A program made the translations under genes and the position numbers. A stretch of DNA of 64,000 bases from Clostridia bacterium (GTDB taxonomy: Bacteria > Bacillota > Clostridia > Christensenellales > CAG-917). The notes beneath the pieces were generated by a model. It was not told where the DNA came from. It was given only the letters and a program-made list of their open reading frames with translations, and ran no database searches. Within the stretch, counting starts at the first letter, position 1. Every line of letters starts with the position of its first letter. This document shows positions 1 through 64,000 of this stretch, in pieces. Location of the stretch: contig JAFTSA010000001.1 in the NCBI GenBank assembly GCA_017461985.1, positions 301 to 64,300 on the forward strand, in the 5' to 3' direction.

Positions 1-1530
1 GTTTTCAAGGATAACGAAGCGAATTATTATTACGGCGGCGAAAGATTTTGGTCTGATCAGTTAAGCGGCGGTGCTATCGGATGCGACGACGGCTCAAAGC
101 TTACCGTCCGTAATTGCCAAATTATCGGCAACAAGGCAGGGGTTGGCGGAGGTATCGGCGTAAGTATATCAAACGCGGATATCGAGGACTGCTATATAAC
201 CGAAAACAAGGCGATCCCCGAAACCGAGGATAAGCGAAGCGCATTTGGACTTGCAAGCAACCAAGGTCTTGGGGGCGCGATTTATCTCAACGGCGCAACG
301 AGCGTCACGATAGGTAATACCGAAATTCGCCATAATTATGCCGAAAACGCCATGAGCGCGATCTTCACAGACTATAATCCTTCCCTTGATTACAGCACTC
401 GCTCGGTGGATTTATTGTTCTGCACGATAGCGGAAAACACCTGTAAAACGGCAATGTCCGATTGTACCGGCTACGGCGAGGATAAATGGCTATGGTTTTC
501 GTGGTATCCCGACTTCTTTGATATAAGTTATCTCAACTACTACGGAAATTTGGTGGTTGATGAGCTATATGAAACCCACAACCCGAAAAACGAACAACCC
601 ACCGAGGAAAACGGATACAACTTTTTCGGCAGCGCAGCTCCTGCACAGTGGTACAACGAGGAAGGACATCTCGTACACGCCCCTACGGTTTCCACCGATT
701 TCATCAAGGAAAAGCTTGGTGACAGAAACTATTACGGCACGTTTACGGTAGGCGCAAACAACCACGAGGTAACCTTCAGGTTCTTTATGGACGGTGTTTG
801 CAAGGAAACCGTTGTTCTTCCTTCCGGCGTGAATCCTACGAGCCCTGCCTTTGAAAAGGTCGGCTATACGCTCACCGCTTGGACGCTTACCGAGGATTTT
901 GAGTATCAGGTAGACCGTTCCTTCATCGTCGGTAACAAGACGGAAAGCGTGGACTTTCACGCAGTATTCACCCCGAATACGTACACAGTTACCTATCACT
1001 TTGGCGAGGCGACGCAAGAAGTGGAGCAAACGTATGATACCAAACTTGTACCGCCTACACCACAAGAAAGAAGCGGATATAGATTTATCGGTTGGTTTAC
1101 CCAAGAAAATGGAAAGGGGGATAAGCTTGTGGTTGGTAGCAATTACGAGACGGCAAGCGATATTACCTTCTACGCATATTATGAGAAGGAATTTCCCGAA
1201 TTCTATGTTATAATTTCTGTTGTGGGCACTGTGCTTATTATAAGCGTTGCTGTTTTGGCTGGATTTGCGATTTATAGAAGAAAGCATCCGCACATGGTAC
1301 CTGCAACCGACTCTGGAGTACCGCTTCCCGAAGAAAAAGTATTACCTGATACGAGTATGCTTTCGCAACGTGAGAAGGAAGTGTTGGATTTGCTTTTACA
1401 AGGCAAGCAAAGAAATGAAATTGCGACAACCTTGTATATTAGCGAAAACACGGTAAAGAAAAATATTTCGAGCATTTACACGAAGCTTAACGTTTCGTCA
1501 AGGAACGAACTATTTGCTCTTTTCAAGTAA
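1..1530 (+). CDS. Membrane-tethered LuxR/GerE-type regulator with a large extracytoplasmic beta-helix and Flg_new-like repeat region (5-prime end outside window)
   Basis: Frame 1 is open from nt 1 (VFKDNEANYYYGGERFW..LSGGAIGCDDGSKLTVRNCQIIGNKAGVGGGIGV..LGGAIYLNG) into the tracked ORF 352..1530. Repeats GYTLTAWTLTEDF and GYRFIGWFTQENGKG are present. A single hydrophobic span FYVIISVVGTVLIISVAVLAGFAIY is followed by RRKH. The C-terminal HTH is LSQREKEVLDLLLQGKQRNEIATTLYISENTVKKNISSIYTKLNV. Confidence 0.8.
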   Translation, partial: VFKDNEANYYYGGERFWSDQLSGGAIGCDDGSKLTVRNCQIIGNKAGVGGGIGVSISNADIEDCYITENKAIPETEDKRSAFGLASNQGLGGAIYLNGATSVTIGNTEIRHNYAENAMSAIFTDYNPSLDYSTRSVDLLFCTIAENTCKTAMSDCTGYGEDKWLWFSWYPDFFDISYLNYYGNLVVDELYETHNPKNEQPTEENGYNFFGSAAPAQWYNEEGHLVHAPTVSTDFIKEKLGDRNYYGTFTVGANNHEVTFRFFMDGVCKETVVLPSGVNPTSPAFEKVGYTLTAWTLTEDFEYQVDRSFIVGNKTESVDFHAVFTPNTYTVTYHFGEATQEVEQTYDTKLVPPTPQERSGYRFIGWFTQENGKGDKLVVGSNYETASDITFYAYYEKEFPEFYVIISVVGTVLIISVAVLAGFAIYRRKHPHMVPATDSGVPLPEEKVLPDTSMLSQREKEVLDLLLQGKQRNEIATTLYISENTVKKNISSIYTKLNVSSRNELFALFK

Positions 1531-1555
1531 AACTGAATAACTAAAAGCGAGAAAA

Positions 1556-1584
1556 GTCCGATTTTATCAATCGGGCTTTTTTTT
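1556..1584 (+). terminator. Rho-independent terminator after the LuxR-type gene
   Basis: 8-bp stem gtccgatt / aatcgggc with a 5-nt loop, followed by T8. Confidence 0.75.
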
Positions 1585-1614
1585 GCGCGTAAAATTGTTA
1601 AAAAACTGCAGGTA

Positions 1615-1712
1615 TACCCGTTTGGGTAGGGTATTTTGGTCAAAAAGTACCCGTTTTTACCCGAAAAGTACCCGAACGGGTAATATGCTACCCATAGAGT
1701 CTCGAGTATAAT
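1615..1712 (+). promoter_or_regulatory. Array of TACCCG half-sites (two palindromes plus direct copies) ending at a TATAAT -10 box
   Basis: TACCCG at 1615, 1648, 1658 and 1669, and TACCCA at 1689. Inverted GGGTA at 1624 and 1629, and CGGGTA at 1677. Palindromes TACCCGTTTGGGTA (1615-1628) and TACCCGAACGGGTA (1669-1682). TATAAT at 1707-1712 with a poor -35 (tatgct). Confidence 0.6.
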
Positions 1713-1777
1713 TTTTGTAAAATATAGGTGTGCAAAAGAAGAAGACGGCAGGCCTAATCTTGAAAGGAGGGGAAACG

Positions 1778-2101
1778 ATGCTAAAAACAATAACAAAAAA
1801 AATCATAGATAGGTCTACGGATGAGTTTTTCAAATTTGAATTTCATTGCGATAGATGCGGAGCTGGATGGGAGAGTGATACGTATTGTTTCGAGCACGGA
1901 TTTCCCGAAAAGCTTACCGAAGGTGAACAAAGAGCAAAAAATATTATGTGGAAAGTTGAGCACGATGCGGCGTTAGAGCGAGCAAATTTGGAAGCAAGGT
2001 TAAGATTCAATCAATGCAATTCCTGCGGACGAATTATTTGCGACGAATGTTTTGCGATGGATGAAGACGAGGACTTATGTATTGATTGTGCAAAACAATA
2101 A
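1778..2101 (+). CDS. Small cysteine-rich zinc-ribbon-like protein, function unknown
   Basis: ATG at 1778 lies 7 nt after GGAGGGG. CxxC pairs: CDRC, CNSC, CDEC, CIDC. The tracked ORF start at 1730 lacks an RBS. Confidence 0.65.
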   Translation: MLKTITKKIIDRSTDEFFKFEFHCDRCGAGWESDTYCFEHGFPEKLTEGEQRAKNIMWKVEHDAALERANLEARLRFNQCNSCGRIICDECFAMDEDEDLCIDCAKQ

Positions 2102-2207
2102 AACATTTTGACTTTTAATTACGGAGTTAGAAAAGAACAATACAATGAAAGAATAAAAGAACCTTAACCCCCACCACAAATTTTAATTTATTATGGAGGA
2201 AACCTAA

Positions 2208-4109
2208 ATGAAAAAGAAAATAACATTATTTATAGCAATGATTATGGCACTGACGATGGCATTTTCACTCGCCGCTTGTAATGATAACACGGGTGGTGGC
2301 GGAGGACTTCCGCCTACACTTGAACAAGTGGTAGAAAAAGTGCAGGATATGCCGGTATCGACTGAAGAAAATGCGATAGAAAACGCAATTGGCGAAGTGT
2401 TTGGTGTAGACCTTAACCTTCCCGAAGGAAGTTATAACGCGCAAGTTTATACGGTAGGCAACGTGAGTGCATACGTTGTTACCGTTTCGGGGGCAAATAC
2501 AACGGCGACTGATTATTATAACAGCATAAAAGCAGAAATGCTTGCAAAAGGTTATATCGCAGAAGATTCCGAACTTGCGTTCTATAAGGTAGCAGGAACT
2601 GTGGTTTATTCGGTAAGCGTTGAAGCCGACGGGAACGACGTCATTATTTCAATGGGCGCAGCTTCACCTACCGCAACGCCCGGTGGCGAAACACCTGGTG
2701 GAACGACTCCGGGAGGGCAGACAGGGGGAGGAACTACCACGTGGCCCGCAAGTCAGATTCAAAGCATACTTGGATATGCACTCCCTCAATATACGGGACA
2801 AGCGGAAAGCTTCGTTGTAACGCCTTATACGGAGGGCGGAGTTGTCGGCGTGAGTGTTACCATAACTGGCGCAAACGCTGATGATATTGAGGCGTATATC
2901 GGCAACGTTGGCGTTTTTCGTGATAACGGATATTCAAGCGCAGGCAGTAACGTTTGGGTTAAAAGGTTGGACAACGGAGACAATCTTGTTATTCCTACGT
3001 ATACGCAAGGTGATTACGATGAAAACTTTAGACCGACAACCTTGTTTTTTATAGCGTATATCGAATCTAATACGGGTATTTATTCAAGTTGGCCGAGTAC
3101 GGATATTACCGCTAGTTTTGCGAGCGCAGGAGTACCTTCGTATGAAGGTGGAACGTCTTATGACTTTTCAGATACGGCAAGCAGTTACAACGATTTTGCC
3201 GACACATACGAATCTATCATTCAAGCGTATCAGATTGCGCAACAATACGGCGTTGTAGACGCTGAATTGGAGGCCCAGTATCAAGAAGCACTTGAACTTA
3301 TAGAGGAAGCAGAAAAGGTCCGTTCTAGCAGAATTACCGTTTACGGAACAAACGAAACCGAAAGACAGGCGTATATAACTAAAATTTTGGCATCGCCCGA
3401 TAGAAATAACGAAGAGAATTTTGTGTTGACAGGTAGTGACGAGTATTCAAGGCTTTATACATACTACACGACGGAGTATAAAATCAGCATAACTTTAAGC
3501 GACGTGGAAGACGGCAAATTGTATATCGATTTGTTGAGAGTTCCCACCTCGCTTTTAGAGGACGACGATTTACCTGTTGCGGCAAGTGCTTATACTCTGC
3601 CTCAAAATGTTAAAATAGTTTATGACGACGGTATTTATCAGTACGTAGCGTATAAAATCGGCGATGATTATTACGTAGGTAAACAATATCTTCCCGATTC
3701 TGACCTAGGACAATATTCATCAGGGATGATCGAACAGAAGTACTATAAGAAAAACGGCAACGTTTGGGATGTGTACACAATGGATATAGGCGATAGCGAT
3801 TGGGTTAAAGATACCGATTGGCAGGAAAACGATAGAACTTATCTTGAAGAAGATGTCTTTGATTTTATCGTTTGTATAGACGACGTTGAAGAAGCGGTGG
3901 AAATTGGAACGCAAACGGTTGCGGGTAAGAATTGTACCATTTACGAATTAGATACTGGCTATTATAGATCTGTTTATTACGTAGACGAAGAAAGCAATTT
4001 AATATATAAGTCGGAATTTTATTATGATACGTCGCTGGGTATGGCTTACGAAATAACGGAATTTATTACCGCAGTGACTTCGTTTGAGGACGTTGAATTA
4101 CCGCAATAA
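2208..4109 (+). CDS. Lipoprotein of unknown function (633 aa)
   Basis: GGAGG RBS. Signal peptide with lipobox FSLAAC. Gly/Thr/Pro linker PTATPGGETPGGTTPGGQTGGGTTTW. No recognisable catalytic motif. Confidence 0.75.
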   Translation: MKKKITLFIAMIMALTMAFSLAACNDNTGGGGGLPPTLEQVVEKVQDMPVSTEENAIENAIGEVFGVDLNLPEGSYNAQVYTVGNVSAYVVTVSGANTTATDYYNSIKAEMLAKGYIAEDSELAFYKVAGTVVYSVSVEADGNDVIISMGAASPTATPGGETPGGTTPGGQTGGGTTTWPASQIQSILGYALPQYTGQAESFVVTPYTEGGVVGVSVTITGANADDIEAYIGNVGVFRDNGYSSAGSNVWVKRLDNGDNLVIPTYTQGDYDENFRPTTLFFIAYIESNTGIYSSWPSTDITASFASAGVPSYEGGTSYDFSDTASSYNDFADTYESIIQAYQIAQQYGVVDAELEAQYQEALELIEEAEKVRSSRITVYGTNETERQAYITKILASPDRNNEENFVLTGSDEYSRLYTYYTTEYKISITLSDVEDGKLYIDLLRVPTSLLEDDDLPVAASAYTLPQNVKIVYDDGIYQYVAYKIGDDYYVGKQYLPDSDLGQYSSGMIEQKYYKKNGNVWDVYTMDIGDSDWVKDTDWQENDRTYLEEDVFDFIVCIDDVEEAVEIGTQTVAGKNCTIYELDTGYYRSVYYVDEESNLIYKSEFYYDTSLGMAYEITEFITAVTSFEDVELPQ

Positions 4110-4146
4110 AGAAAAAACAAAAATAAACGGAAAGGAGAAAACGACT

Positions 4147-5007
4147 ATGGCGAACAAACTTAGAAATAATTTGACTTATGTGTTTTGTGCAGGATTGGGG
4201 CTTTTGAACTTTATATTTTTGGCGTTTAATTACATAGCGTCGTTTGCGGAATACAGTTATGGAGGATACGGCAATTATTCGCAATCCTACGGCGTGAGCG
4301 GATATAAAGTTATGGATTTGTGGGAACTCAAATTCAGTGGAGTGATGAGTTCTATTATACAGATCTTCATTCTGTTGCTTGGCATTGCTTTGCTTGTTTG
4401 GGGCGTGCTGGGGCTTTTGAAGGCCTTTGGCGTTTTTGAAAAGTTCCCCGATAAGATTGGTAAATTAGAATCGAAGAAACTGGGTGAATTTGGACTTTTC
4501 GGTTTAGCAGGCCTTAACGTATTGCTCCTTATTTTCCTTATTATCTTAACGGCAACCAACACCGAAAAGAGTGAATACGGCTCGGCAGGTATCAAATTTT
4601 CCGCAGGTATCTTCATTGCACTTATCTTTACCGTAGGCTCAGTGGTTGCACTCAAAGTTTTGGGAAAGAAACTTCCTGCAACCGACGAAGGCGGAGAAAC
4701 CGTAACCTACGTTTGCGGAAAATGTGGCAAGAAAGCGAAAGCAAAGGATAAGTTCTGCAACGAATGCGGCGGCGAAATTGAAAAGAAAGTTGTGGTAAAA
4801 GAAGAATACGCTTGTGAAAAGTGTGGCAAAAAAGCGACAGCAAAGGATAAGTTCTGCAACGAATGCGGCGGAGCTGTCGTAGTAAAGAAAGAAGAACCAA
4901 AAGAAGAACCAAAAGAAGAAACGGCAACGATTGAAGACGTTGTTCCACAAGAAGAACCAAAAGAAGAAGAAACTGCAACGATTGAAGACGTTGTTCCACA
5001 AGAATAA
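4147..5007 (+). CDS. Polytopic membrane protein with two tandem C-terminal zinc ribbons and an acidic repeat tail
   Basis: ATG 4147 after AAGGAG. About 4 hydrophobic spans. The module CGKCGKKAKAKDKFCNECGG is duplicated as CEKCGKKATAKDKFCNECGG. The tail repeat is EEPKEE(E)TATIEDVVPQE x2. Confidence 0.7.
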   Translation: MANKLRNNLTYVFCAGLGLLNFIFLAFNYIASFAEYSYGGYGNYSQSYGVSGYKVMDLWELKFSGVMSSIIQIFILLLGIALLVWGVLGLLKAFGVFEKFPDKIGKLESKKLGEFGLFGLAGLNVLLLIFLIILTATNTEKSEYGSAGIKFSAGIFIALIFTVGSVVALKVLGKKLPATDEGGETVTYVCGKCGKKAKAKDKFCNECGGEIEKKVVVKEEYACEKCGKKATAKDKFCNECGGAVVVKKEEPKEEPKEETATIEDVVPQEEPKEEETATIEDVVPQE

Positions 5008-5106
5008 CTTAATCGGGGGGATAGAAAACTTTATCCCCCTAACGTACTGTAAAGCAAAGGATAACCAAAAGATTAAAAAGAAAAATAGAAAATGGAGGTA
5101 AAACCT

Positions 5107-8100
5107 ATGAAGAAGTTTTTCTCAATCATCCTTTTAGTGCTGATGGTGTGTTCGTTCACGTTGACAGCGTGTAATAACACCGATACGCCGCATACCTGTG
5201 AAAGCGTATGTCCCGTTTGTGGAAACTGTATGGACGAAGATTGCACGGATTCGGCTTGTAGCAACAAGTGTCAGGGGCATACTCCTGCACCCGGAACGCA
5301 TACCTGTGAAAGCGTATGTCCTATTTGTGGAAACTGTATGGACGAAACGTGTACAGAAGCCGAATGTGAAGAAAAGTGCGCAGGGCACGAGCAATCGGAA
5401 ATGGCAGCGGCGCAGTTCGTTGCAAACACGGCTAACTATTTGACGGACGCAAACGAAGGTATTTCGGCGGCAGCGGCGGCTCTCGGCGGAAGTATTGAAC
5501 TTTCGTATGAAGAACCTTTCTTCCCGATGGAAATCCCGATGTCGGCAAGTGCGGCCGCCAGTTCAAGCGGTGTAAAATCACTGTCGGCAAGAAAGTATAA
5601 CGTAGGCAATTCCATCGATCTTCTTTCGGACGCGGAGGATGAAAAGGAAGAAGAAATGATGCTGTGCGCAAAATGCGGACAAGTAGAAGTTCCCGTTTCC
5701 CAAAAGTATTGCGACGCTTGCAAAGCAGCAATGGGCGGACAAACTGCTCCTAAGAATTATTCTACGGGAAGTGCTATGGAGCAATACATAATTTTCAACT
5801 CGGTAGCGAGAAAGATTCAACTTATCGTTGGCGCAACCGAGTACTATACGGAATACGATTTCCCGTTCCCGAACGAAAATGAACTTGCTCTTATCGGCAC
5901 GATTAAGTTTGAAGGCGAATTCACCAAACTTCTCAAAGAAATCGAAGATTATGAGTTAAGTGCAGACGGGTTCTACGTTATCGAAGAACCTTACTACCAA
6001 GACGGCACGTTTAATCCAGATACGGGCGAAATTGACAAAGAGTTAGGCGGACAAACGCTTATCTACAAGAAAGTACGTGGGTTTAAGCTTGAGGGCAACA
6101 CGCTCATCACTTCGTCGTATACAATTTCTTATCAATATATGGACAACAACGAAGAATTGATAAGCGAAGAAGTATACGTAGAATATACGATGGACGGCAA
6201 CAACTTCTATTATGAAAAGTACAAAATGGTAGACGGTCAAAAAGTCGTTGTCGATATGTTCGATATCATTAAAGAGGAGCCTGACGAAAATTCAGTGGGC
6301 GACGTGTATTACGTGCAAATGACCCTGAGCCAAGCAGAAATTACGGGCGTTCCCGCCGTGTACTTTGAAGAAGCGATGGATATCGCAGAGCAATGGGACA
6401 AATATGTAAACGAAAAAATGGGCACGGGATACCATGCCGAAGTTCCTACCAAGGTTTACTTAAACGGTAAAATCCACAAGATAGACCGAGACGTAATGTA
6501 CGAAATGTACTACTTCCGCGACTACGACTATGCGGCGGCAGGCTACGAAAGCTCTTGCTACGTTTATCCAATCGAAAATTGGGAAGAATTCTATGGGGAA
6601 TATTTCTATGAATATACGCGTGGAAATTCCGCACCGTTGCCCGAAAGCTGGAAAAACGGCTTCGATACCAACTTGGGCGCAAACCTTGAAGGTATGATTG
6701 AAGATTCGTTGTACGGTAAGTATGCGGAAACTCTTGTGTATAGAGCAAGCGGAAACGTTCAAATGCCAGAGGAAGGGGCAAAATATTATCCGTTCCAACT
6801 TAAAGAATCCAGCGCAACGTTAGATATCAACGATTCTTATGAAATCATTGCAAGTTCTGCGGACGACGCTGTTTGGAGCGTGAGTTCGTCCAATGAAGAA
6901 GTTGCAACCGTGAGCGGTTTAACCGTTCAAGCGGGCAGCATGGAAGGCGAAGCGATTATTACCGTGCAACGTAATAATCTCGTTAGATATTTCTACGTGC
7001 TCGTTCGCAACAGACTCGTGACCGACAATCCCGAAGAAATGACTATCCGTTTAGGAACTACGGGGCACGCATTTTTCAATGCGTATAGCAATCAAAACGA
7101 CGTGATTGTATTCTCGTCCGATAACGAAGAAATCGTTACCATCGACGAAACGGGGTGGATTACCGCGCATAAGGAAGGCGCAACGGCGGTTTGGGCGGCT
7201 ACGCAAGACGGTGAAAGATTTGAAAAGATGTTCGTTCGCGTAGTCGGCAGTGCGGATATCGTATCGTTTTATCAACCGAACGAAGGCAGCGAGGACGTAA
7301 TTTCAACGTTGCACCTTTTGGGACTGGGCAAGATTTCCGTTACTTACGATACGGTTTTGAGCTTGGACACTGAATATTATTTGCTTTTCGAGGGCTTGGA
7401 CGAGGGCGGCTCGTTCTATCAAGACACTCCGATTAACGGGCTTCCGATTTATAATCTCCTCATCAACGGACGGAGTGCGGTGGAGCATCCCGACGTGACG
7501 GTTTCGCGCGTTTACGAGGAGTACCAAAACGATACGGGCGGCACCAATTCGCATTTCCTCAATAATTACCGCAGCGTAACCTTCCATACGGCGGGAACGT
7601 ACAAGTTTGAATTTTGGTATCAACACCAAGGCGGTGAATTTGTCGAAAGAGATACCAATCAATCCTCTTATTCCAATGGCATTCCCATGAAGAACGTCGT
7701 GATTTTGGAAATCAACGTGACGGTTGGCACTCCGTATCCGTACAGATACGACGCGACCACGCACACTTACTACGTTTCCGATTACGCAGGCTTGCTTGCG
7801 TGGTACGAAGCGCAACAGCTTAACAAGAGCACGAATCTCGTGCTTGAAGCGGACATCTATATGCCGACCGTCGCGTCGGAGTTCTTGTTTGACCTTGACG
7901 GGGACGGCGTAAACGAAAGCAACTGGGGGCTTGAAACGGAGCGTTATACGGGTACAATTGACGGCAACGGTAAATATATTCGAGGCTTAACAATGAATAT
8001 CGACGAGAGCGCGAATAACGGTGCGTACGTTGCTTTTGTGTCGCAGATGTTAAGCGGTGGCGTTATAAAGAACATTAATTTTGCGGACGGTCAAATAACA

Positions 8101-8733
8101 AGCCGTTATGTCAGCGGCGTCGTCGGTAGACTTGCCGGCGGTAAAGTTATCAACTGTACCAATGCGAATACCCTTGTCGCTTGGGACGTGGCATCGGGAA
8201 TCGTACTCGATATTTGGTTCAGCGGACAAATTGTTGCTTGCGTGAATTACGGCTCGATTACCTGCGAAAACGGTGACGCTTCCGGAATCGTTTGCGGCTA
8301 TTCGGTTACCGTTGGCACTTACGCTACGGTTGTCGGTTGTATAAACTACGGTAGCGTACAGGGAAATATTGCAGGTGGTATCGTACCCCGCGGTGCGAAT
8401 TGGAAGTTGTACGGCTGCGCCGATTTCGGAACGGTGACAGGAGAAACGTCGGGGAACGTGATTGCAAAACAGTCTCGGGGCGTAGGCTTGTACGGATGCG
8501 TCTATTCGTTAGACGAAGGCTTTAAGGTGTTAGAGCGATTGACAAATGAAAAAAATGCAACCGTTTCTGATATAGGCATAATAGAAGACGCGATTGAAGA
8601 ATTAAACGCGGCGATCGAGCAATGCAACGCAACGGGTGGCATAAAATGCAAGTACCGTTACGTTCTCAACACCAATCCCACGACCTCCGAAGCGTATCCT
8701 CTTATTCTTCAAGAAGTGACGGACGCACAATAG
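5107..8733 (+). CDS. Giant surface lipoprotein with duplicated Cys-rich modules, two Big_2-like Ig domains and a C-terminal GLUG-like repeat region
   Basis: GGAGG 8 nt upstream of ATG 5107. Lipobox LTACN. HTCESVCP(V/I)CGNCMDE..C..KC.GH occurs twice. Big_2-like segments: VWSVSSSNEEVATVSGLTVQA and VFSSDNEEIVTIDETGWITAHKEG. C-terminal repeats of the type GGVIKNINFADGQI..SGVVGRLAGGKVINCTN. Confidence 0.8.
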   Translation: MKKFFSIILLVLMVCSFTLTACNNTDTPHTCESVCPVCGNCMDEDCTDSACSNKCQGHTPAPGTHTCESVCPICGNCMDETCTEAECEEKCAGHEQSEMAAAQFVANTANYLTDANEGISAAAAALGGSIELSYEEPFFPMEIPMSASAAASSSGVKSLSARKYNVGNSIDLLSDAEDEKEEEMMLCAKCGQVEVPVSQKYCDACKAAMGGQTAPKNYSTGSAMEQYIIFNSVARKIQLIVGATEYYTEYDFPFPNENELALIGTIKFEGEFTKLLKEIEDYELSADGFYVIEEPYYQDGTFNPDTGEIDKELGGQTLIYKKVRGFKLEGNTLITSSYTISYQYMDNNEELISEEVYVEYTMDGNNFYYEKYKMVDGQKVVVDMFDIIKEEPDENSVGDVYYVQMTLSQAEITGVPAVYFEEAMDIAEQWDKYVNEKMGTGYHAEVPTKVYLNGKIHKIDRDVMYEMYYFRDYDYAAAGYESSCYVYPIENWEEFYGEYFYEYTRGNSAPLPESWKNGFDTNLGANLEGMIEDSLYGKYAETLVYRASGNVQMPEEGAKYYPFQLKESSATLDINDSYEIIASSADDAVWSVSSSNEEVATVSGLTVQAGSMEGEAIITVQRNNLVRYFYVLVRNRLVTDNPEEMTIRLGTTGHAFFNAYSNQNDVIVFSSDNEEIVTIDETGWITAHKEGATAVWAATQDGERFEKMFVRVVGSADIVSFYQPNEGSEDVISTLHLLGLGKISVTYDTVLSLDTEYYLLFEGLDEGGSFYQDTPINGLPIYNLLINGRSAVEHPDVTVSRVYEEYQNDTGGTNSHFLNNYRSVTFHTAGTYKFEFWYQHQGGEFVERDTNQSSYSNGIPMKNVVILEINVTVGTPYPYRYDATTHTYYVSDYAGLLAWYEAQQLNKSTNLVLEADIYMPTVASEFLFDLDGDGVNESNWGLETERYTGTIDGNGKYIRGLTMNIDESANNGAYVAFVSQMLSGGVIKNINFADGQITSRYVSGVVGRLAGGKVINCTNANTLVAWDVASGIVLDIWFSGQIVACVNYGSITCENGDASGIVCGYSVTVGTYATVVGCINYGSVQGNIAGGIVPRGANWKLYGCADFGTVTGETSGNVIAKQSRGVGLYGCVYSLDEGFKVLERLTNEKNATVSDIGIIEDAIEELNAAIEQCNATGGIKCKYRYVLNTNPTTSEAYPLILQEVTDAQ

Positions 8734-9470
8734 TAAATCTATGCAACAACAAAAAAAGCATACGAATTAGCGTAGACGCTTTGAACTAACAAAGAACGGC
8801 GGTGGGCTTCGGCTCACCGCTTGTTATGTTTAATTTGAAAAAAGTAAAACGAAAGATGTGGAAATTGATGGCACTAGCTTGATAAAAATTTAAACTCTCA
8901 AAATGAAAGTTAGGCGTGCGCTTGGATATATACAAGTAGATAATGACCGTGAACAAATAATACGTAAAGTGTCTACCGAAACACACGAAACAACTAGACT
9001 CTTTAAGGGTGGCACTGTAAAAACTAAATACTATAACTACGATATTTACGTCGTTATATAATAAAAGAGCATAACTCGCTTTTATGAATTATGCTCAATT
9101 ATCTAAACTTGTTATGCTAGTTTCAATTTCTTGCGACTAAAGCCAATTTATGTTATCTAAAATGTAAAATTTACAAAACATTACACATGGCGACAAAGAA
9201 ATATACTTTGTATATTAAAGTTGAATCGTTTAGCTCTTCGAATCTTACGCCAGGAACCGCCGAATTATTGGCGGTTTTATTTTTATGCTTTTTGGCGGTT
9301 TTTGCAGATATTAGACGCGTGGCGGTTTTTGTCTTTTTGTCTGAAATCAAAAAACAATAAAAATAAAATTGCATAAAAAAAAATCAAGCGCAAAAACGAT
9401 TTTGAAAACATATTGTGTTTGCGACCAAATTATGGTAAAATGTATGCAGAAATCAACAGGGAAGGTCATT

Positions 9471-10500
9471 ATGAGAGCAACATTGAAATTTTTGAGTGAA
9501 CAAAGTGGTTTGTCAATAGCTGCCATTTCTCTTATTCTCAATGACAAGCCTGTGCGAGTTTCGCCCGAAAAAAAGATTCTTGTCAAAAATTTGGCAAAAC
9601 AATACAACTATAAGCCAAATATGACGGCAGTTGCTTTGGTGACAAAAAAGACAAAGACGATTGGTTTGATTTTGCCAGACATAGTTAATCCGTTTTTTGC
9701 TGTTGTTGCAAGTGAAATTAATCAAAAATTTCACGAGGCAGGATACAACATTATTTTGTGCAACACCAACAACGACATCGATCTTGAGAATAAATATGCA
9801 GGTATGTTAGAAGAGAAGCAGCTTGAAGCGCTCATAATTTGTGCTTCAGACGAAAATCATCAATGCGACCTTAGTGGGTTCTATGATCAAAACATACCAG
9901 TCATTTTTTTTTGATAGATACTACGCAGATTCCAACTACATAGTGTCTATTGACAACACTGAAGGGGCGCGTCAGGCAGTCAAATATCTTATAGAAAATG
10001 GTCATCAAAACATAGCAATGATCACCGGCCCACTTAGTTATCGATCTGCAAGAACGCGTATTGATGGTTATAAGGAAGCCCTCGTAGAGGCGGGATTGCA
10101 GGTCAACGAAGACTATATCGTTGTAGGGGATTACACTTTCGACGGAGGCCAAAGGGCGGCGAAAATAATCGGCGAGTTTGATGAAGTGACTGCCGTGTTT
10201 GCAAGCAACGACCTTATGGCATACGGAGCAATGAAGGAATTTTCTGACAGCGGCAAAAATGTGCCAAATGATATTTCCATCGTCGGTTTTGACGATCTTA
10301 ATTTTTCACAAATGTTGCGCACACCCTTGACTTCTGTCAAACAAAATTTGAAAGAACTAGCAGAAAACGTTTTTGGTTTAACGATGCGCGCAATAAATGG
10401 TTACGTCGCGCCTACGCACAAGGTCGTTGCGACCAACCTGATAGAGCGTGACAGCGTAGTCAACCGAGAAAGCGTTCACAATATTTCAGCAGTTAAATAG
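9471..10500 (+). pseudogene. LacI-family transcriptional regulator interrupted by a +1 frameshift in a T9 homopolymer
   Basis: The N-terminal HTH (ATLKFLSEQSGLSIAAISLILND) and first sugar-binding lobe are in frame 3 (tracked ORF 9369..9914). The rest (DRYYADSNYIVSIDN..VGFDDLNFSQMLRTPLTSV) is in frame 1 (9841..10500). The switch is at T9, 9904-9912. Eight Ts would read PVIFFDRYY in one frame (~342 aa). Confidence 0.85.
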
Positions 10501-10547
10501 AATTGCAAACAGATCCGTTCAATAATTTGAGCGGATTTTTTTGGGTA

Positions 10548-10576
10548 TTGACAATGGTTTTGACTTGCAGTATAAT
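10548..10576 (+). promoter_or_regulatory. Consensus sigma-A promoter for the downstream transport/catabolic locus
   Basis: TTGACA (10548-10553), 17-nt spacer, TATAAT (10571-10576). Confidence 0.7.
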
Positions 10577-10648
10577 CAACGTGAGTAAAACCTTTTATCA
10601 ACGAGCAAACCTTTTTTGCGTAGGACGAAAAACTTATTTTTTTGGACT

Positions 10649-10664
10649 GGTAAAACGATTTATC
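10649..10664 (+). promoter_or_regulatory. Candidate LacI-family operator (CG-centred pseudo-palindrome)
   Basis: GGTAAAACGATTTATC. The half-sites match 6 of 8 positions around a central CG. It lies between the promoter and the TTG start at 10691. Confidence 0.4.
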
Positions 10665-10690
10665 AAACTTATAACAAGGGGGAGTCAAAA

Positions 10691-12154
10691 TTGAAAAAAT
10701 CTAAACTTTTCATTGCTACAATTGTTTTTGTTCTTTTGTTTTCGTTGACATTTGCACTTGTCGCTTGCGACGAAAAGGGCAACGATGAAGTGATAAACAA
10801 TGACAACGATACAACACCAGACGCACCACAATACACGGCTTCTGTCACTTATACGGGGAGTGGTTTGATTATCATGCCCGGCAAGGATAGACCCAGCTAT
10901 ACTGCGACTGTCCGTGGCGTTATCGTTGATGAAACAAGCGGGGAGCCCCTCATTTCACAATTGAAAATTTGGGATAAAGCAGAAAACTTGATTTATCGTA
11001 CGGTCACTGACTATCTTGGTAGATATGAACTTGTTCTCCCTGACGGTAGCTACGATATTGAATTTAGCCATGGTAGTGAATATGAAATTGAAGTGCTCCG
11101 TGATTACGTGGTGTACACAAACGGTTATTTTAAACTGCCCGACATTTCTTTGAAACGCCTGTATTCATTGCCCAACTGGTATGCAGGAGATCTCCACCAA
11201 CATAGTACGTACAGTGATGGAAAGGATTTGCCTAGCGAAGTCCTCAAATCAAATATTGCAGTGGGCATGTCATACGGAATTTTGTCAGACCACAACAGCG
11301 TCTATCAAGTGGTTGAGTGGCTTGCCGGAAACAGAATTTATATTGGTGAAGGCAGGAATTTCTTGGCAATTCAAGGCTGGGAAGTGACCACGTCCAGAGG
11401 ACACTATCAAGCAATCAATAGCAGAGAAATTTTCAATGCAACCGCATGGTCGGCAAGTGATATTTTGCGTATTGCCAATGATATTCGTCTGCAACCGAAT
11501 ACAATTGCTCAGATTAATCACCCCGGCCGTACCGATGATATGGGATTCATTGATTGGAATCTGGCAGGACGCTTTGACACTATTGAAGTGTGGAATGGCG
11601 TTTACGCTCCTCCTTATCTTAGTGGTACAAATAAGTCCAGTTATGAGAAATGGGTTGAACTTATGAACAAGGGAACAAGACTTGCAATCGTTGGCGGAAC
11701 GGATAACCACGGTGTCAACGGCACGCCTTATGCTCCTGATTCAAATGAACTCGAATGGATCAAGCGCAATACGTATTCCGGCTGTCCCAGAACCTACGTT
11801 TATACGGAAGACTATTCGTTGGATGGAGTCTTATCTGCGATTAAACAAGGAAACTCATTTATTACAAACGGGCCTTTGGTGTTTGCAAATCTCAACGGCA
11901 AGAGTTATGGCGAAACAGTAACGCTTGAAGAGAACATGCTTCTCAACTTTGACCTCAAGTCAAATGAAGCGTTGAAACAACTTAAGATTTATGTCAATGG
12001 CAAGCTTGTCAAGACAATAGACATTGCTGACGGAGCATTTACGTACGAAGGTACGCTTGAACTTGAAAACCTAAAATCTGGTGACTGGATTAACTTGCAA
12101 CTAAGTGGTGATTTTGCCGGATTTGCAGTGACCAACGCAATATTTATCGAATAA
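10691..12154 (+). CDS. Secreted lipoprotein with a CarboxypepD_reg-like domain and a PHP-type (CehA/McbA-like) metal-dependent phosphoesterase domain
   Basis: TTG start 6 nt after AAGGGGGAG. Lipobox FALVACDE. GRYELVLPDGSYDIEF is a beta-sandwich signature. PHP motifs GDLHQHSTYSDG, ILSDHNS, INHPGR and GGTDNHG. Confidence 0.75.
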   Translation: MKKSKLFIATIVFVLLFSLTFALVACDEKGNDEVINNDNDTTPDAPQYTASVTYTGSGLIIMPGKDRPSYTATVRGVIVDETSGEPLISQLKIWDKAENLIYRTVTDYLGRYELVLPDGSYDIEFSHGSEYEIEVLRDYVVYTNGYFKLPDISLKRLYSLPNWYAGDLHQHSTYSDGKDLPSEVLKSNIAVGMSYGILSDHNSVYQVVEWLAGNRIYIGEGRNFLAIQGWEVTTSRGHYQAINSREIFNATAWSASDILRIANDIRLQPNTIAQINHPGRTDDMGFIDWNLAGRFDTIEVWNGVYAPPYLSGTNKSSYEKWVELMNKGTRLAIVGGTDNHGVNGTPYAPDSNELEWIKRNTYSGCPRTYVYTEDYSLDGVLSAIKQGNSFITNGPLVFANLNGKSYGETVTLEENMLLNFDLKSNEALKQLKIYVNGKLVKTIDIADGAFTYEGTLELENLKSGDWINLQLSGDFAGFAVTNAIFIE

Positions 12155-12191
12155 AAAAACGATAATAAATTATACAACCCGGAGGTAAATT

Positions 12192-13085
12192 ATGAAAAAA
12201 ACAGCACTCTTATTGATCGTGATTTTGGCAGTTATGTGCGTCTTTGTAGCATGCGATGAGCCCAACCAACCCGATGGCCCTGCCGCACCTGGCGCAGATA
12301 TCGTGATCAACGACGTCAAAACAATGACAGCGGGAATCACCGCAGTGTATCAAAACGAGAACGGTGATTTTATTGCAACTCACCACTCAAAGTTTACGGT
12401 CATCGACGACGATTTCACCGTCAATGAACTTGTTCAACTTTTCTTTGACAAATCTTATGGCGTGACAGCGCTTGACCCCGACAGCAACGGCTCAACCGAT
12501 GAACTCTTCCTGTCCTACGGCGCATGGCCTGATATTACAGATATTTCTCTTCCTAATACAGGCGAAATGCAATGGGTTGTTCGCGACAGCGCATATCAAC
12601 TTGTTTCTGACACAACAGCATCAGTTGTCGACAATGCAGAATACTACTACAGCTACGAAAGCATCGACAACCCCGTGCCTTTCACTGCAAGCGATCTTTC
12701 AGCAGTTGCACCCGATGATGACAAGCCTTATTTCTACATAAACACAACTAGTGCAAAAACCGTAAAAATCACCATCAGCGCAGAAAAATCTGATAAGTCA
12801 ATTGCAACGTTGTTCAGTGGAACAGTTCAAATCACCGATGACGATTTGACAGTTGAAGAAGTCATCAAGAAAGTCTGCGACGAGAGAGGTATTCTTTACA
12901 GCATAAGCGGTGGATTCATCAACTCAATCGGCGAGTACGCAAACGACTTTGGTTCAGCATATGCATGGTGGTCAAGCGGATTTATGGTCAACGGAGAAGA
13001 ATATGTCAACTATGCAGGAGTCAACGAAGTGTTTGTCGGTGACGGAGCAGAGATTTACGTAAATTACAGATACGGCACATTCTAA
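12192..13085 (+). CDS. Lipoprotein with a DUF4430-like (transcobalamin-beta-like) C-terminal domain
   Basis: GGAGG RBS. Lipobox VFVACDE. The C-terminus LTVEEVIKKVCDERGILYSISGGFINSIGEY..WWSSGFMVNGEEYVNYAGVNEVFVGDGAEIYVNYRY fits the DUF4430 pattern as I recall it. Confidence 0.6.
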   Translation: MKKTALLLIVILAVMCVFVACDEPNQPDGPAAPGADIVINDVKTMTAGITAVYQNENGDFIATHHSKFTVIDDDFTVNELVQLFFDKSYGVTALDPDSNGSTDELFLSYGAWPDITDISLPNTGEMQWVVRDSAYQLVSDTTASVVDNAEYYYSYESIDNPVPFTASDLSAVAPDDDKPYFYINTTSAKTVKITISAEKSDKSIATLFSGTVQITDDDLTVEEVIKKVCDERGILYSISGGFINSIGEYANDFGSAYAWWSSGFMVNGEEYVNYAGVNEVFVGDGAEIYVNYRYGTF

Positions 13086-13172
13086 ACTAAAACTTGACTG
13101 TAATAAGCAAAAAAACACACAATCACGTCCATTGCCGACGACGGCATGGATGTGATTGATATGGAGAAAGAT

Positions 13173-14336
13173 ATGAAGAAGACCAAAATTTTATCTATAT
13201 TGTTGGTGCTTTGCATTATTTGTTCATGCATATTTGCACTGACAGCATGTTCTGATGAAGAGGAAGGAAAAGAATTTGACCCTACATCAGCAAAAATCGC
13301 ATTGCTTGTTAATGGGACACTTGGTGATAAATCATTCTTCGATTCAGCCAACGAGGGTCTAAAACAAATCAAGGCTGCATATCCCAACACAACCGTTAAG
13401 GCCATTGAAATGGGCAACGATAGCACAAAATATCGTAGTTTCGTGGATGATGCTTGCGAAGAATATGACATCATCATTATGGGAACGTGGCAAATGTACA
13501 ATCATATGTCATATGCGACTGTCGAATATCCTGACAAAAAATTTATCCTGTTTGATTATGCAGGCGATTTCTCTGATGGAAAAGGCGCAAACAACCTTTA
13601 TTCAATTGAATTTAAACAAAATCAAGTCGCATTCCTTGGCGGAGTTTTGGCAGCGCAAATCGTTGGCGATTCAAGTCTTGCTCTTTCAAACGGTTCAAAG
13701 CAAATTGGCTTTGTAGGTGGCGCTGACTCCCCGATTATCAAAGACTTCCTCGTAGGATTTATTGAAGGTGTCCATTATGCCGACCCTGACTTTGACCCTA
13801 CCAAGGCTGCAAACGATCCTGCAAATGCAAACAAAATAAAGGTGCAAAGCAGTTTTATAGGAACGTTCCTTGATCCTACAAGAGCAAAAGACCAAGCAAA
13901 CATCCTGTACGACATGGGATGTGACCTTGTTTTTGCTGCTGCATCACAAGCAGGACTCGGCGCGCTGGAAGCTGCTGTTGAAAACAACAAATATTATCTT
14001 GCTTGCGACTCAGATCAGATCAGACTTTTTGCAGATCAACCTGCAAAACAACGTCATATCGTGGCAAGTGTTCTCAAAAAGGTTGACGTTGCAATTTTCC
14101 GTGCTTTTGAAAAGATTGTCAATGGCGAAATGGAGTGGGGCACAAACGAAAGAGTTGGATTTGAAGAGGATTGCATCGGTTTCATCGGATACAACGCAGA
14201 CATTCCTCAAAGAATGATTGACGCTGTTGAAGAAGCAGAAGCAAAGCTTAGAGCAGGTCAAATTACAGTGACATCTGCAGTGGGAAGCAATGCGGATATG
14301 TCCATTGTTGACGGCATAATTTATTCTGCAAAATAG
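13173..14336 (+). CDS. BMP-family (PnrA/Med-like) ABC substrate-binding lipoprotein, nucleoside/riboside type
   Basis: ATG 13173 after GGAGAAAG. Lipobox FALTACSD. BMP-like segments IALLVNGTLGDKSFFDSA, IGFVGGADSPIIKDFLVGFIEG and ACDSDQ. Confidence 0.8.
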   Translation: MKKTKILSILLVLCIICSCIFALTACSDEEEGKEFDPTSAKIALLVNGTLGDKSFFDSANEGLKQIKAAYPNTTVKAIEMGNDSTKYRSFVDDACEEYDIIIMGTWQMYNHMSYATVEYPDKKFILFDYAGDFSDGKGANNLYSIEFKQNQVAFLGGVLAAQIVGDSSLALSNGSKQIGFVGGADSPIIKDFLVGFIEGVHYADPDFDPTKAANDPANANKIKVQSSFIGTFLDPTRAKDQANILYDMGCDLVFAAASQAGLGALEAAVENNKYYLACDSDQIRLFADQPAKQRHIVASVLKKVDVAIFRAFEKIVNGEMEWGTNERVGFEEDCIGFIGYNADIPQRMIDAVEEAEAKLRAGQITVTSAVGSNADMSIVDGIIYSAK

Positions 14337-14349
14337 CATTTATCAAAAT

Positions 14350-14380
14350 GACAGTGCCACAACTTTGATGTGGCACTGTC
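14350..14380 (+). other. Perfect 12-bp stem-loop directly after the binding-protein gene (intra-operon RNA element)
   Basis: gacagtgccaca-actttga-tgtggcactgtc. No T-run follows. Confidence 0.6.
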
Positions 14381-14560
14381 GTTCGATTGCCTTGTTGTTG
14401 AAAAGCAGAGCGAATGAAAATATATGAGTTGCAGTGCCTTGTCAACGAGGTTTGACAAAGCGTCGTTTAGAAGTGTTTTTGACGCAGTGCTTGAGCACAA
14501 CGGGTTATATCAGTCCGACGAAAGCCTTTCAGAGTTGAAGGCTTCGTCAGGGGGATAAAA

Positions 14561-16102
14561 ATGGACAACGTATTACAACTGGTAGGCATCGGAAGAGTTT
14601 ATGGCAATGGCATAGTTGCAAACCGTGACATCAATATCGAAGTTCGACGAGGAGAAATCCACGCAATTGTCGGCGAAAACGGCGCTGGAAAGTCCACTTT
14701 GATGGAGATAATTTACGGTATGGAGAAGCCGGATTCCGGACAGATGTTTGTCTACGGAAAGGAAGTCAATTTCTCATCTTCAATGGATGCCATTAAAATG
14801 AACATCGGCATGGTTCATCAACACTTTATGTTGGTGAATTCTTTGACGGTCGGAGAAAATCTTATCCTAAATACCCCAAAAAATACAATTATCAACAAGA
14901 GAAAAATTGCACAATTAACACAGGAATTGTGTGAAAAATATGGTTTCAATCTTGATGGTAATGCGGTTGTGAAAAACTTGTCCGTTGGCAATCAACAACA
15001 ACTTGAAATCTTAAAAGCACTATATAGGGGTGCGCAAATACTTATACTTGATGAGCCTACTGCCGTTCTTACTCCTCAAGAAACGGAGAAGCTCTTTGAG
15101 CAATTGAAAAATCTTAAAGAGAAAGGCCATACAATTTTGTTTATTTCTCACAAACTCAATGAAATAGTCGGCATATCTGACAGAATTTCTATACTTCGTC
15201 AGGGCACTATAGTTGACACATTTGAAACATCCACCGTTGACGTGTCACAACTTTCAAACCTCATAGTAGGAAGAGAGTTTAGCGAAAAGATTGAAAAGCC
15301 TGAAATAGAGCGAGGAGACGTGGTTTTGAGGGTTGACGGACTTTCATACGCCAATTCTCCCGTCAAGAAATTGCTTGACGACGTCAGTTTCACTGTGTCT
15401 AAAGGTGAAATCGTGGGATTGTGCGGTGTTGAGGGCAATGGACAAAGAGAACTCATACAAGCAATTACTGGCGCAATAAAAAATTACAGCGGAACGATTG
15501 AACTGTGTGGCGCGTCAGTCAAAGGCATAAGCAGAAAAAAATTGCGTGAAAGGGGTGTTGCTCACGTCCCCGAAGACAGAATTGCTGAAGGTTTGAGCAA
15601 AGATTCATCTATTGCGGATAACCTCATTTCTACGCTGTATATAAACGGGAAGTTTATTAAGCACAAGTTTTTCCTTGATAGAAAGACGATCAAAGAGTTT
15701 TCAGATGAGCAGATAGCAAAATATGAAATAAAAGCCAACGATTCCAACGACATTGTCGGCATGCTTTCCGGCGGAAACATGCAGAAAGTGGTTGTAGCCA
15801 GAGAATTTGAAGATGATCCTGTCTTTGCAGTCATTGATCAACCTACAAGAGGCGTTGACATCGGGGCGTCAAAAATTATTCGCGACAAAATAGTGGAGCT
15901 ACGTTGCAATGGATGCGCCGTGTTGCTCAATTCAGCAGATTTGTCAGAACTGTTGAATATCAGTGATAGAGTGCTGGTATTTTATAGCGGAAAAATAGTG
16001 GCAGACTTTGAAAATCTGACCGAAATAGACGAAGAGACGCTGGGCAGATATATGCTCGGACTTGACGATATGTTCAGAGATGAAAAAGATGGGCAAGAAT
16101 AA
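14561..16102 (+). CDS. Tandem-domain ABC ATPase (ribose/nucleoside importer type)
   Basis: Walker A GENGAGKST, signature LSVGNQQQ, Walker B ILILDEP. The second half has LSGGNMQK. Confidence 0.9.
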   Translation: MDNVLQLVGIGRVYGNGIVANRDINIEVRRGEIHAIVGENGAGKSTLMEIIYGMEKPDSGQMFVYGKEVNFSSSMDAIKMNIGMVHQHFMLVNSLTVGENLILNTPKNTIINKRKIAQLTQELCEKYGFNLDGNAVVKNLSVGNQQQLEILKALYRGAQILILDEPTAVLTPQETEKLFEQLKNLKEKGHTILFISHKLNEIVGISDRISILRQGTIVDTFETSTVDVSQLSNLIVGREFSEKIEKPEIERGDVVLRVDGLSYANSPVKKLLDDVSFTVSKGEIVGLCGVEGNGQRELIQAITGAIKNYSGTIELCGASVKGISRKKLRERGVAHVPEDRIAEGLSKDSSIADNLISTLYINGKFIKHKFFLDRKTIKEFSDEQIAKYEIKANDSNDIVGMLSGGNMQKVVVAREFEDDPVFAVIDQPTRGVDIGASKIIRDKIVELRCNGCAVLLNSADLSELLNISDRVLVFYSGKIVADFENLTEIDEETLGRYMLGLDDMFRDEKDGQE

Positions 16103-17231
16103 TTTCAAAATAATGTTGACAAATATGCGCGCTAAACTTCAGGCAAAACAAGCGTCAAAAAGCATATCAAAACGGGTTGAGTCAATAAGGATTCAAACCG
16201 AGTTGTTGCGCACCCTTGTGGCCGTTGTCATAGCCTTTGCCGTGGCGCTTATAATCATATTGTGCGTTAGCAAACAGCCTATGGAAGCGTTCAAATATCT
16301 TGTAATCGGGCCACTTATGAAACCAAGATATTTTAATCAGGTGCTAGTGCAGATGGTTCCTCTTGCGCTTACGGGCCTTGCTCTTGCAATTATGTTGAAG
16401 GCCGGACAATTTAATTTGGCTACGGAAGGATCATTTATTCTTGGTGGCGTGCTGGCGGCATTTTTTGCAATAAAAGTTGCGTTGCCTATGGGGATACACC
16501 CGATTTTGGCCATTATTTTCGGCATTATCGGAGGTGCGTTTATTTGTGTTGTTCCAGCGATATTGAAACTTTCTTTTGGCATATCCGAGATGGTCGTTTC
16601 TTTGATGATGAACTATATTGCTCTGCGTATAGGCAACACCATCATTAGAGGAGCGTTGCTGGATGAATCTGCAGGGATTCTTACCACAGAACAATTTCAC
16701 GAGACTGCGCAAATGCACACAATCCCAGTTGGCGAACTGGAAATTCAAGTGGCGCTAATCATTATGGTGATTGTAGTGGTAGGCTTTTATGTGTATTTAA
16801 GCAAGACACGCAGTGGATACGCCTTACAACTCAGCGGATTAAATGGAAAATTTTTGGCATTTTCAGGCATAGGCGCAAGTGGGTTGATCCTTGCTTCACA
16901 AATTATGGGTGGAGCAGTCGCCGGTGGCGCTGGCGCTATGTACACGCTCAGCAACCTTGAAAGATATGATCTTGTCAACACCTTCCCAAATAAAGGTTTT
17001 GACGGCATGATTGTCACAATACTTGCCCGCAACAATCCTCTTCTTGTGCCGATTGCAGCGTTTTTTCTTGCGTACGTAAGAGAGGGCGCAGAGATTATGT
17101 CAAGGCACACGGACGTTTCTGTGGAAATTATGTCTATTATACAAGGCGTAATAATTATCTTTGTGGCAGGTCAAGCATTATTCTCCAAGATGCAAAACAA
17201 ACGCATAATCAAGGAGGTCGCAAATGGATGA
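16089..17231 (+). CDS. ABC transporter permease (BPD_transp_2 type)
   Basis: Multi-span hydrophobic protein. ATG 16089 overlaps the ATPase stop. The tracked ORF starts at 16062. Confidence 0.8.
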   Translation: MGKNNFKIMLTNMRAKLQAKQASKSISKRVESIRIQTELLRTLVAVVIAFAVALIIILCVSKQPMEAFKYLVIGPLMKPRYFNQVLVQMVPLALTGLALAIMLKAGQFNLATEGSFILGGVLAAFFAIKVALPMGIHPILAIIFGIIGGAFICVVPAILKLSFGISEMVVSLMMNYIALRIGNTIIRGALLDESAGILTTEQFHETAQMHTIPVGELEIQVALIIMVIVVVGFYVYLSKTRSGYALQLSGLNGKFLAFSGIGASGLILASQIMGGAVAGGAGAMYTLSNLERYDLVNTFPNKGFDGMIVTILARNNPLLVPIAAFFLAYVREGAEIMSRHTDVSVEIMSIIQGVIIIFVAGQALFSKMQNKRIIKEVANG

Positions 17232-18228
17232 TTTTTTCAACATAATTTTTTCAAATGAATTTTTAGTTTCAATTTTGCGTTTGTCGACCCCGATATTGTT
17301 TGCTGCGTTAGGCGCGCTGATATCAAACAAAGCAGGCGTTGTCAACATCGGTTTGGAAGGAATAATGCTGTTTGCTGCGTTATTTGGTGTGTTGGGTTGC
17401 TCGTGGACGGGAAATTTGTTCGCAGGGGGATTGATAGGCGTTTTAATAGGCGCGTTTGTAAGCGCGTTGCTTGCGTTTTCAACCTTGTACTTAAAGTCTG
17501 ACACGATACTCACCGGCGTAGTCATAAACTTGGTCGGCGCAGGAGGCACAATATTCTTCCTTGAGGTTTTCACGGGGGATAAAAACGTGTCCACCTCTAT
17601 TGTAAGCGAAGTTTTCCCTACTCTTGAAATTGAGGCTATCAAAGACGTACCATTTATTGGGGGGCTACTCAGTGGGCACAACGTGCTGACGTGGGTTGCT
17701 ATTGCTCTTGCAATACTGTTGTGGTTTGTTGTCAACAAGACGCATTTTGGAATTAAACTTAAAGCAGTTGGAGAAAATCCCGTCGCAGCAAGCAGTTTGG
17801 GAATTCCCGTCAAAAATTATAGATTTATTGCGATTGTGCTGAGTGGCGTTTTAGCCTCTGTAGGCGGAATATTCTTGTCTATGGGATATGTTTCTTTCTT
17901 CGCATCGAATATGACTGCGGGAAGGGGATTTATTGCGTTGGCAGCAGAAGCTATGGCAATGGGAAATCCCCTATTCACGTTGCTGAGTAGTCTGCTATTT
18001 GGATTTATGTCAGCGCTTGCGATTGCATTTGGTTCAAGTGGCTTTATGGCCATATTTAATGAAATATTTGAAATGATGCCTTACGTGGCAACCATTGTTG
18101 CTTTGATCGTGTATGCAGTTATTGCCAAACAAAAAAACAAAATGAAAGAGGTAAAAAATGGAAAAAGCTTGGGAAAGGGAATACAAAATGATGTGCGACG
18201 CCGTCCCTCAGGTATTAGAAGAAGATGA
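17224..18228 (+). CDS. ABC transporter permease (second subunit)
   Basis: AGGAGG RBS. Multi-span hydrophobic protein overlapping the previous stop. The basic C-terminal tail runs 71 nt into the next gene. Confidence 0.8.
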   Translation: MDDFFNIIFSNEFLVSILRLSTPILFAALGALISNKAGVVNIGLEGIMLFAALFGVLGCSWTGNLFAGGLIGVLIGAFVSALLAFSTLYLKSDTILTGVVINLVGAGGTIFFLEVFTGDKNVSTSIVSEVFPTLEIEAIKDVPFIGGLLSGHNVLTWVAIALAILLWFVVNKTHFGIKLKAVGENPVAASSLGIPVKNYRFIAIVLSGVLASVGGIFLSMGYVSFFASNMTAGRGFIALAAEAMAMGNPLFTLLSSLLFGFMSALAIAFGSSGFMAIFNEIFEMMPYVATIVALIVYAVIAKQKNKMKEVKNGKSLGKGIQNDVRRRPSGIRRR

Positions 18229-19549
18229 ACAAGGATGGTTGTTTTCAGAAACTATAGAAAATCTTGACGACACGTTGCTCAAGATGAAGTGGAAGAGCAA
18301 TGTCCCAGGCTCAAACGCCCCAGAGAGAGTCATTATAGGCGCTATTGCAGACGTTGGCAATATGGGATATAATGTTTCTGAAGCAGAAAAACTTATTGAC
18401 GAGGGCTTGGAATATTACAAAAATAATGATATGCTTGGACTCAATAGGGTCACGTGGCGTATTTGGAATATCCTAAACAACGCTCCAAAGATTGAAGGAC
18501 ACGAATATTTTTCATATGCTGTTTATGATACGTTTGAAAAGTATAAGAACAAAATCAATCTTGACCTTACGTACGATAAGGTTGACAAAGACAGTCAGGA
18601 TTTTCTTGATAGAACATATTATGGCTGGTTGGCGCAAATTGTTGGAGGCGCAATCGGCACTGCCATTGAGGGCTACGTAACCGAGCAGATTGAAAAAGCA
18701 TTCGGCGATATAAATTCGTATGTAAGAACACCAAACACTTACAACGATGACATCACTTATGAGATCGCCTTTCTGGCTGCAGCCGCCCGAAAAGGAAGGG
18801 CAGTGACGTCTGCTGATATTGCAGAGGAGTGGGCTGCGCTTGTGCCTTTTGGATGGTCGGCAGAAGAGTGGGCGTTGAAAAACATAAAAAGCGGAATATA
18901 TCCACCAGAAAGTGGATATTTGAACAATCCTTATCGTGAATGGATTGGAGCGCAAATGCGTGGTGCGGTGTGCGGCATGGTTGCTCCGGGCAACCCGGTT
19001 TTGGCGGCGGAGTACGCATATAGAGATGGTGTAGTGTCGCACTATAATAATGGTGTCCTTGGAGAAATTTTCAATGCAGTTATGGTTTCACTCAGCTACG
19101 TCAAAAAAGATGTGCGAGAAATAGTGGAACTTGCAGTGGAAAGTTATCTTCCCCATGATAGCGAATATTATGGCGTGGTCAAGTTTGCCCTCAATAATTG
19201 CAAAAAGTGCAGTGACTGGAGAACGGCATGGGAGCCTGTAAGAGAAAAATATAAGAGATACAACTGGATTCACGCATATCCAAATGCAGCGTCCGAGGTT
19301 ATTTCTCTGTGGTTCGGCAACGGCGACTTTGACAAAACGATGAACATTTCTTCAATGATCGGATACGACGTTGATTGCAATGCGGCACAAATTGCGACTA
19401 TAATAGGTATAATCAGCAAGGAAAACGCAATGGACGAACGATGGACAAAGCCCATTGGCGACGTACTTAAAACGTATTTGAGAAAATATAAGGAAATAAG
19501 CATTAGATCACTCGCTCAACAGACCGTGGATATTAGCAAAAAAATGTAG
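18158..19549 (+). CDS. ADP-ribosylglycohydrolase-family protein (463 aa)
   Basis: AAAGAGG RBS. Motifs VGGAIGTAIEGY and IGYDVDCNAAQIATIIG resemble the GDALG and DTDTNAA metal-site motifs of the family. Confidence 0.7.
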   Translation: MEKAWEREYKMMCDAVPQVLEEDEQGWLFSETIENLDDTLLKMKWKSNVPGSNAPERVIIGAIADVGNMGYNVSEAEKLIDEGLEYYKNNDMLGLNRVTWRIWNILNNAPKIEGHEYFSYAVYDTFEKYKNKINLDLTYDKVDKDSQDFLDRTYYGWLAQIVGGAIGTAIEGYVTEQIEKAFGDINSYVRTPNTYNDDITYEIAFLAAAARKGRAVTSADIAEEWAALVPFGWSAEEWALKNIKSGIYPPESGYLNNPYREWIGAQMRGAVCGMVAPGNPVLAAEYAYRDGVVSHYNNGVLGEIFNAVMVSLSYVKKDVREIVELAVESYLPHDSEYYGVVKFALNNCKKCSDWRTAWEPVREKYKRYNWIHAYPNAASEVISLWFGNGDFDKTMNISSMIGYDVDCNAAQIATIIGIISKENAMDERWTKPIGDVLKTYLRKYKEISIRSLAQQTVDISKKM

Positions 19550-19557
19550 AGGGAAAT

Positions 19558-20466
19558 ATGCATATGAAGAGAATTTTTGTAATGGGCAGCATGAATATGG
19601 ACATCGTTTTTGAGGTTGAAGGTCTTCCAAAAAATGGCGAAACCATTAATGCTAAAGACTTGCTTGTCAATCCGGGAGGAAAAGGAGCAAACCAAGCAGT
19701 TGCTGCAGCTAAACAAAACGTAGCGGTGACCATGTTGGGCGCAATTGGGAATGACCAGTTTGGCGAACAATTTCTGGCCGAGCTTAAAAACGTCGGGATA
19801 AATGCGCAATTTGTGACCAGAAAAGATTGTAGAACAGGTGTCGCAGGGGTGTTGCTACATCAAGGAGACAATCGAATAATGGTGTATGGCGGTGCAAATT
19901 CAGTCTATAGCTTTGAGGATTTTGCAGATATTTTAACCAAAAATGCTGAAAAAGGAGACATATTTGTAACACAACTTGAAACCAACATTGACGTCGTTTG
20001 TAAGGGATTGAAATTAGCAAAAGAGCTTGGCATGACAACAATTCTCAATCCTGCTCCGGCATCACAACAAATTGTTTCTGCGTTAAAATATTGCGACATC
20101 GTAATTCCAAACGAAATAGAAGCCGAAGTTCTTACAGGAATCCTTCCTTGCAAAGAAAACTACGCTGAGTTGCGTGATAAGTTTAAAAAACTTGGAGCGT
20201 CTTGTGTGATTATTACTTGTGGAAACAACGGAAGCGTGTATTTAAGTGACGATATTGAGCTCTTTGGCGCTTACGAGGTTGACGCCGTTGACACGACTGC
20301 TGCAGGAGATACGTATATCGGAGTTTTGTCTGCCAGTCTTGCAAAGGGCTATTCCATCAGGGATGCCATAAAGTATGCCACAGCGGCATCTGCAATCGCT
20401 GTCACTCGCAAGGGCGCGCAACGTTCTATACCCATGGAAAAAGAAGTGCAAGAATTTCTTAAATAA
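19558..20466 (+). CDS. rbsK: Ribokinase (PfkB family)
   Basis: NPGGKGANQAVAAAK and DTTAAGDTYIGVL motifs, 302 aa. Confidence 0.85.
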   Translation: MHMKRIFVMGSMNMDIVFEVEGLPKNGETINAKDLLVNPGGKGANQAVAAAKQNVAVTMLGAIGNDQFGEQFLAELKNVGINAQFVTRKDCRTGVAGVLLHQGDNRIMVYGGANSVYSFEDFADILTKNAEKGDIFVTQLETNIDVVCKGLKLAKELGMTTILNPAPASQQIVSALKYCDIVIPNEIEAEVLTGILPCKENYAELRDKFKKLGASCVIITCGNNGSVYLSDDIELFGAYEVDAVDTTAAGDTYIGVLSASLAKGYSIRDAIKYATAASAIAVTRKGAQRSIPMEKEVQEFLK

Positions 20467-20506
20467 AACACAATAAACAAGGAATATAAACTTTTTGTTT
20501 ACTATC

Positions 20507-20548
20507 AAATGGAAATCGTTCAAGCAGGAGCGGTTTCCATTTGTTTTT
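20507..20548 (+). terminator. Rho-independent terminator after rbsK
   Basis: aaatggaaatcg / cggtttccattt stem followed by gttttt. Confidence 0.7.
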
Positions 20549-20646
20549 CAAAATCAGATGGTTTTTTTGTTTGGTTGAAATTGATATGGGGTTGTGTTTT
20601 TGAGGAAGTGTGGTATAATGAGGGTAGTAAATGTTTGGAGTGGAGT

Positions 20647-21078
20647 ATGGTTGTCAAAGTCAAAAAGTTGATGGATAGTGCGGTGTTGCCCAAGTATGGC
20701 ACGGAGTTTTCTGCAGGGGCAGACCTTGTCAATGCGGGAGATAGTGTTGTTGTTGAGACTGGCAAGACAGTAATTGTTCACACCGGCATCTCAATGGAAA
20801 TCCCCGTAGGATACGTGGGGCTTGTGCACGCAAGAAGCGGTATGGCAACAAAGCGTGGGCTTGCACCTGCCAACAAGGTGGGCGTCATAGACAGCGACTA
20901 TCGTGGAGAAATTATGGTGGCTTTGCACAATCACGGCGACGAGGCTCAAACCGTTGAAATCGGTGAGAGAGTGGCGCAAATCATCATCGCTCCCTATGTG
21001 ACGGCAGACTTTGTTGAGGGTGACCTTGACGACACTGTTCGTGGCGATGGTGGCTTTGGCTCTACGGGCAGAAAATAA
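20647..21078 (+). CDS. dut: dUTP diphosphatase
   Basis: ATG 20647 after GGAGTGGAG. Motifs AGADL, RSGMATKRG, GVIDSDYRGEI and RGDGGFGSTG. Confidence 0.9.
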   Translation: MVVKVKKLMDSAVLPKYGTEFSAGADLVNAGDSVVVETGKTVIVHTGISMEIPVGYVGLVHARSGMATKRGLAPANKVGVIDSDYRGEIMVALHNHGDEAQTVEIGERVAQIIIAPYVTADFVEGDLDDTVRGDGGFGSTGRK

Positions 21079-21090
21079 CAGCGTATAAAG

Positions 21091-21114
21091 ACCGCCTGAA
21101 AGGGCGGTTTTTTT
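21091..21114 (+). terminator. Rho-independent terminator after dut
   Basis: accgcct-gaaa-gggcggt followed by T7. Confidence 0.8.
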
Positions 21115-21155
21115 GTGGAGAAAAGGTCATTTTCATTTAATAAATGAAATGAGTA

Positions 21156-21184
21156 TTGACAAAGTAGTTCAACATTGATATATT
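21156..21184 (+). promoter_or_regulatory. Sigma-A promoter of the tup operon
   Basis: TTGACA, 17-nt spacer, TATATT. Confidence 0.65.
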
Positions 21185-21209
21185 TTTATTATCGCGAAAG
21201 CGAAATACA

Positions 21210-21308
21210 ACATATCCGATCTTGCTCACCTAAGGCGTGCTGGGCTATGGAGTGCAAGGCGTTAGGGTATGGCGGGAAACGGCCATGCCTCCCATTGTGG
21301 AAAGGAGA
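21210..21308 (+). promoter_or_regulatory. Probable Moco/Tuco (molybdenum/tungsten cofactor) riboswitch
   Basis: The ~120-nt leader contains TCCGA, GGGAAACGG, GCCTCCC (21287-21293) and GGAAAGGAG (21299-21307, also the RBS). These resemble the conserved blocks of the Moco RNA motif as I recall it. It sits upstream of a tungstate/molybdate transporter. Confidence 0.55.
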
Positions 21309-21311
21309 ACT

Positions 21312-22253
21312 ATGAAAAAATTTACAGCTTTTGCACTGGTGCTTTTGCTGGTGCTTTCACTCGTCACGTTTGTGGCTTGCGATCCCGAAACCCCCGACAC
21401 CCCCGATGCACCCAAAGTGGTGAGAATCTCCACAACAACCTCTGTCAACGACAGTGGTCTTATGGCATATCTCCAACCTTACTTTGAAGCACAAACCGGC
21501 TATAAGTGGGAGATTTCCTCAGCAGGCACAGGCGCAGCAATCAACTCTGCAAAATACGGCAACGCAGACGTCATTCTTGTCCACAGCAAGTCACAAGAAG
21601 AAGCATTTGTTTCAGCAGGATTTGGCAGAAAAGTTGAAGGATACGATGCAGAAAGAGTGTCCTTTATGTACAACTACTTTGTTCTTGTAGGACCCACCGC
21701 AGACCCCGCAGGTGCAAGTGATGCAGAAGGTGTCAAGGCAGCATTCAGCGCAATCGCAACCGGCGAACACACCTTTATCTCCCGTGGTGACAAGAGTGGT
21801 ACACACACCGCAGAATTGAAACTTTGGGACGCATCTCTCGGCCTCACCAACGACCCCGCAACAAGCGCAACCTATACTTGGTACGTTTCAGCAGGTCAAG
21901 GTATGGGCGCATGCCTCACCATGGCAAACGAACAAGGTGGCTACTGCCTCACCGACAAAGCAACGTTCCTCTCATACAAGAATCACGCAGACGGTGACAA
22001 ACTCCCCGGCCTTTCAATCCTCTTTGAACAAGACGATGCAATGAAGAACACCTACTCAATGATTGCAGTCAACCCCGACGCACCTTTTGTTGACTCAGTC
22101 ACAGGGGAAGCACTTCCTGCAGGCACTGTCACCATTGACACCACCGCAGCAGACGTCTTCATCAACTGGATGAATAGCGAAACCGCACGCACTCTCATTG
22201 CACAATACGGCATTGAACAATACGGAGCATCCCTCTTTACAGTCATTGAATAA
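21312..22253 (+). CDS. tupA: Tungstate-type ABC substrate-binding lipoprotein
   Basis: AAAGGAG RBS. Lipobox TFVACD. ISTTTSVNDSGL (TTTS motif) and SRGDKSGTH. Confidence 0.8.
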   Translation: MKKFTAFALVLLLVLSLVTFVACDPETPDTPDAPKVVRISTTTSVNDSGLMAYLQPYFEAQTGYKWEISSAGTGAAINSAKYGNADVILVHSKSQEEAFVSAGFGRKVEGYDAERVSFMYNYFVLVGPTADPAGASDAEGVKAAFSAIATGEHTFISRGDKSGTHTAELKLWDASLGLTNDPATSATYTWYVSAGQGMGACLTMANEQGGYCLTDKATFLSYKNHADGDKLPGLSILFEQDDAMKNTYSMIAVNPDAPFVDSVTGEALPAGTVTIDTTAADVFINWMNSETARTLIAQYGIEQYGASLFTVIE

Positions 22254-22945
22254 TGAACGCATTTGAAAAAGCATGGGTCTTGGTGACAAGCCAAGACCCT
22301 ATGCTTCAAAACATCGTAAAGACCACCCTTGAAATGGCATTTTCAAGCTCGGCGATAGCACTTCTTTTAGGAGTGCTAATTGGGCTTGTTGTGGCATACA
22401 ACGATTTCCCCGGCAAGAAGATTGTAGTGGTGATTATGCGCACCCTGATGGGCTTGCCCCCTGTGGTTGTTGGCATAGTGGTGTATATTCTGTTTTCAGG
22501 CACAGGCCCCTTTGGACACTTGAAACTGATATACTCGGTGGACCTTATGATAATTGCGCAGGTGGTGCTCATCACACCTATTGTTGCAGGAATGACTGAA
22601 ACCTCACTTAGCCCCCTCGTTGACAGAATGCGCCCTACACTTAAGGGCCTCAACTTGTCCTTGCCAAAGAAAACCGCGCTGGTGCTTTTTGAAGGCAAAT
22701 ATCAACTGATTGCAGTGTATCTGTTTGCTTTTGCAAGGGCAATATCCGAAGTTGGAGCAATCCAAATCGTGGGTGGAAACATACTGAACAAAACCCGTAC
22801 AATGACCACAGCCATAGCCCTCAACTACAACACGGGTGACTTTTCGTTGGCAGTGGCGCTGGGCATAATTCTCCTTGCCATAGCCCTTGGCGTAAACTTG
22901 GTGGCAGGACTTTTGCAAATAGGATTGAAGAAGAGAAATGATTGA
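22253..22945 (+). CDS. tupB: Tungstate ABC transporter permease
   Basis: The start overlaps the tupA stop. 230-aa polytopic protein. Confidence 0.8.
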   Translation: MNAFEKAWVLVTSQDPMLQNIVKTTLEMAFSSSAIALLLGVLIGLVVAYNDFPGKKIVVVIMRTLMGLPPVVVGIVVYILFSGTGPFGHLKLIYSVDLMIIAQVVLITPIVAGMTETSLSPLVDRMRPTLKGLNLSLPKKTALVLFEGKYQLIAVYLFAFARAISEVGAIQIVGGNILNKTRTMTTAIALNYNTGDFSLAVALGIILLAIALGVNLVAGLLQIGLKKRND

Positions 22946-23609
22946 GATTACCGCACGAAAAAAATATGGTGACAGAGTTGTGCTTGACATTGACAAACTG
23001 CGCTTTGAAAAGGGCAGGGTTTACGCACTTATCGGCACAAACGGATCTGGCAAATCCACTCTTCTGCAAGCCCTTGCAAAGGTGATAGACTTCAAGGGTG
23101 ACGTGAAGGGATTGACCGGAAAGGACGTTGCATATATGCCTCAAAAGAGTTTTGCATTTTCAACCTCTGTGCTTGCAAACGTCACTGCACCTTGCCCCAT
23201 ACACCGCATTTTCACAGAGAGAGCAAAGGCAAAGCGACTGCTCAAATCCCTTGCCCTTGACCACCTTTCAAAGAAGAACGCATCACGTCTTTCGGGGGGT
23301 GAAACACAACGTGTTGCCCTTGCCAGAATGCTTGTTGCACCCCACGACTTTTTGCTCCTTGACGAGCCCTCCGCCTCTCTGGACGTGGAGTCAACCCTCA
23401 TCAGCGAGGAGGTGCTTATGGACTATCTTGAAAGGACAGGCTGCACCCTCATCTTTGCCACACACTCAATTGCACAAGCCAAACGACTGGCAGATGAAGT
23501 TATTGTGCTTGACGGCGGAAAGGTTGTTGAAAGAGGGTTCACAGACCAAGTGCTAGAAAACCCCGAAAACGACAAAACAAGGAGTTTTCTTGAACAATTC
23601 AACAGATAA
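22938..23609 (+). CDS. tupC: Tungstate ABC transporter ATP-binding protein
   Basis: GTNGSGKST, LSGGETQR and LLLDEP motifs. Confidence 0.8.
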   Translation: MIEITARKKYGDRVVLDIDKLRFEKGRVYALIGTNGSGKSTLLQALAKVIDFKGDVKGLTGKDVAYMPQKSFAFSTSVLANVTAPCPIHRIFTERAKAKRLLKSLALDHLSKKNASRLSGGETQRVALARMLVAPHDFLLLDEPSASLDVESTLISEEVLMDYLERTGCTLIFATHSIAQAKRLADEVIVLDGGKVVERGFTDQVLENPENDKTRSFLEQFNR

Positions 23610-23651
23610 AATCCTTGTTTTGCGAAATTACTCAAACAATAAGAGAAAAAC

Positions 23652-23677
23652 AAAAGGTGGCGATTGCCACCTTTTTT
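23652..23677. terminator. Bidirectional terminator between the convergent tup and moa operons
   Basis: A4-ggtggc-gatt-gccacc-T6. Confidence 0.8.
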
Positions 23678-23706
23678 GTTTTTGAAGATTGTAAATTTAA
23701 GTTGAT

Positions 23707-24144
23707 TTAATCCAAAATTTCAATGTCGTCACCGGGGCGGACAATGCCACCTTTCAGCACTTTTGTAAAGATACCTTCACGGGGCATAATGCACACGCCA
23801 ACCGCTCGTGCCACTTCGCAACCTTCGTGAGCGTGACACTTTTTGCCAATCTGTGTCACCTCGTGGATTGTTTCACCAATGCGGAGTTTTGTGCCTACGG
23901 GTAGGGTGTAAAGTTGGATGCCCTCTGTGGTGAAGTTTTCTGCAAACTTGCCTGTGCAAAGTCCGTCAATGCCATATTGTTTCATTTTGGCAATGGACTC
24001 CACTCCAAGAAGACTTATTTGACGATGCCAGTTTCCTGCGTGGGCATCACCTACGATGCCGTGGTCAACACGGCACTCAACTGCGTCAACGGGGTGTTTT
24101 GTTTCGCCTTTCTTTTCACTGATGTTTACTGCAACGATTTTCAT
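23707..24144 (-). CDS. MOSC domain protein
   Basis: GIVGDAHAGNWHRQISLL and PCHAHEGC-like segments typical of MOSC/YiiM-type proteins. It is the last gene of the moa operon. Confidence 0.7.
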   Translation of the reverse strand: MKIVAVNISEKKGETKHPVDAVECRVDHGIVGDAHAGNWHRQISLLGVESIAKMKQYGIDGLCTGKFAENFTTEGIQLYTLPVGTKLRIGETIHEVTQIGKKCHAHEGCEVARAVGVCIMPREGIFTKVLKGGIVRPGDDIEILD

Positions 24145-24145
24145 A

Positions 24146-24610
24146 TTATTCCCTCACAAAACGTCCGCTTTTGCCACCGTCTTTTTCGAGCAAACGGACT
24201 GATGATATTGTCATTGATTTGTCTGCTGCTTTCAGCATATCGTATATGGTGAGGAGGGCGGTGCTGACACCAACCATCGCCTCCATTTCAACCCCTGTTT
24301 TGCCCTCGCAAGCGGCGTATGACGTCACTTTGAGTCCGTCGCTTTCTTCCACAATATCAATTGACACTTTGTCAAGGTTCAAGTTGTGGCAGAGAGGGAT
24401 AAGTTCACTTGTCTTTTTTGCACCCATAATGCCTGCAATCTTTGCAGTTGCAATGACGTTGCCTTTGGGCGCGCCGTCGTGGAGAAGCGCCAGGACTTCG
24501 GGCTTCACAAAGATTTTGCCTTCCGCCTTTGCGTAGCGTTTTGTCACCGCTTTTTCTTCTACGGACACCATATTCACTTGTCCGTTGTTGTCAAGGTGAG
24601 TCAGTTCCAT
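24146..24610 (-). CDS. moaC: Cyclic pyranopterin monophosphate synthase
   Basis: LTHLDNNGQVNMVSV.., IPLCHNL and GVEMEAM motifs, 154 aa. Confidence 0.9.
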   Translation of the reverse strand: MELTHLDNNGQVNMVSVEEKAVTKRYAKAEGKIFVKPEVLALLHDGAPKGNVIATAKIAGIMGAKKTSELIPLCHNLNLDKVSIDIVEESDGLKVTSYAACEGKTGVEMEAMVGVSTALLTIYDMLKAADKSMTISSVRLLEKDGGKSGRFVRE

Positions 24611-25549
24611 TTATCCTCCTATATTGCCCATAGGTCTAGTTTGGGCGTCGGTTTCGTACATAGCGTGGCAAAGGGGCTTTTCCTTCACGACTTCGTCAAT
24701 GCGACGTGAAAGTGCGTCTTCGTCACAGAGATAATTTGTCAAATCATATTCCTTGTTTTCGTGGAGGCAGTTGAGCATTTTGCCGTCTGCGGTCACTCTC
24801 ACACGATTGCACTGAGAACAGAATTTGTGGGATTTTGGTGCGATGAACCCTATCTTCAAGCCGTCGGGGAAAGCATAAGTCCTGCAATTTCCGTCAGTGC
24901 CCACAAGGGTGAGGTTGTGCTTGCTTGTAAGGATGTCGCAAGAGATGAATTTGTCCTTTGCATAGGAGTAGGATGCCTCAAAGGGCATAAGTTCGATGAA
25001 GCGCACGTCCACGCCTTTTTCTGCGCCGAAAAGGGCAAAGTCATATATGCTGTCGTCATTGACACCTTTCATCAACACTGCATTGACTTTGACTTTGTCA
25101 AAACCTGCTTTGAGGGCAGTGTCAATGCCCCTCAGCGCATCCTCAAGATTGCCCCCTCTTGTGACGTCACGGTATACGTCCTTGTCAAGGCTGTCAAGAC
25201 TGACGTTCACCCTAGAAAATCCGCTTTCACGAAGGGTGTCGGCGTATTTAGGCAACAGCACCCCGTTGGTGGTGATGGCAAGGGTATCAAAGCCGATTTC
25301 TTCCAAGTTTCGTGCAAGGATGTCAAAGCCCTTTCTCACAAGAGGCTCACCCCCTGTGACGCGGAGTTTTTTCACCCCTTTTTGGTGAAACACTTGGGCA
25401 ATCAAGGTCAACTCCTCAATGGTGAGGATATGGCGGTGGTCCTTTTTGCACACGCCGTCCTCTCCCATACAATATTTGCACCTAAGGTTGCAAAGGTCGG
25501 TGATGGACAGACGCAGATATTCAATTTTTCTGCCGTAGGAGTCTAGCAC
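24611..25549 (-). CDS. moaA: GTP 3',8-cyclase (radical SAM)
   Basis: LRLSITDLCNLRCKYC cluster, TGGEPL, and C-terminal CSQCNRVRVTADG. Confidence 0.9.
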   Translation of the reverse strand: MLDSYGRKIEYLRLSITDLCNLRCKYCMGEDGVCKKDHRHILTIEELTLIAQVFHQKGVKKLRVTGGEPLVRKGFDILARNLEEIGFDTLAITTNGVLLPKYADTLRESGFSRVNVSLDSLDKDVYRDVTRGGNLEDALRGIDTALKAGFDKVKVNAVLMKGVNDDSIYDFALFGAEKGVDVRFIELMPFEASYSYAKDKFISCDILTSKHNLTLVGTDGNCRTYAFPDGLKIGFIAPKSHKFCSQCNRVRVTADGKMLNCLHENKEYDLTNYLCDEDALSRRIDEVVKEKPLCHAMYETDAQTRPMGNIGG

Positions 25550-27450
25550 TCAATCACCTCAATTTCGCCGGCAAGAGTATGGTCGTATCCGCCGAAGGAG
25601 TCCAGTTCATTTTTGAAATCATCGCTCTTCAAAAATGCGATGAGGTCTTGTATCTTTTTGTCTTTCAGTGAGTCGTATCTCACCAAAAAGTCGTAGCTTT
25701 CTTCTGCAAGAGGGGTGAAGGAAAGGCCAAAGGCCTTGCAGGCTGAAAGCACTGCAACACCTGTGTCAAATGCGCCACCTGCTATGCCTGCGGCAACTGC
25801 AAGGTGAGTGTTGAGCTCCTTGTCATATCCCACAATCTTGCTTGAAGGGATATTGTTGGTTTTTAGGTTGTAGTCCACAAGCAGTCTTGTGCCTGCCCCT
25901 GATTGACGGTTGGCAAAACGAAGACCCTTTTCTGCCACTTCACTGAGGGAGTGCACCTCTTCACCTTGACGGGTGAGGAAGCCTTGAATACGTTTGACAC
26001 ACTTGATAAGTGCCATTTTTTCACCTTTGAAATACTTTTTGACGTATGAAACGTTGTATTCACCGGTTTCGGTGTCAAGAAGGTGTATGGGCGCAACGTG
26101 GCAAGAGCCAGAAAGGAGGGCGGATATGCCTCCCATACTGCCAGTGTGTGATGAGGACGCAGGCAGATGGTTTGCAATGACGTCAACAAGCATATCGTGA
26201 CTGCCGATGAACACAAGGCGGTCTTTGATTTGTGACAGGGGTTTTAATAGTGTCACTTCAACTTCTGTGTCCTTTTCAATGCCCTCAACAAGACGAGGGA
26301 TTTCAAGCAGACCGTCCGCCTTGACAAAACTCATAACTGCCGCAGCACCTCTGTCAAGAGGGGTTGCCACCAGTTTGCCACCAACTTCACCAAGAGCAAC
26401 ACGGACAAATTCCTTTGCCTTGAATGAAGAAGTTGTGCGACGAGTGAGGATTGCCTTCACCTTTTCGGGGGCGGGGCACTTTTCACCGGTCAGTTTCGCA
26501 AGGAGAGGTTTCACCACAAGGGTGAAGACGATATATGCTGAAACAGGATATCCCGGCACGCCCACAACGGGTTTGTCGTCAATTTCACCAAGTATGGTAG
26601 GTTTGCCCGGCTTGATTGCAAGGCCGTGAAGGTGGACCTTGCCAAGTTTTTCAATGATGTGGACGGTGTAGTCCTTTGTGCCTGCAGAAGAGCCTGCATT
26701 GATGACCACTATGTCACACTCTTTGACCGCCTTTTTCACCGCCTCTTCAAGGAGTTTTTCATCGTCGGGCACAACGGGGAAGCGGATAGGCTCTCCGCCG
26801 TAGGTTTTTGTGAGAGCGGCAAAGACGTGGGAGTTTGACTCCATAAGTTTGCCCTTTTTGAGATTCGCGGTGTCATCAATCATTTCACCGCCCGTGGGGA
26901 TAAGTGCCACTTTTGGTGTCTTTGACACAAGGATTTCACCCTTTGTTGCGGACACGATGCATCCCATGTCTTCGGGGCGTATGCGATGAGAGGAGGGCAG
27001 GAGCATTTCGCAAGCGGACACGCTTTCGCCTACGACTCTCACGTGTTGCATTTGATGGGCGGGGGTGATTATTTCAACGATGCCGTCCTCTTTTTGCAGG
27101 ACGTCCTCAATCATAATGACTGCGTCAAAGCCGTCGCTGATTGCACCGCCCGTGTTGATATAGTTGAAATCCACTCCCTCACGGAGAGTGACAGGGGTTT
27201 TTTCAGTTGCACCAAGGGTGTTTTCTGCAAGGACTTCAATTCCGTCCATGGCGGCGGCATTATAAACAGGGTCGCAGAAGTCGGCATACACCGCCTTTGA
27301 AGTTATGCGACCAAGGCCTTCACTTGAAGGCACGACCTCATCGCCTAACCTTTCAAAGTTTGAAAGGTAGGACTCAAGTGCTGTCTCAAAATCGTTGTTT
27401 TCAATGTATCTTTTTCTGTCCATATCAGTCGTTGATGAAAAGGGAAACAT
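25543..27450 (-). CDS. moeA: MoeA-type molybdopterin metal transferase fused to a C-terminal periplasmic-binding-protein-like domain
   Basis: The MoeA N and MoCF domains (SSAGTKDY) are followed by ~230 aa with PBP-like character (IGSHDMLVD..RQSGAGTRLL). GAGGGTGA lies ~9 nt upstream of ATG 27450. An alternative start is at 27423. Confidence 0.75.
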   Translation of the reverse strand: MFPFSSTTDMDRKRYIENNDFETALESYLSNFERLGDEVVPSSEGLGRITSKAVYADFCDPVYNAAAMDGIEVLAENTLGATEKTPVTLREGVDFNYINTGGAISDGFDAVIMIEDVLQKEDGIVEIITPAHQMQHVRVVGESVSACEMLLPSSHRIRPEDMGCIVSATKGEILVSKTPKVALIPTGGEMIDDTANLKKGKLMESNSHVFAALTKTYGGEPIRFPVVPDDEKLLEEAVKKAVKECDIVVINAGSSAGTKDYTVHIIEKLGKVHLHGLAIKPGKPTILGEIDDKPVVGVPGYPVSAYIVFTLVVKPLLAKLTGEKCPAPEKVKAILTRRTTSSFKAKEFVRVALGEVGGKLVATPLDRGAAAVMSFVKADGLLEIPRLVEGIEKDTEVEVTLLKPLSQIKDRLVFIGSHDMLVDVIANHLPASSSHTGSMGGISALLSGSCHVAPIHLLDTETGEYNVSYVKKYFKGEKMALIKCVKRIQGFLTRQGEEVHSLSEVAEKGLRFANRQSGAGTRLLVDYNLKTNNIPSSKIVGYDKELNTHLAVAAGIAGGAFDTGVAVLSACKAFGLSFTPLAEESYDFLVRYDSLKDKKIQDLIAFLKSDDFKNELDSFGGYDHTLAGEIEVIEC

Positions 27451-28651
27451 TTATGCTGTCACCCTCGTTTATGCCCTCAGTGTTTTCATCTATGCGGGCA
27501 AATCCGTCCGCCTTTGCAATCACCGACATCATGCCGGATTTTGTAAAGAGAGGTGTTGCTTTCACGACCTCCTTTTCATAGGAAACAGACACGGGGATAA
27601 ATGAAAGTTTGCCAGGGGCAGAGGGGAAGTTGCGCTCCGCTTTTGCGGTTATTGTTTTCAAGTTGTTGTAGCCTGTGTGACGGTGATATGCTCCACCAAA
27701 AAGGTTTGAAAAAGTCATATATGCCGCCATAGGGTGACCGGGCAAACCAATGGCAATTTTGCCGTAGGCTTTTGCAAGGATTGTAGGCTTGCCGGGCTTC
27801 ACTGCAAGGCCGTGGAAAAGCACTTCACCGGCTTCAAGTAGAGTGGTGTAAGTGGCGTCTTTTTGACCTACTGAACTACCCCCTGAAAGGAGCACTACGT
27901 CTGCAAGGTCACAGGCCTCTTTCAGTGTGTCACGGAAGAGGGCCTTGTCGTCACGGATGCGACGGGCATACACCACTTTGCCAAAGGGACGAATTGCCCC
28001 AGAAAGAAGAGTTGTGTTTGTGTCACGGATTGCACCATCTCTGTACGGCTCGGTGACCGAGATAAGTTCATCACCAGTTGAGATGATGGCAAAACTCAAT
28101 GGGCGGAGAACCTCCACCTCACCAACACCGCAAGACGCAAGAAGTGAACATAAACGAGTGTTTAGCACGTCACCTTTGCGTGATAAAATGTCGTTTGTGT
28201 CAATATCTGCGCCTTTCACGATTACGTTTTCAAGATGAGATTGCGCTTTGTGCACTGCAAGAGTGTCGCCAAACACCTCGGCGTATTCGATCATCACGAC
28301 GGTGTCTGCGCCCTCAGGAATCATCCCCCCTGTTGGCACGTAAACCGCTTGATTTTCATCAACGGAAAGAGCGGTTGTTTCACCCATTTCCACACTGCCA
28401 ACAACGGTGAAAATAGATGGTGTACCATCACTTGCGCCAAGAGTGTTTGCGCTTTTCACTGCATATCCGTCCACCGTCGAGCGGGTGAAAGAGGGCACTG
28501 TTTCAGGGGATAAAATATCCTTTGCAACAATGCGTCCAAAAGCCTCCGAAAGTGCAATCCTTTCGGTGGGAACGGAGAGTATATTTTCAAGCATTTCAAT
28601 GCCGTCTTTTAGGGGAATTGCTTTGAAAAAATCCATCAGTTTCTTCCACAA
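27425..28651 (-). CDS. moeA: Molybdopterin molybdotransferase/tungstotransferase
   Basis: 408 aa. FTRSTVDGYAV, SGGSSVGQKD and AVKPGKP motifs. Confidence 0.85.
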   Translation of the reverse strand: MWKKLMDFFKAIPLKDGIEMLENILSVPTERIALSEAFGRIVAKDILSPETVPSFTRSTVDGYAVKSANTLGASDGTPSIFTVVGSVEMGETTALSVDENQAVYVPTGGMIPEGADTVVMIEYAEVFGDTLAVHKAQSHLENVIVKGADIDTNDILSRKGDVLNTRLCSLLASCGVGEVEVLRPLSFAIISTGDELISVTEPYRDGAIRDTNTTLLSGAIRPFGKVVYARRIRDDKALFRDTLKEACDLADVVLLSGGSSVGQKDATYTTLLEAGEVLFHGLAVKPGKPTILAKAYGKIAIGLPGHPMAAYMTFSNLFGGAYHRHTGYNNLKTITAKAERNFPSAPGKLSFIPVSVSYEKEVVKATPLFTKSGMMSVIAKADGFARIDENTEGINEGDSINVSLFIND

Positions 28652-29118
28652 TCTTTCACCTCTCCACGGACAAGGTCAATGGCGTGGAGAAGGGGTTTTT
28701 CTATTATTTCAAGAGATTCACTTGCGGCCTTAGGTGAGCCTGCAAGATTGACAATGAGAGATTGTCCTCTCACACCGCTGACACCACGGGAGAGCATAGC
28801 GTTTTTGGTATATTTGAGGCTTTCGTATCTTATGGCCTCGGCAATGCCAGGCACTTGTTTGTCAATGACTTCAAGGGTGGCTTCGGGGGTGACGTCACGA
28901 GGTGCAAGACCAGTGCCCCCTGAGGTGAGCACCAAGACTGCGCCGTCGTCAACCATACTGACGATAGCCTCTTTTATTGTGTCTTTGTCGTCGGGGACGA
29001 CTTTGTATTCTACATCAAAACCGCGGTTTGACAAAAAATCGCAAATGACAGGACCGCTTTTGTCTTCTCTTTCACCGTAAAACGAGCGGTCTGAACAAAC
29101 AATGACACCTGCTTTCAT
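28636..29118 (-). CDS. moaB: MogA/MoaB-type molybdopterin adenylyltransferase
   Basis: MKAGVIVCSDR start after GGAG. TSGGTGLAPRDVTPEA motif. The tracked ORF extends to 29166. Confidence 0.8.
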   Translation of the reverse strand: MKAGVIVCSDRSFYGEREDKSGPVICDFLSNRGFDVEYKVVPDDKDTIKEAIVSMVDDGAVLVLTSGGTGLAPRDVTPEATLEVIDKQVPGIAEAIRYESLKYTKNAMLSRGVSGVRGQSLIVNLAGSPKAASESLEIIEKPLLHAIDLVRGEVKDCGRN

Positions 29119-29145
29119 AAAAATCTCCAAAAAATTGATGTGTAT

Positions 29146-29174
29146 ATTATAACTCATAATATACAAATAATCAA
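29146..29174 (-). promoter_or_regulatory. Sigma-A promoter of the moa operon, with a short leader and no riboswitch
   Basis: The minus strand reads TTGATT, 17 nt, TATAAT. Only ~25 nt separate it from the ATG. Confidence 0.6.
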
Positions 29175-29309
29175 GACGGAATATGGATGAGAGGGACGAA
29201 TTGGGAAAAAATTGTAGTTGACAGAAGAGTTTGAGGCGGTTTTATGGAAAATGAAGGGCAGATAAATTTGTCCTCAGACCGCTCGCACACCTGCGGTGCG
29301 CATTGAAGA

Positions 29310-29338
29310 TTGACAATATCTTTTGAAAGGAGTATTAT
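29310..29338 (+). promoter_or_regulatory. Sigma-A promoter of the O-antigen-ligase-like gene
   Basis: TTGACA, 17 nt, TATTAT. The first ATG (29354) is only 15 nt downstream, so the true start codon is uncertain. Confidence 0.5.
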
Positions 29339-29353
29339 AGATATATCAAAACA

Positions 29354-30880
29354 ATGCTTGGAGAGTTTTTCTTTCAAGCAAAGTTGGTTATTATGGATAT
29401 TTTGCAAAAACTGAAAAAAGGAATTGCCCCTGTTGATAGTTTCGTCAAGAAATTTATCTACACCGATTATTATATGTGGCTTATTCTCGCCATCGTATTT
29501 ATCGGTTGGGTGGCAAGAAGTGCAACCTTTGGTTTTGTCGCGTTGATTTTGACCTCTTCTTTCGTATTGCTTTTTGCTGACGACATTCTCCCCCTCATTG
29601 CCAATATTTTGTCCGCGGTGCTTATGATATTCACGGACACCATTGACGCGTTTTTGTATTTGTGGCCCACCTTTATTCCCCTTGGACTTGCAATCGCAGT
29701 GTTTGTGGTGCGCAACGTGAGGATAAAGGTCAAAACCCCCGGCGAAAAATTCCATCTTGGCAAAATGTTTTTCCCTAGGCTTGCGGTGGCGCTTGCACTC
29801 CTTCTTGGTGGTGTTGGCGTTGTCAGTGGTGAAGGCTATCTTATGGCGCTCCCCAACACAATCGCCCTTGGCATAGGTGTCCTTGCGGTGTATCTTCTTG
29901 TCCGCAACTTCTTGAAGACAGGTGGAGACCTTGACCGCAGTGTTTATTTTGCAAAGATACTTGCATACGTAGGTATGGTGGTTGGCCTTCAACTGGTCGT
30001 CGCCATTGCAAGGACAGGTATTGCTCCTGCACACTGGGCAAGTGCATATTGGGATATCGGTTGGGGCAACCGCAACAACGTGGCAACATATCTCATCTTC
30101 ACCGCGCCTATGTGCCTCTTCCTCAGCACAAAGCACCGCTATGGTGTCATATATCTTTTGATGGCAGTGTTCCAATATTGCTGTCTTATCATGACCTTCT
30201 CCCGTGGTGGCATTCTCTTTGGTATGATTGCCATGGTGTTCGGCATCACTTTCACCATTTGGAAGGCAAAGGACAGAAAGCGTCAAGCAATTTACGTCGG
30301 CAGTGTGATTGCGGTGATGTTGTTGTTCTATCTTATCTTTATGGACAGCGTCAACGACGTCTTCAAGAGTTTGTTGTCCCGTGGCACAGGTCTTAGCGGA
30401 CGCGACCTTCTCTACGTTGAAGCGTGGGATCTCTTCAAGCAAAAACCCTTCCAAGGACACGGCCTCGGCTATATGGGCAACGGCCCCGGCGGAGTGCACG
30501 AAGCAATCAACCTTTACTGGTTCCACTCAACCTTCTTCCAAGTCATTGCTTGTATGGGTATCCTTGGCATCTTGGCATACGGCTACAACTACGTGGTGAA
30601 GTTTATGATTCTCCTCAAAAACTGGCGCAACAGCTTCAACCTCTTTGTCCTAGTGATTTTCATCGGCTTTGAAGGCTACTCAATGATGGACACCGGCACA
30701 ATGGTGCCTTTCCCCAATATGATGCTTGTTGCCATCTTGATGTGCGTGGTTGAAATGTTCACTTCAGACCGCGACACCGTCACCTTTGACAAACTGTGCA
30801 GGACAGAAGTTTACACCCGTGAAACCGCCCCTGCAGTTGAAGAAGAAAGCGGAGAAGAACTTGCCCCCACAGAGGCATAA
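29354..30880 (+). CDS. O-antigen ligase/polymerase (Wzy_C-like) polytopic membrane protein
   Basis: About 10 or more hydrophobic spans. FSRGGILFGMIAMVFG and WFHSTFFQVIACMGILGILAY segments. Confidence 0.7.
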   Translation: MLGEFFFQAKLVIMDILQKLKKGIAPVDSFVKKFIYTDYYMWLILAIVFIGWVARSATFGFVALILTSSFVLLFADDILPLIANILSAVLMIFTDTIDAFLYLWPTFIPLGLAIAVFVVRNVRIKVKTPGEKFHLGKMFFPRLAVALALLLGGVGVVSGEGYLMALPNTIALGIGVLAVYLLVRNFLKTGGDLDRSVYFAKILAYVGMVVGLQLVVAIARTGIAPAHWASAYWDIGWGNRNNVATYLIFTAPMCLFLSTKHRYGVIYLLMAVFQYCCLIMTFSRGGILFGMIAMVFGITFTIWKAKDRKRQAIYVGSVIAVMLLFYLIFMDSVNDVFKSLLSRGTGLSGRDLLYVEAWDLFKQKPFQGHGLGYMGNGPGGVHEAINLYWFHSTFFQVIACMGILGILAYGYNYVVKFMILLKNWRNSFNLFVLVIFIGFEGYSMMDTGTMVPFPNMMLVAILMCVVEMFTSDRDTVTFDKLCRTEVYTRETAPAVEEESGEELAPTEA

Positions 30881-30932
30881 TCAAGTCAAAACAAGACAAA
30901 AAAAGAAAACAATCAAAAACTCAATGAAAAAC

Positions 30933-30959
30933 AAAAAACCACCGCAATCGGTGGTTTTT
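30933..30959. terminator. Bidirectional terminator
   Basis: A6-ccaccg-caat-cggtgg-T5. Confidence 0.75.
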
Positions 30960-31002
30960 ATTTTGTATTTTGACACTTAAACTTGCTGTTTTGTGATTTT
31001 GT

Positions 31003-32622
31003 TTATTTCACGATGAATGCAACAACGCCGTCTTTTGGCACTGTTGCGGACACTTTTTTGCCCTTGATTGTGGCCTCGCCAACGATGTTTTTGAGGGTGA
31101 TTTCATCGCCAAATTTTGCGTTGACATAGTTGTCACCGACAAGGGTTTCAAGATTAAAATTCACCTTTTGTTTCAGTGCGGTCTTGTTGAAGAAACAGAT
31201 TGCAGTGCCGTCTTCAACGGGTTTTGCAAGGATGTCGACAGAGCCCTTTCTCACACGCTTTGCTTGCATACATTTGCTGTCTTGGTTGATGGCAATAAGG
31301 TCAGGATTGGTGACGATGTCTTTCACGGAGTCGGGCATTTTTCTAAGGTCATTGCCAAGGACAAGAGGTGCATTCATAAAGCACCACAGGGTGAAGTGTG
31401 ACAGGTTTTGATTGTAGGTGAGATTGCCGTTGCCCACTTCAAGCATATCGGGGTCATTGTAATGTCCTGCGTTTGCGTGGCGGTAGAGCCTTACGTTGCG
31501 CTCGTATATTATCTTGATCCAAGGCCACCAAGGACGGATGTCGGGGGTGGTGCGCCACATATTTCCTGCGGTTTTTCCCCAAAGCCAAGGTTTCCTGAAT
31601 CCCCATTCGCAGATTGAGAAGAGAATAGGTTTTTCCTCAGTGCCACTTTCACTTGCCACTCGTTTGGTCGCAGTCTTCAATGCCTTTGCCATACGGCGGT
31701 AGAGGAGGGTTGCGCTGTCAATTTTGTTGCCTACAGGGTTGTAGAGTTTGACCGTATTGTAGCCCTTTTTCATATCAACTGCCACTTGGAAACGTGCCGT
31801 CCAGTTGTAGTGTTTTTGACTGGGGATTTCAATTTCGTAAGGCACGCCGTTGACTTCGGCAATGAGATATTTTTCATATTGACCTTTCTTTCGCACGTTG
31901 ACAGTGAGGGCGTATTTGCCGTCCTCTTCAACAAAAACGTTGTTGAAAGTGAGTGAGCCTTTTCCGCCGTCAAGGCCGGACACGTATCTGCCTCCCTCTA
32001 CATGGCTGTCCTTCATAAATCTTGCAAGACCACCGAGGATTCCGTTGGAGCAGTTGTAGAAGGTGGAGTCCTTTGTGCCGAAAGGCGCAACGGTTATTCC
32101 ATAAACAAGAGGCGCGTACACGGGCAAGGGAATATTGTGGCAGAAGTCGTATTTGAAATACTCAATGCCCCACTTTGCAATGGTGTAGGCGTCTTGATCT
32201 TCGCGTCCTAGTGATGCAGGCAAATCCTCGCAGGTGAGAGTGCCGTTTGAGGAGTAGATTCCAAGCTTCAAACCCAGGTCGTTGACCTTTTTGGTGAGGG
32301 CAGGGATTCCACTAGCAAAAGCGATATAATCCCCGATTAGATCGCCGTTTTCGTCACGATTGTTGGAGTGCCAGCAGTCGTCGATATTGACGTAGACGTA
32401 GCCTGCGTCTTTGAGCCCTTTGTCCGCCATTGCTTTGGCTGTTTCATAGATGAGATCCTCAGTTATGTTGCCTCTAAAAGTGTTCCAACTTGACCAACCC
32501 ATAAGGGGTGTACGGCGGGAAACACTGTCATATTCGGGCACTTCGGGGACGGGTGCAACCGTCTTTGCGCCGAAGAGGGCGTTCTTCAAAAAACATATAG
32601 GACACATGCCGTTTCTTTTCAT
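31003..32622 (-). CDS. GH27 alpha-galactosidase-like enzyme with an internal beta-sandwich-like insertion
   Basis: PLMGWSSWNTF, YVNIDDCW, YFKYDFC and FSICEWG motifs. About 140 extra residues lie between the last two motifs. Confidence 0.8.
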   Translation of the reverse strand: MKRNGMCPICFLKNALFGAKTVAPVPEVPEYDSVSRRTPLMGWSSWNTFRGNITEDLIYETAKAMADKGLKDAGYVYVNIDDCWHSNNRDENGDLIGDYIAFASGIPALTKKVNDLGLKLGIYSSNGTLTCEDLPASLGREDQDAYTIAKWGIEYFKYDFCHNIPLPVYAPLVYGITVAPFGTKDSTFYNCSNGILGGLARFMKDSHVEGGRYVSGLDGGKGSLTFNNVFVEEDGKYALTVNVRKKGQYEKYLIAEVNGVPYEIEIPSQKHYNWTARFQVAVDMKKGYNTVKLYNPVGNKIDSATLLYRRMAKALKTATKRVASESGTEEKPILFSICEWGFRKPWLWGKTAGNMWRTTPDIRPWWPWIKIIYERNVRLYRHANAGHYNDPDMLEVGNGNLTYNQNLSHFTLWCFMNAPLVLGNDLRKMPDSVKDIVTNPDLIAINQDSKCMQAKRVRKGSVDILAKPVEDGTAICFFNKTALKQKVNFNLETLVGDNYVNAKFGDEITLKNIVGEATIKGKKVSATVPKDGVVAFIVK

Positions 32623-32791
32623 AATTCACCTCGCCTTATCATTTTAGCAAAAGCCAGTGGCAAAAACAAGTCCAAAGTGGAATAAGTGAACAAAACTCAC
32701 AAAAATGTAGGATTTTAGGGTAAAATGACTATTTACACAGACCGAATAAAATGCTATACTTTTTGTATAACAAAAAAGGGACGGTAGAATT

Positions 32792-34384
32792 ATGGGAAAA
32801 TACGTTATCGCTTACGACATCGGCACCACTGGTGTTAAGACTTGTCTTTTTGAAATTGAAAAGGACATCAAAATGCTTGCAGCAGCCAGTGAAGGATACA
32901 AACTTTACGTCCTTGACGGTGGCGGAGCGGAACAAGACCCCGATGAGTGGTGGGGTGCTATGCGCTCAACGACGGCAACCATCTTTTCAAAGGTTGACGT
33001 AAAGCCTGAAGAGGTTGAGGGCATATCTTTCTGCTCACAAGCACAAGGACTTGTCCTTGTGGACAAAGACGGCAACGCAATCCGCAGAGCATTCAGCTAT
33101 ATGGATCAACGCGCTCGCGAAGAAATTAAAGAGGGCATTGCATACGGCTTCCAAATTGCAGGGGGCAATGTCATGAAACTTCTCCCCTCATTGATGATAA
33201 CAGGGGCAGCACCTCTTTCAGTGAAGGACCCTGTGTGGAAATACAACTGGGTGAAGAAGCACGAGCCCGACAACTTCAAAAAAGTCCACAAGTGGCTTGA
33301 CGTCAAGGAATATCTCATTTGCCGTATGACAGGGGAGTTTGTCATGACTTACGACTCCGCTTTCGGCACAGAAATGTACGACTACAAGAAAAAGTGTTTC
33401 TCAAAGAAGATGTGCAAGATGTTTGGAGTTGACATCAATCACTTCCCTCGTCTTATTGCATCAACTGAGTGCGCAGGCACAGTCACCAAAAAGGCGGCAG
33501 AGGAACTTGGCCTTGCAGAAGGCATCAAGGTCTATGGCGGTGGTATGGACGCAAACCTTATCGGCGTAGGCGCAGGAAGCACAGGCCTTGGTGATACACA
33601 TATTTACAGCGGGACTTCAGGCTGGATTGGCACAATCACTGACAAGTCAGTGGTGGACGCAACTGCAATGATTGCAGCAACGGTTGCAGCAGAGGAAGGC
33701 AGATTCAATTACTTTGCAGAGCTTGAAACCTCGGGCAAGTGCTTTGAATGGGTGAAGGACCACCTTGCTCTTGACGAAATCGGCATTTATATCCGCAAGA
33801 CTGACGTGTCTGAGGACATTGAAAAGAAATATCTCAGTTTGTTCCAATATATGACAACAATTGTGGACGACATCCCTGCAGGCTGTGGCGGTGTCATCTT
33901 CACACCCTGGCTCCACGGCAATCGTTGTCCTTTTGAAGACCCCAACGCAAGAGGTATGTTCTTCAACATCTCCCTTGAAACAGGCAAGAGTGAACTTATC
34001 CGTGCAGTCCTTGAAGGCATCTGCTATCACAAACGTTGGATGCTTGAATCCTCTGCAAAGAAAGTCACCCCCAGTGATACAATCCGTTTTGTTGGCGGCG
34101 GTGCTCTCAGTGAATTCACTTGCCAACTGCTTGCAGACATAACAGGACACAGAATTGAAACAGTCAACAGCCCTCAAAACGTAGGAGCAGTTGGTGCAGC
34201 GGTGTGCGCAGGTGTCGGCGTTGGACTTATCCCCTCATTTGAAAAGGTCAAGGAGTTTATCCCTGCATCCAAGTCATTTGAGCCCAACCTTGAACTGAAA
34301 AAGGCAGTGTACGACAAGAACTTTGAAGTGTTCAAAAAACTCTACAAAGCCAACAAGGAAAACTTCGCACTCCTCAACAAATAA
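32792..34384 (+). CDS. FGGY-family carbohydrate kinase
   Basis: YVIAYDIGTTGVKTCLF N-terminus, and GGGA and GAVGAA segments, 530 aa. Confidence 0.8.
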   Translation: MGKYVIAYDIGTTGVKTCLFEIEKDIKMLAAASEGYKLYVLDGGGAEQDPDEWWGAMRSTTATIFSKVDVKPEEVEGISFCSQAQGLVLVDKDGNAIRRAFSYMDQRAREEIKEGIAYGFQIAGGNVMKLLPSLMITGAAPLSVKDPVWKYNWVKKHEPDNFKKVHKWLDVKEYLICRMTGEFVMTYDSAFGTEMYDYKKKCFSKKMCKMFGVDINHFPRLIASTECAGTVTKKAAEELGLAEGIKVYGGGMDANLIGVGAGSTGLGDTHIYSGTSGWIGTITDKSVVDATAMIAATVAAEEGRFNYFAELETSGKCFEWVKDHLALDEIGIYIRKTDVSEDIEKKYLSLFQYMTTIVDDIPAGCGGVIFTPWLHGNRCPFEDPNARGMFFNISLETGKSELIRAVLEGICYHKRWMLESSAKKVTPSDTIRFVGGGALSEFTCQLLADITGHRIETVNSPQNVGAVGAAVCAGVGVGLIPSFEKVKEFIPASKSFEPNLELKKAVYDKNFEVFKKLYKANKENFALLNK

Positions 34385-34428
34385 CGCATTAGAATACCAA
34401 AAACAAAGGCGGTTTGCCTTTTGAGAGT

Positions 34429-34460
34429 AAATTCCCACAATTCGTGGGAATTTATTTTTT
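34429..34460 (+). terminator. Rho-independent terminator after the kinase gene
   Basis: aaattcccac-aattc-gtgggaattt followed by a T-run. Confidence 0.8.
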
Positions 34461-34491
34461 CAATGAATATATTAATATAAAAAAGCAATCG

Positions 34492-34520
34492 TTGACATTT
34501 TTCAGTCATAGCATTATAAT
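34492..34520 (+). promoter_or_regulatory. Perfect consensus sigma-A promoter of guaA
   Basis: TTGACA, 17 nt, TATAAT. A 17-nt palindrome agcattataataatgct (34510-34526) spans the -10 box. Confidence 0.75.
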
Positions 34521-34546
34521 AATGCTATCATTTTTAGGAGTTTACT

Positions 34547-36076
34547 ATGAATCACGACGTACAAAAAATTATAGTCCTAGATTTCGGCGGTCAGTATAAA
34601 GAACTCATCGCAAGAAAAGTCCGTGCACTCAAAGTTATGAGTGTCATTATGTCTGGCGACACCCCCATCGAGCGTATCCAAAAGGAAAACCCCATTGGTA
34701 TTATCCTCACCGGCGGTCCTCACAGCGTGTATAAGGAAGACTCTCTCCACGCAGACAAGGCACTCTTTGACCTTGGCGTGCCCGTCCTCGGCATTTGCTA
34801 TGGCATGCAATTTATGGCGCACTCCCTTGGTGGCGAAGTTGCTCCCTGCGCAATCAGTGAGTACGGCAAGACAAAGACCACCATTGACACAAACTCCTTG
34901 CTTTATAAGGGTATAGACACAACAACAAACACCCTTATGAATCACACCGATTTCGTCAAGCGTATCCCCGAAGGATTCGTGGTGACAGGTCACACCAAAA
35001 ATTGCCCCGTTGCTTCAATGGAATGCCCTGAAAGAAAACTCTATGCAGTGCAATATCACCCCGAAGCAGACCTCAGTGAAAGCGGACTTGACGTCATCCG
35101 CAACTTCCTCTACGAGGTTTGTGGCGCAGTCGGCGACTATACAATCGGTGATTTCATTGACAAAGAAATCCAAAGAATCCGCGAGCAAGTTGGCGACAAG
35201 CACGTAGTGCTTGGTTTGAGCGGTGGTGTTGACAGCTCAGTCACCGCAGCAATTTTGGAGCGCGCAATCCCCGACCAAGTGACTTGCATCTTTGTTAACC
35301 ACGGCATGATGAGAAAACACGAACCAGAAGAAGTTGAGGCAGCATTTAGAGGCAAGCACCTGAAGTTTGTCCACGTCAATGCAGAAAAGAGATTCCTTGA
35401 CAGGCTGAAAGGCGTCACCGACCCCGAACAAAAACGCATTATAATCGGTGAGGAATTCGTCCGTGTGTTTGAAGAAGAAAGTGCAGAATATGAAGGCAGT
35501 TTCCTTGCTCAAGGCACAATCTATCCCGACGTCGTTGAAAGCGGACACGCCAGTGGCGCAGTCATCAAGAGTCACCACAACGTGGGCGGACTCCCCAAAG
35601 AAACCAAGTTTGTAGGACTTGTTGAGCCTCTCCGCACCTTGTTCAAAGACGAAGTGAGAGAACTCGGTGTCCTTCTTGGTCTTCCTGAGGAATACGTATC
35701 TCGTCAACCTTTCCCCGGCCCCGGCCTTGGCGTGAGATGTATCGGTGAGCTGACAAAGGACCGTCTTGATATCCTTCGTGACGCAGACTATATATATAGA
35801 GAAGAACTGAAAAACGCAGGCCTCAAGTTTGACCAATATTTTGCTGTCCTCACCAGTATGCGCTCAGTTGGTGTCAAGGGTGACGGCAGAACGTACGGCT
35901 ATGTTGTTGCACTTCGTGCAATCCACACAACAGACTTTATGACATGTGAATACGCACATATCCCTTATGACGTCCTTGACAAAATCACTTCCCGCATAGT
36001 CAACGAAGTGAAGGGTGTCGGCAGAATCGTCTACGACATCACCGGCAAACCTCCTGCGACCATTGAGTGGGAATAG
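34547..36076 (+). CDS. guaA: GMP synthase (glutamine-hydrolysing)
   Basis: GATase domain (GICYGMQ, HPE) and the ATP-PPase loop LGLSGGVDSSV, 509 aa. Confidence 0.95.
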   Translation: MNHDVQKIIVLDFGGQYKELIARKVRALKVMSVIMSGDTPIERIQKENPIGIILTGGPHSVYKEDSLHADKALFDLGVPVLGICYGMQFMAHSLGGEVAPCAISEYGKTKTTIDTNSLLYKGIDTTTNTLMNHTDFVKRIPEGFVVTGHTKNCPVASMECPERKLYAVQYHPEADLSESGLDVIRNFLYEVCGAVGDYTIGDFIDKEIQRIREQVGDKHVVLGLSGGVDSSVTAAILERAIPDQVTCIFVNHGMMRKHEPEEVEAAFRGKHLKFVHVNAEKRFLDRLKGVTDPEQKRIIIGEEFVRVFEEESAEYEGSFLAQGTIYPDVVESGHASGAVIKSHHNVGGLPKETKFVGLVEPLRTLFKDEVRELGVLLGLPEEYVSRQPFPGPGLGVRCIGELTKDRLDILRDADYIYREELKNAGLKFDQYFAVLTSMRSVGVKGDGRTYGYVVALRAIHTTDFMTCEYAHIPYDVLDKITSRIVNEVKGVGRIVYDITGKPPATIEWE

Positions 36077-36139
36077 GCATTTGCTGAGCAAACGCAATTA
36101 AATCCACAAATGTGGATTTGACTGAAGAAATCACCATTT

Positions 36140-36169
36140 CACCTATGAGTTTCTCATAGGTGTATTTTT
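36140..36169 (+). terminator. Rho-independent terminator/attenuator between guaA and the ABC-F gene
   Basis: cacctatgag-ttt-ctcataggtg followed by tattttt. It is preceded by a second hairpin at 36100-36119. Confidence 0.7.
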
Positions 36170-36195
36170 GAAGAGAGATAGAATTTAGGAGTGGT

Positions 36196-38091
36196 ATGCA
36201 GTACAAAATCATAAACGGCGCGGTTTCCTATGACGGAAATATGGTGCTGGAAAACATCGATTTTGAAATAAATGACCGTGAGAAAATAGCCGTCATTGGA
36301 AGAAACGGCTGCGGTAAAACCACACTCCTTAAGGCTATTATGGGGGAGGTTGACCTTGAAGAAGGCACAGGTGAAAACGCTCTGCAAGTGATAAAGAGTG
36401 GTCGCCCTGAGATTGCATATCTCCGTCAAACTCCCTTTGACAATGAAAACGAGTTGATGATTGACGAGGTGCGCAAGGTGTTCCGTCATCTCATCGCAAT
36501 GGAAGAGAAGCTAGCCCGCTTGGTTGAAGAAATGCAGGTGCATAGCGATGAAAAAATCGCCCTTGAATACAGCAATTTGAACGACAGATTCATATCCCTT
36601 GGTGGCCTCACCTACAAAAAGGAATATGAAACTATGATACGCAAGTTCAACTTCACAAAAGAGGACGAAATGAAGCCTGTCAGTGAGTTTTCCGGCGGTC
36701 AAAGGACAAAGATATCCTTCATCAAAATGCTTTTGTCAAAGCCCGACGTTTTGCTCCTTGACGAGCCCACAAACCACCTCGACATTGAAACAATCGAGTG
36801 GCTTGAGGACTATCTCAAATCCTACAAGTCCGCCCTTGTCATCGTATCCCACGACCGTATGTTCCTCAACAAAATCGTGGACAAGGTCTATGAAATAGAG
36901 TGGGGTGAAACAAGGTGCTACAAGGGGGACTATTCCTCCTTTGAAAAGCAAAAGCGTGCTCTTCATGAAAAGCAACAGAAGGATCACGACCTGCAAAGGG
37001 CAGAGATTGAAAGGCTCACTAGACTTATTGAAAGATTCCGCTATAAGGCCACAAAAGCAAGTATGGTGCAGTCCAAAATCAAACTCATTGAAAAGATGCA
37101 GATTGTGGACGCTCCTGACAGATACGACACCCGCACCTTTAGGGCAAACACCGAGCCAAAAGTGGTAAGTTCTCGTCAAGTGCTGAACGTAAATAACCTT
37201 GTCATTGGCTATGACAAACCCCTTGCAAAGGTGTCTTTCAACCTTGAAAAAGGTCAACGGCTTGGCATCATCGGTGGCAACGGAGTGGGCAAATCCACCC
37301 TTGTGAAAACCATTATGGGAAAGGTGAAAGCCCTTGATGGCACCTATCAATTTGGCTACAACACGGACGTAAGATACTTCGACCAACAACTGGCACAAAT
37401 CACCGGTGATAGCACAATATTTGAAAGTTTCTCAAATGAATATCCCTTTATGAGTGACACCGAAGTGCGCAGGGCACTGGGGGCATTCCAGTTTACGGGA
37501 GAGGACGTTTTCAAGTCATTGTCAACCCTGTCAGGGGGAGAAAAAGTGCGACTTACACTTTGCAAAATCCTCCACTCACGCCCCAACGTTTTGGTTCTTG
37601 ATGAGCCAACAAACCACCTTGACATCGTGGGCAAGGAAACCCTTGAAACAATGCTTGGCGACTATCAAGGCACCTTGATTTTTGTGTCCCACGACAGATA
37701 TTTTGTGTCAAAACTTGCAGACAGACTTTTGGTGTTTGAAGGGGATAAGGCAACTTTTTATCCTATGACTTACAGTGAATATGAACTGACCAAAAAGCCT
37801 GTTGAAGAGGTCAAGCAAGAGGGTGTAAAGACTGGCGGAAAGAAATATTATTCACCTTCAAGAGAAAGAAACAAAATGCAAAAGAGGGCGGAAAAACTTG
37901 AAACTCTCATTGCAGAAATTGATGAAAAACTGACCGCACTGAACGATGAAATGAACTCCCCAGACGTGTTTTCAAACTACGTTAAGGTGGGTGAAATCCA
38001 AAGTGAAATTGACAGTCTTTCAAACACTCAATCTCAATATATGGACGAGTGGGCGGAACTTCTTGACAAGTTGTCTGCCGTTGAAGAATAA
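36196..38091 (+). CDS. ABC-F family ATPase (translation-factor type) with a C-terminal coiled-coil extension
   Basis: GRNGCGKTT / FSGGQRTK and GGNGVGKST / LSGGEKVR. No transmembrane domain, 631 aa. Confidence 0.85.
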   Translation: MQYKIINGAVSYDGNMVLENIDFEINDREKIAVIGRNGCGKTTLLKAIMGEVDLEEGTGENALQVIKSGRPEIAYLRQTPFDNENELMIDEVRKVFRHLIAMEEKLARLVEEMQVHSDEKIALEYSNLNDRFISLGGLTYKKEYETMIRKFNFTKEDEMKPVSEFSGGQRTKISFIKMLLSKPDVLLLDEPTNHLDIETIEWLEDYLKSYKSALVIVSHDRMFLNKIVDKVYEIEWGETRCYKGDYSSFEKQKRALHEKQQKDHDLQRAEIERLTRLIERFRYKATKASMVQSKIKLIEKMQIVDAPDRYDTRTFRANTEPKVVSSRQVLNVNNLVIGYDKPLAKVSFNLEKGQRLGIIGGNGVGKSTLVKTIMGKVKALDGTYQFGYNTDVRYFDQQLAQITGDSTIFESFSNEYPFMSDTEVRRALGAFQFTGEDVFKSLSTLSGGEKVRLTLCKILHSRPNVLVLDEPTNHLDIVGKETLETMLGDYQGTLIFVSHDRYFVSKLADRLLVFEGDKATFYPMTYSEYELTKKPVEEVKQEGVKTGGKKYYSPSRERNKMQKRAEKLETLIAEIDEKLTALNDEMNSPDVFSNYVKVGEIQSEIDSLSNTQSQYMDEWAELLDKLSAVEE

Positions 38092-38124
38092 CTGCTAAAT
38101 CAACAAAACAAACACTTTACAAAC

Positions 38125-38160
38125 AAAAAACCGACGGATAAACGTCGGTTTTTGTTTTTT
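38125..38160. terminator. Bidirectional terminator
   Basis: A-run, ccgacg-gataaa-cgtcgg, T-run. Confidence 0.75.
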
Positions 38161-38199
38161 ATCATTTTTGGTTGTGCGTTTGGTTGAGGTGTGTTTTTG

Positions 38200-39174
38200 T
38201 CAATCAAAGTTGTCGGTGAGGTAGATGCCGATGTGCTCCTTGCCTCTTACGTTGTCGGCGCAGTTGCGTGCATTGAAGTAAAGGCGAAGGTTGTCCTCAC
38301 ACTTCACAAGGTTGCAAGCATACACGTATTGCTTCATCCAGTTTTTGTTTTTGCCCTTTGTGACGGTGGGGGCAAGAAACATCTTTTTGTGGGTGAAGTT
38401 GATGCCGTCATCTGACACAAGAAGCATAATGGTTGAGTGGGATTTGCCACCCTTTTTGTAGATGCCGTTTTGAAGACCTATATAGCAATCGTTGAGCTCA
38501 TACACCTTGATACAACCGGCGCACAAATTCAAATATTCATTGTTTTTGTCGGGGGAGATGATAGGTGTGGTGGCAGGCACAAAACCGCCGTCCAGTCTGT
38601 CGCTTTCCGCATAGGAAATATGAGTGGGCTCAGAGAAACTGCAATCGGTGATATAGGTGAGGCCGGCAGAGAAATACAAGCGATATTTGTCACCGACTTT
38701 TATAAGGTGAGGGTTTGAAACCGACGTGCCAAGACGGCTTGTCATATAGGGCATATTCCCCTTGATGATAGGGGTGGGGGTTGTCCAAGAAATCAAGTCC
38801 TTTGAAGTGGTGAGATAAATCTCTGAAAACCACTTTCCGCCCACAAGGGATATTGCCTTTTTGAAGAGGGACTGGGTTTGCTCATAGTAGAGGTAATAGG
38901 TGCCGTCAACGTAGACGCAGTCGGGGCGCATGGCACGGGGCAAGACGTGAGATGTCCTTGTCCAGTGTATACCGTCATCACTGGTGAAGAGGAACACTCC
39001 AAGAAGTCCGTGACAAAACAGATGCCACTTGCCGTCGTGGGTATTCTCGGGGGTGAGGACTGAGGGGTCTGCGATGACAGGGCTCACCCCAAAGCAGCGT
39101 ATGACGGGATTGTCCTCGTAAAGGTGAAAGTCTTTGTCCAAAAATTGTTGGAGAGTAAGGTCAAGTTTTTTCAT
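38200..39174 (-). CDS. Beta-propeller glycoside-hydrolase-like protein (GH43/GH32/GH130 superfamily resemblance)
   Basis: NPVI..ADPSVL..DGKWHLFCHG, DGIHWTR and DGTYYLYYE repeats are typical of 5-bladed propeller glycosidases. The family was not resolved by eye. Confidence 0.45.
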   Translation of the reverse strand: MKKLDLTLQQFLDKDFHLYEDNPVIRCFGVSPVIADPSVLTPENTHDGKWHLFCHGLLGVFLFTSDDGIHWTRTSHVLPRAMRPDCVYVDGTYYLYYEQTQSLFKKAISLVGGKWFSEIYLTTSKDLISWTTPTPIIKGNMPYMTSRLGTSVSNPHLIKVGDKYRLYFSAGLTYITDCSFSEPTHISYAESDRLDGGFVPATTPIISPDKNNEYLNLCAGCIKVYELNDCYIGLQNGIYKKGGKSHSTIMLLVSDDGINFTHKKMFLAPTVTKGKNKNWMKQYVYACNLVKCEDNLRLYFNARNCADNVRGKEHIGIYLTDNFD

Positions 39175-39210
39175 AATGCTAGAAAAAACGCACCTTGCAG
39201 TGCGTTTAAA

Positions 39211-39933
39211 TTATTTGGTTGTGAGATACATTTTCAGCACTTCTTCAGTCTTTTCAATTTCACGACTGCAAATCTTCAGCGCGCCAAGATATTTTTTCAG
39301 CCCTGTCCAAAGTGCTTTTATCATCAAGACGTCACGGCTGTCAAGAGCGGCGGCAAATGCTTCGAGCATAAGCATAAGCTCTCCACGAGCATTTTTGTCT
39401 TGTACGGTTTCGTTGACTGTTTTGACGATTGCCACAAGGATATTTTTCACTTGCTCGCCAAGGCCAGAGGGGGCAAAGTCCACTGTGCGCTCAACCAAAA
39501 CTTGCTCTTCCTTGATGCCGTTGACCACCATATTCACAAGGGCGTACTTGAAGGGCTCAACCACCTTTGACACAAAGAGGTCAAGGCTTTCTTGTCCGGT
39601 GGTGGCAGGGAAGTAGTTTCTTGTGAAGGATAAGAGGTCCATACTGCCTGCGTCCATTTCAACAAGCATACCCATGATGAGGGCAACAAATTGCTTGTCG
39701 TTTTTAGGAAGACGGAGCACGTTGTGCTCACCCACCTTTTGGAGGGCTTTACGCTTTTCGGTTTGATAGTCAAAACCCTTGTTGACGTGGCCGAGGACTG
39801 TCCTAAACTCGGGATAGAAAGCAAGACACTTCAAAAGTTCCTTCACCTTTTTGTCGGCAAGGATAAGGTTGACTGTCTGCAACTCGTCGATGATGCTTAC
39901 AAGGGCGGCTACGCCTTCGCCAGAATATGCCAT
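39211..39933 (-). CDS. Hypothetical, probably all-helical cytoplasmic protein (240 aa)
   Basis: Long ORF co-oriented with the propeller gene and 36 nt upstream of it. No motif recognised. Confidence 0.55.
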   Translation of the reverse strand: MAYSGEGVAALVSIIDELQTVNLILADKKVKELLKCLAFYPEFRTVLGHVNKGFDYQTEKRKALQKVGEHNVLRLPKNDKQFVALIMGMLVEMDAGSMDLLSFTRNYFPATTGQESLDLFVSKVVEPFKYALVNMVVNGIKEEQVLVERTVDFAPSGLGEQVKNILVAIVKTVNETVQDKNARGELMLMLEAFAAALDSRDVLMIKALWTGLKKYLGALKICSREIEKTEEVLKMYLTTK

Positions 39934-40189
39934 AAAAAACTCCTTTTCTTGATTATATCAAGGATTCATCACAAAATCAATTATAAAATAAGGAGGAAAA
40001 GGGGAGAAAACACAAAAATCAGCGGATTTTGTGGGGTTTCAACGCGCACGCACGCCCTCCCACGCCCTTGCGCAGTACGTCCGCGCATATAGGCACTTGT
40101 ATTTTTCATCACTATGTTGTAATATTATTTGTATCAATAGTGATTGGTTCCTTGAAAAATCTACCCAAAGCACAAAATATAAGTGGAAT

Positions 40190-41944
40190 ATGAAGACTAT
40201 AAAAACTATGAAGAATAAAAGAATAATTTTGGTTGTAGCGGTGGTGTTGCTCCTTGCAATGACCGCAACAACCCTTTATGGATGCAATCTGTTTGGATTT
40301 GGACTCCTCGGCGAGGCGGACCTCATCGAAGTTATGAACAATTTGGCGGTGAGAATGTTCGTTGGAGACGGACTCTCCATCAACATTTGGCTTGACAACC
40401 CCGAAGCACTTGGGCTCTTCGACCAACCTGCATACTTGCCCACTCCCATTTTTGACAAGGCAACATATGAGGCGAATATGGCAAGCCTTGGTGAAATTGT
40501 GGACGCCTTCAAACAATTCGACTACGACAAGTTGTCGGTGGTCGGCAAGCGGGACTACGACACGGTGGTCAACTATTTCAACACCTTTTCAAAGTACGGC
40601 AATTTCTACTATCTTGACAACCGTGACTATATCGGTGTCAACGGTGGCTGGAACGTTATGATTCCGCTGTATCTTGACAAACTGGCTTTCAAGACAGAAA
40701 ACGACGTCAAAAACTGGATTTCACTGGCAGAGCAAACTGAAACCGCTTTCAAGGAATACGCAAGATTTGAAGAAGAAGTGCTTATCCCCGCAGGATACGG
40801 TCGCACAAAATCCAATTATCTTGACATTGCAGTGCAATGCGATTTGATGACAGAGGTTGACACGGACAGTGGAGAACACTTTTTGCTCACTTTGTTCAAA
40901 GAAAAACTTGATAGAGTGGACTTTTTGACAGATGATCAAAAGGCAGAATACATCTTGACAGCAGATGACGCCATTGACAAACTTATTTTGGCATATCAAA
41001 CCCTTGCGGACGAAGTGACGGTTTTTGCTGAAACCGCTCCTGCAGAAAGCAAACCTCTCTCAGCCTATCAAGAGGGCAAGGCGTATTATGAACTTTTGTT
41101 CCTTGACAATGCATCAACCAGTGACAGCGTTGATATGGCATACGAAAATTTGAAGGCCGCTTTCAATGAAACCCTTGCAGAGGCAAGAGCACTCCAAGCG
41201 CAACTCCCCGACGGATTCACCTTGGAGCCCAAGATGTCAATGGAAGACCTCAAGGGATATTACAATATCTTAAAGAGCAAATACACCGAGGATTTCCCCG
41301 CATTGAGTGAAGATATCCCCGATGCAACCTTCCACAAAGTGCCCGAGGCTATGAGTGAAGTTTACAATCCTGCAGCCTACTTCATGTCCGCCGTGGACAG
41401 CACTTCCGCTCCCGAAACAATCTACATCAACGAGGGCAACACGGGGGGATACGTCGGCTTTGACATCATCTCTCACGAGGGCATTCCCGGTCATATGCTA
41501 CAACACGCCTACTTCAAGTCATCGGGTGCAAATATGCTCCGCACCTTGCTGGCCTACACTGGCTACGCAGAGGGTTGGGCGTCCTACGTGCAATACTATT
41601 CAACCAAATATTACGAGGGCAGTGAAACAGAAAAACTTGCCTATGAGGCAGAGAGCCTTTTCACAAAAGCAAGTATGTATCTCTACACCCTCATCGACAT
41701 CGAAATCAACTACTACGGAAGGACAAAAGAGTATCTTTCAACTCACGAAGTCTACTCGCTGATTTTCAGCGATTATATGTATGAATATATGATTGCAAAC
41801 CCCGCAGTCTATTCCAGCTACGGCTACGGCAACTACAAAATGGAAGCATTGCGGGACTCCTTTGAAGGCACCGACCTAGAATTCCACACCGCTGTGCTCA
41901 CCGTTGGACCCACCACTTACGAAATCCTTGCAAGATACATTTAG
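40190..41944 (+). CDS. DUF885-family lipoprotein (metallopeptidase-like)
   Basis: Signal peptide with lipobox LYGCN. ISHEGIPGHMLQH matches the DUF885 HE..PGH..Q motif. Confidence 0.75.
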   Translation: MKTIKTMKNKRIILVVAVVLLLAMTATTLYGCNLFGFGLLGEADLIEVMNNLAVRMFVGDGLSINIWLDNPEALGLFDQPAYLPTPIFDKATYEANMASLGEIVDAFKQFDYDKLSVVGKRDYDTVVNYFNTFSKYGNFYYLDNRDYIGVNGGWNVMIPLYLDKLAFKTENDVKNWISLAEQTETAFKEYARFEEEVLIPAGYGRTKSNYLDIAVQCDLMTEVDTDSGEHFLLTLFKEKLDRVDFLTDDQKAEYILTADDAIDKLILAYQTLADEVTVFAETAPAESKPLSAYQEGKAYYELLFLDNASTSDSVDMAYENLKAAFNETLAEARALQAQLPDGFTLEPKMSMEDLKGYYNILKSKYTEDFPALSEDIPDATFHKVPEAMSEVYNPAAYFMSAVDSTSAPETIYINEGNTGGYVGFDIISHEGIPGHMLQHAYFKSSGANMLRTLLAYTGYAEGWASYVQYYSTKYYEGSETEKLAYEAESLFTKASMYLYTLIDIEINYYGRTKEYLSTHEVYSLIFSDYMYEYMIANPAVYSSYGYGNYKMEALRDSFEGTDLEFHTAVLTVGPTTYEILARYI

Positions 41945-41953
41945 GAGAAAATT

Positions 41954-44008
41954 ATGTCACGATTTGGACTGAAAACAGAGCCTATCAACCCGTCACAAAC
42001 CTATGTGAAAAACGGCGTGAGATTGAGTGTCATCACCCCCAGAATACTTCGTGTTGAAAGGAGTGCTGACGGGGTGTTTGAAGACCGTCCCACACAAATG
42101 GTTTTTGAGCGTAATTTTGCAAATCCGCAGTTTAGTGTCATAGAAAACGGCAATAAAGTGACGATTTTGACAAAACAAAAGGAGTTTTCAGTTGACCTGA
42201 ACACCCTTTCCGTCAGTGTGAAAAAGGACGGAAAGTGGGTGTCCTCACACAGCGGCAAAAACCTGAAAGGCACGGCGCGCACCCTTGATTTTTCTTGGGG
42301 CAGATGGCAACTTCAAACGTTGAGAGTGAAACTTGGCAAAGGCATCTTTTCAACAAGCGGTGTCACTGAAATTGACGACAGCAAGTCCTATATTCTTCTT
42401 GAAGACGGAAACGTGTTGGGCAGAAAAAAGGGCACCGTTGACAAATACGTTTTTGCCTTTGACGACGACTATCTTGGAGGGCTCAAAGAGTTTTACTCCT
42501 TGACAGGGGCAACCCCCGTCCTCCCCAAATATTCACTCGGCAACTGGTGGTCAAGATACCACGCATACACTCAAGAGGAATACACCTCTCTTATGGACAA
42601 ATTCATTGAGAAGGAAATCCCCTTGACCGTTGCCACCATTGATATGGACTGGCACCTTGTACATAACCTGCCCAAAGACGTGAAGAAGGAACATTTCGCA
42701 ATTCAAGGCGTTGGTTGGACAGGGTACACTTTTGACAAAAATCTCTTTCCTGACTACAAGCAGTTTTTCAAGGATTTGAAGAGCAAAGGTCTTGCAATAA
42801 CAATGAATCTGCACCCTCGCGACGGAGTGAGATATTTTGAGGATCAATATGAGGATATGGCGAGGGCAAACGGCATTGACCCCTTAACAAAAAAGACTGT
42901 GCCTTTTGACTGCACCGACCTCAACTTTATGAATTCCTATTTTGACTATCTCCACCACCCCTATGAAGAGGACGGCGTGGACTTTTGGTGGATTGACTGG
43001 CAACAGGGCACAAAGTCAAAACTGAAAGGATTTGACCCTCTTTGGGCGCTCAATCATTATCACACTTTGGACAGCGGACGTGACGGACGCACTCCTCTCA
43101 TTTTGTCAAGGTATGCAGGCATAGGCTCACACCGTTATCCTTTAGGATTTTCTGGTGACACCTTTGTGAGGTGGTCAAGCCTGAAACTGCAACCCTATTT
43201 CACCGCAAACGCATCAAACGTGGGCTATACTTGGTGGTCCCACGACATCGGCGGACACGTGGCAGGCAAGGGAGATGGTGAGCTATACACAAGATGGGTG
43301 CAATTTGGCACGTTTTCACCTATCAACCGCTTGCACTCCAACAATTTGTCTTGGAGCAAGGAGCCTTGGCTGTATGGTGACAGGGCAGAAAAGATTTCAA
43401 CTGACTTTTTGAGGTTGAGACATAGACTTTTGCCGTATCTGTACACTGCAAATATCCGCACTGCAAGGGACGGCGAGCCTCTTGTTGCACCTATGTATTA
43501 TCGTGACAACTCACCCCTTGCATATAGGGCAAAAAATCAATACTATTTTGGCAGTGAATTGCTTGTTGCGCCGGTGGTGACAAAGATGAAACCGGACGGC
43601 TATTCCGTCACTGACGTATATCTCCCAGAAGGCAAGTGGACGGACTTCTTCACCGGTGAAATTTACCGTGGCGGAAGGGTGTACAAAATGCGAACTCCCT
43701 TGGATAGAATGCCTGTTTTTGCAAAAGCAGGGGCAATTATCCCTATGATTGCAAAGCGTGACGGCAACAGCCAAAAGTTTGACTCTCTTGAGGTCAAAGT
43801 GTATGCAGGGGAGGGTGAATATCGTATGTTTGATGAGGGCGGTTTCACCGATTTCAAACTGACTGAAATTGAGGGCGGTTATCTTCTCACAATCAACGAC
43901 GACAACAACCCTCAAAAGGCGGACTACAAGGTGACCTTTGTGGATAGAGAAGAGGAAACGGTTATTCTTGAAAAAGGTCAAAAACAGGTCACTTTCCAAA
44001 GGAAGTAA
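41954..44008 (+). CDS. GH31 alpha-glycosidase
   Basis: DFWWIDWQQG, WWSHDIGGH and MPVFAKAGAIIP motifs, 684 aa. Confidence 0.8.
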   Translation: MSRFGLKTEPINPSQTYVKNGVRLSVITPRILRVERSADGVFEDRPTQMVFERNFANPQFSVIENGNKVTILTKQKEFSVDLNTLSVSVKKDGKWVSSHSGKNLKGTARTLDFSWGRWQLQTLRVKLGKGIFSTSGVTEIDDSKSYILLEDGNVLGRKKGTVDKYVFAFDDDYLGGLKEFYSLTGATPVLPKYSLGNWWSRYHAYTQEEYTSLMDKFIEKEIPLTVATIDMDWHLVHNLPKDVKKEHFAIQGVGWTGYTFDKNLFPDYKQFFKDLKSKGLAITMNLHPRDGVRYFEDQYEDMARANGIDPLTKKTVPFDCTDLNFMNSYFDYLHHPYEEDGVDFWWIDWQQGTKSKLKGFDPLWALNHYHTLDSGRDGRTPLILSRYAGIGSHRYPLGFSGDTFVRWSSLKLQPYFTANASNVGYTWWSHDIGGHVAGKGDGELYTRWVQFGTFSPINRLHSNNLSWSKEPWLYGDRAEKISTDFLRLRHRLLPYLYTANIRTARDGEPLVAPMYYRDNSPLAYRAKNQYYFGSELLVAPVVTKMKPDGYSVTDVYLPEGKWTDFFTGEIYRGGRVYKMRTPLDRMPVFAKAGAIIPMIAKRDGNSQKFDSLEVKVYAGEGEYRMFDEGGFTDFKLTEIEGGYLLTINDDNNPQKADYKVTFVDREEETVILEKGQKQVTFQRK

Positions 44009-44027
44009 AAATTGTGGCGAAATTTGC

Positions 44028-44056
44028 TTGACATCTCTTTTTAGATTTATTAATAT
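44028..44056 (+). promoter_or_regulatory. Sigma-A promoter of rplM-rpsI
   Basis: TTGACA, 17 nt, TAATAT. A ~90-nt leader follows. Confidence 0.6.
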
Positions 44057-44152
44057 ATACAAGCATATTTTTGAATATATTTGCGAGGAGAACTAGCCCC
44101 TTGAATCGCAATTGACATATAGCAAATACTAAAATAATTTCGGAGGTCCATC

Positions 44153-44593
44153 ATGGCCAATAACAAATCATACATGGCAAAGCCCGGTGAAGTGGAAAGC
44201 AAGTGGTATGTTGTTGACGCATCAGGTATGGTGCTCGGCAGACTCGCATCACAAGTTGCTTCAATCCTCAAAGGCAAAAACAAGCCCGAATACACTCCCC
44301 ACGTCGACTGTGGCGACCACGTTATCATAATCAACTGCGAAAAAGTCGTTCTCACTGGCAAGAAGTTGGAAGACAAGTACTATCGTTATCACACCGGTTA
44401 TATCGGCGGTCTCAAGGAAGTTCAATACAAGAAACTTATGAACGAGAAACCGGAATTTGCTGTTTACAAGGCAGTCAAAGGCATGCTCCCCAAGAACACT
44501 CTCGGCGCAGCAATGCTCAAGAAACTCCGTGTCTATCAAGGCAGTGAACACAATCATCAAGCACAATGCCCTACAGTGCTTGAACTCAAGTAA
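44153..44593 (+). CDS. rplM: 50S ribosomal protein L13
   Basis: [36 protein letters not shown]. Confidence 0.95.
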
Positions 44594-44604
44594 TGAGGTG
44601 AATT

Positions 44605-45021
44605 ATGGCAACTAAGAAAGCAGCAGCAAAAAAGGTTCAATATCTCGGCACCGGCAGACGTAAGAAGGCAATCGCACGCGTTCGCCTTATCCCCGGTGAA
44701 GGCAATATCACAATCAACAAGAGAACATTCGAAGATTATTTCCCCGTTGACACAATGAGAATGATCGTCGAACAACCTCTCGTCCTCACCGCAACCAAAG
44801 ACAAGTTTGACGTCGTCGTCAACGTTTATGGTGGTGGCATGACCGGCCAAGCAGGCGCAATCCGTCACGGCATTGCAAGAGCACTCTGTGTTGCAGACAC
44901 CGAAGCATACAGAAGCGCACTTAAGAAAGCTGGCTATCTCACACGTGACCCCCGTGCAAAAGAACGTAAGAAATACGGTCTCCATAAAGCACGTAAGGCA
45001 CCTCAATTCTCAAAGCGTTAA
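44605..45021 (+). CDS. rpsI: 30S ribosomal protein S9
   Basis: [12 protein letters not shown].., [19 protein letters not shown] and C-terminal RKAPQFSKR. Confidence 0.95.
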
Positions 45022-45037
45022 TCGCAGCAAGACAATC

Positions 45038-45068
45038 AAAAAACTCCAACTTCGGTTGGAGTTTTTTT
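45038..45068 (+). terminator. Rho-independent terminator after rpsI
   Basis: actccaac-ttcg-gttggagt followed by T7. Confidence 0.85.
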
Positions 45069-45165
45069 GTGTCTTGCTTTATATATAATGAAAAATAAAA
45101 AACTAAAATTATAGAAATATAGTAAACGTGTGCGCGTGCTCACTCGCGCGTGCGCGACAAATATC

Positions 45166-45500
45166 AAAAATTTTGGGGCAGGGAAAGGAAAATCTGCACC
45201 TTGAAAAAGCAATTTTTGATGAAAACTTAAATATTTTTTGAGAGAATTATTGAAAAATTTTTAGGAAGAAAAAGTTTTTTCTAAGCTTAAAAATATTTTT
45301 TTTAGCCGAAGAAAAAAATTTTTTCAAGTTTGAAATCCTCAAAAAGCACACAAAAACAACAAAAAACAAAAATAAAAAAATTGATTTTTGTAAGGTTTTT
45401 AAGAGAAAAAACGGAAAATTTTTGCTGAAAAACCCGCTAAAAAAGTAAAAATTTTGGGCAAAATTCAGTGAATAAAATGCTTAAAAAACTCAATTTTTTA
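45166..45500. repeat. Degenerate array of palindromic A(4-8)/T(4-8) tracts at ~16-25 bp spacing
   Basis: Examples are caaaaattttgggg, gaaaaagcaatttttg, taaatattttttg, gaaaaatttttag, gaaaaagttttttc, taaaaatatttttttta, gaaaaaaattttttc, aaaaaaattgatttttg, ggaaaatttttgc, gtaaaaattttgggc and taaaaaactcaatttttta. AAAAATTTTGGG(G)CA occurs twice (45166 and 45447). Confidence 0.7.
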
Positions 45501-45894
45501 TGAATAAAAGAGGGCATTTGGTGTATGTAGGGGCGTATATGCACACAATATTCCGTATGTTATAAAATTATACGCATATTTATTCATTCATTCACTTTGC
45601 CAAATTAAAGTGATAAATTAAAAAATGGGCGCTTTTGGCAAAAAGTCATCTTTTCACACCGCTTGAATATATAAAGATATACGCATACACGCGCGAAGAG
45701 GGGAAGGGATGGATTAATTATGCAATTAAAATTGATAAAAAATTAATTTTTTGTTAAAAATCATTTGCCATATCGGCAGTGTGCGTTTATAATGTAGATA
45801 ATTTCATTTGAAATGGAGTAGTATACTCCTTTCAGTGAAATCCAAATTCAGTCCAATAAAAAAGGATAATATTTACTCTATGGAGGTAACAACA

Positions 45895-48519
45895 ATGAAG
45901 CAAAGAAAACTCATCGCTGTTGTAGCAATTGTTTTGGTTCTTGTTCTTTGCGCAAGCGTCTTCGTGGCATGTAATAAAGACGAAGATCCTCGCTACTTGG
46001 CAACAACAAAGACCTACAAGACCTACGCATCATCTTTCGCTACATCATGGAACGTCCTTGACTATGAAACATCTGACCAAGGTGACATGTTCTCATATTC
46101 ATCATCAGGCTTCTATGAATTCGACTATAAGTTTGACGAAAATGGTGACGTTGTTGATGGACAATTCACAATCGTGCCCGTTATGGCATCAGATTATCCC
46201 ACCGACATCACAGCAGAAATCGCAGCAGAACCCGACAACGATTATCTCTTTGACGAAGAAGACACTGGTTATGCATGGTACATCCCTGTCCGCAAAGGCA
46301 TGACATGGGACAATGGCGATCCTATCGAACTCGAAGACTGGATCTACTCCATGAAGGAACAACTTAACCCCTTGTTCATGAACTATCGTGCAGACAGCTA
46401 TTACAGCAGCAGTACAGTCATCCACAATGCAAAGAACTATCTCTACAGTGGCAAGACCATCATGGCAAGTGATGACGGCCTCATCGCCGCAATCAACGGT
46501 GGAGCAGACTTCTACTTCAGCCCCGCAGCATCCAACTATCTCTTTGGACCTTATGGCGGTCTCGCATCAAGCTACGGAATCCTTCCTACATTTGATTCTC
46601 TCTACAATGACTACTTTGTTGTGACCTATGAAGAACAAGCAGCAGCAGCATGGGAAGCAGGCGAAGACCTTGCAGACGGCGCTATCAAGAAGGCAGATTA
46701 CGACACCCTCGAAGCATTTACACAAGCATACGTTGACTACAAGTTCACCGGTGCAGGCGCATCACCACTGCGTGCAGCAATCAGTGAAGTCTACACAATC
46801 ATCGACACACTTACTCCCGTAGAAGAAGGCACAGCAGCAGGTTACTATCTCGTGACAGATGAACTTCTTGCAGCACTCGATGCAGTTTCACAAGGTTTCT
46901 TCGGCGGCAACTATGGTTGGGCAATGTGCAGCTACATCGGTCAATATCCTGAAACCACTTTTGATCAAGTTGGTCTTAGAACAATTGACGATGGCGAACG
47001 CTACGGCCTCATCCTCATCCTCGATGTTCCTTATGTTGACAATGGTTCACACTTCGTTTGGGCATATGACTTCGGCGGCAACTGGCTCGTCAAGCCCGAT
47101 GTCTATGAAGCATGCAAAGTTGCTCCCGCAGACGGAAGCGAACTCTGGACAAGCACATACGGCACATCAATCGAAACATCACCTTCATACGGCCCCTACA
47201 AACTCACCGCATATCAAACCGGTAAGTACTATGAATTCTCAAAGAACGATGCATGGTTTGGTTACAGCATCCCTGAACTTTCAGAAGGCTACTATGAAAC
47301 AGACAAGATCCAATGCTCATTGATGGAAGAATGGGACACCGCATGGATGGCATTCCAAAAGGGTGACCTCGCAGGCATCGGCATGGACGTTAAGATCGCA
47401 GACGAATACAAGACATCAGCACGTGCATACTTCACTCCTGATGACTATGTCAACACCGTCCAAATCCAAACATCAATCGCAGCAGAACCCGATGACGGCA
47501 TCGCAAAAGAAATCCTCCTCAACACCAAGTTCAGAAAGGCACTCTCACTTGCAATTGACCGTGTTGAATATGCAAAACAATGCACCACATCATCACTGGC
47601 AGGCTTTGGTATCTACAACAGCATGCACTACTATGATGTTGAAAACGGTGGCGTCTATCGTAACACCGACATCGCAAAACAAGTTATCTGTGACGTTTAT
47701 GCAGTTGATGTGAACGATTATGATTCACTTGATGATGCATATGCAGCAGTCGTCGGCTACGACCTCGCACTTGCAAAGCAACTCGTTGCTGAAGCAATCG
47801 CAGAAGAAATCGCAGCAGGCACAATCAAGGCAACTGATGTCCTCGACATCACTTACGGCTCATCAGTTGATAGTGAAGCAGCACGTCGTCCTTACAACTT
47901 CTTGAAGGCAGCATGGGAAAAGATCTTTGAAGGCACACAATTTGCAGGCACTGGCTTCGTCTTCAACTATGACGGAACACACGGTGACGCATATGCAAAC
48001 GACTTCAAGGCAGGCCAATACGAAGTCCTCTCAGCAGGTTGGTCCGGCGCAGCATGGGATCCTTTCTACTTCATGATGGCATACATCCACGATGATTACA
48101 GATACGCACAAGGTTGGGATCCTAGAACTGTCAAAGTCACAGTCACCCTCAACAACGTTGACCCTGAAACAGGCGAATGGCTTGGTGAAGGCAATGGCGA
48201 AACCGCATCATTCACAATGGATGCACTCACAATGTGGGAAGAACTTTACGAAGGCACATGGGCAGAAGGCGAATGCAACGTTGAAAACCGCCTCCTCATC
48301 CTCGGCGCACTCGAAAAGACAGTCCTTGAATCATACTGCTCAATCCCCGTTACATACAGCTTTGGTGCAGCACTCCGCAGCTATCAAATCGAAGCATTCA
48401 CCGACACATACAACACATTCATGGGTTGGGGCGGCATCAAGTACTACAGCTACAACTACAACGATGGCGACTGGGCAAGATACGTTGACAGCCAAAACGG
48501 TCAACTCAACTACAAATAA
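45895..48519 (+). CDS. Oversized family-5 (Opp/Dpp-type) ABC substrate-binding lipoprotein (~874 aa)
   Basis: GGAGG RBS. Lipobox VFVACNKDE. SBP_bac_5-like block YIPVRKGMTWDNGDPIELEDWIYSM and YYEFSKNDAWFGY. Very acidic, with strongly biased codons. Confidence 0.8.
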   Translation: MKQRKLIAVVAIVLVLVLCASVFVACNKDEDPRYLATTKTYKTYASSFATSWNVLDYETSDQGDMFSYSSSGFYEFDYKFDENGDVVDGQFTIVPVMASDYPTDITAEIAAEPDNDYLFDEEDTGYAWYIPVRKGMTWDNGDPIELEDWIYSMKEQLNPLFMNYRADSYYSSSTVIHNAKNYLYSGKTIMASDDGLIAAINGGADFYFSPAASNYLFGPYGGLASSYGILPTFDSLYNDYFVVTYEEQAAAAWEAGEDLADGAIKKADYDTLEAFTQAYVDYKFTGAGASPLRAAISEVYTIIDTLTPVEEGTAAGYYLVTDELLAALDAVSQGFFGGNYGWAMCSYIGQYPETTFDQVGLRTIDDGERYGLILILDVPYVDNGSHFVWAYDFGGNWLVKPDVYEACKVAPADGSELWTSTYGTSIETSPSYGPYKLTAYQTGKYYEFSKNDAWFGYSIPELSEGYYETDKIQCSLMEEWDTAWMAFQKGDLAGIGMDVKIADEYKTSARAYFTPDDYVNTVQIQTSIAAEPDDGIAKEILLNTKFRKALSLAIDRVEYAKQCTTSSLAGFGIYNSMHYYDVENGGVYRNTDIAKQVICDVYAVDVNDYDSLDDAYAAVVGYDLALAKQLVAEAIAEEIAAGTIKATDVLDITYGSSVDSEAARRPYNFLKAAWEKIFEGTQFAGTGFVFNYDGTHGDAYANDFKAGQYEVLSAGWSGAAWDPFYFMMAYIHDDYRYAQGWDPRTVKVTVTLNNVDPETGEWLGEGNGETASFTMDALTMWEELYEGTWAEGECNVENRLLILGALEKTVLESYCSIPVTYSFGAALRSYQIEAFTDTYNTFMGWGGIKYYSYNYNDGDWARYVDSQNGQLNYK

Positions 48520-48586
48520 GTCTTTGATTTGGAACTAAGAGCAAACTCTTAACCCAAGCATGATTTATAATCAAGCGATGAAATAT

Positions 48587-48610
48587 GCTACTCCGCGAAA
48601 GCGGAGTAGC
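48587..48610 (+). other. Perfect 10-bp GAAA-tetraloop hairpin after the binding-protein gene
   Basis: gctactccgc-gaaa-gcggagtagc. No T-run follows. Confidence 0.6.
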
Positions 48611-48716
48611 ACACATCGTTTAAAAGGATATTTTTTCAAAAGCCGCAAGGCAGTTATTTTTTTGTTTGGCGACTTTTGAAAAAATATCAATCGAACAAAA
48701 GCAATAGGAGACAACA

Positions 48717-49661
48717 ATGATTAAATACACTATAAAAAGATTTTGCTTGATGTTATTTACATTGTTTTCCATTATGACAATCTGCTTCGTGCTGATTAAG
48801 TCACTTCCTTTGGTTGTTGACGTGGGATTGGGCAAAGATGCCGAATTCTTGGAAGGTATCATTGAAGCACGTGGCTATAGAAAGCCGGTTATGGAACAGT
48901 ATGTCACATATCTTGGAAGAATTTTCCAAGGTGACTTTGGTGTTGGTATTAATATGGAAAAGGGAACATATGTCCTCGACAACTTCCTTCAAAGACTTCC
49001 CGCAACCATGATTATCAACATTTACGCAATGTTGATTTCAGTGCCTGTTGGCCTTGGTCTCGGCATCTTTGCAGCACTGAAAAAGAACAAGTGGCAAGAC
49101 CAAGTCATTTCAACCGGCGTTATGATTTTCATCTCAGTGCCCAGCTATGTTTACGCATTCTTGGTGCAATATTTGCTTTGCTTCAAGGGAGGACTTCCTT
49201 TGCAGATGAAAAACGGAACGGACTGGCTAAGTTGGGATATGTTTGTGTCTGTCCTTGCGCCTGTTTTGTCGCTGTCCTTTGGTACAATTGCGGGCTTTGC
49301 GAGATATACAAGAGCAGAGCTCACCGAAGTGCTCACAAGTGACTTTATGCTCCTTGCACGCACAAAGGGTTTGACCAGAGGTCAAGCAACCATCCGTCAC
49401 GCACTCCGCAACGCAATGGTCCCCATCTTCCCCATGATTATTGGTGAATTTGTTGGCATCATTGGTGGCTCACTGATCATTGAACAAATCTTCGGTGTCC
49501 CCGGCGTTGGCAGATTGTATCTTAACTCAATCACAACTTTGGACTATGACTACTTTATGTTCTTGTCCATGTTCTATACAGCGATAGGTCTTGCAGCCGG
49601 TATCCTTGTTGACTTGAGCTATGGCTTTATTGATCCTAGAATTAGAATGGGGGCGAAATAA
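48717..49661 (+). CDS. OppB/DppB-type ABC permease
   Basis: AGGAG RBS. EAA-like region LLARTKGLTRGQATIRHALRNA. Confidence 0.85.
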   Translation: MIKYTIKRFCLMLFTLFSIMTICFVLIKSLPLVVDVGLGKDAEFLEGIIEARGYRKPVMEQYVTYLGRIFQGDFGVGINMEKGTYVLDNFLQRLPATMIINIYAMLISVPVGLGLGIFAALKKNKWQDQVISTGVMIFISVPSYVYAFLVQYLLCFKGGLPLQMKNGTDWLSWDMFVSVLAPVLSLSFGTIAGFARYTRAELTEVLTSDFMLLARTKGLTRGQATIRHALRNAMVPIFPMIIGEFVGIIGGSLIIEQIFGVPGVGRLYLNSITTLDYDYFMFLSMFYTAIGLAAGILVDLSYGFIDPRIRMGAK

Positions 49662-49663
49662 TT

Positions 49664-51304
49664 ATGGAAAGAACTGAATACGTAATCAATAAGTCTTCAT
49701 TTGAATTTGTCAACCTTGACAGCAACATCCATGACAACAAACTTGACACCAAGCCTGTTGGTTATCTTCGTGATGCTCTCCGCCGTTTTGCAAAAAACAA
49801 AGGCTCTGTGGTTGCAGCAGGAATCATTTTGATCCTTGTTTTGTTTGCAATCATCGCACCTATGGCATCAGATTATACTGTTTCTTTCAGAGACCCTTAT
49901 TTTAGAACAACTCTTCCCATCTGCACCGCAGCAAAGAACAATCCCAATATGGATTTCTGGGATGGTTGCTCGGAAGTTGAGCTTGCTCAAACCACATTTG
50001 AACTTTACTACGGCATCAACGTAGAATCAGGTCAAGAAGCGGTCAAGCGCGGAGAATATACCGTCCGTCAAGTCACAAGAGAGTTGAAAAACAACAAGAC
50101 AAGAGTGGACAATTTGTACACCTTCCGACTTAACTCTTACTACAAGGTGGGTGCATACTACAAGAACTTGACCCTTGAAGAATATCGTTCAATTCAAGAA
50201 TATCAAGACAGAACAGGCAAGCAAGTGCTTTATCCCGTTGTTGCAAAGAAAGAACGTGTCACCGCACTTCTTGACCAACTTGATCCCAGCACCGCATCAT
50301 CAAAGACATATATCAACGATGACGGCAACTTCTGGTATAAGGTCAAGATCTCATCAAAAGCACCTTACACTCCCACAGCGGTCTTTGATGAAAATGGCAA
50401 CTACATAAACAACTACGCAGTTGATCCTACCTCAGACAAGGACTTGTACACAAGCAAGATGCTTGTTGAGGGCGACACCAAACAATATCTCTACGGCATC
50501 AAAAACCAAAATGGTTTTGAAGTGAGAATCAACTACTATGAATACTTCTGCTATGTTCACTATATGGCAGGGGACGGCATTGAATCTCCTCACTTCATTT
50601 TCGGCACAAATGGTGACGGACAAGACATCTTCACATGCCTTGCAGCAGGTGCAAGATTCAGCTTCTTGTTGGCAATTCTTGTTTCAATCATCAACCTCAC
50701 ACTGGGCGCAATCTACGGCGCAATCGAAGGTTACTATGGCGGTCTTGCAGATATCTGCATGGAAAGAATTTCAGACATCTTGGGCGCAATCCCTATGATG
50801 ATCGTCCTCACCCTTGTCAGATTGCAACTTTCAAACAAGACAGATATTCCTTCACAGGACATCGCCCTTGTTTCAATGATCATATCCTTCCTGGCAACTG
50901 GTTGGATTGGCATGGCATCAAGCGTCCGTATGCAATTCTACCGTTTCAAGAATCAGGAATATGTCCTCGCTGCACGCACTCTTGGCGCAAGAGACAGACG
51001 CATCATCTTGAAACATATCTTGCCCAACAGCTTGGGAACACTCATCACAGGATCAGTCCTTGTCATTCCTGGTGTTATGTTCAGTGAATCATCATTGGCA
51101 TACCTGGGCATTTTGGACCTTTCAACCTCAACGTCAACCTCAATCGGTGTGTTGCTGGCAAACGGCCAACCCTACTTGACAACATATCCTCACGTCATTT
51201 TGTTCCCCGCATTGTTCATCTCATTGTTGATGCTGTCATTCAACCTGTTCGGCAATGGTCTTAGAGACGCATTCAACCCGCAACTTAGAGGATCGGAGGG
51301 CTAA
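49664..51304 (+). CDS. OppC/DppC-type ABC permease with a ~250-aa extracytoplasmic insertion after TM1
   Basis: N-terminal RRFAKNKGSVVAAGIILILV, a ~250-aa hydrophilic segment, then the conserved core (AARTLGARDRRIILKHILPN). 546 aa, against roughly 300 as I recall for this family. Confidence 0.8.
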   Translation: MERTEYVINKSSFEFVNLDSNIHDNKLDTKPVGYLRDALRRFAKNKGSVVAAGIILILVLFAIIAPMASDYTVSFRDPYFRTTLPICTAAKNNPNMDFWDGCSEVELAQTTFELYYGINVESGQEAVKRGEYTVRQVTRELKNNKTRVDNLYTFRLNSYYKVGAYYKNLTLEEYRSIQEYQDRTGKQVLYPVVAKKERVTALLDQLDPSTASSKTYINDDGNFWYKVKISSKAPYTPTAVFDENGNYINNYAVDPTSDKDLYTSKMLVEGDTKQYLYGIKNQNGFEVRINYYEYFCYVHYMAGDGIESPHFIFGTNGDGQDIFTCLAAGARFSFLLAILVSIINLTLGAIYGAIEGYYGGLADICMERISDILGAIPMMIVLTLVRLQLSNKTDIPSQDIALVSMIISFLATGWIGMASSVRMQFYRFKNQEYVLAARTLGARDRRIILKHILPNSLGTLITGSVLVIPGVMFSESSLAYLGILDLSTSTSTSIGVLLANGQPYLTTYPHVILFPALFISLLMLSFNLFGNGLRDAFNPQLRGSEG

Positions 51305-51307
51305 ACT

Positions 51308-53491
51308 ATGGAAAAGAAACTTGAAGTCAAAAACCTTAGAATATCTTTCCGTACTGACGCAGGCAAAGTTCAAGCTGTCCGTGGCATAGACTTTGACCTC
51401 TACAAGGGTGAAACCCTTGCAATCGTTGGCGAATCCGGTTCAGGAAAGTCAGTCACAAACAAAGCTATCATCGGCATTTCAGCACCCAACGCAATCATTG
51501 AAAGTGGTGAAATCCTTTATGATGGTATGGACCTTCTTCAAATCAGTGAAGACGATTTCCACAAACTTCGTGGCGACAAGATTGCAATGATCTTCCAAGA
51601 TCCTTTGTCAGCACTGGACCCCATCAACCGCATCGGTATGCAACTTACCGAAGCAATGATCCTTAAAAACCGCGCAAACAGACGCGAATCAAGAAGGCTG
51701 TTCAACCGCACAATTAAGAATCTTTGCACAGCAATGAACGGTGCAATGGGCGTTGACGCAAACAGCGAACAAGGCAAGATCAACAAGCAAAAAATCACCG
51801 ACTTTAACACCTTTGAGAAACTCCATCTCAAGCTTGAAGGCGCATACAACGAAGCACACACCAATGCAAGCCTTGCAATCGAAGATATTGAAGACCTCCT
51901 TTTCCACATTGAGAAGAAGGCTGTCAGTGACTTCGGCGCAGAAAAGAGCAACATCATCCGTGCAGCAAAGAAGTCTGTTCACGAATATGTCTGTTCAGAC
52001 AAAGTTGTTGCACTGGCAGAGGCATTTAAGGAAGCATCAAAGGGTTGCACAAGAGCAAAGGACTATACCCCTTGTGTCGAACCTTTGAAGGCACTCCTTG
52101 AAGAATTGAAGGAAGGAGCAGCCAAGCTGTCCCCCAACTACTTTGCATTGGCATACTTCCTCACCTTTGGCAAGGAAGAACTTCCCAAACTGCCCACTGA
52201 TGAGCTCAATGTCTATCTCCGTAGATACCTTGACGACAACTTCATGCTCGCTTTCATCGAAGATGAAAAGAAGGGTTTGATTTATTCACGTGAATGTTCA
52301 CTGGACAACAGAGCAGAAGCTATCGCAACCATCCAATCATTGAGAGATGTGTTCACAGCAGAAACCCTGGACAAGAAGGCATGCAAAGCAGCTGCAAAAC
52401 AAATGACAGATGCAGTTGCAAAGGCAATCGACAAGCTCGCTCTTGTTAAGGATTCAACAGCATACACCTTTAAGGCAAGTCTTAATCGCGCAATCAACAC
52501 ATATTTCACAGCAGGTCCTTCAAACGCAAAAGAAGAAAAGCGTTTCAACAAGGAAAAGAAGAAATATGACAAGATCATTGCAAAGGGCAAGACACCTGAT
52601 TACTCAGTTATCCCTGCAAGAATCATCGACATCGACATCGCAAAGGAAAATATCCTTCATGTCATCGACAAGGTCACAGCTGCATTTAAGACTGCAATTG
52701 ACAATCGTGACAACTACGATGCAGACAAAGAAGCAGTGGCAATGATTGACTTCCTCAAAGAAAAGGCACAAGCAGTTGCATACCGCGTCACAAAGCGTAT
52801 CGCAAAGAGCAAGGCCCTGAAACTTATGGAAGAAGTGGGCATTGCAGAACCTAAGAAGAGATATCGTCAATATCCTTTCCAATTCTCAGGTGGTATGCGT
52901 CAACGTATCGTCATCGCAATTGCACTTGCTGCAAACCCTGACATCCTCATCTGTGACGAACCTACAACCGCTCTTGACGTGACAATTCAAGCACAAATCC
53001 TTGAACTCATCAACAAGATCAAGAGAGAAAGAAATTTGTCCATCATCTTCATCACCCACGACCTCGGCGTTGTGGCAAACATGGCTGACCGTATTGCAGT
53101 TATGTACGCAGGCAAGATTGTTGAAACTGGCACATCAGAAGATGTCTTCTATTCACCTGCACACCCCTATACATGGGCACTTCTTTCATCAATGCCTGAC
53201 CTTGACACCAATGAGAAGTTGGAAGCCATCCCCGGCACACCTCCCAATATGATCTATCCTCCCAAGGGAGATGCATTTGCAGCACGTAATAAGTATGCAA
53301 TGAAGATCGATTTCGAGTTGCAACCTCCCATGTTCAAGATCAGCGATACACACTCTGCTGCAACTTGGCTTTTGCACCCCGATGCACCCAAAGTGGAATT
53401 GCCCAAGGCAATCTCTGCACGTATCGAACGCATGAAGACAAAGAATAACATCGGAGCAGAACCCCAAAATACTGAAGAAGGAGAAAACTGA
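51308..53491 (+). CDS. OppD-type ABC ATPase with a ~365-aa insertion between the Q-loop and the ABC signature
   Basis: GESGSGKS (aa 41-48) and MIFQDP (aa 94-99). FSGGMRQR appears only at aa 526, then ILICDEPTTALD. C-terminal oligopeptide-ATPase tail PAHPYTWALL. Confidence 0.85.
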   Translation: MEKKLEVKNLRISFRTDAGKVQAVRGIDFDLYKGETLAIVGESGSGKSVTNKAIIGISAPNAIIESGEILYDGMDLLQISEDDFHKLRGDKIAMIFQDPLSALDPINRIGMQLTEAMILKNRANRRESRRLFNRTIKNLCTAMNGAMGVDANSEQGKINKQKITDFNTFEKLHLKLEGAYNEAHTNASLAIEDIEDLLFHIEKKAVSDFGAEKSNIIRAAKKSVHEYVCSDKVVALAEAFKEASKGCTRAKDYTPCVEPLKALLEELKEGAAKLSPNYFALAYFLTFGKEELPKLPTDELNVYLRRYLDDNFMLAFIEDEKKGLIYSRECSLDNRAEAIATIQSLRDVFTAETLDKKACKAAAKQMTDAVAKAIDKLALVKDSTAYTFKASLNRAINTYFTAGPSNAKEEKRFNKEKKKYDKIIAKGKTPDYSVIPARIIDIDIAKENILHVIDKVTAAFKTAIDNRDNYDADKEAVAMIDFLKEKAQAVAYRVTKRIAKSKALKLMEEVGIAEPKKRYRQYPFQFSGGMRQRIVIAIALAANPDILICDEPTTALDVTIQAQILELINKIKRERNLSIIFITHDLGVVANMADRIAVMYAGKIVETGTSEDVFYSPAHPYTWALLSSMPDLDTNEKLEAIPGTPPNMIYPPKGDAFAARNKYAMKIDFELQPPMFKISDTHSAATWLLHPDAPKVELPKAISARIERMKTKNNIGAEPQNTEEGEN

Positions 53492-53493
53492 TT

Positions 53494-54792
53494 ATGAGTG
53501 AAATTTTGAACGAACAAGAAGTCCTTCTCCAAGAAGAAACAGTTGAAGCAACCCCCGAAAAGCGCGAAATCAGTGATGAAGTGCTTTTGAAGGTTGAAAA
53601 TCTTTGCCAATTCTTCAAGCTTGGTCAATCCACATTGAAGGCAGTCAACAACGTCAGTTTTGAGGTCAAAAAGGGCGAAGTTTTCGGTTTGGTTGGCGAA
53701 TCCGGTTGTGGCAAAACCACAACAGGCAGAAGCATTATCAAACTCTACAACTGCACATCAGGCAATGTCTATTTTGACGGCAAGAGAATTTGCGCAGGCA
53801 CTGGTTCATACAAAGACACCAAAAAGGCAGCCTTCAAAGAAGTTGTTGATGCATACAAGTCAAAAGATGCAGACAAAGCAACAAAGAAGGCCGCTCTTGA
53901 CAAATATCTTGCAGTAGCCAAAGAAGAAAACGCAAAAATTAAAGCCGCAAAACACGACCAAAAGAAGTGTGACAAGGACTACGCAAAGCAAAAGATTGCA
54001 GAAGTTAAGGCTGAATATCTCCCCAAACTCAAAGAGATGGACAAGAAATCTCCTGAGTATAAGGAAACTCTCAAAAACTTCTTGAAGGAATATCGTCTTG
54101 CAAGCAAGGAACGTTTGGTCACCAAGATCCAAATGGTCTTCCAAGATCCTATCGCATCCCTTGACCCCCGTATGACCGTCAAAGAAATCATCGCAGAAGG
54201 TCTTATCATCAAGGGTATCCGTGACAAGAAAGTCATCGAAGAAAAGGTCTATGAAGTCCTTGAAAAGGTCGGCCTTGTCAGAGAACACGCAGGCAGATAT
54301 CCTCACGAATTCTCCGGCGGTCAAAGACAACGTATCGGTGTGGCACGTTCAATCATCATGAACCCCAAGCTCATCATCGCAGACGAACCTGTCAGTGCTC
54401 TTGACGTGTCAATTCAAGCACAGGTCATCAACCTCTTGAACGACCTTCGTCATGAACTTGGCCTCACAATTCTCTTCATCGCCCACGACCTTTCAGTTGT
54501 CAAATACTTCTCAGATCGTATCGCAGTTATGTATTTCGGCAATATGGTTGAATTGACCACCTCAGAAGAGCTGTTCAAGCATCCTCTGCATCCTTATACA
54601 AGATCATTGTTGTCAGCAATTCCTCTTCCTGACCCTATTTATGAAAAGAAGAGAGAACGTATTGTCTACAATCCTCTTGCTGATCACGACTACTCAGTGG
54701 ACAAGCCTACACTTCGCGAAGTGGCTCCTGGACACTTTGTTTCTTGCAACGACGCAGAGTTCAAGAAATATCAAGAGATTCTCGCAAAATAA
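53494..54792 (+). CDS. OppF-type ABC ATPase with a ~90-aa lysine-rich insertion before the Q-loop
   Basis: GESGCGKTT (aa 68-76), FDGKRI (aa ~94), then a K/A/E-rich stretch up to MVFQDP (aa 214-219). FSGGQRQR, and a PLHPYTRSLL tail. Confidence 0.85.
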   Translation: MSEILNEQEVLLQEETVEATPEKREISDEVLLKVENLCQFFKLGQSTLKAVNNVSFEVKKGEVFGLVGESGCGKTTTGRSIIKLYNCTSGNVYFDGKRICAGTGSYKDTKKAAFKEVVDAYKSKDADKATKKAALDKYLAVAKEENAKIKAAKHDQKKCDKDYAKQKIAEVKAEYLPKLKEMDKKSPEYKETLKNFLKEYRLASKERLVTKIQMVFQDPIASLDPRMTVKEIIAEGLIIKGIRDKKVIEEKVYEVLEKVGLVREHAGRYPHEFSGGQRQRIGVARSIIMNPKLIIADEPVSALDVSIQAQVINLLNDLRHELGLTILFIAHDLSVVKYFSDRIAVMYFGNMVELTTSEELFKHPLHPYTRSLLSAIPLPDPIYEKKRERIVYNPLADHDYSVDKPTLREVAPGHFVSCNDAEFKKYQEILAK

Positions 54793-54794
54793 CA

Positions 54795-55211
54795 GTGGAC
54801 AAAGCAAAGAAAACACTTATAACATATTTGATTACCATCGCAGTTGCCGCCGTCTTGATGATTGGCGTCAGCGCGTTGCGTGGGGCATTTTCAGTGGCGC
54901 TCACCCAAAAGGAAGCAATACAATGTGCCTGTGATGCATTCTTTGTTGTTGGCATGGTATATCTGTGTGCAGGAGGCGTTATGTGGGCTTCCAGAAAGGG
55001 CACCTTCGACGGATTGGGATACTCCTTTTCATTGTTGAAACAACGCTATACCAAAAACAAAAGAAATTGGCAAAACGAAGAATCCTTTTATGACTACAAA
55101 GAACGTAAGGCAGAAAAGAAAAAGGAAAAGAGAAGCAACCATTTGGTGATCATCGGCGGAATCTTTGTTATCGTTGCAGCAATACTTCTTGTGGTATTCT
55201 ACTATGCATAA
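54795..55211 (+). CDS. Small membrane protein (DUF3899-like), start uncertain
   Basis: Two or three hydrophobic spans flank a basic loop KRNWQNEESFYDYKERKAEKKKEKR. The start is either GTG 54795 or the tracked ATG 54744, which overlaps the ATPase gene. Confidence 0.55.
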   Translation: MDKAKKTLITYLITIAVAAVLMIGVSALRGAFSVALTQKEAIQCACDAFFVVGMVYLCAGGVMWASRKGTFDGLGYSFSLLKQRYTKNKRNWQNEESFYDYKERKAEKKKEKRSNHLVIIGGIFVIVAAILLVVFYYA

Positions 55212-55228
55212 AGATTGAAAGCACAATC

Positions 55229-55257
55229 AGCGGACACGAAAGTGTCCGCTTTTTTTT
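55229..55257 (+). terminator. Rho-independent terminator ending the Opp-like operon
   Basis: agcggacac-gaaa-gtgtccgct followed by T8. Confidence 0.85.
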
Positions 55258-55423
55258 GTTCGTAATCCGCGAGCAAAAACACATTAAAATCTTGAAACAA
55301 GGGAAATAATCAACAAAAGAAAAAGATTTGTCATTTATTTGCACAAATTATCACACAAATTTGCTTTAGCGCTTTACTTTCTTAAAGAAAAAGTGTAAAA
55401 TATAGGTATAAATGAGGCAACCT

Positions 55424-55750
55424 ATGAATCTTTTTGAAATCTTTGCAAAACTTAATACCGCTGAAGAAGTAGAAGCATTTTTTGACGATCTCTGCACCTA
55501 TGCAGAAATCGAAAAAATGGAGCAACGTGTAGAAGCCGCACAAATGTTCCTTGACGGCGCAACCTACAATCAAGTCATACAAAAAACAGAAATATCATCT
55601 GCAACATTGTCCCGTGTGTCACGTTGTATACGTCACGGAAGCGGCGGCTATAGCGATATTCTCCGCAGACTTGTGGCAGAGCAAAGAGCGGCCGCAGAGG
55701 GCGCAGAAGAGGCCACTGAACCTGCAACAGAAGAAGGCGCAGAGGAATAA
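55424..55750 (+). CDS. YerC/YecD (TrpR-like) family protein with an acidic Ala/Glu tail
   Basis: GAGG 6 nt before ATG 55424. LCTYAEIEKMEQRVEAAQMFLDGATYNQVIQKTEISSATLSRVSRCIRHGSGGY. Confidence 0.75.
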   Translation: MNLFEIFAKLNTAEEVEAFFDDLCTYAEIEKMEQRVEAAQMFLDGATYNQVIQKTEISSATLSRVSRCIRHGSGGYSDILRRLVAEQRAAAEGAEEATEPATEEGAEE

Positions 55751-55827
55751 TCATAAAACAACAGAATACGACAAAATCCACCGTGCAACCGAAAGGATGT
55801 GCGGTTTTTTTGTTGCAAAATTTTGGT

Positions 55828-58104
55828 ATGCAATCAGGTTTGAGAAAGAAAAAAAGACAACGGGCATACCTTGTCAGCCCCTACGTAGCACTCAGGTATA
55901 CGGCGGAGTTTCTGTTGATGATATTGTTTTTTTCAACAGGTAAGACTGGCTTTGCCCTTGCGCTAGGATTGTTTGCAGGGCTAACTTTTGCACGGCAAAA
56001 TCTCATCATCACAGCTCCTATGTTTGTGGTGGCAGGCATGGTGTTTTTGGACAGTTGGTGGACTATGATGTTTCTTGCAGTTCCACCTGTTGTTTTTGCC
56101 GTTTTATATTTCCTGTACACCCGTTTCAAAAAGAACGTGCCTGTGTGGGCGGTGGTGTTTTGCACCTTGATTTCCGCCCTTGCTGAAAGCGTCACAAGGC
56201 TATTGCTTTTTGGTGATGGACTGCGATTTGCACTGACTGTTGTGCTGTCAGTTGTTTTTGCTTTATGTTGCACAAACGCCTGTTATGCAGTGCTAATCAG
56301 AGGTATAAAGTGCCGATTTACGCTGGATGAACATATTTGCACTGCAATCTTTGCGGTGGCATTTGCATACGCTTGCCACGGTGTCAGTGTGTATGGTTTC
56401 AACCTATATTTCCTCATTTTGCCCTTTGTGATAATGTGCTTTGCCTACGGCGGAAGTGGTCGAAATGCCATACTTGTCAGTGTATTGTTTTCCTTGGGCG
56501 CAGTCCTAAATAGCTTTAATTTTTCTTTGGTCGGTGTCAGTGTGTTGCTGGGGTTTATAGTGACTGCGCTCACCTCATTTCATAGGTTTATTCCTGCCGT
56601 GTCTATGGCGGTTTTGATGATAGGATTTTGGCTTTTGAAGATAGGTGACCTTGGCTATCAAGGGGCGGTGATGACGCTCATTGGTGGATTTGCCTACGGC
56701 TTTTTGCCGAGAGATATAAGGAGCAAATTCCCTCGCCCATCAAGGGATAAAGCGGAGTCACTTTGCGCCATGGTCAATCGTGACAGGACAAATCTTTCAA
56801 ATAGATTGTTGTCTGTCAGTGACGTGTTTTTGGATCTTGCCGAGCAACTTGACGATGAGGACAATGACAAAAATCCATACACCGCGAAACGGCTGTCAAA
56901 GGAGATTGCCAAAAACTATTGTGGCAAGTGCAGTGAGCGGCAAAAGTGTTTTTCCGCTCTTGGTGGTGACACCTCGTCTGTCCTTGAAGGAATGTGCGAA
57001 GCCACGCTCACAAGAAACAAAGCAACCATACTTGACGTGCCCAACTTTATTTCGTCTAGGTGCATCAAAACCCACAACCTCATCTCAGTCATCAACAACG
57101 CCGGCGAAGCATACAAATCAAAGATTGCAGGAAGCCGTGAGCTTTTCAATTGCAAGAAGACAATGTCCGCCCAGTTTGCTGGTATGTCGTTGGTGCTTGA
57201 ATCTCTGTCAAAGGAGTGTGGCAAAAACCTCACCTTTGGAGGTGACGTGGAAGAGCGCATTGAAAACGAGCTGATGAAACACAACATCGTTGCCACCGAA
57301 ACTGTTGTGGCAGGAAAGGGCGCATCGTCACGGGTTGCCCTCACTGTCCGTGACGTAGATGTTGAAAAGACCATGCTGACAAAAACTGTATCCAACTGTC
57401 TTCAAAACCCCTACGTCATTGAAAAAGTCACAGACCGCGGAGAGGAAAAGACTGTACATTTGGTGACAGCGCCTGTCTTTCAAGTGGCATATGGCGTTGC
57501 GGAAAAACGCCGTGACGGCGAAGAGGTGTCGGGGGATAGCATGGCAGTGCTTTCACCCTCTATGAACAAGCGGATATTTGCCTTGTCAGATGGCATGGGC
57601 AGTGGTGAAAAGGCCTCTATTGCCTCAAAAAAATCTTTAAGCATGATTGAGAATTTCTATCGCGCAGGCTTTGAGGAGGGGTTGATATTGTCCCTTGTCA
57701 ATCAACTTTTGTGCCTTGTCAGTGAGGATAATTTTTCCGCCCTTGATATTGCAGTGGTTGACCTTGCCCTCGGCGGTGTTGACGTCATCAAAATGGGGGC
57801 AGCCTCAGGGTTTATCTTGCGAAAATCCGCAGTGGAAGTGTTGCGTGCAGATACCCCACCCCTTGGCATAGTGGACAGAATTGCGCCCACAACCGCAAGA
57901 CACCAACTGTATGACGGGGATATGCTCGTCCTTGCCACGGACGGAGTGGTTGATGCTCTCGGTGAAAACGGTGTTGTGGACGTTGTGGACGAGGCTCACA
58001 CCACAAATCCTCAAACCTTGGCGGACAAACTTCTTCTTGGGGCGCTATCCCGTGGGGCGGAAGACGACTGCACGGTTTTGGTATTGCGCATCCTTGCAAT
58101 ATGA
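55828..58104 (+). CDS. spoIIE: Stage II sporulation protein E (membrane PP2C phosphatase)
   Basis: About 10 N-terminal TM spans. C-terminal PP2C motifs SGDSMAV, LSDGMGSGEKA, ATDGVVDA and DDCTVLVLRI. Confidence 0.85.
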   Translation: MQSGLRKKKRQRAYLVSPYVALRYTAEFLLMILFFSTGKTGFALALGLFAGLTFARQNLIITAPMFVVAGMVFLDSWWTMMFLAVPPVVFAVLYFLYTRFKKNVPVWAVVFCTLISALAESVTRLLLFGDGLRFALTVVLSVVFALCCTNACYAVLIRGIKCRFTLDEHICTAIFAVAFAYACHGVSVYGFNLYFLILPFVIMCFAYGGSGRNAILVSVLFSLGAVLNSFNFSLVGVSVLLGFIVTALTSFHRFIPAVSMAVLMIGFWLLKIGDLGYQGAVMTLIGGFAYGFLPRDIRSKFPRPSRDKAESLCAMVNRDRTNLSNRLLSVSDVFLDLAEQLDDEDNDKNPYTAKRLSKEIAKNYCGKCSERQKCFSALGGDTSSVLEGMCEATLTRNKATILDVPNFISSRCIKTHNLISVINNAGEAYKSKIAGSRELFNCKKTMSAQFAGMSLVLESLSKECGKNLTFGGDVEERIENELMKHNIVATETVVAGKGASSRVALTVRDVDVEKTMLTKTVSNCLQNPYVIEKVTDRGEEKTVHLVTAPVFQVAYGVAEKRRDGEEVSGDSMAVLSPSMNKRIFALSDGMGSGEKASIASKKSLSMIENFYRAGFEEGLILSLVNQLLCLVSEDNFSALDIAVVDLALGGVDVIKMGAASGFILRKSAVEVLRADTPPLGIVDRIAPTTARHQLYDGDMLVLATDGVVDALGENGVVDVVDEAHTTNPQTLADKLLLGALSRGAEDDCTVLVLRILAI

Positions 58105-58252
58105 ACGAAATTCAAAAGTAATTAAAATTATTTTTGGAAAAATTTTTCAGCGTTCTATTTGGCTAAAATTTTGATTTTGCTGTTTTTATAGTGTCAAAAT
58201 CACCCACACGTACGCACGTGCACGTCAATTTGTCATAGACAAATTTGAGAAA

Positions 58253-59575
58253 GTGGTTTATACTTACTATATGGCTTGCAAAATCGTGCTGAATGCACAA
58301 TATCTAAAAACAAACAAAATCGCACTTGCCCTGTCCGGGGGCAGAGATTCAATGGCGTTGGCTCATATCTTGAAAAGTATGGGCGCGCCTTTTTTTGCAG
58401 TCAATTTTGACCACGGAATCCGTGGGGCAGAGTCCAAAAAGGACAGCGAATTTGTATGTGACTGGTGTTTGAAAAATGGGATAGAGTGTGTCAGCATTGC
58501 CTTTGACACTCCTTCATACGCAAGAGAAAAGGGTATGACCATTGAGCAAGCGGGCAGAGAGTTGAGATATTTCCACCTTGACCGCCTTGTAGAAGAGGGA
58601 AAATGTGACCTTGTTGCCTTGGCTCACCACAAAGACGACCAAGCGGAAACCTTGATTATGCGTATCATCCGCGGCACAGGTGTCCGTGGGCTTAGAGGTA
58701 TGAGCGAGGTGAATGGTCATTACGTCCGTCCCCTTATCAATTACACCCGTGAAGACATCAACGAATACGTCAAGGAAAACGATATTCCTTACGTTGAGGA
58801 CAGCACCAACACCGACGACACATACACAAGAAACTTCATCCGCAAGGAAATGGCAGTGCTGAAAGAAAGATTCCCCTCTCTTGATGAATCCCTTGCGCGT
58901 CTTTCACGAAACGCCAGTGAAATTGACGACTATCTTCTCGGCAAAGTGGGTGAAATAGCGGTTGTTGACGGAGAGTGCAATATGCCCCTCACCGACCTAA
59001 ACACCCCTGCCGTAGCCAAAAGAAAAATACTCTGCATTTTTGAAAAGTTGGGAGTAAGACAAGACGTTGAAGAAAGACATTATCCTTTGATATTTGACCT
59101 TGCAAGTGCAGAAAACGGCAAGAAGTTGAGCCTTCCTCACGGCATTGAGGTGCACAAGGACGGAGAAAATCTTGTTTTCAGCGCTGTTGTAAACCCTAGC
59201 AATATTGACGAAATCCCCTTTGAAAAGAAGTCTGTTGAGGGCGTCATCACAGTCACTCCCACTGACAAACTTCAGTTTGAAGAGGGTGAACTCATAATTG
59301 ACCTTAATAAAATCCCAAAGACGGCGGTGCTTCGTCACCCTCGTGAAAAGGATAGAATCCACAAATTCGGTGGGGGAAGCAAGAGCCTAGGCGACTTTTT
59401 GACAGACAAAAAAGTGCCTTTGAGGAAAAGAGCAGACCTTGTTGTCTGCGCCTCTGCACCCAGTGGATATAAAAACTCAAACCAAGTGCTTTTTGTCCTA
59501 GGAGTGGAAATCTCCGCCGACGTGAAGGTTGAGGACGGAAGTGATATGGCAAAAATCTCAAAACCAAACAAATAA
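58253..59575 (+). CDS. tilS: tRNA(Ile)-lysidine synthetase
   Basis: PP-loop ALSGGRDSMAL, followed by hpt as in Bacillus. The start is either GTG 58253 or ATG 58271. Confidence 0.85.
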   Translation: MVYTYYMACKIVLNAQYLKTNKIALALSGGRDSMALAHILKSMGAPFFAVNFDHGIRGAESKKDSEFVCDWCLKNGIECVSIAFDTPSYAREKGMTIEQAGRELRYFHLDRLVEEGKCDLVALAHHKDDQAETLIMRIIRGTGVRGLRGMSEVNGHYVRPLINYTREDINEYVKENDIPYVEDSTNTDDTYTRNFIRKEMAVLKERFPSLDESLARLSRNASEIDDYLLGKVGEIAVVDGECNMPLTDLNTPAVAKRKILCIFEKLGVRQDVEERHYPLIFDLASAENGKKLSLPHGIEVHKDGENLVFSAVVNPSNIDEIPFEKKSVEGVITVTPTDKLQFEEGELIIDLNKIPKTAVLRHPREKDRIHKFGGGSKSLGDFLTDKKVPLRKRADLVVCASAPSGYKNSNQVLFVLGVEISADVKVEDGSDMAKISKPNK

Positions 59576-59596
59576 TACAACCGAAAAAGGTGAACT

Positions 59597-60145
59597 ATGC
59601 AATACGGAAAAGACGTGGCAAAAATACTTGTGACAAGGGAAGAAATCCAAAAGAGAATTGCGGAACTTGCAGATGAAATCAACCGTGACTATAAAGGCAA
59701 GGAATACACCCTTGTGGTCACCCTGCGCGGAGCGGTGCCTTTCTTTGCAGATTTGTTCTGCAAACTGACAGGCAACAAAGTTGACTGCGACTTCATTGCT
59801 GTGTCCAGCTACGGCGCAACAACTGAAAGCACAGGTGAAGTGCGCATGTCAAAGGACTTGTCATCACCCATCAAGGGCAAGCACATCATCATCGTTGAAG
59901 ACATCATCGATACAGGCATAACCCTCAGTTATCTTAAGAAACTCTTTGAAGCAAGAGAGCCTGCATCAGTCAAAGTTTGCTCACTTCTTGACAAGCCTTC
60001 AAGACGTGAAGTGGAGGTTGAGGGAGATTACGTAGGCTTCACAATCCCCAACGAATTTGTCATCGGCTACGGTCTTGACTATGACCAAAAGTATCGCAAC
60101 TATCCCGACATTTGCGTGCTTGCACCTGAGGTATACGGTGGTTGA
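59597..60145 (+). CDS. hpt: Hypoxanthine phosphoribosyltransferase
   Basis: PRPP motif IIIVEDIIDTGITL, 182 aa. Confidence 0.9.
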   Translation: MQYGKDVAKILVTREEIQKRIAELADEINRDYKGKEYTLVVTLRGAVPFFADLFCKLTGNKVDCDFIAVSSYGATTESTGEVRMSKDLSSPIKGKHIIIVEDIIDTGITLSYLKKLFEAREPASVKVCSLLDKPSRREVEVEGDYVGFTIPNEFVIGYGLDYDQKYRNYPDICVLAPEVYGG

Positions 60146-61484
60146 TCACAAAAAACTGACAAAGCTGGCGTCCTTCTTTCCTGAAGGCAAACCCCTCTAC
60201 GCAGTGGGTGGATACGTCCGTGATAGGCTCCTAGGCATGGAGTGTCACGACGTTGACGTATGCGCAGAATTGACAGTTGACGAAGTCAAACAAGCACTTA
60301 AACATACCGATTTTGTTGTTTCAGACAAAAACTTGCGTGTTGGCACGGTGGTCATTTCAGGACGTGGATTGTCCATTGAATACACCACTTTCAGGACGGA
60401 CAGTTATCCTGACGGCAGTGGAACTCATACACCTTCAGAGGTGACTTTCACCGATGACATCAAGGTGGACGCACTCCGCCGTGACTTTGGCGCGAACGCC
60501 ATTTATCTTGACATTGTCAAGGATGAAATTGTCGATCCTCTTGGCAGAGTTGATGACGTAAAAAACAGGATTATCAAAACCGCAGACGACCCCGACCGCG
60601 TGTTTTCGGCAGACGGACATCGTATTCTCCGCATGGTGAGATTTGCTTGCGAACTGGGTTTTGAAATTGACAAAGACACTTTTGCCAGTGCCAAAAAATA
60701 TGCAAGTCAAGTGAAGGACTTGACCGTTGAAAGGATATATCAAGAACTTGACAGAATCTTTGTGGCGGACACTCGTCACCCTGAACTTAATCTCACTGAC
60801 GCTCATCACAGAGGGCTGAAACTTCTTGACGAACTGGGCTTGATGGAGGAATTGCTCCCTGCGGTCAACGCCTTGAAAGGCCTTGAACAAAACCCCAAAT
60901 ATCACCTCTACGATGCTTACGAGCATACCCTTGAAGCCTTCAAGGCATCAAAGCCTAACGTGAGGTGGGCAACCCTTCTGCACGACATAGGCAAACGCCC
61001 TTGTCAGGACAAGTACGGCAACACCTACGTCCACGCATCAGTGGGTGCTGATATGGCAAAGGATATCCTTGCCTACTACAAAATGCCCAAGCAAAAGGCA
61101 AAGAGAGTGTATGACCTTGTGTTCAACCATATGGTCAACATCAACCGCAATATGTCAAAGGCCAAACTGGACTGGTTTGTGGCAGAGCATGCAGGGATAG
61201 CCAGTGACCTTGCCGACCTCATCGATGCGGACACCTATGGTGCAATGGGGGCATATCCCGAAGAAAATTTCGTAAGAGAAACACTGAATCAACTTATAGA
61301 AGAAAACGCACCTCTTTCTGTCAAAGATTTGCCTGTCACAGGCCGTGACCTCATTGATATGGGGGTTGAGGACAGAGATAGAGGTATGATGCTGTACGAA
61401 CTGTGGCGTGAGTGCATAATGAACCCCGCACTGCGCACAAGAGAAAAAGCCTTGCAGTACGTGGCAAAAAGGAGTGGAAAATGA
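60138..61484 (+). CDS. cca: CCA-adding tRNA nucleotidyltransferase with an HD domain
   Basis: GTG 60138 lies 6 nt after GAGG and overlaps the hpt stop. GGYVRDRLLG, RRDFGANAIY and LLHDIGK motifs. Confidence 0.8.
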   Translation: MVDHKKLTKLASFFPEGKPLYAVGGYVRDRLLGMECHDVDVCAELTVDEVKQALKHTDFVVSDKNLRVGTVVISGRGLSIEYTTFRTDSYPDGSGTHTPSEVTFTDDIKVDALRRDFGANAIYLDIVKDEIVDPLGRVDDVKNRIIKTADDPDRVFSADGHRILRMVRFACELGFEIDKDTFASAKKYASQVKDLTVERIYQELDRIFVADTRHPELNLTDAHHRGLKLLDELGLMEELLPAVNALKGLEQNPKYHLYDAYEHTLEAFKASKPNVRWATLLHDIGKRPCQDKYGNTYVHASVGADMAKDILAYYKMPKQKAKRVYDLVFNHMVNINRNMSKAKLDWFVAEHAGIASDLADLIDADTYGAMGAYPEENFVRETLNQLIEENAPLSVKDLPVTGRDLIDMGVEDRDRGMMLYELWRECIMNPALRTREKALQYVAKRSGK

Positions 61485-62794
61485 CAACAGAACAATATCT
61501 CATCATAAGCATTGTCGTGTCCGTAGTGCTTGCCGTCATCGGCATAGCGGTGGGGATTTTGATTTTCCTCAAAACAAAGAAAAACGCAGGCGGTCAAGGT
61601 GTTGACACCGAAAAACTGGCAGAAGACGTCAAAAAGGATATGGCCACCACCATCAAAATTGAAAATAGTATGTTGACAGGGGCAGTAAACGCTCAAGCCT
61701 CTGCAACTAAGGATATGACAGGACGTATCGACCTGTTTATGCAAGACGTCACAAGAAAACTTGACGACTTGAAGGCGGAAAACACCAAAAACCTTTTGGC
61801 GATCAAGGAGGACAACGCGCGTCAACTTGAAGCCGTCCGCAAGGATAATGAAAAGCAACTTGAAAAGATGAGAGAAACCGTGGACGAAAAGTTGTCCGCA
61901 AATCTTGAACAACGTTTCAATCAATCCTTTAAGTTGGTTGGTGAAAGACTGACTGAAATCAACAACACCTTCAATGCACTTCAAGGATTGCAACACGACG
62001 TCAACGACCTGAACAAGATTTTCAAAAACGTGAAAACCCGTGGCACTTGGGGTGAAGTTTCACTTGAAAGCTTGCTTTCTCAAATCCTCACCGAGGACCA
62101 ATATGGCAAACAAGTCAAGGTGAGAAGAGGTGAAGACACCAGAGTTGACTTTGCCATCAAATTGCCCGGCAAGGGTGAGGGCACTGTCTATTTGCCCATT
62201 GATGCAAAGTTCCCCATAGAGGACTATGAGCGACTTGTGGACGCATCAGTTGAAGGGGATAGCGCAGTGGTTGAAGCCTGCGCAAAGGCCCTTGGTGAGG
62301 CAGTGCTCAAGCAAGCACGTTCGATAAGAGACAAGTATATCGCACCTCCTGCAACCACTGATTTTGCAGTGATGTATCTCCCTGTCGAGGGGTTGTATGC
62401 AGAGGTGGTGAGAAGGACAGACCTTCTCAGCAAATTGCAAACCGAGTGCAAAGTTGTGGTGGCAGGACCTACCACACTTTCAGCACTTCTCAACAGTTTG
62501 CGTATGGGATTCAGGTCCGTGGCAATTGAAAAGAAGAGCAAGGAAATCTCCAAACTTCTCGTTCAATTCCAAAAGGATTTTGAGATGTTCAGCAAGTATC
62601 TTTCCAAGCTGAAAGACAACGTTGGCACAATCCAAAAGACCATCGACAACGCTCAATCCAAGAGTGACAAGATCGGTGCAAAACTTGCAAAGGTCACCAA
62701 GATTGAAGTCAGTGACGAAGTGAGCCTTCTTGATGGTTTTTCAGAAACAACAGAAATAATTGAAGCGTCAGAGGAATTTGACACGGAGGAATAA
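61481..62794 (+). CDS. rmuC: RmuC-family DNA recombination/nuclease protein
   Basis: ATGA overlap with the cca stop. N-terminal TM, a long coiled coil, and a nuclease-like core VDFAIKLPG..YLPIDAKFPIEDY. Confidence 0.8.
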   Translation: MTTEQYLIISIVVSVVLAVIGIAVGILIFLKTKKNAGGQGVDTEKLAEDVKKDMATTIKIENSMLTGAVNAQASATKDMTGRIDLFMQDVTRKLDDLKAENTKNLLAIKEDNARQLEAVRKDNEKQLEKMRETVDEKLSANLEQRFNQSFKLVGERLTEINNTFNALQGLQHDVNDLNKIFKNVKTRGTWGEVSLESLLSQILTEDQYGKQVKVRRGEDTRVDFAIKLPGKGEGTVYLPIDAKFPIEDYERLVDASVEGDSAVVEACAKALGEAVLKQARSIRDKYIAPPATTDFAVMYLPVEGLYAEVVRRTDLLSKLQTECKVVVAGPTTLSALLNSLRMGFRSVAIEKKSKEISKLLVQFQKDFEMFSKYLSKLKDNVGTIQKTIDNAQSKSDKIGAKLAKVTKIEVSDEVSLLDGFSETTEIIEASEEFDTEE

Positions 62795-63589
62795 ATGAAG
62801 GCAGATTTTCATTTGCACACCACCGCAAGTGACGGAAGTTTGACTCCGTCACAGGTTGTGGAATGGGCAAAAGGGACAGGGCTTGAAGTCATCGCAATCA
62901 CTGATCACGACAGCGTTAGTGGACTTGACGAGGCCATCAAACGAGGCAAGGAACTGGGGGTGAGAGTCATACCCGGGATTGAGATTTCAAGCTTCTCAAG
63001 TTGCGAAATCCACGTTTTAGGATACAATTTTGACTACAAAAACCCCGATTTCAAGCAAGACCTTGCAAAAGTTCAAGGAATGAGAAAGGAAAGAAACGGC
63101 GCAATTTTGAAGCGTCTCGCGGAACTAGGCATGCCCCTTTCCTTCACCGCAGAAATGGACGGAATAGGCAGACTGCACATGGCAAAAGAGATGGTTGAAA
63201 AGGGATATGCAAAGGACGTCAACGATGCTTTTGAAAGATATCTTGGACCAAAAGGAAAAGCCTATCAAGAGATAAAGCGCACCACACCTATGGACGCAGT
63301 CAAACTCATCAAAAAGTACGGAGGAGTGGCGTCACTTGCTCACCCCAAAAAGTATTTGCTTGACAAAAAACTTGACCTTCTTGTGGGGGGACTGAAAGCC
63401 CACGGACTTGACGGCATCGAGGTGGAGTATCCTAGATACACCGACTACGACAAGGCAGAGTTTAGACAAATCGCAAGAAAGTACGGCTTGGTTTGTACAG
63501 GTGGCAGCGACTTCCACGGAGACGAAGACAAGGACTTCCAAGTCAACCCCGACAAGAGCACGTTGAGGGCACTGGGAATAAGATATTAA
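62795..63589 (+). CDS. PHP-domain phosphoesterase (TrpH/YciV-like)
   Basis: Starts the nucleotide after the rmuC stop. DFHLHTTASDGSLTP, AITDHD and GGSDFHG motifs. Confidence 0.8.
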   Translation: MKADFHLHTTASDGSLTPSQVVEWAKGTGLEVIAITDHDSVSGLDEAIKRGKELGVRVIPGIEISSFSSCEIHVLGYNFDYKNPDFKQDLAKVQGMRKERNGAILKRLAELGMPLSFTAEMDGIGRLHMAKEMVEKGYAKDVNDAFERYLGPKGKAYQEIKRTTPMDAVKLIKKYGGVASLAHPKKYLLDKKLDLLVGGLKAHGLDGIEVEYPRYTDYDKAEFRQIARKYGLVCTGGSDFHGDEDKDFQVNPDKSTLRALGIRY

Positions 63590-63611
63590 GTCGTATCAAA
63601 ACTGCAACAAG

Positions 63612-63641
63612 ACGCATACTATCGGTATGCGTTTTATTTTT
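63612..63641 (+). terminator. Rho-independent terminator
   Basis: acgcatac-tatcg-gtatgcgt followed by ttttattttt. Confidence 0.75.
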
Positions 63642-63692
63642 GTCAAAAAAACGTTGTTGTCAACCTTGCTCACTCTTTTCATAGTATGTTGT

Positions 63693-64000
63693 ATGAGCAG
63701 TGTTTTTGATGACAATTCAGTAGCAAGAGGTGAAAGCCCAAAAGTGGGGCTCATCGCTTCCTTCTACACTTATTACGGCGACAGCGGTGAAAACAGAAAG
63801 CACAACGTGGCCCTTGCGGTGAGCAAAATAGATGGCACGGTTTTAGCCCCTGAAGAGGAGTTTTCCTTCAATGACGTGGTTGGCCCTCGCAGAGAAGAGA
63901 GAGGGTTCAAAACGGCATATATTATACAAGACGGTCAGTTTGTTGAGGGTGTTGGAGGAGGAGTGTGTCAAGTGTCCACCACACTTTACAATGCGGTGCT
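63693..64000 (+). CDS. VanW-family protein (partial, continues past the window end; start uncertain, 63627-63693)
   Basis: The frame is open to nt 64000. FSFNDVVGPRREERGFKTAYIIQDGQFVEGVGGGVCQVSTTLYNAV is the VanW core. The upstream in-frame hydrophobic LLSTLLTLFIVCC suggests a membrane anchor. Confidence 0.75.
   Translation, partial: MSSVFDDNSVARGESPKVGLIASFYTYYGDSGENRKHNVALAVSKIDGTVLAPEEEFSFNDVVGPRREERGFKTAYIIQDGQFVEGVGGGVCQVSTTLYNAV

Follow-up and report, generated by a model that had tools for sequence, protein, structure and literature searches.

The gene that enters the left end of the 64,000-nucleotide stretch analysed here (hereafter the window) encodes what is predicted, from its sequence and from the structural model of a near-identical homologue, to be a one-component transcription regulator that spans the membrane: its extracellular part is a beta-helix with InlB-type repeats, and a single membrane helix connects this to a complete GerE/LuxR-type helix-turn-helix (HTH) on the cytoplasmic side. 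It is followed by its own terminator, an array of NarL-like half-sites, a TATAAT lacking a -35 hexamer, and an operon for envelope proteins, an order that recurs at the array-bearing loci of its relatives. The array, at positions 1612-1695, is likely, on sequence grounds, to be the regulator's own operator, and on balance we take it as probable that the protein acts from there, while tethered to the membrane, as an activator of the adjacent operon (1778-8733).

Reading frame, domain layout, and topology of the regulator

Frame 1 of the window stays open for 509 codons and is closed by a TAA at 1528-1530; it continues past the left window edge, with the first ~283 codons lying outside. The elements read in this frame and directly behind it are as follows.

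1-1530, + strand: 3' part of the regulator gene, 1530 nt (509 codons and stop); open frame, match to homologue P0001
1-561, + strand: predicted C-terminal turns of the extracellular right-handed beta-helix (GGAI/GGGI); Pfam Beta_helix, AF2 pLDDT >90
562-768, + strand: predicted linker domain between beta-helix and B-repeats; AF2 residues 471-539 of P0001, family identity 0.56
769-1191, + strand: two Listeria-Bacteroides (InlB B-repeat, Flg_new) domains; Pfam Flg_new, Foldseek
1201-1275, + strand: predicted single transmembrane (TM) helix; Kyte-Doolittle, AF2 helix 683-705
1276-1356, + strand: positive-inside RRKH and predicted disordered cytoplasmic linker; sequence, pLDDT <50 at 707-729 of P0001
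1357-1515, + strand: complete GerE/LuxR-type helix-turn-helix; PF00196
1552-1585, + strand: intrinsic terminator of the regulator gene; stem 1552-1563/1569-1580, then a T run

The fragment is 98% identical to the full-length homologue P0001 (792 aa), with 100% of the fragment covered, and full-length homologues place the complete regulator at ~790 aa and its ectodomain at ~645 aa. The earlier note, made from the sequence alone, had called the protein giant; that description belongs to relatives of 1,500-6,800 aa, which have repeats in common with the regulator and carry no HTH. The terminator corresponds to inverted repeat I8 (12 nt, 92% complementary, loop of 5), its T run being read from the sequence, and the element is kept in homologues of operator class A.

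Pfam searches of the fragment recovered GerE (PF00196) at aa 453-505, with E=4.4e-16 and 58.7 bits against a cut-off of 23.5 and with profile positions 2-54 of 57 covered, as well as Flg_new (PF09479) at aa 328-392 (E=1.5e-12). Beta_helix was matched under its cut-off at aa 23-124 (E=2e-4) and Chlam_PMP, which the earlier note had proposed searching for alongside GerE and Flg_new, only faintly (E=0.18), while the translation displays the GGAI/GGGI motifs LSGGAIG, GVGGGIG, and GLGGAIY. The sole hydrophobic segment of the fragment is FYVIISVVGTVLIISVAVLAGFAIY (aa 401-425, nt 1201-1275), which reaches a 19-residue Kyte-Doolittle maximum of 2.7 and is followed immediately by RRKH; homologues possess exactly one further hydrophobic segment, the N-terminal signal peptide. 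The note's central proposal, that one frame joins beta-helix repeats, Flg_new repeats, a single TM helix with RRKH, and a complete C-terminal GerE domain, was upheld. HisKA, HATPase, and Response_reg, the phosphorelay domains looked for in the regulator with Pfam, gave no match.

An AlphaFold (AF2) model was taken from P0001 (pLDDT 85.7; residue offset 283) and comprises a right-handed beta-helix, two B-repeat domains, a TM helix at 683-705, a disordered stretch at 707-729, and a four-helix HTH at 739-791 (helices 739-749, 754-761, 765-778, and 784-791). Foldseek matched the beta-helix to AlgG epimerase, PL6 alginate lyases, pectate lyase, and tailspikes, and the B-repeats to the InlB B-repeat 2y5p (rmsd 1.7 over 72 columns, 30% identity). 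The modelled HTH superposes on the NarL-DNA complex 1je8 with an rmsd of 0.9 over 57 and on LiaR with an rmsd of 0.8, and B. subtilis GerE (1fse, E=4.9e-10) is the nearest sequence with a solved structure. Membership of the GerE family is indicated both by the sequence threshold and, in the model, by a four-helix fold with recognition and dimerisation helices.

The topology predicted from sequence and model is thus a cleavable-looking signal peptide, the ectodomain, one TM helix, and a cytoplasmic HTH. At least one TM segment and a DNA-binding domain in one polypeptide define the transmembrane transcription regulators (PMC10269533), and this protein holds both; DNA binding and regulation are its predicted functions, and the ectodomain would be the sensing part.

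Probable operator array, promoter, and recognition helix

The spacer between the regulator and the first gene of the operon contains the following.

1612-1695, no strand assigned: operator-like array of eight half-sites; conserved array, covariation with the recognition helix
1615, 1648, 1658, and 1669, + strand: TACCCG half-sites
1677-1682 (CGGGTA), 1624-1628 and 1629-1633 (GGGTA), and 1689-1694 (TACCCA), within the array: further half-sites
1615-1628 (TACCCGTTTGGGTA) and 1669-1682 (TACCCGAACGGGTA): array palindromes
1707-1712, + strand: -10 hexamer TATAAT of the downstream operon

Five of the ten TACCCG hexamers in the whole 64 kb fall within the 68 bp at 1615-1682, for which the Poisson chance is ~1e-12, in agreement with the operator-like array that the earlier note had placed directly downstream of the gene. 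The array is kept downstream of homologues with as little as 35% protein identity. Equivalents are found at ~45 of the ~57 loci with a readable downstream spacer, all of them belonging to class A-C homologues; the most distant members (L059, L063, L068, and L080-L086) have no comparable array in their short downstream spacer, where repeats are different or unclear. Nearest the promoter, arrays of classes B and C have two direct half-sites followed by one inverted.

The -35 position (1684-1689) reads TATGCT, with 2/6 matches to TTGACA, and is overlapped by the array; a consensus scan found no sigma-70 promoter on the operon strand. Because the -35 hexamer is absent, the promoter should be weak unaided. 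TATAAT lies 19-24 nt past the proximal site in most array-bearing homologues and 36 nt past it in a class-A subgroup.

Recognition helix and half-site change together across the family. Helices reading SENT[VI]KK[NQ]I[ST]S pair with TACCCG at 24 loci, including those of the 35-42% identical proteins at L046 and L077, and TVKD[NY]AGR (for example TVKDNAGR) pairs with TACCTACC at L011, L014, the L016 group, L055, and L076. TTVKD[YF]YRK pairs with CC(C)TACC at L062, L078, and L087, the last two having been added from an extra metagenome scan with distant members as queries that yielded 13 loci, and TVNTVKEYTRK pairs with TACCCCCC at L008-L010. The three counted motifs (TACCCG, ACCTAC, and ACCCCCC) do not cross-occur beyond single chance-level copies. 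As the recognition-helix classes are phylogenetic clades too, the covariation amounts to approximately four independent contrasts. Since the half-site varies in step with the recognition helix, the HTH is the likely binder of the array. Two metagenome-assembled genomes (MAGs) carry paralogues of different operator classes, namely JAZNNG, with L008 (class C) and L025 (class A), and JAZPZM, with L010 (class C) and L066 (class B).

The adjacent operon and the distribution of the family

The putative target operon consists of four genes and a hairpin.

1778-2101, + strand: 107-aa cytoplasmic protein with eight conserved Cys (four CxxC), first operon gene; RBS AGGAGG at 1764-1769
2208-4109, + strand: 633-aa lipoprotein, lipobox LAAC; ORF and sequence, no Pfam family
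4147-5007, + strand: multi-pass membrane protein with a C-terminal double zinc ribbon (DZR); Pfam DZR, E=5.8e-8
5092-8733, + strand: 1213-aa lipoprotein with Cys-rich N-terminal repeats and Big_2, last operon gene; Pfam Big_2, E=4e-7
8798-8821, + strand: hairpin, probable operon end; terminator scan, 10-pair stem with 7 GC pairs

The gene for the eight-Cys protein stands directly 3' of the regulator at 39 loci (tblastn) and occurs only beside these regulators. The protein itself belongs to no Pfam family and has just 27 database homologues, among which Pfam domains are limited to one PF14445 match, and its AF2 model (pLDDT 90) found no PDB fold match at E<0.6. Partial relatives of the 633-aa lipoprotein lie downstream at ~20 loci, DZR proteins recur downstream at L001, L076, and L077, and a 49%-identical relative of the 1213-aa lipoprotein directly follows the array at L002. 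Pfam revealed no recognisable enzyme or transporter in the operon at 1778-8733 that might hint at a ligand, and the target operons of the window, L001, L002, L076, and L077 contain no SusC/D or CAZyme domains.

The same Pfam architecture is carried by 74 full-length homologues of 685-836 aa. A genome scan gave 73 loci, located in MAGs of gut Clostridia/Eubacteriales, Erysipelotrichaceae, and Bacilli, the named animal hosts of these gut Clostridia including goat, sheep, and deer. Signal peptide, beta-helix, TM helix, and C-terminal HTH are all kept in 43 of the best 150 representatives of 50%-identity clusters, which agrees with the earlier note in reading one protein without a frameshift or assembly join. 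Mean pairwise identity per domain is highest in the HTH (0.64), with 0.47-0.58 in the ectodomain and 0.27 in the cytoplasmic linker. The gap from TM helix to HTH measures 17-60 aa in 37 of the 38 newly found HTH-bearing relatives and 109 aa in the remaining one, and the regulators have zero to two B-repeats and one beta-helix.

None of the six database clusters checked bears a functional name for the family, and literature searches for this domain combination returned no match. One partial family member is labelled 'InlB B-repeat-containing protein' in the database. Carriage as phage cargo was also considered, given that a prophage-like block with a serine recombinase adjoins the cassette at L001, but a search of 2.9 million viral contigs turned up no relative and the flanks of other loci are unrelated.

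Proposed mode of action and comparison with known systems

We infer activation rather than repression, action from the membrane rather than after release, and the kind of ligand from the layout described above. HTH dimers, membrane-tethered throughout, would bind the array cooperatively, and with the centre of the proximal palindrome ~43-44 bp upstream of the likely start, which is predicted near 1719, the bound HTH would stand in for the missing -35 contact, a class-II-type activation of the operon suggested by the promoter geometry. The isolated output domain of NarL can likewise activate when its 7-2-7 site lies between -40 and -49 (PMC4549865). The ectodomain would control occupancy from outside, most likely through a polymeric ligand (a glycan or another cell surface) that alters the oligomeric state. 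A regulator gene lying ~200 bp or less from a target that encodes secreted and membrane proteins would hold the DNA at the membrane. Xre, from the small gene upstream, probably autoregulates the regulator operon, and the eight-Cys protein, encoded at the head of the induced operon, may exert feedback on the HTH tail.

The earlier note had already raised proteolytic release, in which ligand binding or ectodomain shedding would lead to intramembrane cleavage and a soluble fragment of ~85 aa, made up of tail and HTH, would activate the promoter. The juxtamembrane tether is indeed disordered and poorly conserved, and a bare GerE-type output domain can bind on its own and, at some promoters, also activate (PMC4549865). 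However, no conserved protease gene was found near the regulator in the neighbourhoods examined, the strict adjacency of regulator and promoter at all array-bearing loci suits a tethered factor where a soluble one needs none, and the characterised transmembrane regulators are reported as acting from the membrane (PMC10269533), such that release appears to us rather unlikely. We give a little less credence still to a tethered repressor that would occlude the promoter from the array and leave once the ectodomain is engaged. Half-sites do lie in the -35 region, the -10 is overlapped by one (CGGGTATAAT) in several homologues (L004, L034, and L052), and NarL represses frdA via sites near the start (PMC4549865); against this, a promoter with so poor a -35 should be weak unaided, the palindrome centre at approximately -43/-44 is a class-II activator position, and the precedents BguR and SusR are activators.

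That the array serves something other than the GerE protein, being bound by the small upstream-encoded Xre or acting as an RNA or terminator element, we hold to be very improbable. The xre gene overlaps the regulator start at 32 loci and Xre diverges between classes (47% identity), and the array region folds better as RNA than shuffles (z=-3.1), with parts scoring terminator-like. Yet the array is assigned to the GerE protein and not to Xre because arrays exist at loci without xre (the L016 group, L076, L077, and L062), and the xre promoter has its own conserved palindrome, ATATGACATAT, with no TACCCG and no class motifs, their absence also speaking against a GerE protein that controls its own expression. 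The half-sites match NarL heptamers (PMC4549865), unpaired direct repeats are conserved like paired ones, orientation patterns vary by class, and the array lies upstream of the -10; Rfam holds no family that matches the regulator-operon spacer, and the favourable fold is attributed to the palindromic protein sites. Least credible of all, to the point of being negligible, is a surface adhesin with a relic HTH or a fusion created by assembly or frameshift. The ectodomain modules, Flg_new repeats of a secreted protein among them, are those of giant adhesins, and the relatives P0206 and P0232 have the beta-helix and TM helix with no HTH. Nevertheless, the fusion recurs in >70 independent assemblies, which rules out the artefact, no other domain is as well conserved as the HTH, which also varies in step with the DNA motif beside its gene, and neither an anchoring module (LPXTG, GW, or autotransporter barrel) nor long repeat arrays are present, the C-terminus being the TM helix and HTH.

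Returning to the tethered activator, how membrane-locked transcription factors find and control their promoters is still poorly understood, and the cases studied are nearly all ToxR-like and from Proteobacteria. The family offers a Gram-positive, type-I-oriented case with readable logic, in which the regulator adjoins its putative target and a NarL-like site, and natural variants link recognition-helix residues to half-sites; together these features make specificity swaps and tether-length tests straightforward. It suggests an orthogonal set of single-protein transmembrane sensors for engineering anaerobic Firmicutes and points to uncultured gut Clostridia having a regulated and widely varying repertoire of envelope proteins. 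A bolder proposal, which we put forward with considerable doubt, is that of a self-contained three-protein Gram-positive cassette made up of an Xre autoregulator, a tethered GerE regulator whose adhesin-like beta-helix would sense a polymeric or cell-surface ligand by contact, and a dedicated eight-Cys zinc-ribbon protein exerting feedback on the tethered HTH; its mutually orthogonal paralogues (at least four operator classes, coexisting in one genome) would each act strictly in cis on the envelope operon beside them, via clustering-driven cooperative binding to a multi-site array at the membrane, a kind not yet described in Gram-positives.

Among known systems, RsgI of Clostridium thermocellum is likewise Gram-positive, a single-pass anti-sigma protein with many paralogues, each having its own extracellular polymer-binding (carbohydrate-binding) module and promoter specificity (envelope or secreted proteins). 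RsgI holds a separate sigma factor via its N-terminal anti-sigma domain, whereas here the DNA-binding domain lies within the sensor protein itself. Pfam found no anti-sigma domain in the regulator fragment, and no sigma gene adjoins the regulator or lies in the operon in the window, L001, L002, L076, or L077, the nearest being a Sigma70_r4 gene in the L001 prophage block, ~5 kb upstream and on the opposite strand. The giant Flg_new/PMP-repeat surface proteins of Firmicutes share the ectodomain modules and are the top-scoring non-family matches of the family profile, but they differ in size and in having tens of repeats and no HTH.

ToxR, CadC, and TcpP resemble the regulator in being one-component proteins that read the outside and bind DNA from the membrane (PMC10269533). 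They differ in their N-terminal cytoplasmic winged-helix domain of OmpR type (Trans_reg_C), C-terminal periplasmic sensor, and lack of a signal peptide, whereas the present topology is the inverse and the domain is GerE. The output domains of NarL and GerE (1je8 and 1fse) share the four-helix fold, and the palindrome TACCCGAACGGGTA is similar to the NarL 7-2-7 site TACCCCTAAAGGGGTA (PMC4549865), with a common TACCC...GGGTA core. The half-sites are nonetheless spaced 6-2-6 here, with extra direct repeats ~10-11 bp apart, and NarL is a soluble protein governed by its receiver domain, where the present protein would be controlled via its membrane tether. SusR and SusR-like regulators of Bacteroides are alike in having the sensor outside, a C-terminal DNA-binding domain inside, activation of a neighbouring operon, and paralogue-specific motifs; their DNA-binding domain is however unlike other families, their predicted sites are direct repeats 67-77 bp apart, and the family is said to occur in Bacteroidetes alone (PMC3878776). 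Reading SusR as LuxR-type is contradicted by the same source, which leaves it comparable in topology only.

The architecture is less unusual than the earlier note had claimed, GerE ranking third by frequency among the DNA-binding domains of transmembrane transcription regulators (4,943 proteins, 9.8%; PMC10269533) and the layout being known for BguR, the beta-glucan utilisation regulator of Formosa agariphila, which consists of a signal peptide, sensor, TM helix, linker, and C-terminal GerE (bioRxiv 10.64898/2026.01.10.698779). BguR also lacks a phosphorelay, has a conserved DNA motif in the spacer that separates its gene from the first one it regulates, and activates its adjacent locus. Its sensor is, by contrast, a tandem beta-propeller with Y_Y_Y, a sensor type by which its homologues are defined, and it serves a SusC/D polysaccharide utilisation locus with known CAZymes in Bacteroidota, whereas the family described here, in Clostridia and Bacilli, combines a beta-helix with InlB B-repeats (Pfam, AF2, and Foldseek; Y_Y_Y was not matched) and would target lipoproteins and zinc-ribbon proteins. 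The two are set side by side by description and not by sequence, any detectable similarity being confined to the HTH at most; in the genome scan, Flavobacteriia loci matched only residues ~693-791. We thus read the regulator as an uncharacterised variant, from gut Clostridia, of a design that is known from Bacteroidota.

Architecture, topology and distribution of the regulator

The regulator gene runs through frame 1 of the window (positions 1-1530) as 509 stop-free codons, open at the left edge and with its stop at 1528-1530. The features below are placed by amino acid of this fragment, or by residue of P0001, a 792-aa database homologue with 98% identity to the regulator, of which an AlphaFold model was obtained with 36 homologues as input (pLDDT 85.7).

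Features of the regulator fragment and of the P0001 model
Fragment aa 23-124, +: Beta_helix (Pfam, sub-threshold)
Fragment aa 328-392, +: Flg_new (Listeria-Bacteroides) repeat (Pfam, E=1.5e-12)
Fragment aa 401-425, +: hydrophobic stretch FYVIISVVGTVLIISVAVLAGFAIY, then RRKH (Kyte-Doolittle 2.7; the one strongly hydrophobic stretch in the fragment)
Fragment aa 453-505, +: full GerE domain (Pfam, E=4.4e-16, well above threshold)
P0001 about 40-470: beta-helix
P0001, between beta-helix and B-repeats: linker domain
P0001 540-680: two beta-rich B-repeat domains
P0001 683-705: TM helix
P0001 707-729: disordered tether
P0001 739-791: four-helix HTH

The single frame described in the earlier note, joining beta-helix repeats, Flg_new, a hydrophobic helix with RRKH and GerE, was recovered with every element where it had been placed, and the HMM search bore out the completeness of its C-terminal GerE/LuxR HTH. 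GGAI/GGGI motifs are present in the translation, and Chlam_PMP gave only a faint Pfam match. The N-terminus of P0001 is a signal-peptide-like segment (MVRKHKLTIQILLGLFSLMLFCAILINSNSVSAQA); by hydropathy, the full-length homologues checked contain exactly two hydrophobic segments, the signal-peptide-like one and the TM helix, the latter being the sole one in P0045, a homologue whose sequence begins after the signal peptide. Foldseek searches against the PDB related the beta-helix model to AlgG epimerase, PL6 alginate lyases, pectate lyase, and phage tailspikes, the repeat-domain model to the InlB B-repeat (rmsd 1.7), and the HTH model to NarL on DNA (rmsd 0.9), LiaR, GerE, and DegU; the nearest solved protein to the regulator tail by sequence is B. 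subtilis GerE (E=4.9e-10). From the model, hydropathy, and fold matches of P0001, the regulator is thus a type-I single-pass membrane protein with its sensor outside and its HTH inside.

The database search returned 74 full-length relatives, with identity from 98% down to 30%. All but one are 685-836 aa in length and share PMP/Beta_helix, Flg_new, and GerE as precomputed domains, the exception being P0057 (a 620-aa match); Flg_new is missing in the most distant relative, P0074. The "giant" ectodomain protein of the earlier note was therefore not upheld. A scan of one genome per species yielded 73 loci, nearly all in MAGs of uncultured gut Clostridia/Eubacteriales (sources include goat, sheep, and deer; the named lineages include Ca. 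Scatosoma, Ca. Stercoripulliclostridium, Christensenellaceae, and Acutalibacteraceae), with a few in Erysipelotrichaceae and Bacilli at 33-36% identity. When the best 150 matches of a profile search of 1.84 billion representatives were examined, 43 were proteins of 540-860 aa with a signal peptide, beta-helix, one TM helix, and C-terminal HTH; the gap from TM helix to HTH was 17-60 aa in all but one of these, and B-repeats were absent from many. The remaining 107 were repeat proteins without an HTH (930-6,800 aa, mostly >1,500 aa), which are the true giant adhesins and the apparent source of the regulator's modules. With 73 loci and 43 of the best 150 representatives sharing the layout, the fusion of ectodomain and HTH is genuine and widespread, no artefact. 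Mean pairwise identity within the family is highest in the HTH (0.64) and lowest in the TM helix (0.31) and tether (0.27). No database source holds a functional name for the family.

The probable operator array and the regulator's recognition helix

The spacer that follows the regulator gene contains these elements.

Features of the spacer
1552-1585: terminator (hairpin and T run), after the regulator gene
1612-1695: array of eight half-sites, including the palindromes TACCCGTTTGGGTA and TACCCGAACGGGTA
1707-1712: TATAAT, after the array
1778: ATG of the first operon gene, preceded by an RBS

The dense operator-like array that had been noticed directly downstream of the regulator gene is thus confirmed: five of the ten TACCCG copies in the entire 64 kb fall within a 68-bp stretch of it, and three are direct repeats spaced by 10-11 bp. 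The half-site nearly equals that of NarL, for which the engineered high-affinity site is TACCCCTAAAGGGGTA, and a 7-2-7 site placed at -40 to -49 can support activation by the NarL output domain on its own (PMC4549865). Here, the centre of the proximal palindrome lies ~43-44 bp upstream of the likely transcription start. With TATGCT in the -35 position and no sigma-70 promoter detected on this strand by consensus scanning, the downstream promoter looks activator-dependent from its sequence.

Homologue spacers share the same order of terminator (in most classes), repeated half-site cluster, and TATAAT, the last lying 19-24 nt past the proximal site, or 36 nt for one subgroup of class A, whose spacers hold an additional half-site. 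The half-site itself changes with the recognition helix.

Recognition helices and half-sites
SENT[VI]KK[NQ]I[ST]S: TACCCG (24 loci, including L046 and L077)
TVKD[NY]AGR: TACCTACC (L011, L014, the L016 group, L055, L076)
TTVKD[YF]YRK: CC(C)TACC (L062, L078, L087)
TVNTVKEYTRK: TACCCCCC (L008-L010)

Loci L046 and L077, with a protein identity of 35-42%, keep T(C/T)ACCCGAACGGGTAATAT in the spacer. Counts of TACCCG, ACCTAC, and ACCCCCC in the spacers of other classes revealed no cross-class arrays. The consistent picture is that the array would belong to the regulator's own HTH, its half-site depending on the recognition helix. The varying positions are presumably those after the invariant Lys of TVK (K188 in NarL), V189 to H193, and we take it from the NarL-DNA structure that the invariant part of the helix would pair with the shared TACC core. 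In L016-L021, L031, L036, and others, the operator palindrome (GTACCTACCGC-N11-GCGGTAGGTAC) followed by a T run lies ~30-70 nt past the regulator stop, and in the L016 group it occupies the terminator's place; given the T run, one sequence could serve both as terminator of the regulator gene and as operator of the next promoter.

Neighbouring genes

In 32 loci the stop of a 72-aa Xre/HTH_3 gene overlaps the regulator start codon (L001 9799-10017 and L002 9799-10020, left of the window's edge). Its promoter reads TTGATT-17-TATAAT in L001 and L002, with TTGAC(A/G) variants in other loci. A palindrome (ATATGACATAT) is conserved at its start site, whereas TACCCG is absent; DNA beyond about -80 varies between loci. 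As arrays also occur without an xre gene (the L016 group, L076, L077, L062) and the xre promoter has its own palindrome, Xre is unlikely to be what binds there; its probable role is autoregulation of the xre-regulator operon. In L001, a prophage-like block (1-9500) with a Peptidase_S24 repressor, a Sigma70_r4 protein, and a serine recombinase (7282-8793) adjoins the cassette, followed by two ~290-bp direct repeats whose minus strand contains a tRNA T-arm-like GTTCGAATC. A phage link was discarded: no relative was found in 2.9 million viral contigs, so this neighbour seems incidental.

The downstream operon (1778-8733) is followed by a strong hairpin at 8798-8821.

Products of the downstream operon
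1778-2101, +: 107-aa cytoplasmic protein with eight conserved Cys (L001 copy 12625-12948)
Second: 633-aa lipoprotein
Third: multi-pass membrane protein with C-terminal double zinc ribbons (DZR)
5092-8733, +, fourth: 1213-aa lipoprotein with a Big_2 domain

Four CxxC pairs are conserved in the 107-aa protein, which has a central helix (HDAAFERANLEARLRFN) and is encoded first past the array in 39 loci, with every class represented. It is found only directly behind these regulators' arrays; its database homologues number just 27, on contigs that in many cases equal the regulator-carrying ones in length. It matches no Pfam family and no PDB fold, although its model has a pLDDT of 90. DZR proteins and lipoproteins recur downstream, the large surface proteins differ from locus to locus, and in the most distant family members a lipoprotein gene lies directly 3' of the regulator. 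At its C-terminus the DZR protein of the window has a tandemly duplicated KEEPKEE(T)ATIEDVVPQE (4900-5007, +). The 1213-aa lipoprotein has an N-terminal duplicated Cys-rich module (HTCESVCPxCGNCMDExCT...) and a C-terminal Gly-rich repeat region of beta-helix-like appearance; a 49%-identical relative directly follows the array in L002.

Operator classes are mixed within several MAGs, which combine two or three paralogues (for example C and A in JAZNNG, C and B in JAZPZM); such cassettes share a MAG in L008/L025, L010/L066, L009/L022, L024/L042/L056, and others. MAG contigs often break off within the regulator gene or immediately next to it, which would be the outcome if assemblies fail at near-identical promoter/spacer segments. 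Elsewhere in the window, a molybdenum/tungsten cofactor riboswitch (RF01055, 21203-21323, +; 68 bits, gathering score 36) precedes an ABC transporter with a PBP_like_2 binding protein, permease (22253-22945), and ATPase (22938-23609). A LacI-family regulator (9369-10500, +) is split into two overlapping ORFs, the first (9369-9914) holding the HTH and the beginning of Peripla_BP_1, the second (9841-10500) Peripla_BP_3; the split reflects either a frameshifted pseudogene or an error in sequencing.

Proposed mechanism and relation to known systems

Architecture, topology signals, conserved cis arrangement, and helix/site covariation are established, and a transmembrane one-component regulator is the best-supported reading. 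Tethered HTH dimers would bind the array cooperatively, substitute for the missing -35 contact, and so activate the envelope operon, under control of the beta-helix/B-repeat ectodomain, whose ligand would be external and probably a polymer. Strict adjacency of the regulator gene to its target, plus the export of the target's products, would hold the DNA at the membrane.

That the HTH is instead freed by proteolysis is regarded as unlikely, and that the regulator represses rather than activates as somewhat less probable still, although some homologues have a half-site that overlaps the -10. It is very improbable that the array is an Xre site, given the xre-less loci with arrays and the lack of TACCCG in the xre promoter, or an RNA element. 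The region does fold favourably (z=-3.1), but its position is upstream of the -10, direct repeats left unpaired are conserved equally with the paired ones, orientation patterns vary between classes, and no Rfam family matches, so that an RNA fold offers no explanation. An artefactual or vestigial HTH deserves practically no credence.

Searches of the literature collection consulted found nothing with this domain combination, and the Pfam names Flg_new, Beta_helix, and Chlam_PMP are absent from the portion searched of the supplementary tables of PMC10269533. The earlier note's claim of an unusual architecture was nonetheless overstated, though the core of its interpretation stands: GerE is the third commonest DNA-binding domain in transmembrane transcription regulators (4,943 proteins, 9.8%), 56% of which are single-pass (PMC10269533), and BguR, described in 2026 from a marine flavobacterium in which it activates a laminarin locus, has the same layout of signal peptide, sensor, one TM helix, linker, and C-terminal GerE, and likewise a motif in the spacer on the side of the regulated locus; its authors named SusR as the sole comparable case (bioRxiv 10.64898/2026.01.10.698779). 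Points of appeal in the present family are a readable operator code, paralogues orthogonal to one another, and a pair of small partner proteins dedicated to it. Unlike BguR, it lacks the defining Y_Y_Y/beta-propeller sensor and lies outside the Bacteroidota/PUL context; SusR shares the topology, but its DNA-binding domain was reported as dissimilar to other families (PMC3878776). ToxR/CadC differ in orientation and DNA-binding domain, and anti-sigma systems in that here the DNA-binding domain lies within the sensor protein itself. The family is an uncharacterised Gram-positive variant of a known regulator type.

Follow-up and report, generated by a model that had tools for sequence, protein, structure and literature searches.

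A conserved, helically phased array of TACCC half-sites beside a gene for a membrane LuxR-type protein in uncultured gut Clostridia, and its predicted role as an operator

The 64-kb stretch of DNA from a Clostridia bacterium analyzed here (hereafter the window) contains, between a gene that encodes a LuxR-type helix-turn-helix (HTH) and an operon that begins with a small cysteine-rich protein, a short region crowded with the pentamer TACCC and its inverted form GGGTA. From the letters of the window alone, the original prediction described this region as a helically phased array of half-sites forming a probable activator-dependent promoter. The locus raises the questions of whether the array is more than a chance cluster, which protein binds it, and what the binding would do to the downstream operon. 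The features of the locus are collected in Table 1.

Table 1. Features of the regulator gene, the array and the downstream operon, in window coordinates
Feature	Position	Strand	Basis or remark
Candidate regulator gene, 3' part (5' end beyond the window edge)	1..1530	+	Beta-helix, Listeria-Bacteroides repeats, one transmembrane (TM) helix, C-terminal GerE/LuxR HTH
Predicted TM helix FYVIISVVGTVLIISVAVLAGFAIY, then RRKHPH	1201..1275	+	Hydropathy scan of the L002 homologue; translation
GerE/LuxR-type HTH, recognition helix SENTVKKNISSIY	1357..1515	+	Pfam, residues 453-505
Intrinsic-terminator-like hairpin AAAAGTCCGATT / AATCGGGCTTTT and T run	1552..1588	+	Inverted repeat; conserved in relatives
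Distal site cluster aGGTA-TACCC-GTTT-GGGTA-GGGTA, with palindrome TACCCGTTTGGGTA (1615-1628)	1610..1633	.	GGGTATACCCGTTTGGGTA in most relatives
T-tract, short GC spacer and A-tract TTTTGGTCAAAAAG	1634..1647	.	Alignments
Direct TACCCG copies (two), starting at 1648 and 1658	1648..1663	+	Precede the left arm of the proximal palindrome by 21 and 11 bp
Proximal palindrome TACCCGAACGGGTA	1669..1682	.	Most conserved element of the array
TACCCA copy peculiar to the window	1689..1694	+	Absent in nearest relatives
P2 -35-like element, conserved ATAGA / TAGAGT	1694..1700	+	TAGACA in distant groups
P1 -10 candidate TATAAT	1707-1712	+	Poor -35 (<=3/6); common to the window's group, L011 and L023
P2 -10 candidate TAAAAT	1718-1723	+	Aligns with TATAAT, TACAAT or TAAAAT in other groups
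First gene 3' of the array: 107-aa Cys-rich protein, no known function	1778..2101	+	AlphaFold model, pLDDT 85; no significant PDB match
Lipoprotein, 633 aa	2208-4109		Follows the small Cys-rich gene
Double-zinc-ribbon membrane protein	4147-5007
Big_2 lipoprotein, 1213 aa	5092-8733

The half-site array and its conservation

On the + strand, TACCCG starts at 1615, 1648, 1658 and 1669 and TACCCA at 1689, and GGGTA starts at 1624, 1629 and 1678. All five direct copies lie where the original prediction had placed them, and its three inverted copies and two palindromes, TACCCGTTTGGGTA and TACCCGAACGGGTA, were likewise found. When the copies are oriented alike, they have in common a longer half-site, WWCGGGTA. 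A count of the hexamer, proposed as a check on the array, gave a divided answer in the 64-kb window: overall, TACCCG stands at background (10 matches; 12.06 +/- 3.75 expected), but five of the 10 are packed into 68 nt here. Similarly, eight of the 36 TACCC/GGGTA pentamers in the window fall inside 80 nt (1615-1693), whereas the densest 100-nt cluster in 500 shuffles usually held two to three copies, six once and eight never. Perfect TACCC-N4-GGGTA palindromes occur at only these two places in the 64-kb window, and looser palindrome matches (2 mismatches) are at background level there. The helical phasing was also borne out, as at a period of 10.5 bp the five + strand copies give a resultant length of 0.94 (Monte Carlo p ~0.002), and the four conserved copies, taken without the one at 1689, give p ~0.01. 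Both the clustering and the phasing of the half-sites far exceed chance. In a search of the window for a wider regulon, the remaining TACCCG copies (3073, 3922, 7949, 23898 and 62970) were isolated, and those that were checked were intracoding.

The small Cys-rich protein encoded downstream has only 27 relatives in a large protein collection, and through this protein we retrieved 21 genomic loci and several contigs. All of them derive from uncultured animal-gut Clostridia, with names including Candidatus Scatosoma and Candidatus Stercoripulliclostridium. Conservation in related genomes, another check that had been proposed, came out in favor of the array, which is kept in more than 20 homologous loci. 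Wherever a locus spans the region, the membrane LuxR gene is followed by the terminator, the array and the small gene, in that order, and in the window and in each of about 25 loci this intergenic region holds the sole cluster of the motif. Over 71 nt, the array of the window is 65-86% identical to those of relatives whose small protein is 65-78% identical and whose coding DNA is 67-78% identical; for comparison, the third codon positions of the adjacent gene are 45-59% identical, and the leader outside the array 48-62%. By this comparison, the array is under purifying selection, with conservation well over the neutral level.

The elements of the array differ in how strictly they are kept. The proximal palindrome occurs in every locus, in some of them in the altered form CACCCGAA(A/C)GGGTA; its columns are invariant or nearly so among 15 distinct sequences, and it lies 107-112 nt from the ATG. 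The middle direct copies (1648 and 1658) are kept in distant groups and degenerate in some. In the spacer at 1634-1647, length and composition are kept and the sequence drifts, with the A- and T-tracts themselves conserved, and because its length is constant the two palindromes stay exactly 54 bp apart in every locus that has both. A CtsR-like heptad, GGTCAAA, is found within this spacer (1638-1644); it occurs once, reads GGGCAAA in relatives and is not conserved, and we treated it as a chance match. The fifth direct copy, although present at 1689 in the window as predicted, is not a conserved part of the array: it is missing from the closest relatives, which have ctcttc (L002) or ctttcg (L003) in its place, and distant groups have GGGTAA there, in the opposite orientation. 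As judged from these alignments, the array is a real, selectively conserved and helically phased cis-element at a promoter.

Two explanations would deny the array a role as a protein-binding site for transcription control. The first is that it is a chance or structural repeat devoid of regulatory function, or else an element of recombination or replication such as an invertible promoter or a set of iterons, which we hold to be extremely improbable. An imperfect direct repeat of 21 nt is indeed present, and an 11-nt inverted repeat (1517-1527 / 1759-1769) flanks the whole intergenic region. However, the conservation described above is well over what neutral drift would leave, and the contigs that carry the region are chromosomal and reach 219 kb. 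An invertible promoter and iterons are made unlikely by the single orientation of the region in all of the more than 20 assemblies, by the absence of the flanking 11-nt repeat from distant groups, and by the gene context, in which no recombinase or replication gene is adjacent.

The second is a role at the RNA level, in which GGGTA and TACCC would pair into alternative hairpins and act as an attenuator or as a second terminator in read-through transcripts. The RNA fold of the region is good (-36.1 kcal/mol, z-score -4.2), two segments, 1615-1628 and 1629-1652 (with GTTTTT after it), come out as terminator-like in a simple scan, and among relatives the T-run and the A-run lengthen and shorten roughly in step. 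A good fold is, however, to be expected here, because inverted repeats give one automatically. The palindrome stems have no compensatory pairs, and departures from the palindromes break pairs; overall, the RNA structure is not above that of shuffles, 47 of 500 of which reach the observed score. In addition, the same pentamer is used eight times, which no stem requires, and the array comes after a strong terminator and before the promoter elements. No Rfam family matched, as a search of 1400-2300 at a permissive threshold returned only matches below the gathering score, over the upstream terminator. With a good fold but no covariation, RNA structure was rejected as the main explanation, and we regard an RNA-level role as very improbable.

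The upstream membrane protein as candidate binder

The candidate regulator gene ends 85 nt upstream of the array and has a syntenic counterpart in every locus that extends this far. Its product matches the Pfam families GerE (E 4.4e-16), Flg_new (1.5e-12) and Beta_helix (2e-4), and the LuxR-type HTH reported for the adjacent gene stands clear of the family cut-off (PF00196, 58.7 bits against 23.5). A full-length homologue in a related genome (L002:1374-3752), near-identical to the product in the window, has 792 aa. It begins with a signal-peptide-like segment (residues 6-30), continues with a beta-helix/Flg_new ectodomain of ~650 aa, and has one further hydrophobic segment (684-708); RRKHPH comes next, and then a tail of 85 residues, which constitutes the HTH. 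By the positive-inside rule, the positively charged RRKHPH after the TM segment predicts a cytoplasmic C-terminal tail. One polypeptide carries both the TM segment and the DNA-binding domain, with the HTH on the cytoplasmic side according to that rule. By these predicted segments, the regulator is a type-I single-pass membrane protein with a cytoplasmic DNA-binding tail and without a receiver domain. It falls among the transmembrane transcription regulators, a broad class that is already known, within which its layout (signal peptide, beta-helix ectodomain, one TM helix and C-terminal GerE HTH) is unlike both the ToxR/CadC type and the LuxR types with 12 TM helices. The hairpin at 1552-1588 is predicted to close the transcription unit of the regulator.

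The closest solved structure to the HTH is that of GerE (1fse, E 7e-10). In an alignment with NarL, in which Lys188 and Val189 are base-contacting residues (PMC10853779), the Lys188 equivalent is kept, Val189 is replaced by Lys, and Lys192 by Ser. Across the loci, the HTH tail is always present; its residues at the positions of Lys188 and Val189 are both Lys without exception, and the half-site does not vary either.

With slightly better than even confidence, we propose that the array serves as the operator of the promoter of the downstream operon, that its most likely binder is the cytoplasmic GerE/LuxR HTH of the upstream membrane protein, and that the outcome at the window is activation. 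The adjacent LuxR HTH had already been put forward as the binder, and it is the best candidate because of the invariant synteny, the NarL-type half-site and the ComA-like mix of inverted and direct repeats. We infer its identity as the binder from sequence, as we do the sign of regulation, the transcription start site, and tethered as against released action. The two perfect 5-4-5 palindromes, at 14 bp, are of the size expected for a dimer (~14-20 bp), a GerE-type HTH gene is close by, and selection acts on the sequence with no RNA-type compensatory change.

In the proposed mechanism, dimers would occupy both 14-bp palindromes TACCC-N4-GGGTA, 54 bp apart and on the same helical face, and further subunits would sit on the direct half-sites every 10-11 bp, leading to cooperative multi-subunit occupancy. 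The proximal dimer, centered ~-43.5 relative to the start expected from TATAAT, over the poor -35, would recruit RNA polymerase in the way NarL does at yeaR. The signal would presumably be sensed by the beta-helix ectodomain.

A different binder, be it an XRE-type HTH protein, the Cys-rich downstream product acting by autoregulation, or an unlinked factor, seems quite unlikely to us. The XRE candidate is a 72-aa HTH_3 protein (Pfam E 7.6e-11) that heads the operon of the regulator and overlaps the regulator start in 12 loci, across which it is 81-91% identical. Its promoter, however, has a strongly conserved palindrome of its own, TAATATGACATATTA, over the -10, which is the likelier XRE operator, and no TACCC cluster; moreover, two loci (L027 and L023) have no XRE gene beside the LuxR gene yet retain both that gene and the array. 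On these grounds, the LuxR tail would be the protein that reads the array, and the XRE protein the one that reads TAATATGACATATTA. TACCC is, in addition, a half-site of the LuxR/NarL type, which speaks against other binders in general. As for the small Cys-rich protein, it accompanies the array in all loci, a co-occurrence that arises by construction because the loci were retrieved through this protein. It is a possible binder, but it matches no DNA-binding family or solved fold: Pfam and NCBIfam held no family for it (or for the lipoprotein encoded after it), and a comparison of its AlphaFold model (pLDDT 85) with the PDB gave nothing below E 0.5.

More distant relatives of the regulator bear on the pairing of protein and site. 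A metagenome scan with an alignment of the tail gave three loci, and a protein search with the tail gave six matches; a search with the HTH alignment for a wider regulator family brought up, apart from ordinary response regulators, only short proteins with a solo GerE domain. Among three distant genes for membrane LuxR proteins, two have a different recognition helix and, just after the gene, a different perfect palindrome of the same TAC-N8-GTA form (cCTACCATATTTGGTAGc in L028 and cCTACATATTTATGTAGg in L030). Outside arrays, TAC-N8-GTA palindromes number four in 220 kb, against 3.4 expected by chance. This is a weak hint of co-variation between operator and recognition helix; it was spotted by eye and comes from two loci, as the searches meant to widen the family gave few members.

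A more ambitious version of the proposal is that the locus forms a self-contained cassette, in which a type-I regulator senses at the surface and acts, tethered to the membrane, on the phased operator next door, the genes in L028 and L030 working alike. We put this forward tentatively and consider it rather doubtful. The operator lies only ~85-150 nt past the stop codon of the regulator, and insertion of the regulator into the membrane during its translation would therefore keep the promoter to be controlled at the membrane. Clustering of the ectodomains, driven by ligand, could then lead to cooperative filling of the array, and the related membrane LuxR genes would each have a TAC-N8-GTA operator of their own.

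Promoter elements and the sign of regulation

The perfect TATAAT close after the array and its poor -35, on which the idea of an activator-dependent promoter was built, are both there: TATAAT (P1) lies 12 nt past the last TACCC copy, and the hexamer 17 nt upstream of it, tatgct, matches the -35 consensus at 3/6 positions. A P1-type TATAAT is also carried by L023, the most distant locus. At the second candidate, P2, TAGAGT lies 17 nt upstream of TAAAAT, and both -10 candidates of the window come with a poor -35 (3/6). A Shine-Dalgarno sequence is found between these promoter-like hexamers and the 107-aa gene. The center of the proximal palindrome would be at ~-43.5 for P1, if transcription is assumed to start 7 nt after the TATAAT at 1707-1712, and at ~-54.5 for P2.

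For the window, a TATAAT with a poor -35 and a site at ~-43.5 are consistent with dependence on an activator. The same cannot be said of all relatives, since in other groups the only good -10 aligns with the P2 element at 1718-1723 and is joined by a near-consensus -35, TAGACA (5/6), and activator dependence is therefore not general. Among relatives, the -10 shifts by ~11 bp, or one helical turn, relative to the palindrome; the helical face is therefore kept, which fits an activator. In many relatives, however, a GGGTA half-site abuts the -35 or overlaps the -10 as GGGTATAAT or GGGTAAAAT, and the overlap with the -10 suggests repression equally well.

The same membrane LuxR protein might thus use the same sites with the opposite sign, repressing or blocking a constitutive promoter until a signal relieves binding. 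In particular, the L013, L016, L020, L024 and L027 groups have a near-consensus promoter, TAGAC[AG]-17/18-TA[TCA]AAT, with 9-11 of 12 matches, and in these five groups it is the -35 that GGGTA abuts, the overlap with the -10 occurring in many loci. The TAGACA-18-TATAAT promoter of several groups should need no activator. There is also precedent in NarL, which acts as a repressor at frdA through a 7-2-7 site close to the transcription start (PMC4549865). Against repression, both -10 candidates of the window have the poor -35 noted above, the best-conserved element sits upstream of the core promoter rather than over it (~-43.5 or -54.5), and the one-turn shift of the -10 preserves a helical face, which matters for activators. 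We consider repression unlikely and favor activation at this window, a sign that is predicted from the arrangement of the promoter.

Comparison with known operators and regulators

NarL and NarP of E. coli offer the closest parallel for the half-site. These proteins read TACYYMT heptamers (PMC4886647) and prefer inverted 7-2-7 pairs, for example TACCCCTAAAGGGGTA (PMC4549865); NarL activates yeaR from a site centered at -43.5, and its sites at ogt are at -44.5 and -77.5 (PMC10853779). Likewise, the half-site of the array starts with TACCC, the inverted pair has TAC and GTA outermost, and the additional direct copies recall the extra single or direct heptamers of some NarL promoters. The proximal site, which would be at ~-43.5 over a weak -35 if P1 is used, the second site upstream on the same face and the candidate binder, a GerE/LuxR-type HTH dimer, also agree. 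The array is nevertheless not a NarL 7-2-7 site, because its palindrome is 14 bp (6-2-6) instead of 16 bp and differs at heptamer positions 6-7. TACCCGA, TACCCGT and TACCCGT fit TACYYMT at 5-6 of 7 positions, and the mismatch arises because the G at position 6 is outside M. In addition, only one of three base-contacting residues of NarL is kept (the Lys188 equivalent), the regulator lacks a receiver domain and does not belong to the response regulators, and the host is a Gram-positive anaerobe.

For the mixture of repeat types, ComA of Bacillus subtilis is the better model, with an inverted repeat TTGCGG-4-CCGCAA and a direct repeat TTGCGG-5-TTGCGG (PMC4797271). In both systems one hexamer is used as inverted and direct repeats ~11 bp apart, upstream of the promoter, and the HTH is of the tetrahelical LuxR type. 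The spacing is matched by TACCCG-5-TACCCG (1658 to 1669), which abuts the inverted pair at 1669-1682. The half-site sequence differs, however, as does the spacer of the inverted repeat (2 nt in the array and 4 nt in ComA). Furthermore, the direct repeats of the array precede and partly coincide with the inverted repeat, whereas those of ComA are downstream, and the array has a second palindrome cluster 54 bp away.

The GerE box of B. subtilis, RWWTRGGYN2YY (quoted in PMC2695774), is a third point of reference. GerE provides the closest solved structure, its recognition helix (TVRNHIS) resembles the one here (TVKKNIS), and GTTTGGGT at 1620-1627 fits the RWWTRGGY core. The other half-sites differ in having C where the consensus has T (WWCGGGTA), and GerE is a small, soluble regulator of sporulation; equivalence is not claimed.

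At the level of the regulator, DadR, CadR and HcdR of Eggerthella lenta are transmembrane LuxR-type activators encoded beside their target genes (PMC9734109). They resemble the protein studied here in being membrane-embedded, in ending with a LuxR HTH, in lacking a receiver domain, and in belonging to a gut anaerobe, but they have 10-12 N-terminal TM helices and sense small molecules, whereas here a signal peptide, the ~650-aa ectodomain and one TM helix are found. One-component transmembrane transcription regulators of the ToxR/CadC type are a widespread class (PMC10269533). They share with this protein the single-pass membrane topology and the direct binding of promoter DNA, which is predicted here; they differ in having an N-terminal winged-helix domain and a C-terminal periplasmic sensor, an order that is reversed here, where the DNA-binding domain is of the GerE type.

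On these comparisons, the array is an element of an ordinary type beside a somewhat unusual regulator, and it most likely works as a composite operator in the manner of NarL and ComA. The gain is incremental, not conceptual, because the cis-element follows rules already known from these two systems. If confirmed, the array would give an uncharacterized membrane-anchored LuxR one-component regulator of uncultured animal-gut Clostridia a defined operator, described by its half-site, 14-bp palindrome, direct-repeat spacing and 54-bp separation. The compact arrangement of XRE gene, membrane LuxR gene, array and surface-protein operon would be a possible test case for how membrane-tethered factors find their DNA, and once the signal of the ectodomain is known the cassette could be used as a ligand-responsive switch. 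A final minor observation comes from L031, in which a shortened remnant of the regulator lacks the TM helix and an array-like sequence lies ~400 nt downstream, at the contig end.

The membrane LuxR protein and a remnant of it

The candidate regulator, the membrane LuxR protein proposed to bind the array of TACCC/GGGTA half-sites, has an unusual domain layout. A signal peptide is followed by an ectodomain of about 650 aa, composed of beta-helix/Chlam_PMP-like and Listeria-Bacteroides-repeat sequence. A single transmembrane helix then leads to the cytoplasmic part, a tail of 85 aa formed by a GerE HTH, and this side of the protein lacks both a receiver and a ligand-binding domain. In L031, one of the loci from related uncultured gut Clostridia, a remnant of the regulator joins a beta-helix fragment directly to the HTH tail, without the transmembrane helix, and about 400 nt downstream lies an array-like sequence, truncated where the contig stops.

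Features in the window and in related loci
Feature	Position	Remarks
63-aa ORF	L002:828-1019	- strand; just upstream of XRE gene
XRE gene promoter	L002:1100-1171	outside window
7-1-7 palindrome TAATATGACATATTA	L002:1134-1148	in XRE promoter; covers -10
XRE/HTH_3 gene, 72 aa	L002:1172-1390	outside window, upstream of its left edge
Candidate regulator gene	window 1-1530	full length L002:1374-3752
Small gene, 107 aa	window 1778-2101	
Double-zinc-ribbon membrane protein	window 4147-5007	tandem acidic repeat at end
1213-aa lipoprotein, start of gene	window 5092-5400	duplicated Cys-rich module
Palindrome CTACCATATTTGGTAG	L028:2782-2797	perfect; 88 nt after stop codon of membrane LuxR gene
Palindrome CCTACATATTTATGTAGG	L030:1108-1125	perfect; 177 nt after stop codon of membrane LuxR gene
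Regulator remnant, 120 aa	L031:545-907	
Array-like sequence AAAAAGTACCCGTTTT...AAGTACCCGAA	L031:1300-1335	half-sites 21 bp apart

The XRE gene and the setting of the cassette

In 12 loci the membrane LuxR gene begins within an XRE/HTH_3 gene, the products of which share 81-91% identity. Between loci, the stretch from the -10 of this gene to its ATG is almost invariant and the DNA further upstream is variable; the palindrome over the -10 is probably the XRE gene's own operator. The DNA upstream of the cassette, which runs from the XRE gene to the surface-protein operon, is unlike between L002, L003, L020, L024 and L025, and the cassette therefore lies in different contexts. The short ORF preceding the XRE gene in L002 resembles the C-terminal portion of a transposase of the IS3 family (...YYNDYRPHESLKNKTPNQFE...).

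Half-sites and palindromes in related loci

In many relatives (L004, L005, L006, L013-L017 and L019-L021), the -10 hexamer in the small-gene promoter region runs together with a GGGTA half-site (GGGTATAAT or GGGTAAAAT). The window has no such fusion, and among close relatives its presence or absence comes down to a single-base change. This half-site could be a repressing one, or it could reflect neutral drift. The palindromes that follow the distant membrane LuxR genes of L028 and L030 keep the TAC-N8-GTA geometry of the array with different inner bases, and the recognition helices of the two encoded proteins differ from that of the candidate regulator.

Proteins encoded downstream of the array

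The 107-aa protein, whose gene is the nearest one downstream of the array, has a long helix at its centre as well as several CxxC pairs, and only 27 relatives were found in a large protein collection. No family was assigned to it in Pfam or NCBIfam, and its confident AlphaFold model (pLDDT 85) gave no significant PDB match; for the candidate regulator, this protein may serve as a partner or as a feedback factor. Further downstream, the acidic repeat of the double-zinc-ribbon membrane protein consists of two copies of PKEE...TATIEDVVPQE, and the module opening the lipoprotein reads HTCESVCP(V/I)CGNCMDE...C...KC.GH.

Follow-up and report, generated by a model that had tools for sequence, protein, structure and literature searches.

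Anatomy of the split regulator gene

The window analysed here (the whole stretch of DNA, 64,000 nucleotides long) contains a LacI-family regulator gene that is divided into two open reading frames and is followed by a terminator-like hairpin, a promoter, two predicted operators, and an operon of eight genes (Table 1). The division coincides with positions 9904-9912, which read TTTTTTTTT, exactly nine T residues. The upstream frame runs through this tract (...CCA GTC ATT TTT TTT TGA) and is closed by a premature TGA at positions 9912-9914. The tract is located in the middle of the gene, at codons 145-147 of 342, and is the longest homopolymer within the regulator gene and the sole run of at least 8 bases there. 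Coordinates are given for a start at ATG 9471 (MRATLKF...); an in-frame alternative, ATG 9444, is used in public gene calls. The N-termini of orthologues are MRATL or MRTTL.

Table 1. Features of the regulator gene, the adjacent intergenic regions, and the downstream operon, in window coordinates
Feature	Position	Strand	Remarks
Near-palindrome CAAAAACGATTTTG 5' of regulator	9391..9404	.	Resembles operator core; possible weak auto-operator, inferred
Regulator, N-terminal part (HTH and start of sugar-binding core)	9471..9914	+	147 codons
T9 homopolymer	9904..9912	+	Species wild type T8: ATT TTT TTT G = Ile-Phe-Phe-Asp
Regulator, C-terminal part	9913..10500	+	One base out of frame relative to the N-terminal part; GAT at 9913 to TAG at 10498-10500, 195 open codons
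Terminator-like hairpin and T run 3' of regulator gene	10511..10542	+	Hairpin 10511-10538
Sigma-70-type promoter, TTGACA-17 nt-TATAAT	10548..10576	+	12/12 consensus matches
Predicted operator O1 GAGTAAAACCTTTTATCA	10583..10600	.	Directly 3' of the -10 element
Predicted operator O2 TGGTAAAACGATTTATCA	10648..10665	.	65 bp beyond O1, just 5' of the ribosome-binding site
Presumed target operon, eight genes	10691..20466	+	Gene order kept after the intact regulator in L027-L032
Terminator-like hairpin ending the operon	20506..20543	+	

Deletion of one T in silico restored a protein of 342 amino acids with the junction PVIFFDRYY. The Pfam domain Peripla_BP_1 was unbroken over this junction (residues 61-308, profile positions 1-261, 103.2 bits); Peripla_BP_3 was matched at 106.6 bits, and Peripla_BP_4 was matched as well. 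The repaired protein corresponds, with no mismatch, to the last 342 residues of an intact protein from the public record, P0121, which is 351 amino acids long when counted from the upstream ATG; the C-terminal part alone is identical to residues 157-351 of P0121. Because the repaired protein equals P0121, there is no second lesion in the regulator. The preliminary description of this locus had claimed that the two halves of the regulator are intact and differ by a one-base shift within the T run, that eight Ts would give the junction PVIFFDRYY, and that other lesions are absent. The open reading frames and the identity to P0121 bear out the first claim, the repaired translation agrees with the second, and the third holds in full, with zero further changes relative to the intact allele. 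A stop-to-stop map of open reading frames revealed no further split genes in the 64-kb window, which speaks for good assembly quality.

Among NCBIfam models, the regulator was nearest to RbsR, PurR, CytR, and UriR, and all of these matches fell below cut-off (the RbsR model, for example, scored 231 bits against an equivalog cut-off of 382). Alignments to the RbsR, PurR, and CytR models began at regulator residue 2-3. The Pfam LacI HTH model (PF00356) was matched weakly at residues 10-50, with 20.5 bits against a gathering score of 27. The HTH of this regulator clade is atypical: its recognition helix is AAISLILN, where xxVSRVLN is usual. Even so, the operators are well conserved. The regulator shares with the RbsR/CytR/PurR/UriR branch a common domain layout, a palindromic operator with a central CG, and a neighbouring uptake operon that contains a ribokinase gene. 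It differs from this branch in scoring far under every equivalog cut-off, and in having a neighbouring transporter that is of the Bmp type and not RbsABC. The C-terminal tail of the regulator varies between strains, taking the form ...NRESVHNISAVK, a shorter ...SVAKLK, or a frameshifted extension (P0134, P0126/P0128/P0129/P0133, P0140). On one 1458-bp ENA contig the regulator is chimeric, its last ~60 residues coming from another LacI-type sequence; this may be an assembly chimera.

Promoter, predicted operators, and presumed target operon

The promoter of the downstream operon is conserved at orthologous loci. Of the five other loci examined, four (L028, L034/L035, L044, and L046) have the predicted operator pair at the corresponding positions; at the fifth, L045, O1 was not detected and only the O2 copy was seen. 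The sister-species form of the O2 element is a perfect 18-bp palindrome, TGATAAAACGTTTTATCA. The consensus promoter followed by two putative palindromic operators is the classic layout of LacI-family control regions. The intergenic region of L046 contains four copies of the operator palindrome. The 18-bp palindrome has the look of an operator motif for a LacI clade that no named family model matched above its cut-off, and the conserved motif could be used to predict the regulon of this clade.

The genes of the downstream operon code, in order, for a secreted CehA/McbA-family metallohydrolase, a lipoprotein without a family assignment, a Bmp/PnrA-type binding protein, an ABC ATPase, two permeases, an ADP-ribosylglycohydrolase-family protein, and, as the last gene product, a ribokinase, which scores above the curated cut-off of TIGR02152. 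We infer that the regulator represses an operon for ribose/ribonucleoside-type scavenging. The link between regulator and operon is supported by the promoter with all 12 consensus matches, by the two conserved palindromes, and by the conserved gene order. The CehA/McbA (PHP-type) metallohydrolase carries a CarboxypepD_reg-like domain. The unusual make-up of the operon suggests extracellular release, uptake, and de-ribosylation of some ribosylated compound.

Several observations concern the DNA 5' of the regulator gene. Beside the near-palindrome, the A tract at positions 9375-9383 is A7, A8, A9, or TA6, depending on the strain, and the A5 inside the near-palindrome at 9391-9404 is A6 in every other haplotype. 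The segment at 9375-9404 may therefore be an auto-operator of variable spacing. Further upstream, at positions 9269-9331, three direct copies of TGGCGGTTTTTG with 24-27-bp spacing lie over the terminator-like hairpin of the preceding gene, and this repeat region is partly absent from L028-L030. A gene at positions 5092-8733 codes for a secreted, Cys-rich protein of 1213 amino acids in which the motif CESVCPxCGNCMDExC recurs; a Big_2 domain is its sole family assignment.

Tract length in public assemblies and sister species

A search with the repaired-sequence protein returned an intact 351-amino-acid protein, P0001, at 99% identity; it represents a cluster of 28 variants, 15 of which were listed; NCBI, ENA, and Logan together have at least 75 contigs with these 15. 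P0121, the residue-for-residue match to the repaired window protein, is NCBI MBR2056732.1, annotated as ‘MAG: Clostridia bacterium’. All 17 of the in-frame related loci that were read at the DNA level have T8. The closest of the long comparisons, with L031 (Logan SRR12529369, a 34-kb contig), showed 11,593 nt identical to the window save one T, and L027 (a 394-kb contig) differed from the window by 25 substitutions and a single gap, located at the tract, over 18.9 kb. Four other assemblies of this haplotype (L027, L031, L033, and L055) have T8. The two halves found in the window are recorded only as MBQ9107208.1 (156 amino acids) and MBQ9107209.1 (205 amino acids), on one 201,633-bp NCBI MAG contig, and no ENA or Logan re-assembly record of these T9 half-proteins was found. 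The comparisons indicate that the wild-type tract length in the species is T8, and that the T9 allele of the window is a single mutational step away from a co-circulating T8 sequence.

Searches elsewhere were negative. A species-representative genome collection scanned with the intact protein gave only paralogues, with identity of 38% or less, so that the species is either missing from it or masked. In JGI metagenome contigs, a flank-anchored DNA pattern with the tract length left free gave 0 matches, and a scan with the protein gave identities of 35% or less, which indicates that this collection lacks the organism. An N-terminally shortened protein of 231 amino acids, P0135, was considered as a second null allele and rejected: the scaffold in question has a gap of Ns and T8 at the tract. 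The gap lies at positions 2860-2870 of L055, where the regulator gene of this same-haplotype scaffold contains Ns and low-quality bases, which gave rise to the spurious database protein.

The T9 length was also found on another haplotype, at L002 and L003, which encode P0138, a protein with a stop right after ...PVIFF; this haplotype is marked by D replacing E at one residue and by YYTDS beyond the tract. A third haplotype, L004, has T7 and encodes P0137, which stops after ...PVIFLIDTTQIPTI. P0137 and P0138 both belong to the N-terminal-fragment cluster. Of the loci compared, L048 was nearest to L002/L003 and L049/L052 to L004, and these nearest loci all have T8. The distances to the closest T8 sequence were 5 differences for L002/L003 and 1 for L004, values that are overestimates because the pairwise comparison was ungapped upstream of the gene, and that served only for naming nearest neighbours. 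The contigs of L002-L004 are short (723-949 bp) and probably of low coverage, and error is possible there; L002 is identical to L003, and the two may come from one common sample. Even so, the assembled sequences imply three or more separate indel events, or errors, in this single T run.

A tract of T8 keeps the gene in frame, and tracts of T7 and T9 put it out of frame. Out-of-frame contigs number 4, versus at least 75 in-frame ones, or ~5%. The preliminary description had proposed comparing tract length in related strains and metagenomes as a check on switching; the comparison did uncover T7, T8, and T9 on three haplotypes, but the out-of-frame forms proved to be rare. No sample with both T8 and non-T8 tracts was seen among the sample accessions listed for the closest intact haplotypes. 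The codons at the tract are ATT TTT TTT in all 20 species loci. When strains were compared pairwise with the window, over as much as 19 kb each, the tract was the sole frame-breaking indel within a gene. Indels at the 3' end of the regulator gene in some strains change the C-terminal tail only, and the remaining differences in homopolymer length are intergenic (A7-A9 at 9375, A5/A6 at 9391, T7 at 10536, and A7/A8 at 13108). As far as assembled sequences can tell, the site is demonstrably indel-prone in nature.

Orthologues from sister species, which lie in the same neighbourhood of genes and share 61-80% amino acid identity, have only T4-T6 for this I/V-F-F-D. The codons are ATA TTT TTT GAC at L034-L043 (T6), GTA TTT TTC GAC at L044 (T5), GTT TTC TTC GAT at L045 (T4), and ATA TTT TTC GAC at L046 (T5). 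Since the sister species encode I/V-F-F with T4-T6, the long run is a species-specific synonymous accident. Its 8-nt length is the product of one synonymous third-position choice that is specific to this species and unconserved, and the pattern argues that the tract is not maintained by selection. A synonymous choice of ATT over ATA can thus create a slippage hot spot.

Dinucleotide shuffles of the window gave an expectation of 7.65 +/- 3.7 A/T runs of 9 nt, versus 2 observed, the other one being the intergenic A9 at positions 9375-9383, just 5' of the regulator gene. The presence of T9 is not a composition artefact. The depletion of 9-nt A/T runs across the window is consistent with selection against slippage-prone runs in the genome. 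Runs of such length are hypermutable and prone to transcriptional slippage (PMC1088944; PMC2831843), and inactivating homopolymers have been reported to be enriched at the 5' ends of genes (PMC2831843).

Possible origins of the ninth T

The results narrow the split in the window to an ordinary homopolymer frameshift in a repressor gene, either a real rare allele or an artefact. With moderate confidence, we attribute it to a real and very recent +1 slippage that would have caused loss of function at a species-specific hot spot, as part of a rare recurrent polymorphism. The functional regulator would be an RbsR/CytR-like LacI-family repressor with eight Ts at the tract. Slipped-strand mispairing would have added one T in the longest homopolymer of the gene, and the extra T would put TGA directly after Phe147, so that ~57% of the protein would be lost, and with it most of the core that binds the effector and forms the dimer. 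The two conserved palindromic operators between the promoter and the operon start would then lose repression, and the adjacent operon, for ribose/ribonucleoside-type uptake and ribokinase, would become constitutive, being driven from a very strong promoter. Back-mutation to T8 would be physically possible, and slippage of RNA polymerase on nine Ts could leave the T9 allele leaky. The event must be very recent, if real, because nothing else differs from intact alleles. The T9 allele should derepress the operon, since the protein is cut at residue 147 and lacks most of its dimerisation core. The T7 and T9 alleles on different haplotypes mark, on this evidence, a mutational hot spot with a recurrent polymorphism of low frequency.

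The closest parallel from the same protein family is E. coli lacI, whose (CTGG)3 repeat is a slipped-strand hot spot where the gain or loss of one unit dominates spontaneous loss-of-function mutation and makes the operon constitutive. Both cases involve a short intragenic repeat, with the difference that the lacI repeat is a tetranucleotide, not a homopolymer. The lacI repeat is regarded as a mutational hot spot and not as phase variation, and the same reading is favoured for the window. In the present species, too, a slippage hot spot appears to dominate the natural loss-of-function variation of a repressor, which can be tracked through public metagenome assemblies.

A tentative second explanation is that the repressor gene is intact in the organism, with T8, and that homopolymer-associated read errors or the assembler introduced the extra T, possibly when several samples were co-assembled. 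Indel errors classically occur in homopolymers; T8 is found in four other assemblies of the identical haplotype, and only the NCBI MAG record contains the half-proteins of the window. The sample names of the closest relatives suggest that the MAG belongs to a ruminant-gut study, in which PCR-free Illumina NovaSeq reads were assembled with MEGAHIT or IDBA-UD (PMC8199421), and this study, the one most likely behind the MAG, also binned co-assemblies (PMC8199421). On the other side, a PCR-free Illumina consensus is seldom wrong at 8-9 nt, no other gene is broken in the 64 kb despite several intragenic runs of 7 and 8 nt, and T9 and T7 also occur in other samples that were processed with other assembly software. 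Slippage in the organism itself is given preference over an error of sequencing or assembly.

The preliminary description had also raised a phase-variable repressor, in which reversible T7/T8/T9 slippage would toggle the whole transport/catabolic operon, a form of bet-hedging. An evolved switch of this kind is unlikely. The three tract lengths on three haplotypes, each one step from T8, are what such a switch would produce; ATT TTT TTT is fixed in 20 of 20 species loci, a switch in the repressor would govern eight genes from a consensus promoter, and switches with A/T runs of 7-9 nt have precedents in B. subtilis swrA and L. monocytogenes inlA (PMC2831843). Against these points, out-of-frame alleles make up only the ~5% of contigs noted above, the T4-T6 of the sister species mean that the tract was not kept there, its position is mid-gene, away from the 5' end, this genome segment has fewer 9-nt A/T runs than expected, and T8 and T9 did not co-occur within samples, among those visible. 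An evolved on/off switch is thus possible and poorly supported. A slim chance, similarly, is that the run is a young but genuine contingency tract, in which T7/T8/T9 slippage would give a heritable, stochastic ON state of the operon, and transcriptional slippage on T9 would allow a leaky state in between.

The precedents help to place the locus. In B. subtilis swrA, an A8/A9 frameshift makes a Firmicute homopolymer ON/OFF allele (PMC2831843). The likeness is considerable: in both cases one base is inserted in an 8-nt A:T run of a low-GC Gram-positive bacterium, a regulatory gene is turned off in a way that slippage can reverse, and both alleles are found among strains. The swrA tract, however, is at the 5' end of its gene and its switching has been measured, whereas the window tract is located mid-gene in a metabolic repressor and is missing from sister species. 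Reversible inactivation by homopolymers is also described for the A6/A7 tract of L. monocytogenes inlA and the 7C tract of M. tuberculosis glpK (PMC2831843; bioRxiv 10.1101/717272). In these genes, as in the window, length changes of a coding homopolymer recur independently in nature, turning the gene off and potentially back on. For inlA and glpK, though, there are measured reversion frequencies and a phenotype or selective context, while the window allele is known from assembled consensus alone. If T8/T9 mixtures at the level of reads are real, the locus would offer a tractable case of a gut commensal in which metabolic derepression is stochastic; if not, it comes down to a routine frameshift or a problem of assembly. 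A true contingency tract here would make a metabolic regulon phase-variable in a non-pathogen, one of the gut/rumen Clostridia, and the variation would be visible directly in metagenomes.

Programmed recoding, in which T9 is the intended structure and full-length protein is made via transcriptional slippage (as in mxiE or tssM) or via a +1 frameshift at UUU UGA (as in prfB), is very improbable. The nine Ts followed by GA do place UUU UGA in the 0 frame, a shift-prone combination of the ‘shifty stop’ type. Nine consecutive Ts are also enough for RNA polymerase to slip efficiently in many bacteria (PMC1088944; PMC4256274). Yet the split arrangement is unconserved, given the in-frame T8 of nearly all relatives and the T4-T6 of sister species, and no Shine-Dalgarno-like stimulator was found 5' of the site. 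A prfB-like programmed +1 frameshift as a designed feature was rejected on these two grounds. In Shigella mxiE, Thermus dnaX, and Citrobacter tssM, transcriptional slippage takes place at A/T runs of 9-11 nt (PMC1088944; PMC4256274). The window resembles them in that a 9-nt T run parts two overlapping frames, and RNA polymerase could restore the frame in some transcripts; it differs in that the split form is conserved and functional in those genes, while T9 in the window is a rare derived allele and T8 is the norm. An accidental partial rescue of the T9 allele, by slippage of RNA polymerase or by a +1 shift at UUU UGA, is plausible.

An old, decaying pseudogene, in which the repressor has long been dispensable, would account for the interruption of the gene and is excluded by the identity to P0121 and L031: no further substitution or indel separates the gene from intact alleles, and the operators, promoter, and terminator are all intact. 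We accord this reading next to no probability. The preliminary description had named a uniform T9 with accumulating additional lesions as the sign of a plain pseudogene, and the opposite was found, as T8 prevails and nothing else has changed. Its other suggestion, a very recent pseudogenisation that would derepress the downstream locus, fares best, given the conserved operators; of the phase-variable reading, the variation in length stands, and the rarity of out-of-frame tracts, the short runs of sister species, and the mid-gene position speak against the rest.

The locus carries a practical lesson for annotation: the ‘LacI family regulator’ of 156 amino acids and the ‘substrate-binding domain protein’ of 205 amino acids that are annotated in the MAG are one regulator, divided by a single-base indel.

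Follow-up and report, generated by a model that had tools for sequence, protein, structure and literature searches.

In Bacteroidetes, ribose is scavenged by Rus loci, which combine ribokinases, LacI-type regulators, ADP-ribosylglycohydrolase (ARH) enzymes, nucleoside hydrolases, and phosphodiesterases and whose enzymes are thought to free ribose from various conjugates (Glowacki et al., bioRxiv 10.1101/574913). The cassette described here, which lies in a 64-kb stretch of DNA (the window, meaning the whole stretch analyzed), resembles the Rus loci in its ribose-centered catabolism, ribokinase, and frequent LacI-type regulator; Rus loci likewise carry variable surface or periplasmic and cytoplasmic enzymes. 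However, Rus loci rely on SusC/D outer-membrane uptake and an inner-membrane permease, whereas the cassette encodes an ABC importer with a BMP lipoprotein. Furthermore, the fixed pair of genes at the front of the cassette, encoding a predicted PHP lipoprotein (gene 1) and a predicted DUF4430 lipoprotein (gene 2), has not been reported in Rus loci, and most carriers of the cassette are Gram-positive or wall-less bacteria or Anaerolineae.

In the NadN, e(P4), PnuC, and NadR route of Haemophilus, a nucleotide loses its phosphates to phosphoesterases at the surface or in the periplasm (one is a lipoprotein), and the resulting riboside can be imported. An earlier note on the DNA studied here proposed the same logic, with an extracellular step of capture and dephosphorylation feeding the importer. 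The protein families are unrelated, however, and Haemophilus salvages a cofactor and re-phosphorylates the riboside, whereas the operon in the window appears to hydrolyze the riboside and use the ribose.

Several parts of the cassette also have described relatives. Treponema PnrA and Borrelia BmpD and BmpA, which bind ribonucleosides (PMC7093131), are homologous to the binding lipoprotein of the cassette, and the same four-gene transporter layout is found. However, the known BMP/PnrA importers serve salvage, and no gene next to them encodes a surface hydrolase, a DUF4430 protein, an ARH-like enzyme, or a ribokinase. The PHP fold and metal-ligand set of gene 1 are common to McbA and other PHP proteins (Cv1693, RNase AM, and the structures 3e38 and 2anu); 3e38 also has its two-domain core of PHP domain and C-terminal beta-sandwich, and McbA has the extracytoplasmic location predicted for gene 1. 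Gene 1 differs in a putative additional N-terminal carboxypeptidase-regulatory-like domain and a putative lipid anchor, and its obligate DUF4430 neighbor has been described for no characterized PHP member. The transcobalamin-like SLBB/DUF4430 proteins of Burroughs et al. (2007; PMC1796856) are secreted or surface-anchored beta-grasp ligand binders, as is predicted for gene 2; some of them have tandem modules or a paralogue within one operon. Their described bacterial contexts are CbiO/CbiQ-type transporters and B12-linked alpha/alpha-toroid fusions (PMC1796856), whereas the partner of gene 2 is a PHP hydrolase, the importer is of the BMP type, and a riboswitch search found no B12 signal.

Genes 1 and 2 are predicted to be the first cistrons of a LacI-type operon with one consensus promoter, two operator-like sites, and one terminator. 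The features of the locus are as follows.

9471 to 10500, + strand: LacI-family regulator gene, broken into two ORFs where the homopolymer at 9903-9911 has one T too many
10511 to 10538, + strand: terminator-like hairpin 3' of the regulator gene
10548 to 10576, + strand: sigma-70-type promoter, TTGACA-17-TATAAT, 12/12 matches to consensus
10585 to 10601, + strand: operator-like 17-mer, copy 1, GTAAAACCTTTTATCAA
10650 to 10666, + strand: operator-like 17-mer, copy 2, GTAAAACGATTTATCAA
10691 to 12154, + strand: gene 1, predicted PHP lipoprotein of the CehA/McbA branch, 487 aa
12192 to 13085, + strand: gene 2, predicted DUF4430 lipoprotein, 297 aa, ATG start
13146 to 14336, + strand: BMP/PnrA-family lipoprotein, the substrate-binding protein of the ABC importer (Pfam Bmp)
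14561 to 16102, + strand: ABC ATPase with two ATP-binding domains (Pfam)
16062 to 17231, + strand: ABC permease 1, BPD_transp_2 (Pfam)
17224 to 18228, + strand: ABC permease 2, BPD_transp_2 (Pfam)
18158 to 19549, + strand: long ARH-family enzyme, 463 aa (Pfam)
19558 to 20466, + strand: ribokinase (TIGR02152)
20506 to 20543, + strand: terminator-like hairpin ending the operon

The 17-mer occurs twice in the 64 kb, compared to 0.04 occurrences expected, and its 15-nt core is also found just 5' of the PHP gene in four related loci (L007, L031, L038, and L045); the two copies are probably LacI operators. In many related loci the cassette is flanked by LacI-type regulators. Pfam matches to LacI, Peripla_BP_1, and Peripla_BP_3 are spread over the two ORFs of the regulator in the window, and when aligned with L002 and L010, whose orthologues are intact, the gene shows the frameshift as a single additional T. 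Because the LacI gene is frameshifted, regulation in the source strain is uncertain.

Both proteins of the pair are predicted to be anchored at the cell surface, in agreement with the earlier note. The likeliest start of gene 1 is the TTG at 10691, which lies 6 nt 3' of the ribosome-binding site AAGGGGGAG and agrees with the start of the orthologue P0003. A PROSITE-style rule, with the cysteine within the first 40 residues, identified the lipoboxes FALVA-C26 in gene 1 and VFVA-C21 in gene 2, each preceded by a K-rich N-region and a hydrophobic run of 18-21 residues. The same rule found a lipobox in 22 of 36 close gene 1 homologues and in 46 of the 53 DUF4430 ORFs adjoining PHP genes. PHP enzymes had been described as usually cytoplasmic, but a location outside the cytoplasm is no surprise for the branch concerned: McbA is periplasmic, and all 28 aligned close homologues of gene 1 begin with a hydrophobic N-terminal segment.

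Following the signal and lipobox (residues 1-26), gene 1 encodes a low-complexity linker (27-69), a putative carboxypeptidase-regulatory-like beta-sandwich (approximately 70-154), the PHP catalytic domain (162-392), and, according to the structure model, a C-terminal beta-sandwich (approximately 393-487) that was absent from the earlier description. The catalytic domain is thus modeled as flanked on both sides by beta-sandwich domains. Matches to the Pfam carboxypeptidase-regulatory families (PF13620 and PF13715; CarboxypepD_reg) scored 22.7-22.9 bits, below the threshold of about 32. The assignment of the N-terminal beta-sandwich is supported by the matches of the gene 1 family profile to the regulatory domain of carboxypeptidase M (E = 0.004) and to a SusC N-terminal domain; several homologues are recorded with carboxypeptidase-regulatory families, and the model has an all-beta domain at residues 71-154.

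The PHP assignment, also made previously, was upheld. The Pfam PHP model (PF02811) scored 21.3 bits, below its gathering score of 26.4, and aligned only the N-terminal 44 residues of the domain; the NCBIfam model NF038032 (CehA/McbA metallohydrolase, PHP branch) scored 178.7 bits against a cutoff of 80, with residues 162-487 covering profile positions 1-315 of 315. The PHP motif GDLHQHSTYSDG was found, and residues H169, H171, D176, H201, E231, H238, H277, D338, and H340, which we take to be the canonical nine PHP metal ligands (HxH, D, H, E, H, H, DxH), were invariant among the 28 aligned homologues. Gene 1 is therefore predicted to have a complete three-metal site. Its AlphaFold model (pLDDT, 85.8) gave PHP structures as the top Foldseek matches (3e38 [5e-11], 2anu, 2yb1, 9etk, and 3e0f; all with a probability of 1.00), including Cv1693 with AMP and phosphate (2yb1) and RNase AM (9etk). 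Identity to any solved structure is only 17-20%, and the nearest structural neighbors, 3e38 and 2anu, are themselves uncharacterized. Weaker sequence matches of gene 1 or its family profile were to PolX-PHP, nucleoside bisphosphate phosphatase, and RNase RNM; a single-sequence search of the PDB with gene 1 matched only the short N-terminal motif (PolX).

The assignment of gene 1 as a metallohydrolase stands, on the strength of NF038032 and the metal ligands, and the name PHP phosphoesterase proposed for it overstates the chemistry. The family-level match is to CehA/McbA, whose namesake McbA is a periplasmic carbaryl hydrolase that cleaves a carbamate ester (PMC11302072), and therefore phosphoesterase is best read as a superfamily label from which we can only infer dephosphorylation. 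It is possible, although we consider it unlikely, that the enzyme cleaves an ester, carbamate, or amide and in this way strips a modified riboside, or some other compound, of an acyl or comparable group ahead of import. This would fit the CehA/McbA match and the low score of the Pfam PHP model, which was built largely on phosphoesterases. However, nucleotide-acting PHP phosphoesterases have a matching N-terminal motif and a matching full set of ligands for three metals, the fold matches include Cv1693 and RNase AM, and we know of no natural substrate in which a carbamate is linked to ribose.

Gene 2 ends in a DUF4430-like domain, as had been proposed. The protein consists of a signal and lipobox (residues 1-21), a divergent N-terminal module (approximately 35-170), and a DUF4430 or transcobalamin-beta-like module (187-293). 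Pfam DUF4430 (PF14478) scored 18 bits over residues 220-292, below the threshold of 23.8. An HMM of five DUF4430 proteins from the same operon position, four of them with a recorded DUF4430 match, aligned to residues 187-293 (E = 3.4e-13), and HHalign matched the C-terminal half to 35 neighbor DUF4430 proteins (98.8% probability, E = 1.3e-16). Gene 2 thus probably carries a transcobalamin-beta-like (SLBB/DUF4430) module for binding a soluble ligand. The structure model is of low confidence (pLDDT, 57), and its fold matches are only suggestive: 5no0, 5np4, 4kki, and 3u7z were matched with probabilities of 0.84-0.89 and E values of only 0.03-0.1, and tandem ubiquitin-like folds were matched as well. 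A sequence search of the PDB with gene 2 returned nothing meaningful. Relatives were few (3 by word-index search and 5 by full HMMER search), which suggests that the two-module form is a narrow, fast-evolving clade. The N-terminal half did not match the DUF4430 family profile significantly (E = 0.13) and matched the C-terminal half of the same protein weakly (E = 3.3e-4, 38% probability). Tandem two-module DUF4430 orthologues of equal length exist, and the gene 2 model shows repeated secondary structure; it is plausible but unproven that the N-terminal half is a degenerate second DUF4430 module.

The fold of gene 2 brings corrinoids to mind, because DUF4430 is the C-terminal domain of transcobalamins (PMC4350170), and the bacterial transcobalamin-like clade, composed of secreted soluble-ligand binders, has been predicted to scavenge B12 or its precursors (PMC1796856). 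The weak matches of the gene 2 model include the transcobalamin beta domain with and without cobalamin (5np4 and 5no0). The DUF4430 protein would then bind a cobamide, the PHP enzyme would cut the phosphodiester of the nucleotide loop outside the cell, and the BMP system would take up the alpha-riboside set free, such as alpha-ribazole, for the ARH-like enzyme to split. We regard this as very improbable. A search of the 64-kb window and of 14 related loci, drawn from both context types, turned up no cobalamin riboswitch, which leaves the corrinoid idea without regulatory support. The regulators are of the sugar-catabolism types LacI and AraC, and no corrinoid transporter or cobamide-salvage gene was present among the annotated genes of the loci examined. 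A true ribokinase and a catabolic layout would suit a bulk carbon source rather than a nanomolar vitamin, and other metabolites are allowed as ligands of the clade (PMC1796856). A link to Bacteroides BtuH as a DUF4430 B12 binder was dropped; the BtuH paper mentions neither "DUF" nor "transcobalamin".

The downstream genes point to the import and breakdown of a riboside. The BMP protein scored 141.7 bits with Pfam Bmp (threshold, 24.1), and its nearest solved structures are the nucleoside binders BmpD (E = 7.6e-20), BmpA, and PnrA (PMC7093131). The ribokinase scored 307.3 bits with TIGR02152, above the equivalog cutoff of 299.65. The ARH enzyme, identical to MBQ9107216.1, scored 137.1 bits with Pfam PF03747 (threshold, 26.2) and has its ARH domain at residues 156-426, preceded by a conserved N-terminal extension of 155 aa. 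Identity of the enzyme across cassettes is 41-83%, and N196-D197-D198 and D404-x-D406 are invariant in 25 cassette ARH proteins; these NDD and DxDCN motifs presumably form the ARH metal site. No match was found in the PDB with the single sequence, and the ARH profile matched only MJ1187, remotely (E = 5.7e-4).

The co-occurrence on which the earlier note was to stand or fall held up: dozens of genomes spread over several phyla carry the PHP-DUF4430-BMP transporter set together with ARH and ribokinase, with PHP identities of only 31-38%. Carriers include Clostridia (gut Clostridia among them), Bacilli/Mycoplasmatota (Acholeplasmatales and Izemoplasmatales), and Anaerolineae, and the cassette is present in at least two genomes without a MAG label. 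Among 46 assessable close loci, 43 have a DUF4430 gene after the PHP gene, and a BMP importer follows in 29 of 39; ARH and ribokinase genes were found in 16/17 and 17/17 related loci, respectively. When the 7194 ORFs of the 89 fetched loci and the first 30 kb of the window were scanned, all 53 DUF4430 matches lay directly 3' of a PHP gene, an association beyond what chance would give. Three close PHP genes (L015, L020, and L046) have no recognizable DUF4430 neighbor. Distant PHP relatives (<31% identity; Lachnospiraceae, Paenibacillus, and Melioribacter) lie in unrelated contexts with no DUF4430 or BMP neighbor and were left out of the functional inference.

The tightest unit is the PHP-DUF4430 pair, not the pair plus the transporter. 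The pair has no nearby BMP importer in approximately 10 of 39 assessable loci and stands alone among unrelated genes in L003/L004, L011-L014, L016-L019, L024, L041, and L050. The window PHP protein is as close to stand-alone proteins (36-39% identity) as to cassette ones (approximately 31-38%). The pair might be an autonomous surface module, for example for turnover of an envelope polymer or scavenging of another compound, which was recruited beside the riboside importer in some lineages without feeding it. This also appears unlikely to us. Loci that have the importer keep the order PHP-DUF4430-BMP-ABC-permease-permease-ARH whatever the phylum; the operator-like motif lies 5' of the PHP gene, and not of the BMP gene, in 4-5 distant loci; and in the window the interval from gene 2 to the BMP gene has no strong promoter. 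Genomes with a stand-alone pair may carry the importer elsewhere. To judge from gene content, the surface pair usually heads an operon that would import and degrade a ribose-containing compound.

The explanation that we favor, to which we give about an even chance, is that the products of genes 1 and 2 work together at the surface as a two-protein module, by which a ribose-containing nutrient outside the cell is pre-processed for the riboside catabolic operon. The PHP enzyme would hydrolyze a compound that cannot be imported as such and yield a neutral riboside; because of the sequence and fold similarity of the family to nucleotide-acting PHP enzymes, its substrate would most likely be a phosphorylated riboside, nucleotide, or oligomer. 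The DUF4430 lipoprotein would bind the substrate or product at the membrane surface and either present it to the PHP enzyme or hand it to the BMP binding protein. The BMP-type ABC importer would take up the riboside, the ARH-like enzyme would cut the bond at ribose C1, and the ribokinase would trap the free ribose as ribose 5-phosphate. The capture-and-dephosphorylate step proposed earlier is plausible and partly supported: surface location, domains, and linkage agree with it, the phosphoesterase chemistry is putative, and the pair also occurs without the importer.

Several observations were counted against the surface pre-processing module. These are the non-phosphoester chemistry of McbA, the uncharacterized state of 3e38 and 2anu, and the quarter or so of loci that lack the importer, together with the three PHP genes without DUF4430, the distant PHP relatives in other contexts, the pLDDT of 57 for gene 2, and the frameshifted LacI gene.

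One specific case of the surface pre-processing module is the scavenging of pyridine nucleotides or ADP-ribose. The pair would break down NAD(P), NMN, ADP-ribose, or poly(ADP-ribose) outside the cell and release ribosides, for example nicotinamide riboside or ribosyl-adenosine, much as NadN and e(P4) feed PnuC in Haemophilus. The cytoplasmic enzyme is of the ARH family, a close PHP orthologue in L046 follows a NiaR-type regulator (HTH_11 + 3H) and a membrane protein, and the ribose-utilization systems of Bacteroidetes have been proposed to target NAD and (poly)ADP-ribose (bioRxiv 10.1101/574913). However, the NiaR link is a single locus, which lacks a DUF4430 gene, the cassette contains no NAD-salvage genes, and the ARH protein is only remotely related to any characterized ARH. 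We consider this case rather improbable.

ARH enzymes typically act on alpha-linked ribosyl bonds. That an ARH fold is used, and not a standard nucleoside hydrolase or phosphorylase, is a hint that the riboside may be non-canonical. A doubtful but conceivable extension is that the pair is an unrecognized, phylum-spanning surface complex dedicated to such a riboside, which ordinary nucleoside enzymes cannot handle; candidates are alpha-linked or ribose-ribose-linked compounds, such as ribosyl-adenosine from poly(ADP-ribose) or alpha-ribosides from cobamides. If so, no ARH-fold enzyme before the long ARH-like one would have been shown to degrade a non-ADP riboside as a nutrient.

The earlier note did not recognize the arrangement as described, and our literature search likewise found no paper on it: none of the DUF4430 papers found concerns a PHP-DUF4430-importer arrangement, a search for ARH, ribokinase, and transporter gave nothing relevant, and no report was found of the activity, substrate, or ligand of the pair. 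The layout is real, has no earlier description in the literature found, and is a variation on ribose-scavenging systems. If the proposed function is correct, one conserved eight-gene cassette would give a physiological role to three families that lack one, namely, the surface CehA/McbA-type PHP hydrolases, the bacterial transcobalamin-like DUF4430 lipoproteins, and the long ARH subfamily. Gram-positive and wall-less bacteria would also have their own counterpart of the ribose-scavenging systems of Bacteroidetes. The carriers live by fermentation and have limited biosynthetic capacities; the ribosyl compounds that they scavenge may be a significant source of carbon for them.

The plus strand carries a single co-directional gene set at 9.4-20.6 kb of the window, which we read as an eight-gene operon with gene 1, for a PHP-type lipoprotein, and gene 2, for a DUF4430-like lipoprotein, in first place. 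The features of the region are as follows:

9471-10500, + strand: LacI-family regulator gene
10511-10538: terminator-like hairpin 3' of the regulator gene
10548-10576: perfect promoter, TTGACA-17-TATAAT
10585-10601 and 10650-10666: the 17-mer GTAAAACNNTTTATCAA, present twice in the interval from promoter to gene 1
10691-12154, + strand: gene 1 (PHP lipoprotein)
12192-13085, + strand: gene 2 (DUF4430 lipoprotein)
13146-14336, + strand: BMP/PnrA-family lipoprotein gene
14561-16102, + strand: double-domain ABC ATPase gene
16062-17231 and 17224-18228, + strand: two BPD_transp_2 permease genes
18158-19549, + strand: ADP-ribosylglycohydrolase-family (ARH) gene
19558-20466, + strand: ribokinase gene (TIGR02152 equivalog cutoff passed, 307.3 versus 299.65)
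20506-20543: second terminator-like hairpin, 3' of the ribokinase gene

Both occurrences of the 17-mer in the 64 kb are 5' of gene 1 (0.04 occurrences expected), and we infer that they are LacI operators. Four distant cassettes also have the 15-nt core of this operator-like motif, GTAAAACNNTTTATC(AA), shortly before the PHP gene (L007:7968-7982, L031:7044-7058, L038:9830-9844, and L045:3019-3033), and the conserved motif is a likely LacI-family binding site for this type of operon. The LacI gene of the window is broken into two open reading frames by one additional T in the T-run at 9903-9911, compared with the intact 333-amino-acid orthologues in loci L002 and L010. The extra T may be an error of assembly in the metagenome-assembled genome (MAG) or else a real mutation, which would de-repress the operon.

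In the closest relatives (81% PHP identity), a second BMP-ATPase-permease-permease set lies directly 5' of the LacI gene (L010:3217-8700 and L002:132-2278). At that spot the window has instead the gene for a large Cys-rich predicted lipoprotein (5092-8733; 1213 amino acids), with a repeated N-terminal motif, HTCESVCPxCGNCMDExC, and one Big_2 domain as its only Pfam match; this gene was not conserved beside the cassette in other loci. At the other end, the longest open reading frame of a dUTPase gene (20509-21078) begins inside the operon terminator hairpin. Alignment to the dUTPase family models begins only at residue 47, which puts the probable true start near 20650; the gene is outside the conserved cassette. 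A Moco (molybdenum/tungsten cofactor) riboswitch (21203-21323; 68 bits) directly downstream of the operon spans GTG 21237, the first start listed for an open reading frame resembling a molybdate-/tungstate-type binding lipoprotein, so the true start of the latter is probably further downstream.

Both N-termini matched a lipobox rule (MKKSKLFIATIVFVLLFSLTFALVA-C for gene 1 and MKKTALLLIVILAVMCVFVA-C for gene 2), bearing out the claim of an earlier note that two lipoproteins stand ahead of the importer genes. Gene 1 likely starts at TTG 10691, with the ribosome-binding site AAGGGGGAG ahead, a start that matches the N-terminus of its 81%-identical orthologue P0003. All Pfam matches of gene 1 were below threshold (PHP, 21.3 against 26.4; CarboxypepD_reg, about 22.8 against 32), and the entire NCBIfam model NF038032 (CehA/McbA family metallohydrolase, PHP branch) was matched at residues 162-487 with 178.7 bits (cutoff, 80). 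H169, H171, D176, H201, E231, H238, H277, D338, and H340 were invariant in an alignment of 28 homologues with identity down to 31%; we take these nine residues to be the complete PHP three-metal ligand set. The AlphaFold model was confident (pLDDT, 85.8; pTM, 0.81) and comprised, in order, an N-terminal helix, a disordered linker, a beta-sandwich (71-154), an alpha/beta barrel, and a C-terminal beta-sandwich (~393-487). PHP proteins were its top Foldseek matches, with 3e38 (5e-11) and 2anu followed by Cv1693 with AMP and phosphate (2yb1) and RNase AM (9etk), and the family profile also matched the carboxypeptidase M regulatory domain (E = 0.004). The beta-sandwich and PHP domain that had been described from the sequence are thus supported, but that description left out the third domain, the C-terminal beta-sandwich.

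The earlier note had also remarked that PHP enzymes are usually cytoplasmic. However, McbA, a namesake of the CehA/McbA family, is a periplasmic hydrolase of the carbamate ester carbaryl (PMC11302072), a hydrophobic N-terminal segment was present in 28/28 aligned gene 1 homologues, and 22 of 36 close homologues have a lipobox. An extracytoplasmic location is therefore normal for this branch. Because McbA cleaves a carbamate ester, phosphoesterase activity for gene 1 is something that we infer, and the enzyme may have a non-phosphoester chemistry, as McbA does.

Gene 2 matched Pfam DUF4430 below threshold (18 against 23.8; residues 220-292) and had no match in NCBIfam or in a PDB sequence search. 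The proteins at the same position in other operons are lipoproteins of 145-166 amino acids with recorded DUF4430 matches. A profile HMM of five such proteins matched gene 2 at residues 187-293 (E = 3.4e-13), and when its C-terminal half was compared by HHalign with 35 of these proteins the probability was 98.8% (E = 1.3e-16), in agreement with the DUF4430-like C-terminal domain proposed before. DUF4430 is the C-terminal domain of transcobalamins (PMC4350170). Among the soluble-ligand-binding beta-grasp (SLBB) domains it is the transcobalamin-like clade, and proteins of this clade are typically secreted (PMC1796856).

Seven loci (L029, L043, L044, L050, L052, L054, and L088) encode tandem DUF4430 proteins of ~290 amino acids with two clear modules that each reach 95-185 bits with the single-module profile, which shows that duplication of the binder is recurrent. 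It is plausible that gene 2 is a degenerate tandem duplication. It has the length of the tandem proteins, the modeled secondary-structure pattern of its N-terminal half is the same as that of its C-terminal half, and the two halves align weakly (E = 3.3e-4); the N-terminal half did not align with the DUF4430 family profile (E = 0.13). The structure model was poor (pLDDT, 57). It matched tandem ubiquitin-like domains and the transcobalamin beta domain with a probability of 0.87-0.89 and an E of 0.05-0.1, which is consistent with a tandem beta-grasp protein but falls short of proof. A full HMMER search of 1.84 billion representatives turned up just five relatives of the exact gene 2 form, so this branch is narrow and fast-evolving.

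A pattern scan, in which each GTDB species was represented by one genome, located gene 1 relatives in 493 loci, and the best 80 of these, together with nine from metagenome look-ups, were annotated with profiles of the window proteins. Where a locus had a close PHP protein (phmmer E < 1e-60), a DUF4430 gene was directly 3' of the PHP gene in 43 of the 46 loci with enough sequence, and a BMP gene followed the DUF4430 gene in 29/39, so that the predicted co-occurrence of the three across genomes withstood the comparison. Where the contig was long enough, an ARH gene was found in 16 of 17 such loci and a ribokinase gene in all 17. Conversely, all 53 DUF4430 matches among 7194 open reading frames (from the 89 fetched loci together with the initial 30 kb of the window) adjoined a PHP gene. 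Gene order was fixed (PHP, DUF4430, BMP, ATPase, permease, permease, ARH), with ribokinase and a LacI or AraC regulator at either end. Carriers included Clostridia, Bacilli, Acholeplasmatales, Izemoplasmatales, Mycoplasmatota bacterium WC30, Anaerolineaceae (including Longilinea arvoryzae), and a few MAGs labeled Bacteroidales. The cassette of strain WC30 (L034; CP134495.1, about 1.25-1.27 Mb) is complete, and that of L. arvoryzae KOME-1 (L027; NZ_DF967972.1) has no ARH gene next to it. Across cassettes, ARH (41-83% identity) is far better conserved than the surface proteins (PHP, about 31-38%; DUF4430, about 20-29%).

In about ten loci, including those of Christensenellales-like MAGs, Candidatus Limiplasma, Oscillospiraceae, and Salinibacterium, the PHP-DUF4430 pair stood alone among unrelated genes, and PHP relatives below ~31% identity had neither a DUF4430 nor a BMP neighbor in the annotated loci. 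The conserved core is therefore the pair, with the importer set as its most frequent partner, and the stand-alone loci support a possible autonomous role of the pair.

The transcobalamin likeness of DUF4430 might suggest that the pair cleaves the corrinoid loop. This appears improbable, because a search of the window and of 14 loci gave no cobalamin riboswitch, the regulators are of sugar type, and the ribokinase-centered catabolic layout fits a bulk nutrient. The cassette ARH enzymes form a distinct long subfamily, 41-83% identical from phylum to phylum, with a conserved 155-amino-acid N-terminal extension (window 18158-19549 and 24 loci); no NCBIfam model matched them, and the only solved relative was MJ1187 (E = 5.7e-4). 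The window protein is identical to MBQ9107216.1 (Clostridia bacterium MAG), and the public names for cassette proteins are family-level labels only.

Judged by sequence, the two genes encode predicted surface-anchored proteins, a PHP hydrolase with a complete metal site and a ligand-binding beta-grasp module. Linkage is tight between the two genes and extends to those of the riboside-type importer, the ARH-like hydrolase, and ribokinase. In the scheme that we propose, the PHP enzyme would convert an extracellular, non-importable ribosyl compound, most likely phosphorylated, to a riboside, with the DUF4430 lipoprotein holding substrate or product beside it; the BMP system would import the riboside, the ARH-like enzyme would split it, and ribokinase would take the ribose. 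The true ribokinase implies that free ribose arises in the cytoplasm, and the use of an ARH fold where a nucleoside hydrolase or phosphorylase would be standard hints that the linkage is unusual. We consider the chances of this general scheme to be about even.

The substrate may, more specifically, be a pyridine nucleotide or ADP-ribose. In L046 (8212-13652; Bacillota MAG), a close PHP orthologue without a DUF4430 neighbor, as also in L020, follows a NiaR-type regulator (HTH_11 and 3H) and a PTS_EIIC_2 membrane protein, with a Dabb protein, a PfkB kinase, and a pseudouridine synthase downstream. This context may hint at a link to pyridine nucleotides or modified nucleosides, but the NiaR association is a single locus. 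The closest described logic to our general scheme is that of the Bacteroidetes ribose utilization systems, which combine ribokinases, LacI-type regulators, ARH enzymes, nucleoside hydrolases, and phosphodiesterases, with RNA, NAD, (poly)ADP-ribose, and capsules as proposed targets (10.1101/574913).

These results confirm the arrangement itself and partly support its earlier interpretation as an extracellular capture-and-dephosphorylate step: the linkage to a riboside importer stands, whereas dephosphorylation is less secure. We found no description of the PHP-DUF4430-importer arrangement in the papers searched, among which those on DUF4430 were unrelated and the SLBB study gives other contexts for the domain (PMC1796856). 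The general plan, in which a compound is pre-processed at the surface, imported with the help of a binding protein, cleaved in the cytoplasm, and passed to a kinase, is well known; the arrangement here is built from three uncharacterized families.
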